The position numbers and the translations under genes were made by a program. Below, piece by piece: positions 1 to 41,703 of a stretch of DNA of 41,703 nt (its first letter is position 1; the number at the start of each line of letters is the position of its first letter). The stretch spans positions 1-41,703 of the forward strand of contig RFHM01000075.1 in the NCBI GenBank assembly GCA_003696865.1. Reading direction: 5' to 3'. This stretch comes from Acidobacteriota bacterium. GTDB taxonomy: Bacteria; Acidobacteriota; Blastocatellia; HR10; J050. The notes under the pieces are model-generated. The model worked only from the letters and a program-made list of their open reading frames with translations. It had not been told where the DNA came from and did not search any database.

Positions 1-167
1 ACGGACGACCGAGGTTCTCTTTTCATCCTCGCGATGTGGCTCGGCACGCGCCATGAACGACTCCCCTCGAAAATCACCGCAGAGGCACAGAGAACGCAAA
101 GATCTTCCAACAGGCTCTTTTCATCCTCTCGGTGTGGCTCGGGTGCGCCGAGGGCTGACTCCCTCGG
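1..167. repeat. Copy A (cut by the window edge) of a dispersed intergenic mosaic repeat
   Basis: The module ctcttttcatcc..gcgatgtggctcg..gcgccatgaacgactccc.tcgaaaatcaccgcagaggcacagagaacgcaaagatc..ccaacagg starts at 17 and again at 115 (period about 98 nt). Near-identical modules occur at 16831-16990 and 40321-40527. Confidence 0.8.
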
Positions 168-168
168 C

Positions 169-435
169 TCAGGACCGGGATTCGTTATGGTGGGAGGCGG
201 GATGAGTTTCCTTCCAGCGTTCGCGTAACAGGCGATGGAGACGTTCCCGAAACGGTCGTGAAGGTTCATACAGCTCGCCACTTTTGTAGAGAGTGATGGT
301 TTTGCGGATATTGTCCACGACGACTTGGCAAGGGTTACATCCCGCCAGGTGTTCTTCCAGATCTTCGCACACGGCGGGATCGATGTCGCCGTCTACGTAA
401 TCGTTCAGCAGGGCGAGTAGCTCTTCACACTTCAT
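169..435 (-). CDS. Cytoplasmic zinc-binding anti-sigma factor (ZAS, RsrA-like)
   Basis: MKCEELLALLNDYVDGD...EEHLAGCNPC carries the HxxxCxxC ZAS motif plus an N-terminal Cys, with no TM segment. I chose the internal ATG at 435 because GGGAGGTC lies just upstream. It sits downstream of the ECF sigma gene on the same strand. Confidence 0.8.
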   Translation of the reverse strand: MKCEELLALLNDYVDGDIDPAVCEDLEEHLAGCNPCQVVVDNIRKTITLYKSGELYEPSRPFRERLHRLLRERWKETHPASHHNESRS

Positions 436-549
436 GACGATGACCTCCCGTTCAGAGTAGAGGCGCAGAGGCGACAAAAGTTACAAAGAATGAATGGCGC
501 CGGGAGGATGTCGTCGCACCTCGGAGCTCTCAACCCACTTGTGACCGTC

Positions 550-1179
550 TCAACCATGGTCGTGTCTGGCGGCCACCTTGGTCGCTTCATCGCCGAAGGC
601 GCGGGTTAGTCGCTCGCGCAATTGCAGTCGCGCGCGCAGGAGCCGCACCTTCACGTTCGACTCGGTGAGGCCCAGGACGGTGGCCGTTTCCTTCACCGAC
701 AATCCCTCCACATCCCGGAGCAGGAAGACCACGCGATACTTCTCGTCGAGTTCGCTCAACGCCTCCTCCAGGAGTTGGCGCGTTTCTTTCTTCTCCAGGA
801 GCCGCTCGGGATTCTCGCGCCAGTCGGCGATGAACTCCGGATGAGGGATGGCACCCGAATGATCGTCGGGGTCCGTCGCTTGCTCGAGCGAGACGAAGGG
901 AACCCCTTTCCGCCGTCTCAGGATCTTGAGCGCGGCGTGCGTGGCGATGCGCGTGAGCCAGGTGTGAAAGCTGGCCTCCTCACGGAAATCGTGCAGATGT
1001 TCCAACGCGCTCAGGAAGGTTTCCTGGGTCACATCTTCGGCGTCTTCGGGAACCTGGACGATGCGTCGGGCCAACGTGTAGATGCGCCGTTCATACCGGG
1101 TCACCAACTCTTCGAATGCTGCCAGCTCGCCCGCCTTGGCCCGGCGCACGAGATCTGTTTCCGCCACGTGATCAGCCAC
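550..1179 (-). CDS. ECF-type RNA polymerase sigma-70 family factor
   Basis: Region 2 (DVTQETFLSALEHLHDFREEASFHTWLTRIATHAALKILRRRK) and region 4 (LSVKETATVLGLTESNVKVRLLRARLQLRERL) are recognisable. The start is uncertain: I used the GTG at 1179 after GGAGGCGAAGG, and the ORF-track start at 1320 adds an implausible Arg-rich leader. Confidence 0.8.
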   Translation of the reverse strand: MADHVAETDLVRRAKAGELAAFEELVTRYERRIYTLARRIVQVPEDAEDVTQETFLSALEHLHDFREEASFHTWLTRIATHAALKILRRRKGVPFVSLEQATDPDDHSGAIPHPEFIADWRENPERLLEKKETRQLLEEALSELDEKYRVVFLLRDVEGLSVKETATVLGLTESNVKVRLLRARLQLRERLTRAFGDEATKVAARHDHG

Positions 1180-1202
1180 GATGACCCTTCGCCTCCGCCC
1201 AC

Positions 1203-1231
1203 ATCTTAGTATGTGTCCGTCAAATTGACAA
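1203..1231 (-). promoter_or_regulatory. Sigma-70-like promoter candidate for the ECF sigma operon (TTGTCA-N17-TAAGAT)
   Basis: The minus strand reads TTGTCA (1231-1226), a 17-nt spacer, then TAAGAT (1208-1203), about 25 nt upstream of the proposed start. Confidence 0.3.
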
Positions 1232-1651
1232 TCCTCCTCTCCCGCAAGCGGCGATCGCGGCGCATCTTCCGGCCGCTCTCTCGCCCAGGGCGAAACGCGT
1301 TCGTGGGCGTCCCACCCCATCCGGGAGGCGATGTGGACGAGGCGTGCTCACCATGGCGCGAGTCGAAGCGAACGGGCCACCGGATGTGGCGCGGACCAAC
1401 GAAGCGGTCGGGCGATGTTCCAGGCGACCATCTCGTCGTATCCCGGGGAATGGATGTGGATTCGTTCCAGAGGCGTAGCGCCTGGAGGGCCGGTCCCGGT
1501 CAAGATATTTTGTAACTCTTTGGCCGGGAAAGGATCAATAACAAGCAGCCATTATGGAAATCGTTCACATCGGATACAGAACGGAGGAGAGGGGGCTCTC
1601 GACGCATCGCCGCCCTCTGTGCGTTCGACGAGAAATTGAGGAGGAAGACCA

Positions 1652-3109
1652 ATGCACTATCCCTGGTGGTATGTTCCATTCCTCACTTCGCCGATGCTCA
1701 TCGCCGTCATCTCGGTCCTTCACGTGATCGTCTCCCACTATGCCGTCGGCGGAGGATTGTTTCTGGCCGTCGAGACCCGATACGCCTATCGTACGGGAAA
1801 TAGCGCCTACTTGAGCTATTTGAAAGAGCATGCCTGGTTCTTCATCCTGGTGACCGTCGTCTACGGCGCGATCACCGGGGTGGGAATCTGGTGGACGATC
1901 GGGTTGGCCTCGCCCCTGGCCACGGAGATGCTCATTCATACCTTCGTCTTCGGGTGGGCGATGGAATACGTCTTTTTCGTCCTGGAGATCATCTCGGCAT
2001 TCATCTTCTACTATTATTGGGGACGACTGGAACCGAAGACGCATCAGGTGATCGGTTGGATTTATGCCGCATCGGCCTGGATGAGCCTGGTTCTCATCAC
2101 GGGCATTACGGCGTTCATGCTCAATCCCGGCGCGTGGCCGGAGCATCCCACTTTCTGGGGAGGATTTTTCAATCCCCAATTCATTCCCCAGGTGCTGGCG
2201 CGAACCGGTGGGGCTTTCTTACTGGCTTCGTTGTATGTCTATCTGCACGCCGCGTTCAAAGCGAAGGATCAGGAACTGCGCGATCTCATCGGCTTGCGCT
2301 CGGCTCGGCCGGCGCTGTTGGGAGCCGTCCTGGTGATTGTCGGTGGGCTCGGATGGTACCTCGCTCTGCCCCAATCGGCCAGGGCGGCGCTGGAGGCAGC
2401 CAGTGTGCTGAACGTGTTGATGGTGCTCATTTTCGTCATCACCGTGGCCGTCTTCGTGATGCTCTATCTGGGACCTTATCGTCATCCCGGTTGGCTGTCG
2501 CCGGGATTCGCCATCCTCTTCTTCGCCTTCGGCGTGGCCGCCATCACTACCGGCGAGTACATCCGCGAAGCGGTGCGCAAGCCGTATATCATCTACAACG
2601 TCGTCCTGGGGAATCAGGTGCTGGTCGATGAGATCCCTCGACTTCGCCAATCGGGTTTCCTGGAAGGGGGAACCTGGACGCGGGCGTTCGTCGCTCATCG
2701 CTATCCGCAGGTGATGAATGGGAAAGAGATTGACGAATCGCGGCTGCTGCAGCTCCCCGAGGCCGATCAGCGAAAGCTCGGTGAGGTGCTGTTCCAGTAT
2801 CACTGCAATGACTGTCATGCCCAGAGAAGAGGATTTTCGGCCGTGGGCCAGTTGATGCGCGGCTGGACGCCGGAGATGGTGCGTACGGTCGTCGAGCAGC
2901 CGGAGAAGGTGCACTTCTTCATGCCCCCTTGGTCGGGGACGCCCGAAGAGGCCGAGCTGTTGACCCGATACCTATTGAGCATCGCCGAGCCAGCGCCGGG
3001 CGGCATGCGCTACGGTGAGCAGCGCAGCGATCGTGGGTCATCTGCTTCCGATCCCGAGGGGAGATCCAACGACCGTTCCGGGCGAGTCGATGGCTCGGCG
3101 AGGAGGTGA
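1652..3109 (+). CDS. Cytochrome bd subunit I (CydA)-like polytopic membrane protein fused to a C-terminal monohaem cytochrome c domain
   Basis: N-terminal LHVIVSHYAVGGGLFLAVE and FGWAMEYVFFVLEIISAFIFYYYWGRL resemble the CydA helix-I His and the EGxxAFFLESxF..FGWxRL region. There are about 8-9 hydrophobic spans and a C-terminal soluble part with CNDCH (CxxCH). RBS GAGGAGGAAGACCA precedes the ATG. Confidence 0.6.
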   Translation: MHYPWWYVPFLTSPMLIAVISVLHVIVSHYAVGGGLFLAVETRYAYRTGNSAYLSYLKEHAWFFILVTVVYGAITGVGIWWTIGLASPLATEMLIHTFVFGWAMEYVFFVLEIISAFIFYYYWGRLEPKTHQVIGWIYAASAWMSLVLITGITAFMLNPGAWPEHPTFWGGFFNPQFIPQVLARTGGAFLLASLYVYLHAAFKAKDQELRDLIGLRSARPALLGAVLVIVGGLGWYLALPQSARAALEAASVLNVLMVLIFVITVAVFVMLYLGPYRHPGWLSPGFAILFFAFGVAAITTGEYIREAVRKPYIIYNVVLGNQVLVDEIPRLRQSGFLEGGTWTRAFVAHRYPQVMNGKEIDESRLLQLPEADQRKLGEVLFQYHCNDCHAQRRGFSAVGQLMRGWTPEMVRTVVEQPEKVHFFMPPWSGTPEEAELLTRYLLSIAEPAPGGMRYGEQRSDRGSSASDPEGRSNDRSGRVDGSARR

Positions 3110-3111
3110 TC

Positions 3112-4248
3112 ATGGAGCCGACAACGTTGATGGGGCCGTCTAATCCGCTGGGATATCCAGCCCCCTACTGGTTTCTCGTTCTGTTCAAGGTGCTGGGCTT
3201 CACGCTGCACATGATTCCCATGAACCTGTGGTATGCCGGGATCATCGTGGCGATGGTGCTCTCCTGGCGTGGAGACGCACATGCTCGGCGCGTCTCACAT
3301 CGCTTGATGAAACCGATGCCCGTCATCATCGCGCTGGGCGTCAATTTCGGCATCGTCCCGCTGCTGTTCCTGCAAGTGGCTTATTACAAGGTGTTCTACC
3401 CGGCCACCATTCTCATGGCCTGGCCCTGGCTGGCCATTATCGTCCTGTTGACGGTGGCTTACTATGGCGTGTATGTCTACGTGGCCGGGTTGCGCCGAGG
3501 CGATGAAGAGATTGCGGCGTGGCGACGAGCGGTCGGTTGGCTGACAGCATTCCTGTTTCTGGTGATGGGGTTTCTGTTCGCCAATGCTTTCAGCCTGATG
3601 ACGCACGTCGAAGCGTGGCCAAAGCTCTGGCGCGCGACCGGCGTGGCCGGTGCTCCTCTGGGGATCGCGTTGAACGTGGATGATCCTACACTCTGGCCGC
3701 GCTGGTTGATGATGTTCGGGTTGGCTCTGACGACGACGGGGGCTTATATCGCCGTCGATGCCGGTCTGTTGGCTCGACGGGAGAGTGAGCATTATCGGCG
3801 CGCGGCGATGCGAATTGCCCTGAAGGTGTATACCGTGGGACTCATTTGGTTCGCCGTGTTCGGCTCCTGGTATGTGTTCGGCACCTGGTCGGTGGAATTA
3901 CGGGGGATGATGTTCAGCGAACCGTGGGTGGTGTTGACCGGGTTGACGGCCATCGCTCCCGGCCTGCCGTGGCTCCTGATTCTCACGGGCGGGCGAAAGA
4001 TGACGCCCCGGTGGGCGACGCTGGTGGGTGGAGCGCAATTCCTGGTCATCGCCCTCAACGCCATCAGTCGTCAGATCGTGCAGAATGCCGAACTTCGTCC
4101 CTATCTGGACGTCACCGCCGAACGCGTCAATATTCAATGGAGCCCGATGGTCCTGTTTCTGTTGCTGTTCGTTGCCGGTTTGGGCGTGGTGGCGTGGATG
4201 CTGCGGAAGCTGGTGGGTCGAGGTGAACTGGTGGGTTCGGGCCGATGA
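3112..4248 (+). CDS. Polytopic integral membrane protein, putative partner subunit of the CydA-like protein
   Basis: About 10 hydrophobic helices. The AGGAGG at 3101-3106 lies 5 nt before the ATG at 3112. The upstream TGA (3107-3109) lies within this RBS-start spacing, which suggests translational coupling. I recognise no named family. Confidence 0.6.
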   Translation: MEPTTLMGPSNPLGYPAPYWFLVLFKVLGFTLHMIPMNLWYAGIIVAMVLSWRGDAHARRVSHRLMKPMPVIIALGVNFGIVPLLFLQVAYYKVFYPATILMAWPWLAIIVLLTVAYYGVYVYVAGLRRGDEEIAAWRRAVGWLTAFLFLVMGFLFANAFSLMTHVEAWPKLWRATGVAGAPLGIALNVDDPTLWPRWLMMFGLALTTTGAYIAVDAGLLARRESEHYRRAAMRIALKVYTVGLIWFAVFGSWYVFGTWSVELRGMMFSEPWVVLTGLTAIAPGLPWLLILTGGRKMTPRWATLVGGAQFLVIALNAISRQIVQNAELRPYLDVTAERVNIQWSPMVLFLLLFVAGLGVVAWMLRKLVGRGELVGSGR

Positions 4249-4267
4249 GAGGAATTCATCGAAGTCG

Positions 4268-4288
4268 CCTGTGGTCCGGGGCCACAGG
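4268..4288 (+). terminator. Hairpin immediately downstream of the membrane-protein gene (CCTGTGG-N7-CCACAGG)
   Basis: A 7-bp perfect stem lies 20 nt after the stop codon. There is no U-tract, so this is only terminator-like. Confidence 0.3.
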
Positions 4289-4468
4289 GCGAGGATGAGA
4301 ATGGACCGTCGAGGCGCTGGAGCGCAAGATACCACCTTGCGCACGCTCTATTTTCGCAGAAGTCTCGGAGTGCCGATGAATGGGAGGACTCAGCGCCGAT
4401 GGACCGGACGATGAACGATGCTCGAACTCTCCATCGGCGCCTCGGCACTCGGAGCCAAGGAGGGAGTC

Positions 4469-5335
4469 ATGGAAACATTCCAACCGAGACGCATCCTGTG
4501 TCCAACCGATTTCAGCGAGTTGGCGACATTCGCCTTGAAGTATGCCAGAGAGGTCGCTCAATGTTTTCATGGGCGATTGCTCATCATGTATGCCGATCCG
4601 TTCTTGCCGCCGCCGCATTTCACGGCCCGACAGGTGGATGAACTCGTCCAGGCGCTGGAGCGTTCCAAGATGGCGGCGCGGGAGGCGCTGGCCGACTATG
4701 TGTGGAAACACGTGGGTGATCGCGTGGAGACCGAATCGTTGGTCGTGGAGGATTGGCCCGTGCCCGCCATCCTGCGCACTGCTGAGGAGCGAGACGTCGA
4801 TCTCATCGTCATGGGAACCCATGGACGGCGCGGACTGAGTCGTGTGATGCTCGGTTCGGTCACCGAGCGGGTTCTTCGGGAGACGGATCGACCAGTGCTC
4901 ACCGTTCGATACAAGCAGGGAGCGGAGAAGGAGCACCCCATCTCCATCACGCGCATCCTCTGTCCGGTGAATTTCACCGACGTAGCCATGAAGGCGCTCG
5001 GTCATGCCGTTTCCATGGCCCGATGTTTCGATGCTCAACTGGTCGTGCTCAACGTCGTCGAGTCGCCAGGTGGGGAATCGAGCGAACAAGAAGAACTCGA
5101 TCGACTCTGTGCCTGGGTGCCCGGTGACGTGCGCTCCAGTTGTCACGTGCAGGAAATGGTCCGGCGGGGCCATGCTGCCGAGCAGATCATCGACGTGGCC
5201 GCGTCCATTGGCTGCGATCTCATCGTCCTGGGAGCGCAGCACCGGCGATTTTCCGATACCACCGTGATTGGGACGACCACCGAGCGCGTCACCCGACACG
5301 CCCCCTGTCCGGTATTGACGGTCATTCGGCGGTGA
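4469..5335 (+). CDS. Tandem universal stress protein (two UspA domains)
   Basis: Two repeats end in the USP ATP-binding motifs LIVMGTHGRRGLSRVMLGSVTERVLRETDRPVLTV and LIVLGAQHRRFSDTTVIGTTTERVTRHAPCPVLTV. I used the ATG at 4469, which is preceded by AAGGAGGGAGTC. Confidence 0.85.
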   Translation: METFQPRRILCPTDFSELATFALKYAREVAQCFHGRLLIMYADPFLPPPHFTARQVDELVQALERSKMAAREALADYVWKHVGDRVETESLVVEDWPVPAILRTAEERDVDLIVMGTHGRRGLSRVMLGSVTERVLRETDRPVLTVRYKQGAEKEHPISITRILCPVNFTDVAMKALGHAVSMARCFDAQLVVLNVVESPGGESSEQEELDRLCAWVPGDVRSSCHVQEMVRRGHAAEQIIDVAASIGCDLIVLGAQHRRFSDTTVIGTTTERVTRHAPCPVLTVIRR

Positions 5336-5479
5336 GAAGCGAGAACCGCGATCGTTGCCGGGTGTCCGGCCGCCCGTCTCGCCGTCGATTCGGTCGGGAG
5401 AGGGCCCGTTGGGAGTTCCCGCTTCGACTGACTGGCCAGCGTTCGGTGACGAGCATCCCGATGGGGAACCGCTCGGCCA

Positions 5480-6754
5480 TCAGTAAACGAACTCCCGGAT
5501 GTCGTAGAGGGAGATCTTGGGCTGTTCGTTCTTGGGAAACCGCAATCCCGAGCGAATGGCGTCCAGTTGTGCTCTTCGCTCGGCGTCGGTGAGAGCGCGA
5601 ATGCCTTCCTCGGCGGCTCGTTGCTGGTACTCCGAATCGGGAGACGGGAAGAGCGGCGAGAAGTAGATGATATCCCCTCGCCCTAACGGCATGGCGTTGA
5701 GCAGTTGAATGGTGCGATCGATGTGCTCCCGAAAATAGCGATCACCACCGGCACCGATCAGAATAATGACGCCCACACGCAGACCGGCCCGCTTGACGGC
5801 TCGCGTCACTTCCAGGGCCTGCTCGGCCGTGGCCGGCTTGTTCAAGAACTTCAGGAGTTCGTCCGAACCCGTCTCTACGCCCAGGTACACGCGGCGAAGG
5901 TGTCGGCGCCGAAGTTGGCGAAAATCGGCTTCCGTCTTCTTGTATCCGGTGAAAGCATCGATGAACGAATAGATGCCTCGAAAGACGTGACTGCCGTCGT
6001 CCTCCGGCCGGGCGCGCTCATCGGCGATGATGAACGCCTCGTTGATGAGATCGAAGAAGCGGATCAGCCGTTCTTGAGGGATGACCAAGGCATTGGCGTC
6101 GCCGAGAAAGATGGATCGTCGTAATCGGATTCCCTGACCGAAGAATTGCTTGACGCCTTCGATGTGGCGAATGAATTCTTCCTCCGACTTGATGTGGAAC
6201 CGCTGATGTCGATAGAAATGACAAAACGTGCATCGGTTCCAGTGGCACCCTTCGGTCGCCTGGAGCACGAGCGAGAGATATTGATCGGGCGGCAGGATGG
6301 TCACCGGCGTGTACACGGCAGCGAACCGCTCGCGCTCTCGCTCCAGGCGCTCGACATTCCAGTTCACGATCTGATCGAGCCGATGCACGAGTTGCTCGGC
6401 TACTTGCTCCTGATCACCATCGCTTCGGGTCACGCGCAATTCGTGGTGCGCGAGCTGGTGAAGGAGTGCCTGCATACGCGACCACACCTGACTCAGGAAT
6501 TGCCGCTTTTCGTCCGGCTTCAGCTCTTCGATGTGCTTCCAGGGCGCTCCTCGATGTCGCTCGCGCCACTTCTTGACCACCCGATTGTCCAGCGTGCGGA
6601 TGTACGTTTGATCGTTCATCCAGGCGGTGAGCAACCGCCCCTCCAGATCGAATGAATAGACCTCGCGCTCATCGAACATGATGGCCAGCGACGTTGGCTT
6701 GAGACTGAACACGATTCGCTGGCGAGGCTCAGTGGCTTGGAATTCGACGAGCAT
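5480..6754 (-). CDS. Radical SAM domain protein with a roughly 170-aa N-terminal extension
   Basis: Cys triad LQATEGCHWNRCTFCHFY, followed by TIM-barrel-like strands (IFLGDANAL, VYLGVETGS, VGVIILIGAGG). The start is set at MLVEFQ (6754) after GGGAGGAAGAAGAGGAT. The track's 122-aa extension has no coding character. Confidence 0.7.
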   Translation of the reverse strand: MLVEFQATEPRQRIVFSLKPTSLAIMFDEREVYSFDLEGRLLTAWMNDQTYIRTLDNRVVKKWRERHRGAPWKHIEELKPDEKRQFLSQVWSRMQALLHQLAHHELRVTRSDGDQEQVAEQLVHRLDQIVNWNVERLERERERFAAVYTPVTILPPDQYLSLVLQATEGCHWNRCTFCHFYRHQRFHIKSEEEFIRHIEGVKQFFGQGIRLRRSIFLGDANALVIPQERLIRFFDLINEAFIIADERARPEDDGSHVFRGIYSFIDAFTGYKKTEADFRQLRRRHLRRVYLGVETGSDELLKFLNKPATAEQALEVTRAVKRAGLRVGVIILIGAGGDRYFREHIDRTIQLLNAMPLGRGDIIYFSPLFPSPDSEYQQRAAEEGIRALTDAERRAQLDAIRSGLRFPKNEQPKISLYDIREFVY

Positions 6755-7143
6755 ATCCTCTTCTTCCTCCCGGGCCGTGCGCCTGGCCTCACAATCATAA
6801 TTGTCTGAAAACTCTCGGGTCTCCTCGCGTATGTTATACCAGCTCGGTGAGCGAGTGCAATGGGGGCGCTGAAGAATGCCCACCCAAGAGCGCCGTCTTT
6901 CCCAGCCTGTTATCGCTGCACTATTGAATGCGCACTCACCGCCATCCTGGGTCTGCCCGATGGTGATCCGGACATTGTGGGCGGCGATTCGGCCGGTCGA
7001 TCTGGGTGATATGGCGCAAGGGAGGGGGAAGATACGGATATGTGCGTCTGCGGCTTCATGATGAACTGACGGATCTTCAACGAGTTGGTCTCTGCCGGGA
7101 CCGTGGCACGCCGTTTGCAACGCTTTGGTATAAGGAGGGACTT

Positions 7144-7566
7144 ATGGTGAGTTGGCGGGCCAAGCCTACGCCCTGGGAATCCGGGGATGGCTCTCCCCTG
7201 GTGTTGCCGGGGAGCGCGCCGATGACGGATTGCGGATTCGCCGGGGGACACCTCGTACATGGATTGACCGAAACGCTGGAGGCCTTGAACCGGGGGCGCG
7301 TACAGAAGCTCATCGTGTGTGCCAATCGAGCTCCAATTCCGGGATGGCGATGCCGCAACTGTCGCGCTCTCCATGTGCGAAGGGAGCGAGAGGCCGAAGT
7401 CTGTCCGTCTTGTGGCTCGACGCTCCTGGATGCGGTGGATGTGAGAGCAGAAATCCTGCGGCGGGCCTACCGTCTCGGTTGTGCCATTGAGATCAGAAGC
7501 CGGTGTCCAGAACTGGAATTCGCCCAGGGGATCGCCGCTGTGGTGACAAGGGAGAGAAGAAAATGA
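7144..7566 (+). CDS. Small eRF1 domain-3-like protein (bacterial/archaeal eRF1-like family C-terminal domain) with an embedded Cys4 zinc ribbon
   Basis: GGHLVHGLTETLEALNRGRVQKLIV ... CRNC..(12).. CPSC ... GCAIEIRS...LEFAQGIAAVV matches the layout of the eRF1/Pelota/baeRF C-terminal domain. The ATG at 7144 is preceded by TAAGGAGGGACTT. Confidence 0.5.
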   Translation: MVSWRAKPTPWESGDGSPLVLPGSAPMTDCGFAGGHLVHGLTETLEALNRGRVQKLIVCANRAPIPGWRCRNCRALHVRREREAEVCPSCGSTLLDAVDVRAEILRRAYRLGCAIEIRSRCPELEFAQGIAAVVTRERRK

Positions 7567-7618
7567 CGAAGAATCGGCCCTCACACCATCGTCTCTCTCC
7601 ACTCCGCGGCGGTCCCCG

Positions 7619-9505
7619 TCAATCCGGTTCGTGGCCGGGATTGATGGTCAGTCTGTCCAGCTCCCGCACGGTGACGAAGGGCACATAGCCTTTGGCTCGC
7701 GATCTGGCGTAAGCATCGTCGATGTGCGCCGGAGTCGTGGCATAGTCGATGGTCAAGACCAGCTTACCGGCCTCCTTGATGACATCGAGATAGGCTTCCA
7801 GTTCGGCAGTGATGTTCGGTGGTGTCGGTTGGTCGTCTTCCTCGTAGCCGTAGTAGACTTCTTCCTGTCCGATTCCGTCGACAATCTCCAGATAAGTGGG
7901 GAACGAGGTGGCCAATTCGGGCGCGTTTTGCGGGATGATGAGGAAATCGGGGTCGCGAGCGCGGGCGTGGGCGGCGATGGTTCGGACGAAGGCGACCATC
8001 TCCTCGGCCGCCGTCGTGCGGCCCCGGTCAGCATAGTATTGGTACGCGTCGATGAGATCCAGATAGGCTCCATCGAAGCCGGCATCGATCAGCCGATCGG
8101 TGTATTCCAGGATGATGGCTTGCCATCTGGGGTCCCAGTAGTGAACCTTGTAGTTGCCCGGCCAGTCCGGGTTCTCGACGTCCAGCCAGGAGGGGTGACT
8201 GGGCCGCCACCACCATCGCCAATAGAAGCGATAGTCTTCGGCCTCGCCGATGCTCATATAGGCCAGCACGATCTTCTCTCCGCCGGGACTGTGCCGGAGA
8301 GCTTCGATCTCCGCCGCCGTGAATTCGCCCGCTTCGCTACCATCGGCGGAATAATCCATCACCACCAGATCATAGGCCGTATCGCCGATGGCCCGCAGGT
8401 CGAGATTCTGGAGTTGGTAAAGGAAATCATTGACGCTTTGGAGGCGAGGCGGTTGGCCGTCGAGCACGTCCGGCGCGGCGATGCGCCACAGGCTGGCGGG
8501 CGTATCTTCATCCTGGCCACGATGAGACTCGAAGGCGATCCACTCCCCATCGGGCGACCAGGAGGGCGCGCCATCTTCGCGGGTTCGGTCGCGAGTGACG
8601 CGGATCGGCGTGCCGCCCTCGGCGGGAATGATGAAGAGATTGGGCACAGGGAGCCCACCGTGGTCAGAGGAATAGACGATCCATCGACCATCAGGCGACC
8701 AACTGGCGTCGGTATCGCTGGAGGGAGCGGTAGTCACCGGCCGGATATCGCTCCCATCGGGCGACATGGTGTACAGGTTCCAGTCGTCACTGCCAAGTGA
8801 GCGGCGCTGAAAGAGGATGCGATCACCGGTCGGTGACCAATTGGGTTGACGATCGTCGGTGCTGCTCCGGGGCCCATCGGTCAATTGCGTCAACTCGGTG
8901 CCGTCGGCGCGCACTTTCCAGATACTGGCTCGCTGCTCCTCATCGGGCGCGTCGGTGTCAGCTTCGAACACAATCCACTCACCGTCCGGTGAAAAACTCG
9001 GCTCGATGAAGTAGCCCGGTGTCGTATGATGGGTGACGCGGAACAGCCCGCCACCATCGGGAGCCATGGTCCAGATTTCGTCGATGTCCTGGCGGTCTGA
9101 GGCGAAAGTGATGCGGTTCGTCGCTGCGTTCCAACTGGAGCCGGGCAGGTTGACGCTATCGTGACCCTCTTCGTCTATCAATACAACCGGGTCGCCGCCA
9201 GTCATGGGGATCACATAGAGGCCGGCCGGTCCATCATTGTAGCCAGTGTGGAATAACGTGAACAGGAGCGTTTGACCGTCAGGCGAGAAAGCGGGGTTCT
9301 GCGCGCTGGCCCTCCCGGTGGGATCATAGATGAGTTCGGCCCCATCTGTCCGGTGGTGGTCTCGATGCGCGCTGAGGTTGCTCCCCGCACGTTCCACACC
9401 GGCCAATTCGCCGTTGGAGCGTAGGAGATCACCAGCGCCGGAGACCGCAAGTCCCATCCAGGGCACAAGAGATGCCACCAGGGCGAGAATGACCGTCGCT
9501 CGCAT
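7619..9505 (-). CDS. Secreted fusion protein: TolB-like (PD40/WD40-like) beta-propeller plus GH114-type (TM1410/endo-alpha-1,4-polygalactosaminidase-like) glycoside hydrolase domain
   Basis: Signal peptide MRATVILALVASLVPWMGLAVSGAG. PD40 repeats FSPDGQTLLF, FSPDGEWIVF, WSPTGDRILF, WSPDGRWIVY, WSPDGEWIAF. The C-terminus YQLQNLDL...DLVVMDYS...LAYMSIGEAEDYRFYW...NPDWPGNYKVHYWDPRWQAII...GFDGAYLDLIDAY is the GH114 pattern. Start at 9505 after GGAG. Confidence 0.75.
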   Translation of the reverse strand: MRATVILALVASLVPWMGLAVSGAGDLLRSNGELAGVERAGSNLSAHRDHHRTDGAELIYDPTGRASAQNPAFSPDGQTLLFTLFHTGYNDGPAGLYVIPMTGGDPVVLIDEEGHDSVNLPGSSWNAATNRITFASDRQDIDEIWTMAPDGGGLFRVTHHTTPGYFIEPSFSPDGEWIVFEADTDAPDEEQRASIWKVRADGTELTQLTDGPRSSTDDRQPNWSPTGDRILFQRRSLGSDDWNLYTMSPDGSDIRPVTTAPSSDTDASWSPDGRWIVYSSDHGGLPVPNLFIIPAEGGTPIRVTRDRTREDGAPSWSPDGEWIAFESHRGQDEDTPASLWRIAAPDVLDGQPPRLQSVNDFLYQLQNLDLRAIGDTAYDLVVMDYSADGSEAGEFTAAEIEALRHSPGGEKIVLAYMSIGEAEDYRFYWRWWWRPSHPSWLDVENPDWPGNYKVHYWDPRWQAIILEYTDRLIDAGFDGAYLDLIDAYQYYADRGRTTAAEEMVAFVRTIAAHARARDPDFLIIPQNAPELATSFPTYLEIVDGIGQEEVYYGYEEDDQPTPPNITAELEAYLDVIKEAGKLVLTIDYATTPAHIDDAYARSRAKGYVPFVTVRELDRLTINPGHEPD

Positions 9506-9882
9506 AATCAACTCCGTTTCTCGTCCATGGTAAACCAAACAGCGGTCTTCCTGCCAGCATATGGGGATCATCGGGCACGAGACCATGATGCCCGGATAGC
9601 GCCAACCGTTCAAGGGTGTTACGGGTGGGGTGAGCATGATCCACCTCCCTGCCGGGTTGTGCGCTCTCGTCTTATGAGGTTCCTTCCTCGCCGCCACCGA
9701 TCCCACATTTCCAAGTTGCACTGGTGGGATTGTTTTGGTCCCTCAAATCAGGCCAGAGACGAACCGTGTATTCGTTTCCGGACTTTGGCAATTCTTGCGA
9801 TTTGGGTAAAAATTGCCAGAGTCCAGTCCGCTGATAGACTTGGGATATAGGAGTCGGTTCATTCGATTTTCATTTCTGATTA

Positions 9883-12507
9883 TCACCGCCATGCCACGCA
9901 TGTTGCAGTGCGCTGGCCCCCATTGTTTTGGCTGGAACCCCAAACGTCGAGGCGCTTGCCGCTGGGTTGAGTAACGAGAGCATCATGGTTGATGTCCGCA
10001 GCCATGGTGCAATCGATCATCAACACGCCGCCGCTATCGGCTTGCATATTCCCACCGCTGCTGACCGTGACCTCAATTGCGCTCCCCACCGTCTGCGTGA
10101 CAACGCTGTAGCTGCCCCCCGGTGTGAGACCGGTGATGTAGTGGGTGCTCACGGTCACTGGCGCGTGATAGGTCAGACCCGTGAAAGCGTCGTCCAGATT
10201 GACGGGGAAGAGAATAGCCGTTTCGCCCACCACCGCACCGTCGAAGGAAGTCCCGCTGGTGCTTTGCACCAGGGAAACGGCCGTTGCGCTCGCCCCCGCA
10301 TCTGCGCCCTCCAGCACGTGCAGAAAGCGCACATCGGCCGGCCCGCCGGCCGCTTCCACCCGCAGGCGATATTGCATCGGCTCGTCCTCCGCCACCTCGT
10401 CGGGGAAGGGTTCCATGGCCACGGCCGCCATATCGGCCTTGGCTGGGAGTAGATTAGTGATGAACAACTGCTGACCGGAGGCGGTCACGGCGGTGGCCCG
10501 CCGGCCATTGACGATGGGTTGGACGGGCAGGTTGAGCCAGAAGCGCTTGAAGCGGCCGGCCGTCGCCGACGTGGCCCGGTCGTAGATTATGATCACATCC
10601 GGTTGCAGCCAGAAGAGCGAGCGGCTGGCGTGCAGGATGTCGTCTGACCCCAATTCGGTGGCATTGTACAGGTTCGTGGCGTCGCCCAGCACATAGACGT
10701 AGCCGTCCCCGAAGCTGTGCGCCAGCAGTTCTCCGTCACCATCATTGACGTACAGGTACTGCGAGCCGTGCCGAGAGCAGTTGTACTGGAAATCGTCAGT
10801 GGGGACGTCGGGCGGGTCGTTTTCTAGCGCTAGGGTATTGTGATAATCGGAACGGCCAGTGTTGCAGCCCCAGGGCTCTTGCGAACCATCCCAGCCGACG
10901 CGCCCTTTGGTCAGCCATTCGCCGTGCCGGTAGAAGCCGAATTGATTGCCTTCGGCCAGTTGGTGATCAATATTGATCCAGCCGATGAGGTAGCTGAGCA
11001 TGGCGGCATCCGGTCCCCAGTCGGTGCGGGCCAGGATGCGACCGATGCCCGGCGCGTAGTAGGTCGTTCCCAGGCCGGTGTGCGGGTCGATGGGTGTCGC
11101 AGCGGAGGGATCGAAGAGCAGGAAGTAGAGGATGGCATTGCGGAAGACTTCGGCATCGCGCACCCGATCCAGCAGATGGGATGCGCCGCCGGGCGGGGTG
11201 TTCGTTTGGATCCAACGGATGGCGTTCAGGCGGGATGTGTTGCCCCGCAGGTCGTCAAAGACGCCCATGGGTCCAAACACACCGATGAAGTCGGGTGCCC
11301 AGTAGTGCTGACCGTCCCCGTACCAGGCGGGGCGGTAGGCGTCGCCCAGCCAGGAGGAACTGGCCTCCGTGCGCGGGCTGAGGGAGTGCAGCAGCGCCGG
11401 GATCATCGCGTCCCAGAAGGGGTTGCCGCCCCAGTTCACTTGCGAACCGCGTGTCGTCGGGTCGGCCTCTCCGGCGGTGTATAGCGCCAGCATAAAATGC
11501 GCCATGAATCCCAGTGACTCCGGACCGTACTCCCATCCTTCCGGCGAAAAACCGCCCTCCGCCTCGGTGCGTAGCATGTGATCCACCACGTACAGCCAGG
11601 CGCCAGTGGCGCTATCCAGGTAGGCGCCCAACTGCCCGCCGGGGTCGTTGGCCGGGTCGAGCGCCAGGCTCATCAAGCCAATCTGGCGCATGTGGGCCAG
11701 ATAGTAGTTGTTGGCCGACCAGCGCACGCGCACGGTGTCGCTGATCAGCACCGGGTCGTTGAGGATGCCAGCCGGCTCCGGGTGATTATAGGCGGTGACG
11801 TCGGCGCGCATGTTTTCGTCCGCCCAGCGCAGAAAGACTTGGCGGATGGTGGCTTTGTCCTGAGCGGTGAGATATGGGTAGATCCAGTCCACCGTCAGGG
11901 GGAAGCCCTCGCCCCACCAACGGGAACGATCGTAGATGGAGAAGGCGGGGTCGCGGAAGGGCTGGCCGTCGGCTGCGCCCTTGGCTGCCTCGTTCATCAC
12001 GTACATGAGCAGGGTGCGGGCGCGTTGAGCGTAGTCGTCGCGGATGGCCTGGTCGTTTTCGATCAGCGACATGAAGGCGAAGAGCATGGCGTACATCTCA
12101 TTGGGATACTGCTCCCAAGTAATGCTGCCGCTGTCGCCGGAGGGGAGGTGACCGGCGTCCATATCGGCCTTGGCCTGAGCGGCGAGCACGGCCAGCCCGT
12201 TTTGGTAGATCGGGTTATTGGCCACGGCCCAGGAGCGCAGGCGGGGCAGATCGCTGGCGCGCACCCAGAGGCGGGGATGGCAGCCAACTGGCGGGATGAT
12301 GGTCGCGGAAGGCGAAAGCCGTAATGTGGGCGTTCTCGTCGCTGTGGCCGTCGCCATCGGCGTGGACGCGGCAGATGTGGCGGCGCTCGCCTCTGACTTT
12401 ATGGAGGAGGGGATGATCGTTGCACTGCCGTTGAATAGTAGTATCGCGCTGAGAAGAAACAACGCGAGGGCCTTGTTGGTGTGGCGCTGACTCGGTGAGT
12501 TTTTCAT
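9883..12507 (-). CDS. Secreted heparinase II/III-like polysaccharide lyase family protein
   Basis: Signal peptide plus a Thr/Ala-rich linker, then an alpha/alpha-toroid-like N-terminal half. NIDHQLAEGNQFGFYRHGEWL....SDYHNTLALEN resembles the Hepar_II_III motif (H.H.D..sF......vD.G...Y...HNT). Start at 12507 after GGAGGAGATTTGAA. Confidence 0.55.
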   Translation of the reverse strand: MKNSPSQRHTNKALALFLLSAILLFNGSATIIPSSIKSEASAATSAASTPMATATATRTPTLRLSPSATIIPPVGCHPRLWVRASDLPRLRSWAVANNPIYQNGLAVLAAQAKADMDAGHLPSGDSGSITWEQYPNEMYAMLFAFMSLIENDQAIRDDYAQRARTLLMYVMNEAAKGAADGQPFRDPAFSIYDRSRWWGEGFPLTVDWIYPYLTAQDKATIRQVFLRWADENMRADVTAYNHPEPAGILNDPVLISDTVRVRWSANNYYLAHMRQIGLMSLALDPANDPGGQLGAYLDSATGAWLYVVDHMLRTEAEGGFSPEGWEYGPESLGFMAHFMLALYTAGEADPTTRGSQVNWGGNPFWDAMIPALLHSLSPRTEASSSWLGDAYRPAWYGDGQHYWAPDFIGVFGPMGVFDDLRGNTSRLNAIRWIQTNTPPGGASHLLDRVRDAEVFRNAILYFLLFDPSAATPIDPHTGLGTTYYAPGIGRILARTDWGPDAAMLSYLIGWINIDHQLAEGNQFGFYRHGEWLTKGRVGWDGSQEPWGCNTGRSDYHNTLALENDPPDVPTDDFQYNCSRHGSQYLYVNDGDGELLAHSFGDGYVYVLGDATNLYNATELGSDDILHASRSLFWLQPDVIIIYDRATSATAGRFKRFWLNLPVQPIVNGRRATAVTASGQQLFITNLLPAKADMAAVAMEPFPDEVAEDEPMQYRLRVEAAGGPADVRFLHVLEGADAGASATAVSLVQSTSGTSFDGAVVGETAILFPVNLDDAFTGLTYHAPVTVSTHYITGLTPGGSYSVVTQTVGSAIEVTVSSGGNMQADSGGVLMIDCTMAADINHDALVTQPSGKRLDVWGSSQNNGGQRTATCVAWR

Positions 12508-12981
12508 TTCAAATCTCCTCCCCATTCTTTGACTTCCCGGGCCTCGTCTGGTGATCTGTTTGCCGAATGGCCGGAAGCGCTAATGACGAGCTTGTTAGCC
12601 AGACGGGCATGATAGATGCAGAGATGTCTTCCGATTGACTCTGCTGCCTGCTCCTGATTGCCGGTGAGCCACCGGTCGAGCTTCGACGGGTGCCCGTAAG
12701 CCGGACTGCATCTGCCAGTGTGTTGATCCGGGCGCTACCCCCGCACTCTGAGCCATCGGTGGTCGCCTGTCCACGACTTCTCCTCATTCTCCGCCAGCGC
12801 AAGGTAGTGATGGTGATCCGGTCGGTTCGCTTCATCTCCGACTCCACGTCCTCCTGGTGTCTGAGCCGTGAGCGGCCGGACATTCCCAGGTTCTCCCAAC
12901 GCTCATCTTCAGCATACCAAAGCGCAATGGGAAGGTCTTGATAAAACTGTGAAGAAATGATGAGGAAATCATGAGGAAGTT

Positions 12982-13098
12982 ATGACATTGGAGCGGAGGC
13001 GCGAAGTAGGCGATGCCTCGGTTCAGAGGTTTCGTCCTTGAGGTGAGCCAGCATCGTCTCGAGTGAGGCGGGCGAGAGATCTATCGGCGATCGGGATC
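12982..13098 (+). pseudogene. Remnant of the 5' end of a CadC/OmpR-type winged-helix regulator, paralogous to the gene at 22194
   Basis: 13019-13098 aligns without gaps to 22221-22300 (CGGTTCAGAGGTTTCGTCCTTGAGGTGAGC.. versus CGGTTCGGAGAATTCGTCCTCGATGTGAGC..), translating to RFRGFVLEVSQHRLE*GGREIY versus RFGEFVLDVSERQLRHGEQEIY. It is out of frame with its own ATG (37 versus 27 nt upstream), has an in-frame TGA, and similarity is lost after about 13100. Confidence 0.65.
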
Positions 13099-13344
13099 GT
13101 TTAGCGTAGGCCGAGCTGTCGACCCAGCCTTTGAATTAAGCGATGTCCGGCTGGCCGTTGATCCTGAGCTGGACCACTGCGCACGGACCCGAAGTTCATC
13201 CCCTCGCTCTCGCGCGTCCGGTTCCACTGGATTATGGTTTGTCGGGTCTCCCCGGAAACATCATCGGCCATCCATCATCGGTGATCACGTCTCACGCCCT
13301 CTTCTCTTCGCGCTAAGAGGTGAGAGGCTCCCGTCCGATCAGGG

Positions 13345-15270
13345 TTAGGGGAGGGAAAACACGCCATTGTTGCCGCCAGCGTAGATCCGTCCTGTTGTAA
13401 CATCATGAGCCAGCGCGTTGACCCTGGTATCGCCCGGGAGGCCCGCGCTCATCGCCGTCCAGGTGCTCCCCCCATCGGTGGACGTGAATACTCCCCGGTC
13501 GGTGCCCACGAGAAGGCGGACGGGCGCACCGGGGAGGAGCAACAACGAATAGACCGTCAAATTCGTCAGACCGGCGTTGGCGCTTTGCCAATTCAGACCT
13601 CCATCGGTGCTTTTGTAGACGCCGTTCCGCTCCGTCCCCGCGTAGATGGTGCTCGCATCCGTCGGATCGATGAGAAGCGCCCTGATGGTCGTGTGGTCCG
13701 GCAGCCCCTGGTTGACCGTCTGCCAGGTGATGCCTTCATCGCTCGACATGAAGACGCCGTTCCGCTCCGTCCCCGCGTAGATGGTGCTCGGACTGGTGCT
13801 CGGTAGAGCGAGGGCGTAAACCGTGTTCTCGTTCAAACCCTGCATCGACCAGGTGGCTGCTCCATCGGTGGTTTTCCATATGCCGCGATCGCTGCCCGCA
13901 TACAGCGTATCGGGATGGGAGGGATCTATGGCCAGTGAATAAATGATCGCCGATCCGCGCGGCAATCCCTGGTCTGCTGGAAACCAACTATTGCCTCCGT
14001 CAGTGGTCTTGAAGATCGAGCCGCTGTTGCCACAATAAAGAACATGGGCATCGGTTGGATGCCTCACCAGCACATGGACGGGGGGATAGAAGATCCCCCG
14101 ATTGGTCATGGTCCAGGTTATGCCGCCGTCGGTGCTCTTGAAGATGCTCGGGCCATAGGTTCGAATACCGGCATAGATGGCACTGGTATCGGGATCGAGT
14201 ATCAGGGAGCTGACCTCATGACCCGTCAACCCAGCGTTGGATGCCACCCAACTCGCCGCTCCATCGGTGGATGTGTAGAGGCCGTATTGGAAGAGTCCCG
14301 CGTACACGGTGTGAGTGGTGGAATCCACCGCCAGCGCATGGACCATGGCACCGAACGGGAGTCCCTGATTTTCCTCCGTCCAGGTTTGACCTCCATCCGT
14401 CGTCTTGAAGACGCCGTTGCCTTGTGTGCCCAAATAGACGATATCAGGATGCCTGGGATCGATGGCCAATCGGAAAGCCTGAGTCGAGCCACCGTCGCCA
14501 GCCAGCGTCCAACGCGCTCCTCCATCGGTCGTTTTGAAGACACCCTGGGAGTTGGTGGCGGCATAGAGGGTGTTGGGTCGGGTCGGATCGAGGACGAGGT
14601 CCCAGACGAACAGATCTCCTAATCCTGTTAAGACTGGCGTCCAGTTCGCTCCGCTATCAGTACTTTTGTAAACGCCACCCTCTGTCGTCGCCGCATAAAT
14701 GATATTGGGAGATACGGGATTGAGGACCAGCGCCGACACGAACTTCGTTCCCAACCCGGACGAAGCATCGGCCCAGGTGGCTCCGCCATCGGTGCTCTTG
14801 AACACGCCGCCCCAGGCGCCGGCGTAGAGAGTGCTGGGGTTGGCCGAATTGACCGCCAAGGCCGTCAAGTAGGTTCTGGTCAATCCCTCATTGCTCAGCG
14901 TCCAGGTCGCGCCCCCGTCCGTGCTGAGGTAAAACCCCTGGGCGGTTGTTGCGTAGATATGATCGGTGGTCTGGGAATCGATGATGATCTCGCTGTAGAT
15001 CGTGGGCTTGGCCAGGCCCGTTTTATTCCAGCTCGCGCCGGCATCCGTGCTCTTGAAAATGGCCACGCCCTCAGCACCGACGTAGAGCGTGCTGGCGTCA
15101 GTTGGGTCAATGGCGATAGCCTCAATGTAACCTCCGTAGGGGCCGAGCGCCGTCCACATCGGTGATCCCGTTTGACCCGACGTTTGGGGCGAGGAAAGAG
15201 CGAGAGCAATGGCCATGACCATCGCTCGGACAAGGCCATTATGGCCGCGGAATGGCGATGCATCTTTCAT
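13345..15270 (-). CDS. Secreted BNR/Asp-box repeat beta-propeller protein (sortilin/GH74/Ycf48-like)
   Basis: About 13 S/TxDxGxxW Asp-boxes (STDAGASW, STDGGATW, STDSGANW, TTDGGARW, TTDGGQTW ...). Signal-like N-terminus. Start at 15270 after GGGAGGTGACGAATATC. Confidence 0.8.
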   Translation of the reverse strand: MKDASPFRGHNGLVRAMVMAIALALSSPQTSGQTGSPMWTALGPYGGYIEAIAIDPTDASTLYVGAEGVAIFKSTDAGASWNKTGLAKPTIYSEIIIDSQTTDHIYATTAQGFYLSTDGGATWTLSNEGLTRTYLTALAVNSANPSTLYAGAWGGVFKSTDGGATWADASSGLGTKFVSALVLNPVSPNIIYAATTEGGVYKSTDSGANWTPVLTGLGDLFVWDLVLDPTRPNTLYAATNSQGVFKTTDGGARWTLAGDGGSTQAFRLAIDPRHPDIVYLGTQGNGVFKTTDGGQTWTEENQGLPFGAMVHALAVDSTTHTVYAGLFQYGLYTSTDGAASWVASNAGLTGHEVSSLILDPDTSAIYAGIRTYGPSIFKSTDGGITWTMTNRGIFYPPVHVLVRHPTDAHVLYCGNSGSIFKTTDGGNSWFPADQGLPRGSAIIYSLAIDPSHPDTLYAGSDRGIWKTTDGAATWSMQGLNENTVYALALPSTSPSTIYAGTERNGVFMSSDEGITWQTVNQGLPDHTTIRALLIDPTDASTIYAGTERNGVYKSTDGGLNWQSANAGLTNLTVYSLLLLPGAPVRLLVGTDRGVFTSTDGGSTWTAMSAGLPGDTRVNALAHDVTTGRIYAGGNNGVFSLP

Positions 15271-15290
15271 GATATTCGTCACCTCCCGTG

Positions 15291-15322
15291 AAAATAAGAT
15301 GGCGCAAGTCGACAGCTTGCGC
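15291..15322 (-). terminator. Rho-independent terminator-like hairpin between the CARDB and BNR genes
   Basis: The minus strand reads GCGCAAG-CTGTCGA-CTTGCGC followed by CATCTTATTTT. A second hairpin, GTGGCC-N5-GGCCAC, lies just upstream. Confidence 0.4.
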
Positions 15323-15564
15323 TCCTTCATCTCCACTCGTTCGGTGTGGCCCGCGAGGCCACGGGTGACTCCTGTGATCATGAGTGGAGGAATGGGCAAA
15401 AGGGAGAATGGGGAAATAAGGGTGTATCTCCCACTGGCTCACCCATCCACTCTTCCACTGTGATCTGCGCCGGCATCTCCAGACTGTGGGGGGTCTCTTT
15501 CATGTTGGTCATCAACCACAGAACGCCCTCCCATCAGCCGACTAGAGTTCGCCGAATGGGCTCC

Positions 15565-16362
15565 TTAGCCAGGGATCGTTTCACAGGTTTTATTATTGGT
15601 TTCGTCTGACTCTCCCACCAGATTAGTTGCGTCGGCTGTGCCACATACGGTGCAATCGGGATCAAAGCAGTTCTGATTCTGTGTCACCGTGGTGGTGAGC
15701 ATCACTGAGTCCCCGGCGCCTAGAGCTGGCGTGGCCACATCGATTGGAACCCCATTATCCGTCTTGATGCGCGTCAGCGATGTTCCGGCGTTGGCGGATC
15801 CCATATTGGCCACCCTGAGTGTGATTCTCAGATTCAAAGATCCCGGAACGAACTCCACTTTGTCGATGGATCGAACGACCAGGTCGGGTCGATCGGCCGT
15901 GCGGCGTCGGGGAGAGATGCGCTCGATGTCGAGTGTTTCGACCGCACCGGTTGCACCGGCCGCCGTGTACACGGCTACCACATCTAATTCGACGTCGCTC
16001 TCGATAATGACGAATCCCTTGACGAAGTCGGCTCGAGCCGGTACTCGTTCAAAAATGTCCGAGCAATCAATTTCCAGTGCTTGATCCCCGCCCAGTCGAG
16101 CACCAAAAAACGGTGACACCGGGCCGGGCCGCTCGCCTGGTAGAGCAACGGCGAATTTCTTCAGGAAACTGATCGCTTTCTCGGTCGGGTTGTGGACATT
16201 AATCGCGGTGAAGTATTGCCCCGGCGCCACCACGTCGCCATCCGATTTTCCACAAACGAACTTGACCGCGTACTGCAGTGGGGCTTGTTGGGCCGTAGTG
16301 ACAGTGGGGACCGGAATCAGCGTCATGAGAAGAAATAAAGTGATTACAGCAAGTCTTGTCAT
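15565..16362 (-). CDS. Secreted protein with a C-terminal CARDB-like domain
   Basis: Signal peptide MTRLAVITLFLLMTLIPVPTVTTAQQ. The C-terminal PDLVVRSID...LRVANMGSANAGTSLTRI...LGAGDSVMLTTTV fits the CARDB pattern. I cannot name the N-terminal domain (YAVKFVCGK...YFTAINVHNP...VKGFVIIESDVELDVVAVYT). Start at 16362 after GAAAGGAGGAAC. Confidence 0.65.
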   Translation of the reverse strand: MTRLAVITLFLLMTLIPVPTVTTAQQAPLQYAVKFVCGKSDGDVVAPGQYFTAINVHNPTEKAISFLKKFAVALPGERPGPVSPFFGARLGGDQALEIDCSDIFERVPARADFVKGFVIIESDVELDVVAVYTAAGATGAVETLDIERISPRRRTADRPDLVVRSIDKVEFVPGSLNLRITLRVANMGSANAGTSLTRIKTDNGVPIDVATPALGAGDSVMLTTTVTQNQNCFDPDCTVCGTADATNLVGESDETNNKTCETIPG

Positions 16363-16830
16363 GAGAGAGTTCCTCCTTTCCGTTCCAATTCCGGGCTTAT
16401 ACGGCATCGTTTACCTGGCGCCACCTCTCCCGAGCACATGTTTTAGACATTGACTTCGGCAGTGTGCTTAATTGCCGGGATCCCCCGACGTCGAGGCTGG
16501 GTGCGCCAAGCCTGAGTCGGAGAGAATCATGACCCGCGCGATTCTGCAAATAGTTTTTCTCTTCGTCACTGATGGTCACAGATCCCCTCCTTGGCATTAG
16601 CATAGAAACACCAAACCGTCATTCATACAGGCAAGCTGCGTGCCACCCGAATGGCTGTTGCCCGCTTTCGGGTAAGTATCGGTGGTTCAGCAGATTGAGA
16701 GTATCATCCTGGAGAGTAGGGGGAGCGCGACCCGAAAGTGTTAGGGAATCTCGCCCAGCCATCGGGTTATTGGGCGCACTCGCCCACAGAGAACAGATTG
16801 TGGAAAGGTTCCCGCTCGTAAGGTCGATGC

Positions 16831-16990
16831 TTCCTCTCATCCGAAAATCACCACCGAGGCGCAGAGCACGCCGAGATCCTCCAACAGGCTCCTCTCATCC
16901 TCTCGGCGTGACTCCCTCGAAAATAGACGACGGACGACCGGTGCTTGATGTGGCTCGGGCGCGCCATGGGCGACTCCCTCGAAAATAAGG
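16831..16990. repeat. Copy B of the dispersed intergenic mosaic repeat (more degenerate)
   Basis: Contains gaaaatcaccaccgaggcgcagagcacgccgagatcctccaacaggctcctctcatcc, then gactccctcgaaaatagacgacggacgaccg, then gatgtggctcgggcgcgccatgggcgactccctcgaaaat. These modules are shared with 1-167 and 40321-40527. Confidence 0.75.
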
Positions 16991-17167
16991 ATGGCGCGAG
17001 TTGTCAACCTGCGCTATTTCGCTGTTCAGCCATCTCGTGATGTACGCGAGCACATGGGGACCTCAACAATCCTCCGGGAGCACCAGCACCCCGCCTTCCT
17101 CGCTCGTCTCTGAGAAACGGCCTGCCGGAGGCGTGCACCCCAGATCCCACCTCTCAGTCGTAGAGCG

Positions 17168-18355
17168 TCATTGCCCGATGGTGGTCGTTCCTCCCTCGGC
17201 GATGACTTTAACCCGTTTCGAGATGGTCAGCATCTCGGGATATGATCCGGCTTTGATCTTGATCCGGGCCCCATCCCAGGCGAGATTATTGGCTTCGCCT
17301 ACCGTGTTGAACGGTCTCCATGGTGTACCTCTCACATCCATATACGCTCTGAGCCCTTGGGAATCAAAAAACGGCCGGCCGTCGCGATGGACATAGATCG
17401 TGTGTGTGTAATGCTTCAAATAGATGGAATCGTCGGAATCGCTGAGCTCGTTGTCCAGCATGATCACGTGGAGTTGACCTCTGATATTCGGTGCCCGGCC
17501 ATCGTCTAAATCCCAGATGGTGATCCCCTCGGGTTCTTCATATTTGGGGAACCCAGGATGAAATTCGTAATTGAAATATCCAGAACCGCTTGTGGATCGT
17601 TGAAGCCTCTTACCAGTTGATAAATCGAAAACGTGTATACCATCGGCCACAATGTACAACAACTGTCCGCCTGGGGAGATCACTCCTCCTTGCACGTGTT
17701 GGAGTCTGATCTGGGAACCGGCTTCATCAAATAGGGGAACTGGAGGCGCTATTGACAGTATCAAATTCTGGCCGTTCCTCAACGCGTTCCAGTTGATGAG
17801 GTACTTGTTAACGGCTACAACATCGTCGTCGTTGGAACTGTACACGTTCCCTCGCGGATCAACGGCGACCCAGGGGGCGTGAGTTTGGACGGCGAACGTG
17901 GCGTGATCGACATATTGGAGCGTATCAGCCCTGAACACGGCCAGGCCCGGCGGGCCACCTTCGATGGGGATCAGGATGTAGCCTTGGCCGTCAAATGCGT
18001 AGTAACTGGGATCGCCGAAGTGGTCGTAGCCGGCGGTAGCAAGCTGAGGTATGTTCCTCAGCGAAACACGTTGAACGCCCGGAGCTGCGATAAGAAGGAA
18101 TGCGTCGAGATCCTGGTTGACCGGAACTTTCCATAACGCATCTCTTTGAGTGATGAACCAGTGACTATTGTCATGGGTCAATCCTTGAGCCTCTGCGTGC
18201 CATCCTGCGCGACCATTGACCGGGTATTCGCCGAGATAGAGATAGTACCCTTCATAGAGATCCTGGGCGATGTTCCTCGGTTGAAAGAGGATCAGAAAAA
18301 GGAGCGTGATGATGAGTCCTCTGCTGAGCACGCCTGTTTTCTTTCTCCTCTCCAT
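17168..18355 (-). CDS. Secreted hypothetical protein (probable beta-propeller-like body) with a 53-aa C-terminal module shared with the upstream protease
   Basis: Signal peptide MERRKKTGVLSRGLIITLLFLILF. RBS GGGAGGGAGAAGTC. I cannot assign the body to a family. The C-terminal GTPWRPFNTVGEANNLAWDGARIKIKAGSYPEMLTISKRVKVIAEGGTTTIGQ is shared. The start lies 31 nt after the protease stop. Confidence 0.7.
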   Translation of the reverse strand: MERRKKTGVLSRGLIITLLFLILFQPRNIAQDLYEGYYLYLGEYPVNGRAGWHAEAQGLTHDNSHWFITQRDALWKVPVNQDLDAFLLIAAPGVQRVSLRNIPQLATAGYDHFGDPSYYAFDGQGYILIPIEGGPPGLAVFRADTLQYVDHATFAVQTHAPWVAVDPRGNVYSSNDDDVVAVNKYLINWNALRNGQNLILSIAPPVPLFDEAGSQIRLQHVQGGVISPGGQLLYIVADGIHVFDLSTGKRLQRSTSGSGYFNYEFHPGFPKYEEPEGITIWDLDDGRAPNIRGQLHVIMLDNELSDSDDSIYLKHYTHTIYVHRDGRPFFDSQGLRAYMDVRGTPWRPFNTVGEANNLAWDGARIKIKAGSYPEMLTISKRVKVIAEGGTTTIGQ

Positions 18356-18386
18356 GACTTCTCCCTCCCATATGCGCGGTCATCGG

Positions 18387-20114
18387 TCACTGCCCGATGG
18401 TGACCGTTCCCCCGCTGGCCAATACGGTCAACCGTTTGGAAAGCGTCAGCGTTTCCGGATAGGACCCGGCCCGGATCTTGATGCGCGCGCCATTCCAGGC
18501 GAAATTGTGAGCCTCGGTGACGGTGTTGAATGGCTGGCTGGGCGTCCCGCGCTCGTCGCCGCTATAGCTGCCGTCTACGTGGATCGTGCCGCCAATTTCC
18601 AGCCACCGCTTGATGATCGGGAAGGTGGTCTCGAATTCCCCATACATGGTTGTGAATTCATCGGTGTTGCCGCAATCGAGAGTCTCTCCGGCGCAGGAGA
18701 GAGATGGACAGCACGAGCCAAAGAGCTGGCCGGCGAGTTGGCCGGCGCTGTTGAAGACGCCCGAGCCGCTCGATCCCGGCTCGATGACGCCGTTGTCGAT
18801 GTCATAGTAGTCGTAATCTGTGGGATCGCCGCAGCCGGCACAGCCGGGGCAGAAACCGACGTCGCTGAGGAACGTCACCCGCTTCCAACTGCCGCGAGGA
18901 TGATGAATGCCGTAGGCCGTATCCGGACTGTCGGTCGTCCATCCGGCCAACCCCACGCCACCGGGGATGCCAGTGAGGCGAATGAAGGTCATGTCGTTGC
19001 CCCCATCGGTGGGATTGGCCTCCAGCAGCGTGCCACCGGTCGTGCGCGGCAATGTGGCATAATTGGGGAGCGCCCCTCCACACGCGTTCCGTTGCCAGAA
19101 CCAGACGATTTCCAGACTCTTGACCGCCGCCTGGGTGTGAAGGCAATGGTAGGCGGTGAGGAAATAGGGCACCGCCGTCTCGTCATCCAGGTCGTTCAGC
19201 AGCGTCCCGGTGCAGACAAACGCCGAGCCGTCTTTCACGAAGTTCATCTGACCGGTGGCATCCCGCGCCGCTGGATGCACAGGGGGAGAGCCATAGCACA
19301 TGGGATCGAGATGACAGGGCAGTTGGGCAGCCTCAGTCTCCTCTTGGACCGGACCGGCTGGATTTTTGTCGAAATGGAGGATTTCGGGTATCTCCAGCCG
19401 GGGAGTCTCGGATCCGGATGCCTCGATGAACACCGTGTCGCCGAGCAGCGAGGCCGTCCAGAAGTCACCGCTCCCATCGGGTCCCTTTCCCGTGTAGGGA
19501 CCGCGCACGATCACATCATCCCTATCGCGAGCGTAGACCAGAACCGATCCCGCTCCCACATCGAAATGAGTGAAGCGAATGCGAATGCCAAAGGCCCCCG
19601 GAGAGCGGATGGCCAGCGTCCACACGTTGCCCCCGTCGGGGAGCGCGACGTGCAGGGCAGCGGTCTCGAACGACAAGGGCACAGTCCCCAGAGAGCGCAC
19701 CAGGCCTACGCGCCGCGGACCCGGATGCACATGAGCGTACTCTCTGGCGGCACGACGGTCCACAGCAGCAATCTGCTCCGCGCTCACCGGCCCCAAATCG
19801 TAAACGTTGAGTCCCTCGCGGAACGCCCCGGCCAGATGAAGACTCGCTGGTGTGGGAGCCTGTTTCTGAAGGGCTTGCGGTTCGCTCGGCGCCCGCTCGG
19901 GAAATGTTTCACGGATGACCTGTTGTCCCCAGGCGTTGATCACAAGAAGCAGAACGGCGACCGGGAGACTCAGCAGGTGGAATCGGCTGTGAGTTGTCGA
20001 TATCGTTCCTCGTGGTAGTGCTCGTGTATTCAGACCATTGGTCAGGAGCACTCGCGCTCGAATGAGGGCACTGGCAATATGGATGATGAGTGGTTGCTGC
20101 TTTCGCGCTTCCAT
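18387..20114 (-). CDS. Secreted trypsin-fold (S1 family, lysyl/glutamyl-endopeptidase-like) serine protease with the shared C-terminal module
   Basis: Catalytic His in VCTGTLLND...YFLTAYHC, Asp in GNDMTFIRL, Ser in EPGSSGSGVF. The N-terminal pro-region is typical of lysyl endopeptidase-like enzymes. Start at 20114 after AGGAGGAGTTGACT. C-terminal GTPSQPFNTVTEAHNFAWNGARIKIRAGSYPETLTLSKRLTVLASGGTVTIGQ. Confidence 0.8.
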   Translation of the reverse strand: MEARKQQPLIIHIASALIRARVLLTNGLNTRALPRGTISTTHSRFHLLSLPVAVLLLVINAWGQQVIRETFPERAPSEPQALQKQAPTPASLHLAGAFREGLNVYDLGPVSAEQIAAVDRRAAREYAHVHPGPRRVGLVRSLGTVPLSFETAALHVALPDGGNVWTLAIRSPGAFGIRIRFTHFDVGAGSVLVYARDRDDVIVRGPYTGKGPDGSGDFWTASLLGDTVFIEASGSETPRLEIPEILHFDKNPAGPVQEETEAAQLPCHLDPMCYGSPPVHPAARDATGQMNFVKDGSAFVCTGTLLNDLDDETAVPYFLTAYHCLHTQAAVKSLEIVWFWQRNACGGALPNYATLPRTTGGTLLEANPTDGGNDMTFIRLTGIPGGVGLAGWTTDSPDTAYGIHHPRGSWKRVTFLSDVGFCPGCAGCGDPTDYDYYDIDNGVIEPGSSGSGVFNSAGQLAGQLFGSCCPSLSCAGETLDCGNTDEFTTMYGEFETTFPIIKRWLEIGGTIHVDGSYSGDERGTPSQPFNTVTEAHNFAWNGARIKIRAGSYPETLTLSKRLTVLASGGTVTIGQ

Positions 20115-20213
20115 AGTCAACTCCTCCTGAAATCTCCGGGCAATCTTCAACCGCGCCAGGCAGATGTGGCCCACCTGTGAATGTGATGCCTGTTTACGCC
20201 CATTCCTGTCTGC

Positions 20214-21764
20214 TCACTGAAGCGCGACGAGAACGAGGATCAGTCCTCTGTCTCGCTTCAGCCCGGTCATGGCCTTGCCCAGGATAGCCCCTTGAGCCCG
20301 GGCGTGGTCGATCACTTTCATGGCGTGACCAGGCGTCTCAGACGTCGTCAACAGGTCGCCCGGTTCAATTGGGCCATAGGAGGCATCGGCCCAGCAGTAG
20401 ACGCGACCCGTCAGTGCCACTGAGTGAGTTCCGTCAGCCTTCGAGCCTTTTTGTCCCATGAGCATTCCCGGCTTCACTCCGCCAGCCCCACTGATGATAC
20501 CGGCGACTCTCCGGTCGTAGCTCTTATGGCTGACCACCAGATTTCCAGGGCTTTCCGGATCGATACTGACGACCATACCCGGCGCTGGGAGCACATCCTC
20601 CTCGCCTGGGTTAATTTCGAACGGCTCGGACAGGTCCGCTCCTCCGACGATCTCCAAGACCTTGACCATGACATGACCGTTCTCTTTTATGACAACGCCA
20701 TTTGTGCTTCCGGGCGGCGAAGCGGAATTACTCGCCGTCAAATGAATCCCTGTGGAGTCAAAAGTTATATCCCGCCTATGCCCGGCTGCCGGCTCAAACG
20801 TTATGATTCCGGGCCAACCTCCTGGTGTCGTGATGTAGAATTGCCCGTTTACGTCAAAGCGTGCGCGACCCGACACGTGGAGCTTTTCCTGGGGATTCGT
20901 CGTCCCGATGCCGACATTGCCGCTGACTTCTCTCACCGTCAGAGCATCGGGCGCAGCAAAGGCGCTGATGATCACACCGGTGCCGAACTCACCTCTGATA
21001 TTGTGAGCAGGGTGACCGAAAGATACTATGGCATCTTCTCCGGCCGCGTCGAAGCCTTGGGTCCCCCTCACAAAAATATTCCCCTCAACGTGCAATCGAG
21101 AACTCGGACTCGCCGTCCCGATCCCCACGTTGCCGGTGTTGGTGTTGTAGATGTGTGGGCCATTGGCCAACCAGAGATTCGCCTGCTCGGCGGTTGCGCG
21201 CTCCTCGCTCTCGTCCTTCATCACGTCTGCTTCTTTGAACAATGCGGCCTCGTCTCCGTCGCCCGCGAATCCCACTGGGACGCCGATCAAACTCCATGGC
21301 TCGTGTTGAGCGAAAATGGCGTAGGGGGTGGACGTCAGTCGCTGTCGAGGCGAGAGCGTCGCGTAAGGGGCGGCGCTACCACTCGGACGCACGGCCACCT
21401 CCAGCCAATGCTCAGAACTCCCGAGGGCGATGGGATCGAACTCACATTCGATGCCAAACAATCCGTCGATCACGTCGATTTGTTCGTAGAACGCGGAATC
21501 GAGCGCCTCACCCCCCGTCTGGGTGGTGTACAGGGTGAAGCGAAAGTCATAAAGGCCGTCGGCCGGCGTGCCGTCCTCTCGTAATTGTCCCTGATAAGCG
21601 AAACTCATCTGGCGGACGGCTCGATTCGAGTCTCTTCCATTCTGCAGCTTGATGGCCGAGCCTGTTTGGGGAAGTGCGGGTAAGATGACCAGCACAATCC
21701 AGGCCAGCAGAATGAGAGGCCTTCGTGGCCGGTAGAGATGAAAAACGTTAATCCTATTATTCAT
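20214..21764 (-). CDS. Secreted or anchored phage-tail-fibre-like protein
   Basis: N-terminal YQGQLREDGTPADGLYDFRFTLY...GLFGIECEF...WLEVAVRP...LSPRQRLTSTPYA module. Two GNVGIGT(A/T)xPxxxLHVxG motifs, common in tail-fibre-like proteins. The conserved-looking C-terminal region is ...VAGIISGAGG...VALTGRVYCWADASYGPIEPGDLLTTSETPGHAMK. Start at 21764 after GAGGAGGAATCCGACC. Confidence 0.6.
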   Translation of the reverse strand: MNNRINVFHLYRPRRPLILLAWIVLVILPALPQTGSAIKLQNGRDSNRAVRQMSFAYQGQLREDGTPADGLYDFRFTLYTTQTGGEALDSAFYEQIDVIDGLFGIECEFDPIALGSSEHWLEVAVRPSGSAAPYATLSPRQRLTSTPYAIFAQHEPWSLIGVPVGFAGDGDEAALFKEADVMKDESEERATAEQANLWLANGPHIYNTNTGNVGIGTASPSSRLHVEGNIFVRGTQGFDAAGEDAIVSFGHPAHNIRGEFGTGVIISAFAAPDALTVREVSGNVGIGTTNPQEKLHVSGRARFDVNGQFYITTPGGWPGIITFEPAAGHRRDITFDSTGIHLTASNSASPPGSTNGVVIKENGHVMVKVLEIVGGADLSEPFEINPGEEDVLPAPGMVVSIDPESPGNLVVSHKSYDRRVAGIISGAGGVKPGMLMGQKGSKADGTHSVALTGRVYCWADASYGPIEPGDLLTTSETPGHAMKVIDHARAQGAILGKAMTGLKRDRGLILVLVALQ

Positions 21765-22080
21765 GGTCGGATTCCTCCTCTCCCCGAGGTTGTCGATGTT
21801 TCGTCCCATCGCGGGCGATCCCGGTAGAAGCACCCATCAGATCGAGACAACCGCGACAGATGACATAATGATCGTCAACGCCCCTCTCCGTGTGTAATGT
21901 CCCGAGAATGATCCACTCCTGGAGGGTCGATTGGTCGATTCCCGTCGACTCAACGGCGGCCGCCAGCGTGATCATGTCGAGACGGCTTCCGCAGAGAGGG
22001 CAGGCGTTGACCTTTCGTCCCCAGCTTGTACGTATACGCCGGCGGTGATAGGTGATCATGATTTCCTTGGTCCGCCCCAT
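21757..22080 (-). CDS. Small Cys4 zinc-ribbon protein with an excisionase/MerR-like HTH segment, first gene of the operon
   Basis: CPLCGS ... ITLAAAVESTGIDQSTLQEWIILGTL ... VICRGC. Start at 22080 after GGAGGAACTCGGCC. Its 3' end overlaps the next start by 8 nt (ATGAATAA). Confidence 0.55.
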   Translation of the reverse strand: MGRTKEIMITYHRRRIRTSWGRKVNACPLCGSRLDMITLAAAVESTGIDQSTLQEWIILGTLHTERGVDDHYVICRGCLDLMGASTGIARDGTKHRQPRGEEESDHE

Positions 22081-22137
22081 GGCCGAGTTCCTCCTGGTGA
22101 GCTTTGAGTGAGACGACCCCAATATACGGAAAATGAT

Positions 22138-22193
22138 TGTGAAAGTCTTGAGGAAACCGTGATATAATCGTGAGGAATTTGTGAGAGCATATT
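22138..22193 (+). promoter_or_regulatory. Divergent control region: helically phased TGA(G/A)-core direct repeats and an extended -10 (TGATATAAT)
   Basis: TGA cores at 22140, 22149, 22160, 22171 and 22182 (spacings 9, 11, 11, 11), in tGTGAaag / tTGAGGAAAc / cGTGAtat / cGTGAGGAAt / tGTGAGag. TGnTATAAT at 22160-22168. The ATG of the regulator is at 22194. Confidence 0.45.
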
Positions 22194-24179
22194 ATGACGG
22201 GCGAGAGAGCGGTCATTTATCGGTTCGGAGAATTCGTCCTCGATGTGAGCGAGCGCCAGCTCAGACACGGTGAACAGGAGATCTACCTCCGACCGAAGAT
22301 CTTCGAAGCGCTCGTCTATCTCGTTGAGCGTGCGGGCCATATTATCGAGAAGAACGAACTCAAACACGCTCTCTGGCCCGACACCATTGTCACCGAAAGT
22401 GCCCTCACCCAGAGCATCAAAGAAATTCGCGAGGTGCTGAGGGATGACTTCCACCACCCGCACTACATCCAGACGATCCCTCGCGTGGGCTATAAGTTCA
22501 TCGCCGAGGTTGAAGATATCACCCCCAGCGAGATCACCGAGGAAGGAGAAATGGAGGACGAGTATGGCACCATCAGAATCCGGGTGGTGGAACGAGAGGA
22601 CGAGCAACAGAGAAGGGAACAGTGGGCGAATGGGCCGATGAATGAAGCGATGCTTCGCGCCCCTCCTTTCTCCGCTCACCCTTCTCTCCCACGTTCGGAT
22701 TGGTGGACGCGGAGGGGTCGCGCGATCTTCGCCGGCCTCGCCCTCCTCGTTTTGTTGGTAGCCGTCGGACTCCTTCTCCACGGCCGAAAGCGCCCCCCCA
22801 TCCGTTCCATCGCCGTCCTCCCGTTCACATACCTCGGAGTCGATGCCGACCGGGAATACTTTGCCGATGGCGTGACCGAGGCGCTCATCGCGGACTTGAG
22901 CAAATTGAGAACCCTGCGCGTGATTTCACGCACTTCGGTGATGCAGTATAAAGGGGCGCGCAAGACGCTGCCGGAGATTGCTCGGGAATTGGACGTAGAT
23001 GCCCTGGTGGAAGGATCGGTGCTGCGCTCGGGGTCGCGGGTCTGCATCACCGCCAGACTGATCCGCGCCCGTCGAGAAGAATTGATGTGGGCGGATAACT
23101 ATGAGCGCGACCTCAGCGACATCCTGACTCTGCAGCGGGATGTGTGCCGGGCTATCGCCCAGCAAATTCAGAAGCAGTTGGTGCCATCGAAAGAGACGAG
23201 TTCACCCGCGGTTTCGTCGATCAACCCGGCGGCCTACGAAGCCTATCTCAAAGGGCGTTACTACCTGAATAAGAGGACCGACGAAGGCTTCAGAAAGGGT
23301 ATCGAGTACTTCCAGCGGGCCATCGCCCGGGAACCGAATTATGCTCTCGCCTATGCCGGCCTGGCCGATTGTTACAATCTGCTCAATAACTATGATGTCA
23401 TGCTCCCGCGCGTGGCCGCTCCTCGAGCCAAGGCCGCGGCCAGACGGGCGTTGGATATCGATGACACGTTGGCGGACGCCTATGCTTCACTGGGATTCAC
23501 GCACACATTCTATGACTGGGAGTGGGAGAACGCTGAGCGAGCGTTTCGACGAGCCATCGCATTGAATCCAAGCTGTGCCCCGGCGCATCATTGGTACGGG
23601 TTATATCTGGCGGCGAAGGGGCGATTTGAAGAGGCTCGTGAAGAGCTCCATCAAGCTCGTGAACTCGATCCGCTCTCCCTCATCATCAATGCCAATATCG
23701 GATGGGTTCTTTACTTCGAACGTCGCTATGATCAGGCCATCGAAGCCTGTCAGAAGACGCTGGAGATGGATGCCCATTTCCTCTCGGCGCGCATCAAGCT
23801 GGCCTGGGCGTACGAGCAGAAGGGGATGTCTCGAGAGGCCATCGCGGAGTTTCGCCAGGTCCTCGCTCATGATGAGACTGATCCCAGCTTCTGGGCGCTC
23901 CTCGGTCATGCCTACGCTGTGGCGGGCCGGAAAACAGAGGCGATCCAAATGATCGGCGAAGCGAAAGACCGATCGGCGCGAAGGTATCTCTCGCCATACC
24001 TGATAGCCATCATCTATGCCGAGCTTGACGAGCGTGACCGCGCTCTGAAGTGGTTGGAGAAGGCTTATGAAGATCGAAGCGGGTGGCTGGTATGGCTGAA
24101 AGTGGACCCCAAACTGGACCGGTTGCGCGCAGATCCTGGATTCGTGGAGTTCCTCTCTCGTCTTGGACTCGACGAATGA
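22194..24179 (+). CDS. CadC/OmpR-type winged-helix transcriptional regulator with TM segment, TolB-N-like domain and TPR repeats
   Basis: N-terminal YRFGEFVLDVSERQLRHGEQEIYLRPKIFEALVYLVERAGHIIEKNEL...IPRVGYKF (Trans_reg_C). TM segment AIFAGLALLVLLVAVGLLL. SIAVLPFTYLG...EYFADGVTEALIADLSK. Multiple TPR-like repeats (AYAGLADCY, AYASLGFTH, AHHWYGLYL ...). Confidence 0.85.
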   Translation: MTGERAVIYRFGEFVLDVSERQLRHGEQEIYLRPKIFEALVYLVERAGHIIEKNELKHALWPDTIVTESALTQSIKEIREVLRDDFHHPHYIQTIPRVGYKFIAEVEDITPSEITEEGEMEDEYGTIRIRVVEREDEQQRREQWANGPMNEAMLRAPPFSAHPSLPRSDWWTRRGRAIFAGLALLVLLVAVGLLLHGRKRPPIRSIAVLPFTYLGVDADREYFADGVTEALIADLSKLRTLRVISRTSVMQYKGARKTLPEIARELDVDALVEGSVLRSGSRVCITARLIRARREELMWADNYERDLSDILTLQRDVCRAIAQQIQKQLVPSKETSSPAVSSINPAAYEAYLKGRYYLNKRTDEGFRKGIEYFQRAIAREPNYALAYAGLADCYNLLNNYDVMLPRVAAPRAKAAARRALDIDDTLADAYASLGFTHTFYDWEWENAERAFRRAIALNPSCAPAHHWYGLYLAAKGRFEEAREELHQARELDPLSLIINANIGWVLYFERRYDQAIEACQKTLEMDAHFLSARIKLAWAYEQKGMSREAIAEFRQVLAHDETDPSFWALLGHAYAVAGRKTEAIQMIGEAKDRSARRYLSPYLIAIIYAELDERDRALKWLEKAYEDRSGWLVWLKVDPKLDRLRADPGFVEFLSRLGLDE

Positions 24180-24377
24180 GATTCGCGGGGAATCCCGTCA
24201 TCGGATAGAAGATGGGAATTGATTCCATGACGCGGCTTTTCGATTGTCGGCCAGGTCGATCCCGGTGTCCACGACGCTCCGTAGGAGGTGACTGGTCCTC
24301 GATGGGGAGCGATCTTCAAAACGGGTCAGACCATTACGATCCGGACGCTTTCGGAGGAACATTGAGAGGAGGAGAAT

Positions 24378-25235
24378 GTGTCGGAGATCATCGTGAAACC
24401 CATCGGCATCGTTCGCTCATCGGTGAAACAACGATCGGATATGCCCACATTGGGCGTGCCGGCCATCATCGAAGTGTTTGACGAGTATACGGCGGGGCTG
24501 CGTCATCTGGAGAAGCACAGCCATCTATGGGTACTCGCCTGGTTGCACGAGGCGACGCGCGATAAGCTCCTGGTCACTCCGCGGGGAGTGCGAGATCAAG
24601 GTGAAGCCGGACTCCATGGCGTGTTCGCCGTGCGTTCGCCGACGCGCCCCAATCCCATCGGTCTCTCGGCCGCCCGCATCGAAGCCATTGAAGGGAATCG
24701 CATTCGAGTGGATCGCCTCGATTTCGTCGATGGCACGCCGGTGATCGATGTGAAGCCTTACTTTCGCCGATTCGACGCCATCGCCGCCGTGCGCAACGAA
24801 CCGATCGGGCGGCCGGCGAGTCGAGACATCGCGCTCGCCGCCTTGCTCATCGAAGCGGAAAATTTCCACGGCGAGCGGTGTGGCGGATTGGCGCTCGCCG
24901 CTCGCATTGTGGAACACGCTCGATCGGTCCTCTTCGATTATCGCGATCCTCCGGGACTGAAAGTGATCGCTCCTCGGGCACGAGGTTGTCTGGTGGATAC
25001 GTTGATGGCTCTGTTCAACGTCGGTTTCGGTCGAGGGACGCTTGACCTCCACAATCGAGACGCGGTCATTCTCGCCCATGGGTTGCGTCAATACGTGTAC
25101 ACGCTGGTCGTGCCACCCTCTCGATCGTTCGAGGATCTCTTGGCGGCGTCGGAATCGAACGTCTTTCAATTTCGATCATCGGATGATTCGCGTTCCGGCG
25201 GAGAACAATCTGAGCCCGTTGAGAATTGCTCGTGA
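24378..25235 (+). CDS. trmO: TsaA/TrmO-family (YaeB-like) tRNA methyltransferase domain fused to an FmdE-like C-terminal domain
   Basis: IVKPIGIVRSS...HLEKHSHLWVLAWLHEA...GVFAVRSPTRPNPIGLSAARIEAIEGNRIRVDRLDFVDGTPVIDVKPY is the TsaA fold signature. The C-terminal FHGERCGGLALAARIV resembles the FmdE FHGHxCPG motif. GTG start after GAGGAGGAGAAT. Confidence 0.65.
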   Translation: MSEIIVKPIGIVRSSVKQRSDMPTLGVPAIIEVFDEYTAGLRHLEKHSHLWVLAWLHEATRDKLLVTPRGVRDQGEAGLHGVFAVRSPTRPNPIGLSAARIEAIEGNRIRVDRLDFVDGTPVIDVKPYFRRFDAIAAVRNEPIGRPASRDIALAALLIEAENFHGERCGGLALAARIVEHARSVLFDYRDPPGLKVIAPRARGCLVDTLMALFNVGFGRGTLDLHNRDAVILAHGLRQYVYTLVVPPSRSFEDLLAASESNVFQFRSSDDSRSGGEQSEPVENCS

Positions 25236-25360
25236 GCGAACGATGAACGATCCCTCGGGGCCGAGCGACCACCTCGAAACGGCGCGGCTTGCCCGGGAGG
25301 TGAAAACCATCCCGCCGAAGACGCTCGATGACTGTTCGTCCTTCGAAAGCAGGATGTAAC

Positions 25361-25377
25361 GCAAGCCGCCAGCTTGC
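25361..25377. terminator. Hairpin between the convergent trmO-like and VWA genes (GCAAGC-N5-GCTTGC)
   Basis: 6-bp stem, followed on the plus strand by ACGACCTCATTTTCA. Weak. Confidence 0.25.
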
Positions 25378-25403
25378 ACGACCTCATTTTCATCCTTCGT
25401 CGA

Positions 25404-26339
25404 TCACTTGTATCGCCGTCTCACATAATAGCCCTTCTTGAATCGAACCTGTTGCACGGCATGGGGGGCGAGGCCTACGACGTCGACTTGGATGGTTCTC
25501 CATTCCCCCTCTCGAAGCGGCTTCGGTGGATAATACGCCAAGGTGTACTGTCGATGTAGTTCGACCGAGATGCGCATGCAGGCCTGGCGAATAGCTGGCG
25601 GCGTGAAGGCGTAGAAGAGCTTCCCGCCGGTGATCTCCGATAAGTCGCCTATTTGGGCGGCGGCCAATGACAAGCCGATGATATAGATGGGCACGCCTCG
25701 CTCTCTGGCGAGGGTTTGAAGCTGTGGATACGTGATCGTGCTCCTGTTATCCATCCCATCGGTGACGACGATGAGGGCTTTCTTTCGGTATCGTCCGTGG
25801 ATCACGTATGTCAATCCTTTCCCGATACCATCATAGAGCGCCGTCGGCCCGGAGGCGGTGAGCTTCTCCACCGATCGCATCAATGACGCTCCTTGAGTCG
25901 TGAATGGAGAGATTCGCTCGACCTTGTTGTTGAACGCCATGAGGAAGATTTCGTCTTCTTTCGTCCCGGCCTCCACTATGGCCGTGACGGCGGCACGAAC
26001 ATCGTCGAGCATGCCCATCATGCTCGTGCTGCGATCCAGCACCAATCCGATACTCGCTGGATGATCGCTGGTGTCGAAAAAGACGATCTCTTGAGGAACG
26101 TGATCCTCATACACGTGGAAGTTCTCCTTCTTCAGGCCGATGACGGGCCGGCCCTGAGCATCTGTGACGGTGACATCCACGACGACCAGCTCGCTGTCCA
26201 GACTGATGATCGGTTGGCGCTGGGATCGATCACCGACGTCGGTTTCTCCTGGCCGATCGCTCGATAGGACCATGATGGCGAGTGCCATGGCTCCGAGGGC
26301 GCTACGGAGATGATGAGTGGGGATACGTCTCACGGTCAT
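25404..26339 (-). CDS. Secreted VWA domain protein of the VWFA-related Acidobacterial type
   Basis: SELVVVDVTVTDAQGRPVIGLKKENFHVYEDHVPQEIVFF followed by the MIDAS-like LVLDRSTSM and VVTDGMDNRS. This domain order matches my memory of TIGR03436-type proteins. Confidence 0.75.
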   Translation of the reverse strand: MTVRRIPTHHLRSALGAMALAIMVLSSDRPGETDVGDRSQRQPIISLDSELVVVDVTVTDAQGRPVIGLKKENFHVYEDHVPQEIVFFDTSDHPASIGLVLDRSTSMMGMLDDVRAAVTAIVEAGTKEDEIFLMAFNNKVERISPFTTQGASLMRSVEKLTASGPTALYDGIGKGLTYVIHGRYRKKALIVVTDGMDNRSTITYPQLQTLARERGVPIYIIGLSLAAAQIGDLSEITGGKLFYAFTPPAIRQACMRISVELHRQYTLAYYPPKPLREGEWRTIQVDVVGLAPHAVQQVRFKKGYYVRRRYK

Positions 26340-27417
26340 CCCTATCGAACATGTTGCACATGATTGGTCGGTATGGCGGCGTGATCGTCATCGTCGGGGT
26401 CACTGGGGTCGCCGGACTGCACGCGGTGGTCTTCGAACAAGGCGGTGAAGTCCTGTTGAATTTCTCACTGATGGCGAACATTCTCTCCGTCTGGTCGAAA
26501 ATGCAGCCCACGGCTTGAGCCGATGCTTGATCGAAAGCGTTGTGCTGGCATAGATATTTGGCGCTGGCTCGAATGCGCTCGATGGGTCGTTTCAATTCTC
26601 GATTCAAGTACACGGCGACCAGACCCAATGAGGCCAACCGCTCGGCTCTCATCAGTCGACCAATGGCACGCTCTAAGTTTCGCCCCAGTCTGTTATAGGC
26701 TTTGGTCAGTTGCCCGATTTCATCCTCAGTTTTGATTGGGAGATCACCTTTCCAGTCGCCGCGCTCCATCTGTTTCATGCTGGCGAGGAGACGCTCGATC
26801 GGTCGCAACACGGACCGGGAGAGGACGGCGTTGATGGCCAGCATCATCGCCAGAGCGGTGACCAGAAGATGAAATGAATGAGTGATCAGGGAGGCCCTCA
26901 CTGTCGTGCCGATGTCAGTCAATGGACTGGCGATGAGGATGGTCAACAATTGGCTCCGCTCGGATTCCACCGTGCCGGAGACGAGGGCGGGGAATGTCAC
27001 GACCATCTCCGAGGTACCCCGAACGAAGATCTGAGCGGGGGGCTCGCTCGGGAACGCCGCGTAATCTGTCCATGCCGATTCATCCTTCAGGGGCATGCCG
27101 AGAAGCAAGGGATCGGTCGCCGCAACGACGCGGGATTGCGCATCGAGGATGAGAGCGCGGTAATGTTCTCTGTTCGTTTGATTGAGAGCGCGCTCGTAGT
27201 TGGTGAGGAGTTCCACCCGGTTCTGGATCTCGACGTGTCGGATCGTCCAGGCGAGGTGCCGGGCTAGTGTCTCCAGATGGTGCGCCCTTTCCAGCATCAG
27301 GGATCGCCGCTCGTGATAGAGATCAAGACCCACAAAGGCGCTCATCGTCACCACCAGAATAGCGCCGAAGAGGAGGTTCAGCTTCCATCGCAATCCTAAT
27401 GCCAGGCGGAATTTCAT
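26302..27417 (-). CDS. Membrane sensor-like protein: periplasmic domain, HAMP and a degenerate DHp; no phospho-acceptor His and no ATPase domain
   Basis: Two TM segments flank a roughly 150-aa loop. HAMP is RPIERLLASMKQMERGDWKGDLPIKTEDEIGQLTKAYNRL. The H-box-like AERLASLGLVAVYLNRELKRPI has N where His is expected. The ORF ends 38 nt inside the VWA gene, leaving no room for a HATPase_c domain. Confidence 0.65.
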   Translation of the reverse strand: MKFRLALGLRWKLNLLFGAILVVTMSAFVGLDLYHERRSLMLERAHHLETLARHLAWTIRHVEIQNRVELLTNYERALNQTNREHYRALILDAQSRVVAATDPLLLGMPLKDESAWTDYAAFPSEPPAQIFVRGTSEMVVTFPALVSGTVESERSQLLTILIASPLTDIGTTVRASLITHSFHLLVTALAMMLAINAVLSRSVLRPIERLLASMKQMERGDWKGDLPIKTEDEIGQLTKAYNRLGRNLERAIGRLMRAERLASLGLVAVYLNRELKRPIERIRASAKYLCQHNAFDQASAQAVGCIFDQTERMFAISEKFNRTSPPCSKTTACSPATPVTPTMTITPPYRPIMCNMFDRDDRETYPHSSSP

Positions 27418-27443
27418 GGGTCACCGTCCCCGATCCATCGATT

Positions 27444-28244
27444 TCATCTCCGGGATACCCGTCTCCTGGTGGAGAGGCGAACCACCCCACTGGTCGGCGT
27501 CGCCCGGACGGGTTGTTCCGGCTCATAGGGGTAATATTTCGTCCGATTGACGCGGACCCAGAGATAATCGTAGATCGGATCGTCCAACCGTTCCTTGAGT
27601 TCGAAATGGAACACGCGGTCCGGCCCTCCCACCTGGTGTTCATATGTGGCCACTTCGAATTGGTAGGGTCCCAACCGACCGATTTGCTGAATATCCTGGT
27701 AGCGCCAATATCGGGTGTGCTTGGGATTTTGTGATGCGAAGACGAGAGCATCGGGATACACTTTCAGCACTCCTTCACAACCTCCGCGGCGATGGCGATG
27801 TTTCGCCGGGATGACGAATGTTGGCTGGCGCTCGATGGTCGGCAGCACGCTGAGGACCAAGGGTCGCGTGACGCGCCTCAGTAGAAAATCGCTCACCGCT
27901 GCCGTGATGTCCTCGTCTCTCAGCTTGAATTCGAACCGACGATTCGCACTCCACAGTTTCCCTCGACTCTCGTAAGTGACGATGTGAATGATACGAGGCG
28001 AGCGGATTTCAATGCGCTTGATATCCGTGTAACGCCAGATGCGCTCATGTTTTCGGTGAGGAGTGCGGTACTGGATCGTCTCCGGGCCGATGACCAGCGT
28101 TCCTCGACAATGGCCGAGCCGATGATCGTGCTCGACATGGAATTCGAAGGGCTGAGCCCGTACCGATCCGGCGAGAATGAGCGCCATTGTGCCCATGAGC
28201 AAGCTCATGATGAGGACCTTCGTTTTCATCCTTGTGATCGTCAT
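27444..28244 (-). CDS. Secreted protein made of two tandem homologous ~105-aa domains (family unassigned)
   Basis: Signal peptide MKTKVLIMSLLMGTMALILAGSVRAQ. The halves share H-x-H-R-x-G-x-C-x-G-x-L, WRY-x-DI and TYE motifs. ATGA start/stop overlap with the upstream transglycosylase gene. Confidence 0.6.
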   Translation of the reverse strand: MTITRMKTKVLIMSLLMGTMALILAGSVRAQPFEFHVEHDHRLGHCRGTLVIGPETIQYRTPHRKHERIWRYTDIKRIEIRSPRIIHIVTYESRGKLWSANRRFEFKLRDEDITAAVSDFLLRRVTRPLVLSVLPTIERQPTFVIPAKHRHRRGGCEGVLKVYPDALVFASQNPKHTRYWRYQDIQQIGRLGPYQFEVATYEHQVGGPDRVFHFELKERLDDPIYDYLWVRVNRTKYYPYEPEQPVRATPTSGVVRLSTRRRVSRR

Positions 28245-29353
28245 CTCCGTTCGTCCCTCCCAGAATGAAGATCGGTCGGCGCGCGGTCCGTTCGAGGGGC
28301 ATCGTCTCGATGTCGGCGCCCGGTGACCACCTCTCTGCGATCGACATCGACTGCCGCGAATCCATATGCGCGCGGGCGCTTCAAGATACGAATGGCCGCC
28401 AGGACGCGGGGGACGTAGTCGATGGTCTCCGGTGGCAGCGCCTGGCGTCGCGCCAATTCCCAGAAGTCTCGAGTACCCGCAGCGCGAATCGCTCGCTCGA
28501 CGCGCCCTTCCCCGGCGTTATAGGCCGCCAGCGCCAAGAGCCAGTCTCCCCATCGTCGATGAAGATCCCGCAGATACCGTGCTGCCGCTCGCGTCGAGGC
28601 CGTCAACTCCTCCCGTCGATCTCCCCGGCCTCGATGGATGAGCCCGTAGCGACGAGCGGTCAGTTCGACGAATTGCCAGATGCCTTTGGCTCCTGCTCGA
28701 GACTCGGCTTGAGGATCATATGCACTTTCCACCAGTCCCACGGCGATGAATTCCGCGGGTATCCCCTCTTGGCGAAGGATACGCTCCATCACGCGACGTA
28801 TGGGTTGCAACCGGATGAATGCCCGTTGGACCAGTTCCCGATAGCGCGTCTGAAATTGAATCAATGCGGCGTTGATTCGCCATTCCGCTTCCTTCGCCCC
28901 AACAGGAGATCCAGCTCCATGGTCGAATGCCCACGGCCTGGCTGCCGTCTCCGGACGAGGAGTCCATGCCGCCAGCCGCGCTTCCAGTTGATGAGCGAAA
29001 CGCTGTAACATCGGCTCATCTCGAAGGGCGGGACGAGCCTCTTCCAGGATCGCTCGGGCTCGTTCCAATTGAAGGTGCGCATCCGCTCGCCGACCGGCTT
29101 GGATGAGCACTTCGGCCCGATGATAGAACGAGCTCGCTCGGATGACGAGGTCGGCGGCTTCCGCCGCTCGATCCAGCCGCGCGCCAAGCCGATGATGCCA
29201 TTGTTCGATCGTTCTCGGGGGCGGTCCGGACCCTGCTCCCGAAGAGGAGGGGGGTTCACCTTTTGGAAGGGCTGTCTGGGTGGGTGAAGTTGAGAAAGCA
29301 GGGGCGGCAGCCATCCCGAGAACGATCAAAGCCGTCAGCATGGAGAAGACCAT
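28241..29353 (-). CDS. Lytic transglycosylase (SLT domain, MltD-like family 1)
   Basis: GLVESAYDPQAESRAGAKGIWQFVELTARRYGL ... AYNAGEGRV are the catalytic Glu-Ser and SLT motifs. Start at 29353 after GGAGAAACGAA, with signal peptide MVFSMLTALIVLGMAAAPAFS. Confidence 0.8.
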   Translation of the reverse strand: MVFSMLTALIVLGMAAAPAFSTSPTQTALPKGEPPSSSGAGSGPPPRTIEQWHHRLGARLDRAAEAADLVIRASSFYHRAEVLIQAGRRADAHLQLERARAILEEARPALRDEPMLQRFAHQLEARLAAWTPRPETAARPWAFDHGAGSPVGAKEAEWRINAALIQFQTRYRELVQRAFIRLQPIRRVMERILRQEGIPAEFIAVGLVESAYDPQAESRAGAKGIWQFVELTARRYGLIHRGRGDRREELTASTRAAARYLRDLHRRWGDWLLALAAYNAGEGRVERAIRAAGTRDFWELARRQALPPETIDYVPRVLAAIRILKRPRAYGFAAVDVDRREVVTGRRHRDDAPRTDRAPTDLHSGRDERR

Positions 29354-29452
29354 TTCGTTTCTCCACGTGATACCCGCTCCCAGGCGCTTCCACCCTCTCT
29401 CGGCAACCTCACGACCTGGGATCACATTGTATCCGACTCCGTTCATCTTCCC

Positions 29453-29836
29453 TCATTTGGCGGCGGGTTCGATCTTCTTTATATAGATACCGGTCAGTCC
29501 ACCTCGGCTGAAGACCGTCCCGGTCACTTTCACGCGCTGGGCGATGAAGTTCATCAATTTGGCATTAGGGTTGGTATGATCGACTGGCATAGAGATGTAC
29601 ACCTTGCCCGTCTTCTCCTCCAGAATTCCCAGCGAGATACCTTGCTCGGCGCAGGCGCGAGCGCATGACGCATGTTCCGAGCCTCGCGACTCGTGGCTGA
29701 CGTAGCACACCGTGTCGATGACTTCGCCGATGAGCGTCACTTCTTTGGCCTTGGGTTCGTGAGGCTCGTGTCCCAGCGCCCAGGCGCCGGTCATCAAGAG
29801 GAAGAAGATGGTGATCAGGGAAAGCGTTTTCGCCAT
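29453..29836 (-). CDS. Small secreted Cys-containing protein, unknown function
   Basis: Signal peptide MAKTLSLITIFFLLMTGAWALG. Mature part has LIGEVIDTVCYVSHESRGSEHASCARACAEQG and a beta-rich C-terminus. RBS GGAGGATATC. Confidence 0.6.
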   Translation of the reverse strand: MAKTLSLITIFFLLMTGAWALGHEPHEPKAKEVTLIGEVIDTVCYVSHESRGSEHASCARACAEQGISLGILEEKTGKVYISMPVDHTNPNAKLMNFIAQRVKVTGTVFSRGGLTGIYIKKIEPAAK

Positions 29837-29872
29837 GATATCCTCCAGAAAGATGATGATGCCTTCCTCGAT

Positions 29873-30397
29873 TCAATGTTCTCCTGGAATCAGTTCAATA
29901 GCTCTCCAATCGCCGAGAATGATCGCCTGACGAATTTGGGCCGGCGTTTTCCCGCTTCGTGTCATGTGATCGGCAAGGAGGACCTCCTTGATACAGATCA
30001 GTCAGGTCGCTCCGTGATCCGACGCGTAACAATCCAGCAAGCTGCCGTGACCGAACTGATCACACCAGCAATAACAGGGTTGCTGGGCGAGGACCTCGGG
30101 GATGCGTTCGGCGATGGCGTAGGCTTGTGCCACCAGCGGATTGCGGAACCAGTTTGCAGGAAGCGTTCGTGGCAGAGGTCTGGCCGCCTCGACCGTCGGA
30201 TGAAAAGGAGGCACGCGCTCCGGTCTCTCTGGAGATATGGGTGTGGATTCCGATCGAACCGTCTGTGCCGGAGGCGCCGGTCGATCCTCGTGGCGCGTCC
30301 AATACAGGGTGATGGCCAGTCCGATTCCGATGGCGACCAGAACCAACCACCGCTCGGTCGTGAATCGAGGTCTCCTCGATTGTGTGTCTCGTTTCAT
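29873..30397 (-). CDS. PCYCGC/CYCXC-family membrane-anchored protein, predicted selenoprotein with in-frame UGA (Sec) at 30004-30002
   Basis: ATG at 30397 after AAGGAGGATACG. One TM segment (WLVLVAIGIGLAITLYW). QQPCYCWCDQFGHGSLLDCYASDHGAT-[TGA]-LICIKEVLLADHMTRSGKTPAQIRQAIILGDWRAIELIPGEH, then TGA at 29875-29873. A SECIS-like hairpin follows the first TGA. Confidence 0.6.
29967..30004 (-). promoter_or_regulatory. Bacterial SECIS-like stem-loop immediately 3' of the in-frame UGA
   Basis: RNA: UGA-C-UGAUC-UGUAUC-AAGGA-GGUCC-UCCUU-GCC-GAUCA. The upper stem is 5 bp (up to 7) with a GGUC-containing apical loop, starting 12 nt after the UGA. The lower stem is UGAUC/GAUCA. Confidence 0.5.
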
Positions 30398-30435
30398 CGT
30401 ATCCTCCTTCACATCGGTGCTCGCCCGTCAACTCC

Positions 30436-31020
30436 TCAGTGTTGATGCGGTTGGGCCTCTGGACCATGAGTATGCGTCTCGATTGCTTCGCCTTCTTTTC
30501 CGCGCTCGCGGCTCTCAAAGAGCTTCTCCATCTGTTCTCGTTCTTCGGAAGAGAGATGCGGCAGGCGGCGAATGAAGGCGACCAGTTCCCATATGGATTC
30601 CGGACGATCTTCATCACCCCACGCCGGCATGCCGGTGAAGCGGACGCCATTGGAAATGATGTAATACAGTTCGCCGTCGGTGAGTTGCTGTGTCCCTGCG
30701 CCGGTCAGGTTGGGCACTTTAGGATAAAGATTGCGACCGATGGGAGTATCTCCTCGGCCATCCGGTCCGTGACACACAGCACAATGGGCGATGAAATGGT
30801 CGCGGGCCGACCGCCACCGGGCGTCGGTGAACGGGTAGGGATTCGTCATCTTCTTGGCGCTCGCCGGGATGGCGAAATTCCGTAGTCGCCGCGCGATGGC
30901 CGCTTCCAGCCAGGACGGATTTTCTCGAGCGCTGAATCCGTGCCGGCGCATTTGAACGATCACGAGCGTCGCTCCGGCCAATGCGAGAGTGAGAACAATC
31001 ACGATGGCTTTCCGTTTCAT
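30436..31020 (-). CDS. Membrane-anchored monohaem c-type cytochrome with a His-rich C-terminal tail
   Basis: TM/signal segment AIVIVLTLALAGATLVIV. CAVCHGPDGRG (CxxCH) with a distal Met candidate in GVRFTGMPAWG. The tail is ETHTHGPEAQPHQH. Confidence 0.8.
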   Translation of the reverse strand: MKRKAIVIVLTLALAGATLVIVQMRRHGFSARENPSWLEAAIARRLRNFAIPASAKKMTNPYPFTDARWRSARDHFIAHCAVCHGPDGRGDTPIGRNLYPKVPNLTGAGTQQLTDGELYYIISNGVRFTGMPAWGDEDRPESIWELVAFIRRLPHLSSEEREQMEKLFESRERGKEGEAIETHTHGPEAQPHQH

Positions 31021-31032
31021 CGTCTTTCCTCG

Positions 31033-34000
31033 TCAATGCGCCGAGTCGCCCGGTATTTGGGCCTTGGCCTGTCGTCGCAACTGAAAGCCTCGCCACATGT
31101 CATAAATCACCGGGATGATGACCAGCGTCAGAATCGTCGATGTGACCATGCCACCGACCATGGGCGCGGCGATTCGTTTCATCACATCGGCGCCCGTGCC
31201 GTGACTCCACATGATGGGAAGCAGTCCGGCCATGATGGCCGTCACCGTCATCATCTTCGGTCGCACGCGCATCACGGCGCCGTGGATGACGGCGTCATAG
31301 AGATCGCGCCACGTCTTCATCTTCCCGGCGTGCAACCGTTCTTCGTACGCTTCGTCCAGGTAAACGATCATTACCACGCCGGTTTCCGCCGCCACGCCCG
31401 CCAGAGCGATGATGCCGACCCAGACGGCGACGCTCAAGTTGTAACCGAGCAGGTAGAGCAACCAGATGCCTCCCACCAACGCGAAGGGGACCGAGAGCAA
31501 CACGATCATCGTTTTGGTGACCGATTTGAAATTGAGATAGAGCAGCACGAAGATGATGAGAAGGGTCAATGGGATCACATAGAGCAACCGCTGCTTGGCC
31601 CGTTGCATATACTCATACTGTCCGCTCCAGACGAGATGATACCCCGGGGGCATGGGCACTTGCTCCTGGACGATGCGTCGCGCTTCCTCGACGTAGCTGC
31701 CCAGATCGCGGCCGGCGACATCGACGTAGACGTACCCGACCAGTTCTCCATCCTCGCTTTTGATCACCGGCGGCCCCATCGAGGGTCGGATATGCGCCAA
31801 TTGCGCTAAGGGAACTTGTGCTCCCGTTGGCGTGGCGACGAGTACGCGTTCCAGTTTTTGAGGCTCATCTCTCAACTCGCGCGCGTAGCGAACATTGATG
31901 GGGAACCGCTCGCGGCCCTCGACGGTCTGGGCGATGTTTTTTCCTCCGATGGCCGTTTCGATGATGTCTTCCACATCTCCTACGGTCAATCCATAGCGGG
32001 CAGCTTCATCGCGGTCGATCTGGAAATCGTAAAAATAACCGCCGACCACGCGCTCGGCGTAGATGTTACGCGTTCCCGGCACATCCTTGAGGACTTGCTC
32101 GATGTGTTGGCCGATCTGTTGAATGACCTGGAGGTCGGGGCCGAGGACTTTGATCCCGATGGGCGTGCGGATGCCGGTGGTGAGCATGTCGATGCGCCCT
32201 TTGATGGGCATGGTCCAGGAATTACTGATGCCCGGGAGGCGGAGCGCCTGGTCCATCTCATCGATGAGTTCCTCCGGCGTGAGCCGGCGCGTCTCCGGCC
32301 AGAACCAGCCGAGCGGTCGTTTCAGCCAATGAGGTGCCCAGGACGAATACCAGCGATCCTGTCGCACCGTGCGCCATTCGCTCTCCGGTTTGAGGATGAT
32401 GGTCGTTTCCATCATCTCCAGTGGCGCCGGATCGGTCGACGTGCGCGCGCGTCCAGCTTTACCGAACACCGAAGCCACTTCGGGGAACTGATTGATGATG
32501 CGGTCTTGCAATTGCAGAACCTGCTGGGCTTGGGTGATCGACATTCCCGGCAGTCCGGTGGGCATGTAAAGGAGCGAGCCTTCGTAGAGCGGTGGCATGA
32601 ACTCGCTGCCCAGCCTGGTGAACGCCGGGATGGTGGCCAGCAGGATCAATATGGCCAGAGCCAGCGTCGTCTTGCGGAACCGCAACACGGCGTGGACGAT
32701 GGGATTATAAACGCGGATGAGGAAGCGCGAGATGGGATTTTTATGTTCTGGGGCGATCTTGCCGCGAATCATCAGCACCATCAATACCGGCACCAGCGTC
32801 ACCGAGAGGATCGAGGCGAAGAACATGGCGAACGTCTTGGTATAAGCCAGCGGTTTGAACAATCGTCCCTCTTGCGCTTCCAGGGTGAATACCGGCATGA
32901 ACGATACGGTGATGATGAGGAGCGAGAAGAAGAGTGGTTTGCCCACCTCCTTGGCGGCGCGAATAATCACCTCCATTCGATCTCCGGTCCGGCCAGTGTG
33001 TTCCCAGTGCTCCAGGCGCTTGTGGGCGTTCTCGATCATCACGATGGCGGCGTCGACCATCGCTCCGATGGCAATGGCGATGCCGCCGAGCGACATGATG
33101 TTGGAGTTGATGTCCATGTAGTACATGGCCACCAGCGACATGAGGATGGCGATGGGGAGGGTGAGGATGGCCACCAGCGCGCTACGGAAGTGAAACAGAA
33201 AGAGGATGCAGACCAGGCTCACGATGAGACTCTCTTCGATGAGCTTCTCCTTGAGCGTATCGACGGCCCGCAAGATGAGCTCAGAACGATCATAGACGGG
33301 AATGAGTTCGACGCCTTCGGGAAGCGCTCTCTTGATCTCCTCGATCTTCTCTTTGACGCGTTCGATCACCTCCAAGGCGTTCTCGCCATAGCGGACGACG
33401 ACGATGCCGCCGACGACTTCTCCTTCGCCGTTGAGTTCGGCCACGCCCCGGCGAATATCCGGTCCCAGGTGAACCTTGGCCACGTCGCGAATGGTGATGG
33501 GCGTCCCTTGGCCATCGGTGCCTACGGGGATGCGTTCGATGTCGGAGACGCGTTTGATATAACCGAGGCCGCGAATCATGTATTCGCGTCCGGTGAATTC
33601 GACTACGCGACCGCCGACATCGTTATTGCTCCGACGAATGGCGCGAATGACTTGAGTGACCGGCAGGTTGTAGGCCAGTAATGTGTCGGGATCCAGCTCG
33701 ATCTGATATTGTTTGACGTAGCCGCCCACGCTGGCCACTTCCGATACGCCGGGGACGGCGGCCAACCAGTAACGCACGTACCAGTCCTGGATGGTTCGCA
33801 ATTGAGCCAGGTCATGACGTCCCGTCCGATCCACCAGCGCGTACTCGAAGGCCCAACCGACGCCGGTGGCATCCGGTCCCAGCGTCGGCGTCACGCCCTC
33901 GGGCAAGCTACCCGCAACGCTCTGCATGTATTCGAGCACGCGACTTCGCGCCCAGTAGATGTCCGTGCCGTCCTCGAAAATCACGTAGACGAATGAGAAA

Positions 34001-34266
34001 CCGAAGAACGAATATCCTCGCACGACCTTTGCCCGAGGTGCCGAGATCAAGCTGGTGACGATCGGATAGGTGACCTGATCTTCGACCAGATCCGGGCTTC
34101 GTCCCGGCCACTCGGTGAAAACGATCACCTGGACATCGGAGAGATCGGGGATGGCATCCAGCGGCGTATTCTTCATCGCCCACAATCCCCAGGCGATGGC
34201 GAAGAAAGTGAGCAAGAAAACGAGGAATTTATTCTTCGCGCTCCACTCGATGAGTTTCTCAATCAT
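31033..34266 (-). CDS. cusA: Cu(I)/Ag(I) efflux RND transporter permease CusA (HME-RND)
   Basis: Collinear with E. coli CusA from memory: MIE..., DAIPDLSDVQVIV, VYVIFEDGTDIYWARSRVLEY, GGIAIAIGAMVDAAIVMIENAHKRLEHWE. The three-Met Cu site contexts are kept (LLYMPTG, APLEMMETT, GRIDMLTTG). Confidence 0.92.
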   Translation of the reverse strand: MIEKLIEWSAKNKFLVFLLTFFAIAWGLWAMKNTPLDAIPDLSDVQVIVFTEWPGRSPDLVEDQVTYPIVTSLISAPRAKVVRGYSFFGFSFVYVIFEDGTDIYWARSRVLEYMQSVAGSLPEGVTPTLGPDATGVGWAFEYALVDRTGRHDLAQLRTIQDWYVRYWLAAVPGVSEVASVGGYVKQYQIELDPDTLLAYNLPVTQVIRAIRRSNNDVGGRVVEFTGREYMIRGLGYIKRVSDIERIPVGTDGQGTPITIRDVAKVHLGPDIRRGVAELNGEGEVVGGIVVVRYGENALEVIERVKEKIEEIKRALPEGVELIPVYDRSELILRAVDTLKEKLIEESLIVSLVCILFLFHFRSALVAILTLPIAILMSLVAMYYMDINSNIMSLGGIAIAIGAMVDAAIVMIENAHKRLEHWEHTGRTGDRMEVIIRAAKEVGKPLFFSLLIITVSFMPVFTLEAQEGRLFKPLAYTKTFAMFFASILSVTLVPVLMVLMIRGKIAPEHKNPISRFLIRVYNPIVHAVLRFRKTTLALAILILLATIPAFTRLGSEFMPPLYEGSLLYMPTGLPGMSITQAQQVLQLQDRIINQFPEVASVFGKAGRARTSTDPAPLEMMETTIILKPESEWRTVRQDRWYSSWAPHWLKRPLGWFWPETRRLTPEELIDEMDQALRLPGISNSWTMPIKGRIDMLTTGIRTPIGIKVLGPDLQVIQQIGQHIEQVLKDVPGTRNIYAERVVGGYFYDFQIDRDEAARYGLTVGDVEDIIETAIGGKNIAQTVEGRERFPINVRYARELRDEPQKLERVLVATPTGAQVPLAQLAHIRPSMGPPVIKSEDGELVGYVYVDVAGRDLGSYVEEARRIVQEQVPMPPGYHLVWSGQYEYMQRAKQRLLYVIPLTLLIIFVLLYLNFKSVTKTMIVLLSVPFALVGGIWLLYLLGYNLSVAVWVGIIALAGVAAETGVVMIVYLDEAYEERLHAGKMKTWRDLYDAVIHGAVMRVRPKMMTVTAIMAGLLPIMWSHGTGADVMKRIAAPMVGGMVTSTILTLVIIPVIYDMWRGFQLRRQAKAQIPGDSAH

Positions 34267-34363
34267 AGCGTTCCCTCTCTCCGCTCATTTCCATTGGTTC
34301 CATCCATCATGGAGGTTCTTTCGGACGAGTCCATGCCCGGCGCATTCCATGAACTCGATTCCT

Positions 34364-35812
34364 TCAGTGACTATGCGACATTCCTCCCAGAGCGGCGCTC
34401 AGGCGACTTTCAGAATCGATCAAGAAATTGGCCGAAGTCACCACGCGCTCGCCCGGTTTGAGGCCTTCCAGGATCTGGTAGTGATCGTCGACTTTGAGCC
34501 CCAGCTTGACGTCGCGGGGTTCGAAGTATCCGTTCCCCCGATCGACGAAAACGAATTGGCGCATGCCGGTATCGATGACCGCTTCCTCGGAGACGACCAG
34601 CGACTTGCCCAGTGGGACGTCGATCTCCACATCGGCATACATATCGGGGCGAAGCTTCAGATCGGGATTGGGGAATTCCATACGTACCTTCAACGTCCGC
34701 GTCTTGCCTTCCAGATAGGGATAGACGTACACGATCTTCCCTCGGAACGTCTCGCCGGGAAAGTAAGCCAGTTTCATGGTCGCCGGTTGACCTTCCTTGA
34801 TGAGCGGCATCTCGTACTCATAGATGTCGGCGTAGACCCAGATGGTAGAGAGATCGGCGATCTCATAGACGTTGGTGTCCGCCGTGATGCGCATCTGTTC
34901 GTAGGCATTCCGCTTGAGCACCACGCCATCGACCGGCGCGTAGAGGGTGAGCGTCTTTTGCACCTCTCCGGTGCGCGCCAGCCGCTCGATCTGCTCATCG
35001 GTGATATCCCAGAGTTCCAATCTCCGACGCGTAGAAGCCAGCAGGCTCTCTGCCCCTCGCGCGACTTCCTCGAAGCGACTCTCCACCAACTGCCCTCGCG
35101 CCTTCAGAGCGAGCAGGAATTCTTCCTGAGTGGCGACGAGTTCCGGACTGTAGATGGTGAACAGCGGTTGTCCTTTCTTGACAATTTGCCCCACGTAATC
35201 GACGTACACTTTCTCGATCCATCCCGGAATCTTGGTGTGGACGCGAGCGATGCGCGTCTCGTCGTAATCGATGCGCCCCACCGTGCGGATCGTTTTCTTG
35301 AGGGACACGATTTTCGCTTCCTCGGTCCTCACGCCGATCATCTGCTGCTTCTCTGTGCTCAGCCTGATCGTGCCAGGGGCCATATCTTTCATAGCCTCCA
35401 TTTCATCGGCGTATTTGGGGACGAGTTTCATGCCGCAGTCGGGGGCGATGCCCGGTTTGTCCGAGGTGTACGACGGGTGCATGGGATCGTACCAGTAGAG
35501 AATTTTGCGCTCGGCAGGCTCCGAGTGCTGGGCGTCCTCGGTCGACTGGCGCCCCCATCCTCCCCTCAGCCAGGAGGGGACGATATCCGGGACGGCGATG
35601 CTGGCCGCTCCCAGGACCACCACGAGGGCGGTCAAGCCGAAGACGACGCGTCGCGTCCTCGTGCGCCCGGATGGGCGAGGGGCATCGATCCCGATCGACT
35701 CTTGGCCGGTCGGCTGTTGGAATTGAGACGACGAGGTCTCATCGACGGTCGCTCGGAGAACGTCCAAAACATCTTCCTGGTTCTCGGGATTTCGTGTCGG
35801 TTTCTCCGTCAT
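34364..35812 (-). CDS. cusB: Efflux RND periplasmic adaptor (CusB-like membrane fusion protein)
   Basis: N-terminal YWYDPMHPSYTSDKPGIAPDCGMKLVP (heavy-metal-associated adaptor N-terminal motif). Lipoyl/beta-barrel MFP motifs (AKIVSLKKTIRTVGRIDYDE, LFTIYSPELV, TLYAPVDGVVL). Lies immediately upstream of cusA. Confidence 0.85.
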   Translation of the reverse strand: MTEKPTRNPENQEDVLDVLRATVDETSSSQFQQPTGQESIGIDAPRPSGRTRTRRVVFGLTALVVVLGAASIAVPDIVPSWLRGGWGRQSTEDAQHSEPAERKILYWYDPMHPSYTSDKPGIAPDCGMKLVPKYADEMEAMKDMAPGTIRLSTEKQQMIGVRTEEAKIVSLKKTIRTVGRIDYDETRIARVHTKIPGWIEKVYVDYVGQIVKKGQPLFTIYSPELVATQEEFLLALKARGQLVESRFEEVARGAESLLASTRRRLELWDITDEQIERLARTGEVQKTLTLYAPVDGVVLKRNAYEQMRITADTNVYEIADLSTIWVYADIYEYEMPLIKEGQPATMKLAYFPGETFRGKIVYVYPYLEGKTRTLKVRMEFPNPDLKLRPDMYADVEIDVPLGKSLVVSEEAVIDTGMRQFVFVDRGNGYFEPRDVKLGLKVDDHYQILEGLKPGERVVTSANFLIDSESRLSAALGGMSHSH

Positions 35813-35838
35813 CCTTCCATCCTCCTGGACGTCATGAG

Positions 35839-37302
35839 CTATCTGGTCAGCTCGATGCCCACAAATGGCTCGAGCTCGGCGAGCGCTTTCTGATACTCGG
35901 CCAATGATTCGTAATACTTCAACTCGTAATCGAGCAGCGTGATGAGGTTGTTCAGCAAGGTGAGGAAATCCACCTTCCCCACCTGATAAGCGGCCACTGA
36001 TGACTCCAGGGCCAATGTGGCTTGAGGCACGATGGCCGTTCCGTATAACTCGACGAGTCGCGCTGCCGTCGTCGCCGCCAGATATCGATCTTTCAACTGA
36101 AAGTAGAGAAGAGCCGTCAGTTGATCGTAGCGCTTTCGCGCGCTGGCCAACTCGGAGGCGGCACTGTGCAAGGCTGGACGCTGCTTGCGCCAGAAATAGA
36201 GAGGCACTTTGGCCTTGAACATGAGCTCGTACATCTCTGGCATGGGCGTCCGGTTGAAGTAGCGAAACCCGACTTCGAAATCGGGGTAGAAATTCTTCTT
36301 GGCCAGTTGAACGGCATATTCGTGACGGTCGATCTCTCGCTGTTGACGTTTGAGAAGGGGGAATCGAGTGAGGGCCATCCGGTAGAGCTGATCCATGGAG
36401 TAGCGAAACTCCGCTTGCCGGATCTCGGCCGGGCGCCCCAGTGGGGCCTCCGGCGGTCGGTACAGCAAACTGTTCAACTGGGCCACCAGCGCATCTCGCC
36501 GCTCCTCCAGAACGGTCAGTCGATCCAAGAGCCGGGAGATCTCCACCTGGGCTTTCAAGACGTCTTGCTGAATGCCCTCGCCGACCTGATACTTGGCCTC
36601 GGCAATGCGCTCGAACTTCTCCAGCAAGTCCTTATCTTTTTTCACGATGTCGATGGCTTTGGTGACGTAGTAGAGCTGATAGTACGTCGTCTTGACCTGA
36701 GCGATCACCTCTCGTCGCACTTGCTCGTATTGCCATCGCTCGGCGTCGGCGGCCATGGCGGCCATTTTCCCTTTGAGCGCCAGCTTGCCGGGGAAGGGGA
36801 TGGGTTGGGTGATGCTGATCGTCCGCGCGCTGCTCGGATCGCCCGACTGGAGCGTGGGCGGGATCAGATTCCCCATGGTCTGGAATCCGATGACGGGATC
36901 GGGCAGCGTGCGGGCGGGTTGAATCTGGAACCGTTTGGCATCGACCATCCGCCGTGCCGCCTGAATCTGCGGGTTGTTGGCCAATGCCTCTCGAATGAGC
37001 TCATCCAGAGAGACCACGGGCTCGGCCTGACTCGCTGCCCGGATGGCCACCTGTCGGACCAGTTGCGTCGTCTCCATCCGATTGGACGGAGTCGAGCCCG
37101 GCCGGCCTCCGTCCGTTGGTCCGGGAAGTTCCGGCGAGCCGGATTCGCCGGAGGCGAGCGATGGGGCCGTCTCCGGATGCGGTCGCCGATCGGCTTGCGG
37201 AGTGGCCCGCAGCGGGATCGAGCTGGCGAGCAACAACAGAAGGGAGGCGGGGATCAGAAGCGCTTTCTTTCCACCGGTCACCGATTGAGCGTGTTTCACC
37301 AT
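35839..37302 (-). CDS. TolC-family outer membrane factor of the Cus-type pump
   Basis: Two OEP repeats (LDELIREALANNPQIQAARR..., YPDFEVGFRY...). Signal peptide without a lipobox Cys, so it is TolC-like rather than a NodT-lipoprotein CusC. The gap to cusB is 26 nt. Confidence 0.8.
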   Translation of the reverse strand: MVKHAQSVTGGKKALLIPASLLLLLASSIPLRATPQADRRPHPETAPSLASGESGSPELPGPTDGGRPGSTPSNRMETTQLVRQVAIRAASQAEPVVSLDELIREALANNPQIQAARRMVDAKRFQIQPARTLPDPVIGFQTMGNLIPPTLQSGDPSSARTISITQPIPFPGKLALKGKMAAMAADAERWQYEQVRREVIAQVKTTYYQLYYVTKAIDIVKKDKDLLEKFERIAEAKYQVGEGIQQDVLKAQVEISRLLDRLTVLEERRDALVAQLNSLLYRPPEAPLGRPAEIRQAEFRYSMDQLYRMALTRFPLLKRQQREIDRHEYAVQLAKKNFYPDFEVGFRYFNRTPMPEMYELMFKAKVPLYFWRKQRPALHSAASELASARKRYDQLTALLYFQLKDRYLAATTAARLVELYGTAIVPQATLALESSVAAYQVGKVDFLTLLNNLITLLDYELKYYESLAEYQKALAELEPFVGIELTR

Positions 37303-37416
37303 ACCTCCTCACATCAACGGCGTTATCGAACCATCCAGTTGAAGCAAACCGGATGCCATTGATGGCGCGGACTCCATCATGACCATCCTTGAAGGCGTCA
37401 ATCTCTTCACGATGAA

Positions 37417-37443
37417 GGGATTAGCTCTATAAACGGGATTAGC
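37417..37443. repeat. Direct repeat GGGATTAGC-N9-GGGATTAGC upstream of the OMF/cusBA operon
   Basis: Perfect 9-mers at 37417-37425 and 37435-37443, 115-140 nt upstream of the start at 37302. The spacer contains TATAAA. Confidence 0.4.
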
Positions 37444-37602
37444 CGACCGGCGCGATCGAGCGGCCTCCTCCGGAGAGTACTGCTTGAAATAAAACAGCCG
37501 CTGTCATGTTTTCGCACACTCTCCTCACAGGACAATCGGGTAGGGTTCACTCTGGAACAGGATCACCGTCGGCGGAGTCATCCGTGGGGAGATCGAGGCC
37601 CT

Positions 37603-39114
37603 TTATCGAATTTGCAGTTGCTGGAGCACTTCCGGATTCTCTTCTTCCCAAGCCAGAATGGTATGACAGAGGTCACAATCCTGGCGAATGGTTCGTCCAT
37701 CATCACTCACGTGCTCATCATCGTGACAGCGGAAACATCCGGAAAAACGCTGATGGCCAATGTTATTGGGATAAGTGCCCCAAGTGACGTTCATGGAAGG
37801 GAAGACATTCCGGCGGTAGATCGCCTGCATTTCGCCAATGGCCGCTTCGATCGTCTGGCGACGGGCGATGTAGACGTCGGGGTAATTCTGCTGATAATAG
37901 GTGCGCACCTGCCGGGCGATGTGTTCCAACGCCTCCGACTTCGGGCCGGTAGCCTGCTGGAGGGCCTGGACGCCGACTTTCTTGATGTACGGCAGCGTGG
38001 GGTCGATCCGTCCGGCAGCCATCGCTTCGTCCATGGCTTCGTCGGGGAGCTGGTAGATATGCGTGGGGCGATTATGACAATCGATGCAATCCATCACCCG
38101 TTTCTCAGCGGTGGCCATTTGCTCGGGCGTGAGCGTGCCGTCTTTGGTGGCGAATTCGGTCACCGTGCCATCGGCGTTTTTCACCTGCACCCAGGGGATG
38201 ACCTGTCGTTGTGGATCAGCGGCAATGTACATGGTCTGTTTGTGAGGATCGATATGCCAGCTATGAATGCCACCTCGACCCTGATTGCCGCCGCCGATGT
38301 GCATGACCAGAACCGTCTTCAATGGCGTATTGGCCTCGTCCTGGGAGAATCGCGTGATCACTTTGATGCGGTCACCGGTGAACTTTTCCGGCCAGTGGCA
38401 CTGTTCGCAGGTGTCTCGGGAAGGGCGCAAGTTCCGGACCGGCGTGGGAATGGGACGATCATAGGTTCCAAACGTCACGGCCAGAACCTGCCCGACGCCC
38501 GATAATTTCGATCGAACGAACCAGGGGGCTCCGGGACCGATATGGCACTCCACGCACTTGACGCGGGCATGGGGAGAACGCAGATAGGCGGTGTATTCCG
38601 GCTCCATCACCGTGTGGCACACCGTCCCACAAAACGCGACCGAGTCCATGAAGACCACCCCCTGGTAACTGACCAGCGAGAGGATAAAGATGTTGGCTGC
38701 CGTGAGCGTGGCGATGATGCCCGCCATGCGGCGTACCTGAGGTTGGTTGAAGTCGATCTGCGGATAGGGGAGCGGATTGCGAGAACGTCCTTGGTGGCCG
38801 GACTGAACGGCTCGCTTGCGCTCCCAGTATACGCCCAGAGGGATCAGGATGAGCCCGAGGATGAAAAATCCCGGAAGCACGAGGAAAGCCATGATGCCCA
38901 CATATGGCGTGTCATAAAGGCGAAGAGCTCCCAGTATCGCCAAGGCGAGAATGAGCAGCGCGCTGGTGGTGGTGAGGATGGCCCCCAGGGCCGTGATGGT
39001 GTTCCGCCCGAAAAGTCTGATGAACGTCCACAACCACTCGTTTTGCCACCGCCGCTTCAACGTGTCCATGGCGGGAAATTGTATCGCTGGTCCCATTTTT
39101 TTGTCCATTCTCAT
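37603..39114 (-). CDS. Membrane-anchored multihaem c-type cytochrome with a NapC/NirT-like N-terminal module
   Basis: Three N-terminal TM segments. Haem motifs are CGTVCH, CVECH, CEQCH, CIDCH, CFRCH and CDLCH. FCGTVCHTVMEPEYTAYLRSPHARVKCVECHIGPG resembles the NapC/NirT quinol-dehydrogenase core. Confidence 0.8.
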   Translation of the reverse strand: MRMDKKMGPAIQFPAMDTLKRRWQNEWLWTFIRLFGRNTITALGAILTTTSALLILALAILGALRLYDTPYVGIMAFLVLPGFFILGLILIPLGVYWERKRAVQSGHQGRSRNPLPYPQIDFNQPQVRRMAGIIATLTAANIFILSLVSYQGVVFMDSVAFCGTVCHTVMEPEYTAYLRSPHARVKCVECHIGPGAPWFVRSKLSGVGQVLAVTFGTYDRPIPTPVRNLRPSRDTCEQCHWPEKFTGDRIKVITRFSQDEANTPLKTVLVMHIGGGNQGRGGIHSWHIDPHKQTMYIAADPQRQVIPWVQVKNADGTVTEFATKDGTLTPEQMATAEKRVMDCIDCHNRPTHIYQLPDEAMDEAMAAGRIDPTLPYIKKVGVQALQQATGPKSEALEHIARQVRTYYQQNYPDVYIARRQTIEAAIGEMQAIYRRNVFPSMNVTWGTYPNNIGHQRFSGCFRCHDDEHVSDDGRTIRQDCDLCHTILAWEEENPEVLQQLQIR

Positions 39115-39564
39115 CTCACCCAGGAGAATTCCTCACGCCACCCCGAGAAGTGCTCCTCCCCATTCACAACCGTTCCTGCGCCCGCCGTCTGGCCGGTCGC
39201 CAGTCGCCGTTATCCAAAGGACGCGGCGAGCGGCCACCGAGGCCCGTTCGCCACTCTCGGCGGCGAGCGGTTCGCTCCTACCTGATCGCGCTCGTTCCTC
39301 TCACCGAACTTTGAAGGTAACCTGCTAAGCAAACCTCATACCAGATTCGGCCAAAGGATGGGTAGCCATCCCAACTTCCCCAGTTGGCGAGACTTCCTCG
39401 CTCCATCGGAACTCGACGGAGGCAGAGGGGAGAGCCGCGTCGGGTGAATTGGCCCATCCCGGTGGGCGATTTGCCCCGCTCGTCAGCCTGATCAGCATTG
39501 AGGGGAGGAAGGCAAGGTGTTCGGAATCAGGTGATTAGCCAGCGCGCCCGAAGAAGCAATTTCT

Positions 39565-39580
39565 TGGCACAGTGTTTGCA
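39565..39580 (+). promoter_or_regulatory. Sigma-54 (-24/-12) promoter consensus, TGGCAC-N5-TTGCA
   Basis: ttTGGCACagtgtTTGCAt has GG and GC exactly 12 nt apart as in YTGGCACG-N4-TTGCW. It points towards the ATG at 39632, which is preceded by GGGAGGATATGAAA. Confidence 0.55.
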
Positions 39581-39779
39581 TCATAGATGTTATGAAGTCG
39601 TGGGTTACGGGCTCAGGGCTTCAGGGAGGATATGAAAATGACGGCCAAGGAAGGACCACGTTGGACATCGCCACAAAGAGCGGGGGCTACCGATGAGATC
39701 GTCCTCGAGGGAGGCGAAAGAGTTTCCCGGTGTGGGAGATGGGCGGCCGTGGTGGAGCAGGAGCGGGCGAGCGAGATTG

Positions 39780-40222
39780 ATGATCGGAGGCGAGATGGGG
39801 GTCCCGCTCTTCCCGTGGTCCTCGTTGGCCATGGAGATCTTCCTGACGGGTTGCCTCAGCCAGGAGCGCTCAGCCAGGAGTGCTCACTGGTTGGCTTCGA
39901 CATGCGCCAGGGTCATCATGTCTCCTGGTCTCCTGCGTCCCAGTCAGCGCAGGAGGGCACAACCGGATACCACGTCACCATTTCGACCCACCCCGTCGGT
40001 CCGTCGCTGACCCCTCACCCTACGGTTCTTATCAACCGGCCCTCGCTACATCAATATGAACCGCAGGTCCACGGCGGCGGACTGATTATCTACGACTCCT
40101 CCCTGATTGACACGACGCCGACCCGTGGTGATGTGGAGACCATGGCGATTCCGGCCCCGGACATCGCCGATGGACGAGGTTGGGCCCAAGCCGCGAACAT
40201 GGTGGCCCTGGCGCTCTCCTGA
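39780..40222 (+). pseudogene. Decayed 2-oxoacid:ferredoxin oxidoreductase gamma-subunit (KorC/PorG-like) gene
   Basis: GHHVSWSPASQSAQEGTTGYHVTISTHPVGPSLTPHPTVLINRPSLHQYEPQVHGGGLIIYDSSLI..PTRGDVETMAIPAPDIA...AANMVAL is collinear with GKxVSWxPSYGPEMRGGTAxxxVxIS...PDxxIxxNxPSLxKFExxVKPGGxLIxNSSLI..R.D..V..IPAxEIA...NMVMLG, but the YGPEMRGG motif is destroyed. The N-terminal MIGGEMGV..LAMEIFLTG part is in another frame. The gene ends early. Confidence 0.5.
39855..39882 (+). repeat. 14-nt tandem duplication (ctcagccaggagcg / ctcagccaggagtg) causing the frameshift in the KorC-like pseudogene
   Basis: 13 of 14 positions are identical and the copies are directly adjacent. Deleting one copy joins the 39693 frame (..IGGEMGV..LAMEIFLTGCLSQE) to the 39632 frame (CSLVGFDMRQGHHVSW..). 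Confidence 0.7.
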
Positions 40223-40320
40223 GGAGTCCTCTCGCGCGCTCGGTCTCTGCAGAGTGTCGATTGGAGGCTCCCCGAGGCGTCAGTGTGGTGGTCGGTGACC
40301 ATGACTTGGAACAGTCTGGA

Positions 40321-40527
40321 TCGTCTCCTTCGAAAATAGACGACGGACGACCGACGACGGGCGACCGACGCGCTCTTTTCATCCCTGCGATGTGGCTCGA
40401 GCGCGCCATGAGGGACTCCTTCGGAAATCACCGCAAAGGCGCAGAGAACGCAAAGATCCCCCAATAGGCTCTTTTCATCCCTGCGATGTGGCTCGAGCGC
40501 GCCATGAACGACTCCCTTGAAATCCCA
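40321..40527. repeat. Copy C of the dispersed intergenic mosaic repeat (two core modules, 96-nt period)
   Basis: The core ctcttttcatccctgcgatgtggctcgagcgcgccatga..gactcc.t starts at 40373 and 40469. The modules are separated by ggaaatcaccgcaaaggcgcagagaacgcaaagatcccccaatagg and preceded by tcgaaaatagacgacggacgaccgacgacgggcgaccgacgcg. Confidence 0.85.
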
Positions 40528-40719
40528 TCCATGATGTGAGCGTGAACGGTGGCCGCCGGTGGACGGGCCCGTGATGGGACTATTTCGCCCTCGCCCGGCG
40601 AGCCTCATCGCGAGGTTCTGTCCCATCCGACGATGCTCCAATCTGGGTTCTGAACATCATCCCCCGATCGCTCGGCGTCAGCCGAGGCTCAAGTTGTGGA
40701 AGAACGTCGGAAAAGGTCA

Positions 40720-40748
40720 TTGCCGAACCTTTTTCCCATTCGTATAAT
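40720..40748 (+). promoter_or_regulatory. Sigma-70-like promoter candidate TTGCCG-N17-TATAAT for the amidohydrolase gene
   Basis: TATAAT at 40743-40748 and TTGCCG at 40720-40725, about 75 nt upstream of the ATG cluster at 40822. Confidence 0.4.
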
Positions 40749-40821
40749 GAGTGTGAGACGGAGGACATCGAGGCAGCGGCCGGAGAGCCCACCGAGATGC
40801 CACGACGAGATGGAATGAGGA

Positions 40822-41703
40822 ATGATGATGACGCGACAGAACACGCTACTGTTGACCCTCACACTGATGGTATCCGTTTGGTTGACGGTGCCCGCATTGG
40901 AAATGGGAGGCAACGGCGATCCGGCCAATGGGTCGGGAGAGACTCCCTCCGAAGCTGACCTCGCCGAATTGGAGCCCACATTGGCCATCGTGGGCGGTTG
41001 GTTGATCGATGGCACGGGGCATGTGCCCTACGATGATGCCGTGGTTTTGATCGCCGGCGATAAGATCAAGGCCGTCGGTCGTCGGGGTCGCATCGCCATC
41101 CCCCCCGGGGTGGACATCATCGACGCTCAAGGGAAAACCATTCTCCCCGGCATCATCGATGCCCACAATCATCTGGAAGGATTGGGGCTCGGCGAAGACG
41201 ATCGCGAATTCACCAATACGCCGGAGAAATTGAAGAGAGCCATTCTGCAGAATGCCCGGTTGGATCTTCTCTCCGGCGTGACCACGATTCGAGAGATGGG
41301 GTCGAGCGAGATGGTTCTGGCGCTTCGCGAGCAGATCGAAGCCGTCGGTCCGCGACTGTTCGCCGCCGGGCCGCAGTTGGTGAAGAGAGATCCTCAGGCT
41401 CCCCTCTTCCCCAATCTGCTGGAATTCGATGGCCCCCGGGACGCGCGCCGCAAAGTCCGCGACCTCATCGCCAAGGGCGTTGATTTCATCAAAGTGCGAC
41501 TGACGGCGCGGCGCCCATTGCCCACGTTGCGAGAGATGCGGGCCATCATCGAAGAGGCCCATGACGCCGGCTTGAAGGTCGCTGCTCACACCGATGTCCC
41601 TTACGAAGAAGCGGTTCGCCTGGCCATCGAAGCGGGCGTCGATGCGCTAGAGCACAGCGCCGTATTGCGGGTGGGCGATGATCTCTTACTGCGAGAGATG
41701 GTG
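40822..41703 (+). CDS. Secreted metal-dependent amidohydrolase family protein (3' end outside the window)
   Basis: It has no stop in the window, so it is absent from the ORF track. MMMTRQNTLLLTLTLMVSVWLTVPA signal, then LAIVGGWLIDGTG...VVLIAGDKIKAVG...DAQGKTILPGIIDAHNHL (HxH metal motif), ...AHDAGLKVAAHT. Any of the three ATGs (40822, 40825, 40828) could be the start. Confidence 0.8.
   Translation, partial: MMMTRQNTLLLTLTLMVSVWLTVPALEMGGNGDPANGSGETPSEADLAELEPTLAIVGGWLIDGTGHVPYDDAVVLIAGDKIKAVGRRGRIAIPPGVDIIDAQGKTILPGIIDAHNHLEGLGLGEDDREFTNTPEKLKRAILQNARLDLLSGVTTIREMGSSEMVLALREQIEAVGPRLFAAGPQLVKRDPQAPLFPNLLEFDGPRDARRKVRDLIAKGVDFIKVRLTARRPLPTLREMRAIIEEAHDAGLKVAAHTDVPYEEAVRLAIEAGVDALEHSAVLRVGDDLLLREMV

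What the first reader, a model, noticed from the sequence alone, without database searches (positions are those of the whole stretch)
17168..24179. Unusual secreted operon (Zn-ribbon/HTH - tail-fibre-like - S1 protease - propeller-like protein) divergent from a membrane CadC-type wHTH-TPR regulator
Four minus-strand genes are tightly linked, with an 8-nt overlap, a 99-nt gap and a 31-nt gap, and every one has a strong GGAGG-type RBS. They encode a 107-aa Cys4/HTH protein, a 516-aa protein with phage tail-fibre hallmarks (YQGxL...LYDFRFTLY N-module, two GNVGIGTxxPxxxLHVxG motifs), a lysyl-endopeptidase-like S1 protease, and a secreted protein I cannot assign to any family. The operon faces a one-component transmembrane regulator (wHTH-TM-TolB_N-like-TPR) across a 113-bp control region rich in phased repeats. 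I know of no described system with this composition. A tail-fibre-like binding protein plus a protease plus a propeller-like effector under a signal-sensing regulator would fit a surface or contact-dependent lytic or predatory module. That functional reading is speculation.
Basis: partly seen in the sequence, partly recalled or inferred. Interest (0 to 1): 0.75.

Follow-up and report, generated by a model that had tools for sequence, protein, structure and literature searches.

The report
Secreted fibre with tagged hydrolase partners
Three of the four flagged genes are one example of a widespread, undescribed bacterial gene module: a secreted phage-like fibre followed by secreted enzymes, mostly proteases, that all carry the same short tag, probably so they work on or with the fibre.

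Summary
The gene calls, junctions and ribosome-binding sites are as described. Genes B, C and D form a conserved unit.

- **B** is a secreted trimeric fibre, built like Bdellovibrio MAT fibres. It ends in a very conserved ~150-aa domain (B-CTD). I show B-CTD is a compact homologue of the phage phi29 gp12 autochaperone (Peptidase_G2), with the Asp/Glu cleavage-site motif invariant.
- **C** (lysyl-endopeptidase-like S1 protease) and **D** (beta-propeller of unknown activity) both end in a shared ~55-aa domain (sCTD). It resembles the N-terminal cap of a beta-helix.

Across public data:
- Of 36 metagenomic B-CTD loci with at least 3 kb downstream, 33 have an sCTD gene just downstream; the upstream control is 2/37.
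- D homologues sit beside a B-CTD fibre only when they carry sCTD: 23/29 against 0/28.
- sCTD tags proteases of at least six other families and EEP phosphoesterases.

Gene A and the CadC-like regulator are linked to the unit only in the close lineage.

Best reading: the fibre folds with the help of its autochaperone, and sCTD couples the enzymes to it. That coupling is inferred, not shown. I found no description of this pairing.

The parts
22194..24179 (+). Membrane one-component regulator: N-terminal OmpR/CadC-type winged helix, one hydrophobic segment (about residues 176-196), a TolB_N-like region and TPR repeats. Divergent from the operon. A lineage-specific neighbour, not part of the conserved module.
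   Evidence: Pfam Trans_reg_C 2e-14, many TPR families, TolB_N 0.019. NCBIfam CadC 2.9e-34 and HilA-family hits, all below the curated cut-offs. Found next to the module only in L015 (88% identity over the C-terminal half), with similar TolB_N/TPR proteins in L022 and L118.
22081..22193 (.). 113-bp divergent control region. It holds a 17-nt direct repeat (22146-22162 and 22168-22184, spaced 22 nt) and a sigma-70-like promoter for the regulator (22139-22168, + strand).
   Evidence: A two-copy repeat may be chance. Function is inferred only.
21757..22080 (-). Gene A: 107-aa cytoplasmic protein with two CxxC pairs (C27/C30, C75/C78). Its end overlaps the start of B by 8 nt. Possibly a small regulator. 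Not part of the conserved module.
   Evidence: Only a sub-threshold Prok-RING_4 hit. No NCBIfam hit. No meaningful PDB hit. Its only homologue in 170 loci is L015 (75% over residues 1-60).
20214..21764 (-). Gene B: secreted trimeric fibre protein. Layout is signal peptide, conserved N-terminal domain, GNVGIGT-type fibre repeats, then a C-terminal autochaperone domain.
21315..21605 (-). B N-terminal domain (residues ~54-150; YQGxL...LYDFRFTLY). It recurs at the N-terminus of B-type fibres and paralogous fibres in many loci. By analogy with MAT fibres it is probably the cell-proximal end.
   Evidence: tblastn hits to residues 54-150 in more than 30 loci, several copies per locus in L021, L099 and L124. 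The analogy is from PMC10769870. Homology to the MAT N-domain was not tested.
20868..21140 (-). Two GNVGIGTxxPxxxLHVxG fibre repeats (residues ~209-299), of the trimeric beta-helix type.
   Evidence: phmmer to Bd2133 8ond, E 8.7e-9, query residues 202-302. PHROG tail-fibre families 4e-7 to 7e-6.
20217..20684 (-). B-CTD: highly conserved C-terminal domain ending LVLVxLQ. A compact homologue of the phi29 gp12 D4 autochaperone (Peptidase_G2, tandem beta-tulip).
   Evidence: At least 4640 homologues at 60-70% identity, none with a Pfam domain. Always at the extreme C-terminus, 120/120. AF2 pLDDT 81. Foldseek PDB hits to capsid cement proteins and gp12 (3suc, 3gqh). BFVD hits down to 2e-10, including 'Preneck appendage protein barrel' at 8e-8. 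hhalign against an 11-sequence G2 alignment gives P 4.6e-4 over 123 colinear columns.
20625..20639 (-). Predicted autocleavage motif A376-D377-L-S-E380. Cleavage is predicted before D377. D and E are invariant in the family.
   Evidence: D49 and E52 of the query are invariant in 51/51 sequences. They align with S691|D692 and E695 of phi29 gp12. That this is the gp12 cleavage site is from memory of Xiang et al. 2009. Cleavage itself was not tested.
18387..20114 (-). Gene C: secreted lysyl-endopeptidase-like S1 serine protease with a long N-terminal pro-region and a C-terminal sCTD.
   Evidence: PDB lysyl endopeptidases 9omd 7.9e-17, 4nsy 2.9e-14, 1arb 7e-13. Trypsin_2 scores 25.4 bits, just under its cut-off of 27.6. 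Orthologues lie between fibre and propeller genes in L001 and L017.
18582..19319 (-). C catalytic domain (residues ~266-511). The TAYHC (His), DMTF (Asp) and GSSGSG (Ser) motifs are visible in the alignments.
   Evidence: alignments
18390..18554 (-). sCTD of C: the shared ~55-aa C-terminal domain (PFNTVxEAxNxAWxGARIKIxAGSYPExLTxSKRxxVxAxGGTxTIGQ).
   Evidence: local HMM hit, iE 1.4e-29. 70% identical to the sCTD of D.
17168..18355 (-). Gene D: secreted beta-propeller of unknown activity, a flexible linker, then sCTD.
   Evidence: AF2 pLDDT 91, pTM 0.88; residues 331-340 have low confidence (63). Foldseek finds only generic propellers; the best is papaya glutaminyl cyclase 2iwa, E 1.9e-8, TM 0.39/0.57. 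253 homologues, none annotated.
17399..18253 (-). D propeller core (residues ~35-320). Nearly invariant residues include H61, D62, E274, E276, H296 and H315.
17171..17332 (-). sCTD of D.
   Evidence: local HMM hit, iE 2.2e-29. Pfam Pel9A-like_beta_helix (weak) on homologue P0007.

Best explanation
B, C and D are one instance of a widespread cellular module: a secreted fibre plus enzymes that share a tag.

**Shown or strongly supported**
- B is exported by a signal peptide. It has a conserved N-terminal domain, phage/MAT-type trimeric fibre repeats and a C-terminal domain (B-CTD).
- B-CTD is a compact homologue of the phi29 gp12 D4 tandem beta-tulip autochaperone (Peptidase_G2). The Asp/Glu motif of the gp12 cleavage site is invariant.
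- C (a lysine-type S1 endopeptidase) and D (a beta-propeller) are also exported. Both end in the same ~55-aa domain (sCTD).
- Genes for sCTD proteins lie directly downstream of B-CTD fibre genes across many phyla. A given enzyme core is found next to such a fibre only when it carries sCTD.

**Inferred**
1. B-CTD nucleates trimerisation of the fibre and is probably cut off before D377.
2. sCTD is an autonomous targeting or docking module. It couples the co-expressed enzymes to the fibre, either to B-CTD or to the matured tip.
3. The cell therefore carries protease-armed fibres for attacking proteinaceous substrates or other cells at close range.
4. In this lineage the divergent CadC-like membrane regulator, and perhaps gene A, switch the operon on in response to an envelope or external signal.
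For: **Anatomy of the operon**
-.

**B as a fibre**
- Bd2133 8ond, E 8.7e-9, and PHROG tail-fibre hits.
- MAT architecture from PMC10769870.
- The N-terminal domain recurs in more than 30 loci.

**B-CTD as a G2 autochaperone homologue**
- Foldseek PDB: 8hdt_G 1.6e-3, 6qyy, 3suc 9e-3, 3gqh.
- BFVD: 60 hits at E <= 1e-3, best 2e-10, 'Preneck appendage protein barrel' 8e-8.
- Sub-threshold Pfam hits: Peptidase_G2 in 3/51 members, XM1_gp53_minor_capsid in 7/51.
- hhalign P 4.6e-4 over 123 colinear columns. It aligns D377/E380 with gp12 D692/E695 and also aligns the C-terminal strands.
- gp12 D4 is described as a tandem beta-tulip autochaperone in bioRxiv 10.1101/216911.

**Module conservation**
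- B-(C)-D synteny in six independent loci.
- 33 of 36 metagenomic B-CTD loci have an sCTD ORF within 3 kb downstream on the same strand. The upstream control is 2/37, and none lie on the opposite strand. Fisher p = 6e-15.
- 26 of the 36 sCTD ORFs start within -60..+300 nt of the fibre gene's stop.
- D with sCTD has a B-CTD gene upstream in 23/29 loci. D core without sCTD has one in 0/28. p = 1e-10.

**sCTD as an autonomous module**
- It is found on unrelated enzymes: Peptidase_C10, C11, astacin, trypsin, reprolysin-like, lysyl-endopeptidase-like and Exo_endo_phos.
- It is C-terminal in 128 of 149 hits but N-terminal in about 8.
- In D it is separated from the propeller by a low-confidence linker.

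**Cellular, not phage**
- One weak B-CTD hit in 2.9 million viral contigs.
- No phage genes in the window.
Against: - No physical interaction was tested.
- If B-CTD is cleaved and released like gp12 D4, docking onto it would not tether cargo to the mature fibre. The docking site, if there is one, is unknown.
- sCTDs within a locus are not generally each other's closest relatives: 11 of 66 rank first. So there is no clear co-adaptation signal.
- The G2 relationship does not reach Pfam's threshold. It rests on one targeted profile comparison plus fold similarity with modest TM-scores (0.4-0.6).
- Six of 29 sCTD-bearing D loci have no B-CTD gene within 7 kb upstream.
- The closest relative, L015, has lost B and C.
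- Some fibre genes lie on short contigs or in MAGs, so their origin and completeness are uncertain.
Confidence: 0.5

Rival explanations
1. Co-expression without docking. The fibre is an adhesin, and the sCTD proteins are freely secreted enzymes. Their tag binds something else: the substrate, a glycan, the producer's own envelope, or a secretion or retention factor. Linkage only reflects use in the same process, for example sticking to a protein-rich particle or prey and degrading it.
For: sCTD is related to the N-terminal cap of right-handed beta-helices, which are often glycan-binding or glycan-cleaving. Evidence: DUF1565 E 0.01, Pel9A-like weak, and repeated partial matches in giant proteins. 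There is no within-locus co-variation signal. Many secreted proteases, including lysyl endopeptidase precursors, carry C-terminal extension domains (general knowledge).
Against: This does not readily explain why the same propeller core sits next to a B-CTD fibre only when it carries sCTD (23/29 against 0/28). It also does not explain the near-obligate adjacency (33/36, of which 26 start within 300 nt of the fibre stop).
Confidence: 0.27
2. Maturation partners. The downstream proteins act on the fibre itself. Proteases would remove B-CTD or trim the fibre, and the others would modify it. sCTD would recruit them to their substrate only transiently.
For: Most of the tagged proteins are endopeptidases. 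They lie immediately downstream of the fibre gene.
Against: At least seven unrelated catalytic types occur, including EEP phosphoesterases and a propeller. That is hard to reconcile with one processing reaction. B-CTD already carries the invariant Asp/Glu autocleavage motif. Up to four different tagged proteins follow a single fibre gene (L039).
Confidence: 0.1
3. B-CTD is not removed but forms the distal knob of the fibre. The module would be a polymorphic effector-delivery device aimed at other cells, as the reader suggested (contact-dependent lysis or predation).
For: B-CTD is 60-70% identical across phyla, more than a folding aid would seem to need. The variety of hydrolase cargo resembles polymorphic toxin logic. 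Bdellovibrio uses similar fibres on prey (PMC10769870).
Against: No immunity-like genes were noticed next to the cargo, though this was not examined systematically. The carriers are mostly sediment or soil heterotroph lineages, not known predators. The conserved cleavage motif argues for removal of B-CTD.
Confidence: 0.1
4. Remnant of a prophage tail-fibre region with unrelated neighbouring genes.
For: PHROG tail-fibre hits. A phage-type autochaperone domain.
Against: The fibre, the protease and the propeller all have signal peptides. The 41.7-kb contig has no other phage genes. This B-CTD subfamily is essentially absent from 2.9 million viral contigs. The arrangement is conserved in cellular genomes of many phyla.
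Confidence: 0.03

Closest known systems
Bdellovibrio bacteriovorus MAT (mosaic adhesive trimer) fibres, e.g. Bd2133, Bd3182 (PMC10769870)
   Same: Cellular rather than phage-borne, Sec-exported, trimeric fibres. A conserved domain follows the signal peptide. They have GNVGIGT-type beta-helix repeats (sequence match to 8ond). A chaperone or tip domain sits at the C-terminus.
   Different: MATs end in an S74 (SDxxxK) chaperone or in variable tip domains. B ends in a G2-type domain. No shared-tag enzyme genes are reported next to MAT genes. Homology of the N-terminal domains was not tested. The carrier here is an Acidobacterium, not a known predator.
Phage phi29 gp12 pre-neck appendage, domain D4 (Peptidase_G2 intramolecular chaperone; PDB 3suc, 3gqh)
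   Same: An extreme C-terminal domain of a trimeric spike or fibre. Beta-tulip fold hits. Colinear profile alignment. Conserved xD-x-x-E motif at the domain start and a hydrophobic C-terminal strand.
   Different: B-CTD lacks a ~60-residue insert found in the phage domains. It is below the Pfam threshold. It sits on a fibre rather than a pectate-lyase-like beta-helix spike. It is cellular, and far more conserved (60-70% across phyla).
Cohesin-dockerin enzyme display (cellulosomes), and T9SS C-terminal-domain cargo in Bacteroidota
   Same: The logic is the same: many unrelated secreted hydrolases share one small non-catalytic module that determines where they end up.
   Different: No sequence or fold relation. 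sCTD has no Por_Secre_tail or dockerin match. It can be N-terminal. It occurs in phyla without T9SS. Its partner is only inferred.
Achromobacter/Lysobacter lysyl endopeptidase (S1; PDB 1arb, 4nsy, 9omd)
   Same: The catalytic domain of C aligns over ~220-245 residues, and the His, Asp and Ser motifs are visible. It has a pre-pro organisation with a C-terminal extension.
   Different: Low overall identity. The C-terminal extension here is sCTD. The gene is embedded between fibre and propeller genes.
CadC/ToxR-like membrane one-component regulators
   Same: N-terminal OmpR-type winged helix, a single membrane span and an extracytoplasmic sensor. Divergent from the genes it may control.
   Different: The sensor part is TolB_N-like plus TPR, not the CadC periplasmic domain. 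All NCBIfam equivalog scores are far below cut-off. Control of this operon is untested.

Membership tests
Peptidase_G2 / phi29 gp12 D4 intramolecular chaperone (for B-CTD) | Domain lies at the very C-terminus of a trimeric fibre or spike protein | tested here: met
   The B-CTD hit ends within 5 residues of the C-terminus in 120/120 homologues. In B it follows the fibre repeats.
Peptidase_G2 / phi29 gp12 D4 intramolecular chaperone (for B-CTD) | Match to Pfam PF11962 at the curated threshold | tested here: not met
   No hit for B at E <= 0.1. Only 3 of 51 family members hit it, best E 0.13.
Peptidase_G2 / phi29 gp12 D4 intramolecular chaperone (for B-CTD) | Profile-level homology to bona fide G2 domains over the whole domain | tested here: met
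   hhalign of the B-CTD profile against 11 phage G2 domains: P/E 4.6e-4, 123 aligned columns, colinear from the cleavage motif to the last strand. HH-suite probability is only 33%.
Peptidase_G2 / phi29 gp12 D4 intramolecular chaperone (for B-CTD) | Conserved Asp and Glu (D692, E695 in gp12) at the cleavage site | tested here: met
   D377 and E380 of B are invariant in 51/51. The equivalent D and E are invariant in 11/11 phage sequences, and the two pairs align with each other.
Peptidase_G2 / phi29 gp12 D4 intramolecular chaperone (for B-CTD) | Tandem beta-tulip fold | tested here: inconclusive
   Foldseek finds beta-tulip proteins (capsid cement/decoration proteins, gp8.5 base) and gp12 (3suc, 3gqh) at E 1.6e-3 to 5e-2, TM 0.33-0.64. 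BFVD 'Preneck appendage protein barrel' scores 8e-8. The model pLDDT is 81 with two disordered loops. Topology was not inspected.
Peptidase_G2 / phi29 gp12 D4 intramolecular chaperone (for B-CTD) | Autoproteolytic release after trimerisation | not testable with these tools
   Needs expression of B(329-516) and D377N/E380Q mutants.
Bdellovibrio MAT fibre family (for B) | Signal peptide followed by the family's conserved ~130-aa beta-rich N-terminal domain | tested here: inconclusive
   B has a signal peptide and a recurrent N-terminal domain (residues 54-150). No MAT N-domain sequence was available to compare.
Bdellovibrio MAT fibre family (for B) | Trimeric beta-helix fibre repeats | tested here: met
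   phmmer to 8ond (Bd2133) E 8.7e-9, and to 8ol4 and 8ojn.
Bdellovibrio MAT fibre family (for B) | C-terminal S74 chaperone (SDxxxK) or one of the described tip domains | tested here: not met
   No Peptidase_S74 hit. The C-terminus is G2-like instead.
Phage tail fibre within a prophage | Neighbouring phage structural genes, and occurrence of the same protein in viral genomes | tested here: not met
   No phage genes among 25 window ORFs scanned. One weak hit in 2.9 million viral contigs.
S1 lysyl endopeptidase (for C) | Chymotrypsin-fold catalytic domain with the His/Asp/Ser triad | tested here: met
   9omd 7.9e-17, 4nsy, 1arb. The alignments show the TAYHC, DMTF and GSSGSG motifs. Pfam Trypsin_2 scores 25.4 bits, just below its 27.6 cut-off.
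S1 lysyl endopeptidase (for C) | Lys specificity | not tested
   Specificity-pocket residues were not analysed. Needs enzymology.
CadC/ToxR-like one-component regulator | N-terminal OmpR-type wHTH, single TM, extracytoplasmic sensor | tested here: met
   Trans_reg_C 2e-14 at residues 28-102. A hydrophobic stretch at ~176-196 was read from the translation. TolB_N-like and TPR regions follow it.
CadC/ToxR-like one-component regulator | CadC-type periplasmic domain / equivalog score | tested here: not met
   CadC NF007540 scores 118.8 bits against a cut-off of 400. HilA/EilA scores 139.8 against 589.
T9SS C-terminal sorting domain (for sCTD) | Por_Secre_tail-type CTD, strictly C-terminal, in T9SS-bearing phyla | tested here: not met
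   No Por_Secre_tail hit on C, D or 19 cargo representatives. About 8 N-terminal occurrences. Present in Planctomycetota, Acidobacteriota, Chloroflexota and others.
Right-handed beta-helix N-terminal cap (DUF1565 / Pel9A-like) (for sCTD) | PFxTIxxAxxxAxxGDxIxIxxGxY motif that opens a long beta-helix | tested here: inconclusive
   Weak hits only: DUF1565 E 0.01, Pel9A-like weak, LIC10774 0.067. The profile finds repeated partial matches in giant proteins. Here the motif is not followed by a beta-helix; the protein ends.

The most novel reading that the evidence does not exclude
B-CTD fibres and sCTD-tagged enzymes form a previously unrecognised, phylum-spanning enzyme-display or delivery system. 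A phage-derived trimeric fibre would serve as the scaffold, and a ~55-aa 'half beta-helix' tag would serve as a universal dockerin. The tag loads interchangeable proteases, phosphoesterases and propeller proteins onto the fibre. In function this is a cohesin-dockerin or T9SS-CTD analogue, built from unrelated parts. It occurs in thousands of loci from Planctomycetota, Acidobacteriota, Bacteroidota, Chloroflexota, Desulfobacterota and others.
Probability: 0.35. Interest if true: 0.85.

Novelty: new variant of a known kind. Interest (0 to 1): 0.7.

Why it matters
**If the coupling is physical**
- It would be a new way for bacteria to hold degradative enzymes at a distance from the cell, on a phage-like fibre.
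- That bears on how abundant but poorly cultured sediment and soil lineages (Phycisphaerae, Acidobacteriota, Anaerolineae, Calditrichia and others) forage on protein or attack neighbours.
- It would supply a compact, portable tag-and-scaffold pair for protein display.

**Independent of the mechanism, this work defines two large unannotated families**
- B-CTD: at least 4640 clusters at 90% identity. It now has a phage G2 autochaperone ancestry and a predicted cleavage site.
- sCTD: about 5000 representative proteins match the profile.

These assignments allow thousands of 'hypothetical proteins' to be annotated. The work also extends the recent finding of MAT fibres in Bdellovibrio to non-predatory phyla, with a different chaperone type.

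Tried and rejected
- **Exact look-up of D** found no contig. The source was identified instead through the homology search: an NCBI Acidobacteria MAG, locus tag D6723_03650.
- **Pfam, NCBIfam and PHROGs on A, B and D** gave nothing usable beyond the tail-fibre repeats.
- **PDB sequence search with the B-CTD profile** gave only noise (ClfA, dynactin).
- **The search for homologous proteins with a 27-sequence sCTD alignment** returned nothing. This is probably because a 60-residue domain cannot reach E <= 1e-3 in 5.8 billion sequences after word filtering.
It was redone with window and P-protein substrings.
- **Scan of viral contigs with phi29 gp12 D4** found only phi29-like phages. The G2 alignment was therefore built from GenBank phages.
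- **Single-sequence tests of B-CTD against gp12** were weak (hmmsearch E 0.03; hhalign E 0.01). Only the profile-profile comparison was informative.
- **Test for concerted evolution of sCTDs within a locus** was inconclusive (11 of 66 best matches within the locus). A mirror-tree test was considered but rejected for lack of a phylogeny control.
- **Short 'stand-alone' B-CTD proteins** (146-157 aa) looked like truncated or split genes when their contexts were read.
- **Prophage remnant** was considered and rejected.
- **Contractile injection system tail fibre** was considered and rejected: no sheath, tube or baseplate genes in the window.
- **T9SS or sortase-type sorting signal** was considered and rejected.
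- **Rfam and tRNA scans** of the window were empty.

Full report
**Observation**

The window is the whole 41,703-bp contig of an NCBI 'Acidobacteria bacterium' MAG. Gene D is locus tag D6723_03650.

- A: 21757..22080, 107 aa.
- B: 20214..21764, 516 aa.
- C: 18387..20114, 575 aa.
- D: 17168..18355, 395 aa.
- Regulator: 22194..24179, 661 aa, on the plus strand. A to D are on the minus strand.

The 8-nt A/B overlap, the 99-nt and 31-nt gaps and the 113-bp divergent spacer follow from these coordinates. All four starts have GGAGG-type ribosome-binding sites. No terminator-like hairpin lies in the internal gaps, which is consistent with one transcript but does not prove it.

The 'phased repeats' reduce to one 17-nt direct repeat in two copies, 22 nt apart. 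A sigma-70-like promoter faces the regulator.

The rest of the contig is ordinary chromosomal DNA. It encodes an ECF sigma factor, a radical SAM protein, a PD40-GH114 protein, a BNR/sortilin-like protein, a CARDB protein, TrmO, VWA, HAMP and SLT proteins, an RND efflux system and cytochromes. There are no phage or injection-system genes, and no tRNA or Rfam hits.

**What the proteins are**

*Regulator.* It has an OmpR/CadC-type winged helix (Trans_reg_C 2e-14), a hydrophobic span, a weak TolB_N-like stretch and TPRs. All NCBIfam equivalog scores are far below cut-off.

*A.* It has two CxxC pairs. No profile or PDB match supports an HTH.

*C.* It aligns with lysyl endopeptidases (9omd 7.9e-17, 4nsy, 1arb), and the His, Asp and Ser motifs are visible.

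*D.* It has no Pfam, NCBIfam, PHROG or PDB sequence match. With a 56-sequence alignment AlphaFold gives pLDDT 91. The model is a beta-propeller, then a low-confidence linker (residues 331-340), then a small helix-plus-strands unit. Foldseek finds only generic propellers. The best is papaya glutaminyl cyclase at TM 0.39/0.57. Its activity stays unknown.

*B.* It matches Bdellovibrio fibre Bd2133 (8ond, 8.7e-9) and PHROG tail-fibre families, but only through the two GNVGIGT repeats. The Bdellovibrio MAT paper describes the same layout: signal peptide, conserved N-terminal domain, trimeric beta-helix, then an S74 chaperone or a tip domain (PMC10769870).

**Two conserved terminal domains**

Reading the translations, C and D end in the same ~55 residues (70% identical). 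I call this domain sCTD.

The last ~150 residues of B (B-CTD, ending LVLVxLQ) retrieved at least 4640 proteins at 60-70% identity. They come from many phyla, none has a Pfam domain, and all are 'hypothetical'. The domain sits at the extreme C-terminus in 120/120 of the listed proteins. The parts N-terminal to it vary in length and sequence.

**B-CTD is a phage-type autochaperone**

- The AlphaFold model (pLDDT 81) hits capsid cement and decoration proteins, the phi29 head-fibre base, and phi29 gp12 in its premature form and its C-terminal fragment (3suc, 3gqh), at E 1.6e-3 to 5e-2.
- Against predicted viral structures it gets 60 hits at E <= 1e-3, the best at 2e-10. They include 'Preneck appendage protein barrel' (8e-8) and tail or tail-fibre proteins.
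- These hits share the beta-tulip fold. gp12 domain D4 is a tandem beta-tulip 'autochaperone' needed for trimerisation (bioRxiv 10.1101/216911).
- Pfam shows only sub-threshold Peptidase_G2 and XM1_gp53 hits in a few members.
- I fetched phi29 gp12. Its D4 starts ...TGGNTW-S691-D692-F-A-E695-YFE, against ...VGG-A376-D377-L-S-E380-PFE in B.
- I built an 11-sequence alignment of G2 domains from Bacillus, Staphylococcus, Cobetia and cyanophage genomes. hhalign against the B-CTD profile gave P 4.6e-4 over 123 colinear columns.
- That alignment pairs the D..E motif, VAGIISGAGG with iGViSeTAG, VALTGRVYCWAD with VGLiGQi.VRiD, and the last hydrophobic strand.
- D and E are invariant in both families. 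That gp12 is cleaved between S691 and D692 is from my memory of Xiang et al. 2009. I could not retrieve the paper.

I conclude that B-CTD is a compact, divergent cellular branch of the G2 autochaperone. Cleavage before D377 is a prediction.

The subfamily is essentially absent from viruses: one weak hit in 2.9 million viral contigs.

**Conservation of the arrangement**

Contexts of six D homologues all show a protein with B-CTD upstream on the same strand. It is either adjacent or separated by one gene.
- In L001 that intervening gene is a C orthologue: B, C and D are 54%, 55% and 55% identical to the window proteins.
- L017 (Planctomycetales) also has B, then a C-like protease, then D.

A scan of one genome per species found D relatives in 80 loci. 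They come from Planctomycetota, Acidobacteriota, Bacteroidota, Chloroflexota, Nitrospirota, Actinomycetota, Cyanobacteria and others. Single MAGs labelled Euryarchaeota and Paceibacteria also appear.

I applied local HMMs to these loci:
- D with sCTD has a B-CTD gene within 7 kb upstream in 23 of 29 loci that have enough sequence.
- D core without sCTD has one in 0 of 28 (Fisher p = 1e-10).

The converse test used 80 metagenomic loci picked only for B-CTD. Of 36 with at least 3 kb downstream:
- 33 have an sCTD-encoding ORF on the same strand within 3 kb.
- 26 of those ORFs start within -60..+300 nt of the fibre stop.
- The same span upstream gives 2 of 37, and the opposite strand gives none (p = 6e-15).

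D is only one of many partners; it appeared in 1 of those 36 loci.

**What carries sCTD**

Clustering the 89 non-D sCTD proteins gave 36 groups. Pfam on representatives and reading of motifs show:
- Peptidase_C10 (10 loci).
- Astacin (8 loci).
- Trypsin (7 loci).
- Lysyl-endopeptidase-like S1 (6 loci, including C).
- Reprolysin-like (6 loci).
- Clostripain C11.
- Exo_endo_phos (3 loci, plus one weak match).
- Matrixin-like HExxH (weak).
- The largest group (16 loci): an HExxH family with no Pfam match.
- Several proteins with no match at all.

Up to four tagged genes follow one fibre gene (L039). The domain is C-terminal in 128 of 149 hits. In about eight it lies just after the signal peptide instead.

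A profile made from window and D-family sCTDs finds 5261 of 1.84 billion representative proteins at E <= 1e-3. The top scorers are giant proteins with 3-10 partial repeats. The single full-length matches sit at the ends of 380-560-aa proteins.

Weak DUF1565, Pel9A-like and LIC10774 hits also occur. Together these say that sCTD derives from the N-terminal cap and first turns of right-handed beta-helices, here used as a free-standing tag.

**What is not conserved**

Gene A and the regulator are found with the module only in L015, a Blastocatellia MAG. There the regulator's C-terminal half (88% identical), the first 60 residues of A (75%) and a frameshifted D (about 71%) remain, but B and C are gone. 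This is a decayed copy.

TolB_N/TPR proteins related to the regulator lie next to the module in L022 and L118. Other loci have CHAT-TPR proteins (L001, L002, L007), a hybrid kinase-AraC protein (L004) or a BTAD protein (L006). Regulation therefore looks locally improvised.

**Mechanism**

*Shown:*
- B, C and D are exported, judged from the signal peptides read in the translations.
- B is a fibre with a G2-type C-terminal domain.
- sCTD is the feature that predicts linkage to such fibres.

*Inferred:*
- B-CTD drives trimerisation and is cleaved off.
- sCTD targets the enzymes to the fibre, giving hydrolase-armed fibres.

Four points favour physical coupling:
- The conditional co-occurrence: the same propeller core, with or without the tag.
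- The tight adjacency of the genes.
- The position-independence and flexible linker of sCTD.
- The unusually high conservation of B-CTD.

Three points count against it:
- There is no interaction evidence.
- A cleaved chaperone would not be a stable anchor.
- sCTDs within a locus are not generally each other's closest relatives. In this window, though, the sCTDs of C and D are each other's second-best match out of 136.

Rivals:
- Co-expression with sCTD binding something else.
- Fibre maturation by the partner proteins.
- An effector-delivery device with B-CTD retained as a knob.
- A prophage remnant. The evidence essentially excludes this one.

**Comparison and novelty**

The parts belong to known kinds: MAT or phage-like fibres, the G2 autochaperone, an S1 protease and a CadC-like regulator. 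The following appear to be undescribed:
- The cellular G2-type fibre family.
- The sCTD tag.
- Their near-obligate pairing across phyla.

I found no description of them in Pfam, NCBIfam or PHROGs, or in the literature searches I could run. Those searches were few and keyword-limited.

I rate this a new variant of a known kind. There is a substantial chance that it is a new class of enzyme display or delivery.

Noticed in passing
L015:8872-11103 (Blastocatellia MAG JALSQX010000036.1): The closest relative of this locus is decayed. It keeps the regulator's C-terminal half (88% identical), the first 60 aa of A (75%) and a D gene split over three frames. The fibre gene B and protease gene C are missing.
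   Followed up: partly
window 16408-17167: A 760-nt stretch downstream of D has no convincing ORF, no Rfam or tRNA hit and no predicted terminator. This is unusually long for this otherwise tightly packed contig.
   Followed up: partly
L001:1-2727, L002:1-3628, L007:4120-4494: Three unrelated module loci have a large CHAT-TPR protein (caspase-like) upstream. In L001 and L002 a conserved pair of unannotated 192-aa and 322-aa genes lies between it and the fibre gene.
   Followed up: no
D-family homologues P0074, P0077, P0080, P0090, P0113, P0118: D-core homologues without sCTD carry other C-terminal domains instead: beta/gamma-crystallin with Inhibitor_I36, Kre9_KNH, or CarboxypepD_reg. The propeller core seems to be a cassette combined with different targeting domains.
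   Followed up: partly
proteins P0241-P0262 and similar: The best scorers for the sCTD profile are giant proteins of 2,000-7,000 aa with 3-10 partial matches each. They probably have repeated beta-helix-cap modules. They were not examined.
   Followed up: no
L026:2-1606: The end of a B-CTD (…GLVLVLVNLQ) runs on without a stop codon, through 10 codons, into the signal peptide of the next tagged metalloprotease gene. This is either a sequencing error or a read-through fusion.
   Followed up: no
L049 (Euryarchaeota archaeon ADurb.BinA087) and L068 (Candidatus Paceibacteria MAG): The fibre-propeller module appears in an archaeal MAG and in a CPR MAG. Horizontal transfer or binning contamination cannot be told apart here.
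   Followed up: no
L021, L099, L124: Several paralogous fibre genes sharing B's N-terminal domain (three to five copies) lie in one locus. Only some end in B-CTD. This suggests fibre-tip diversification like that of Bdellovibrio MATs.
   Followed up: no
window 7619-9721, 13345-15399, 15565-16407: Other predicted secreted or surface proteins cluster on the same strand downstream of D: a PD40-GH114 fusion, a BNR/sortilin-like 684-aa protein and a CARDB-domain protein. None carries sCTD.
   Followed up: partly
L170:6001-6474 and L171:3934-7893: Very short 'stand-alone' B-CTD proteins (146-157 aa) seem to be truncated or split fibre genes. In L171 one is still followed by a clostripain-family protease, whose sCTD was not checked. 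In L170 one sits beside an inserted methyltransferase gene and has no partner.
   Followed up: partly
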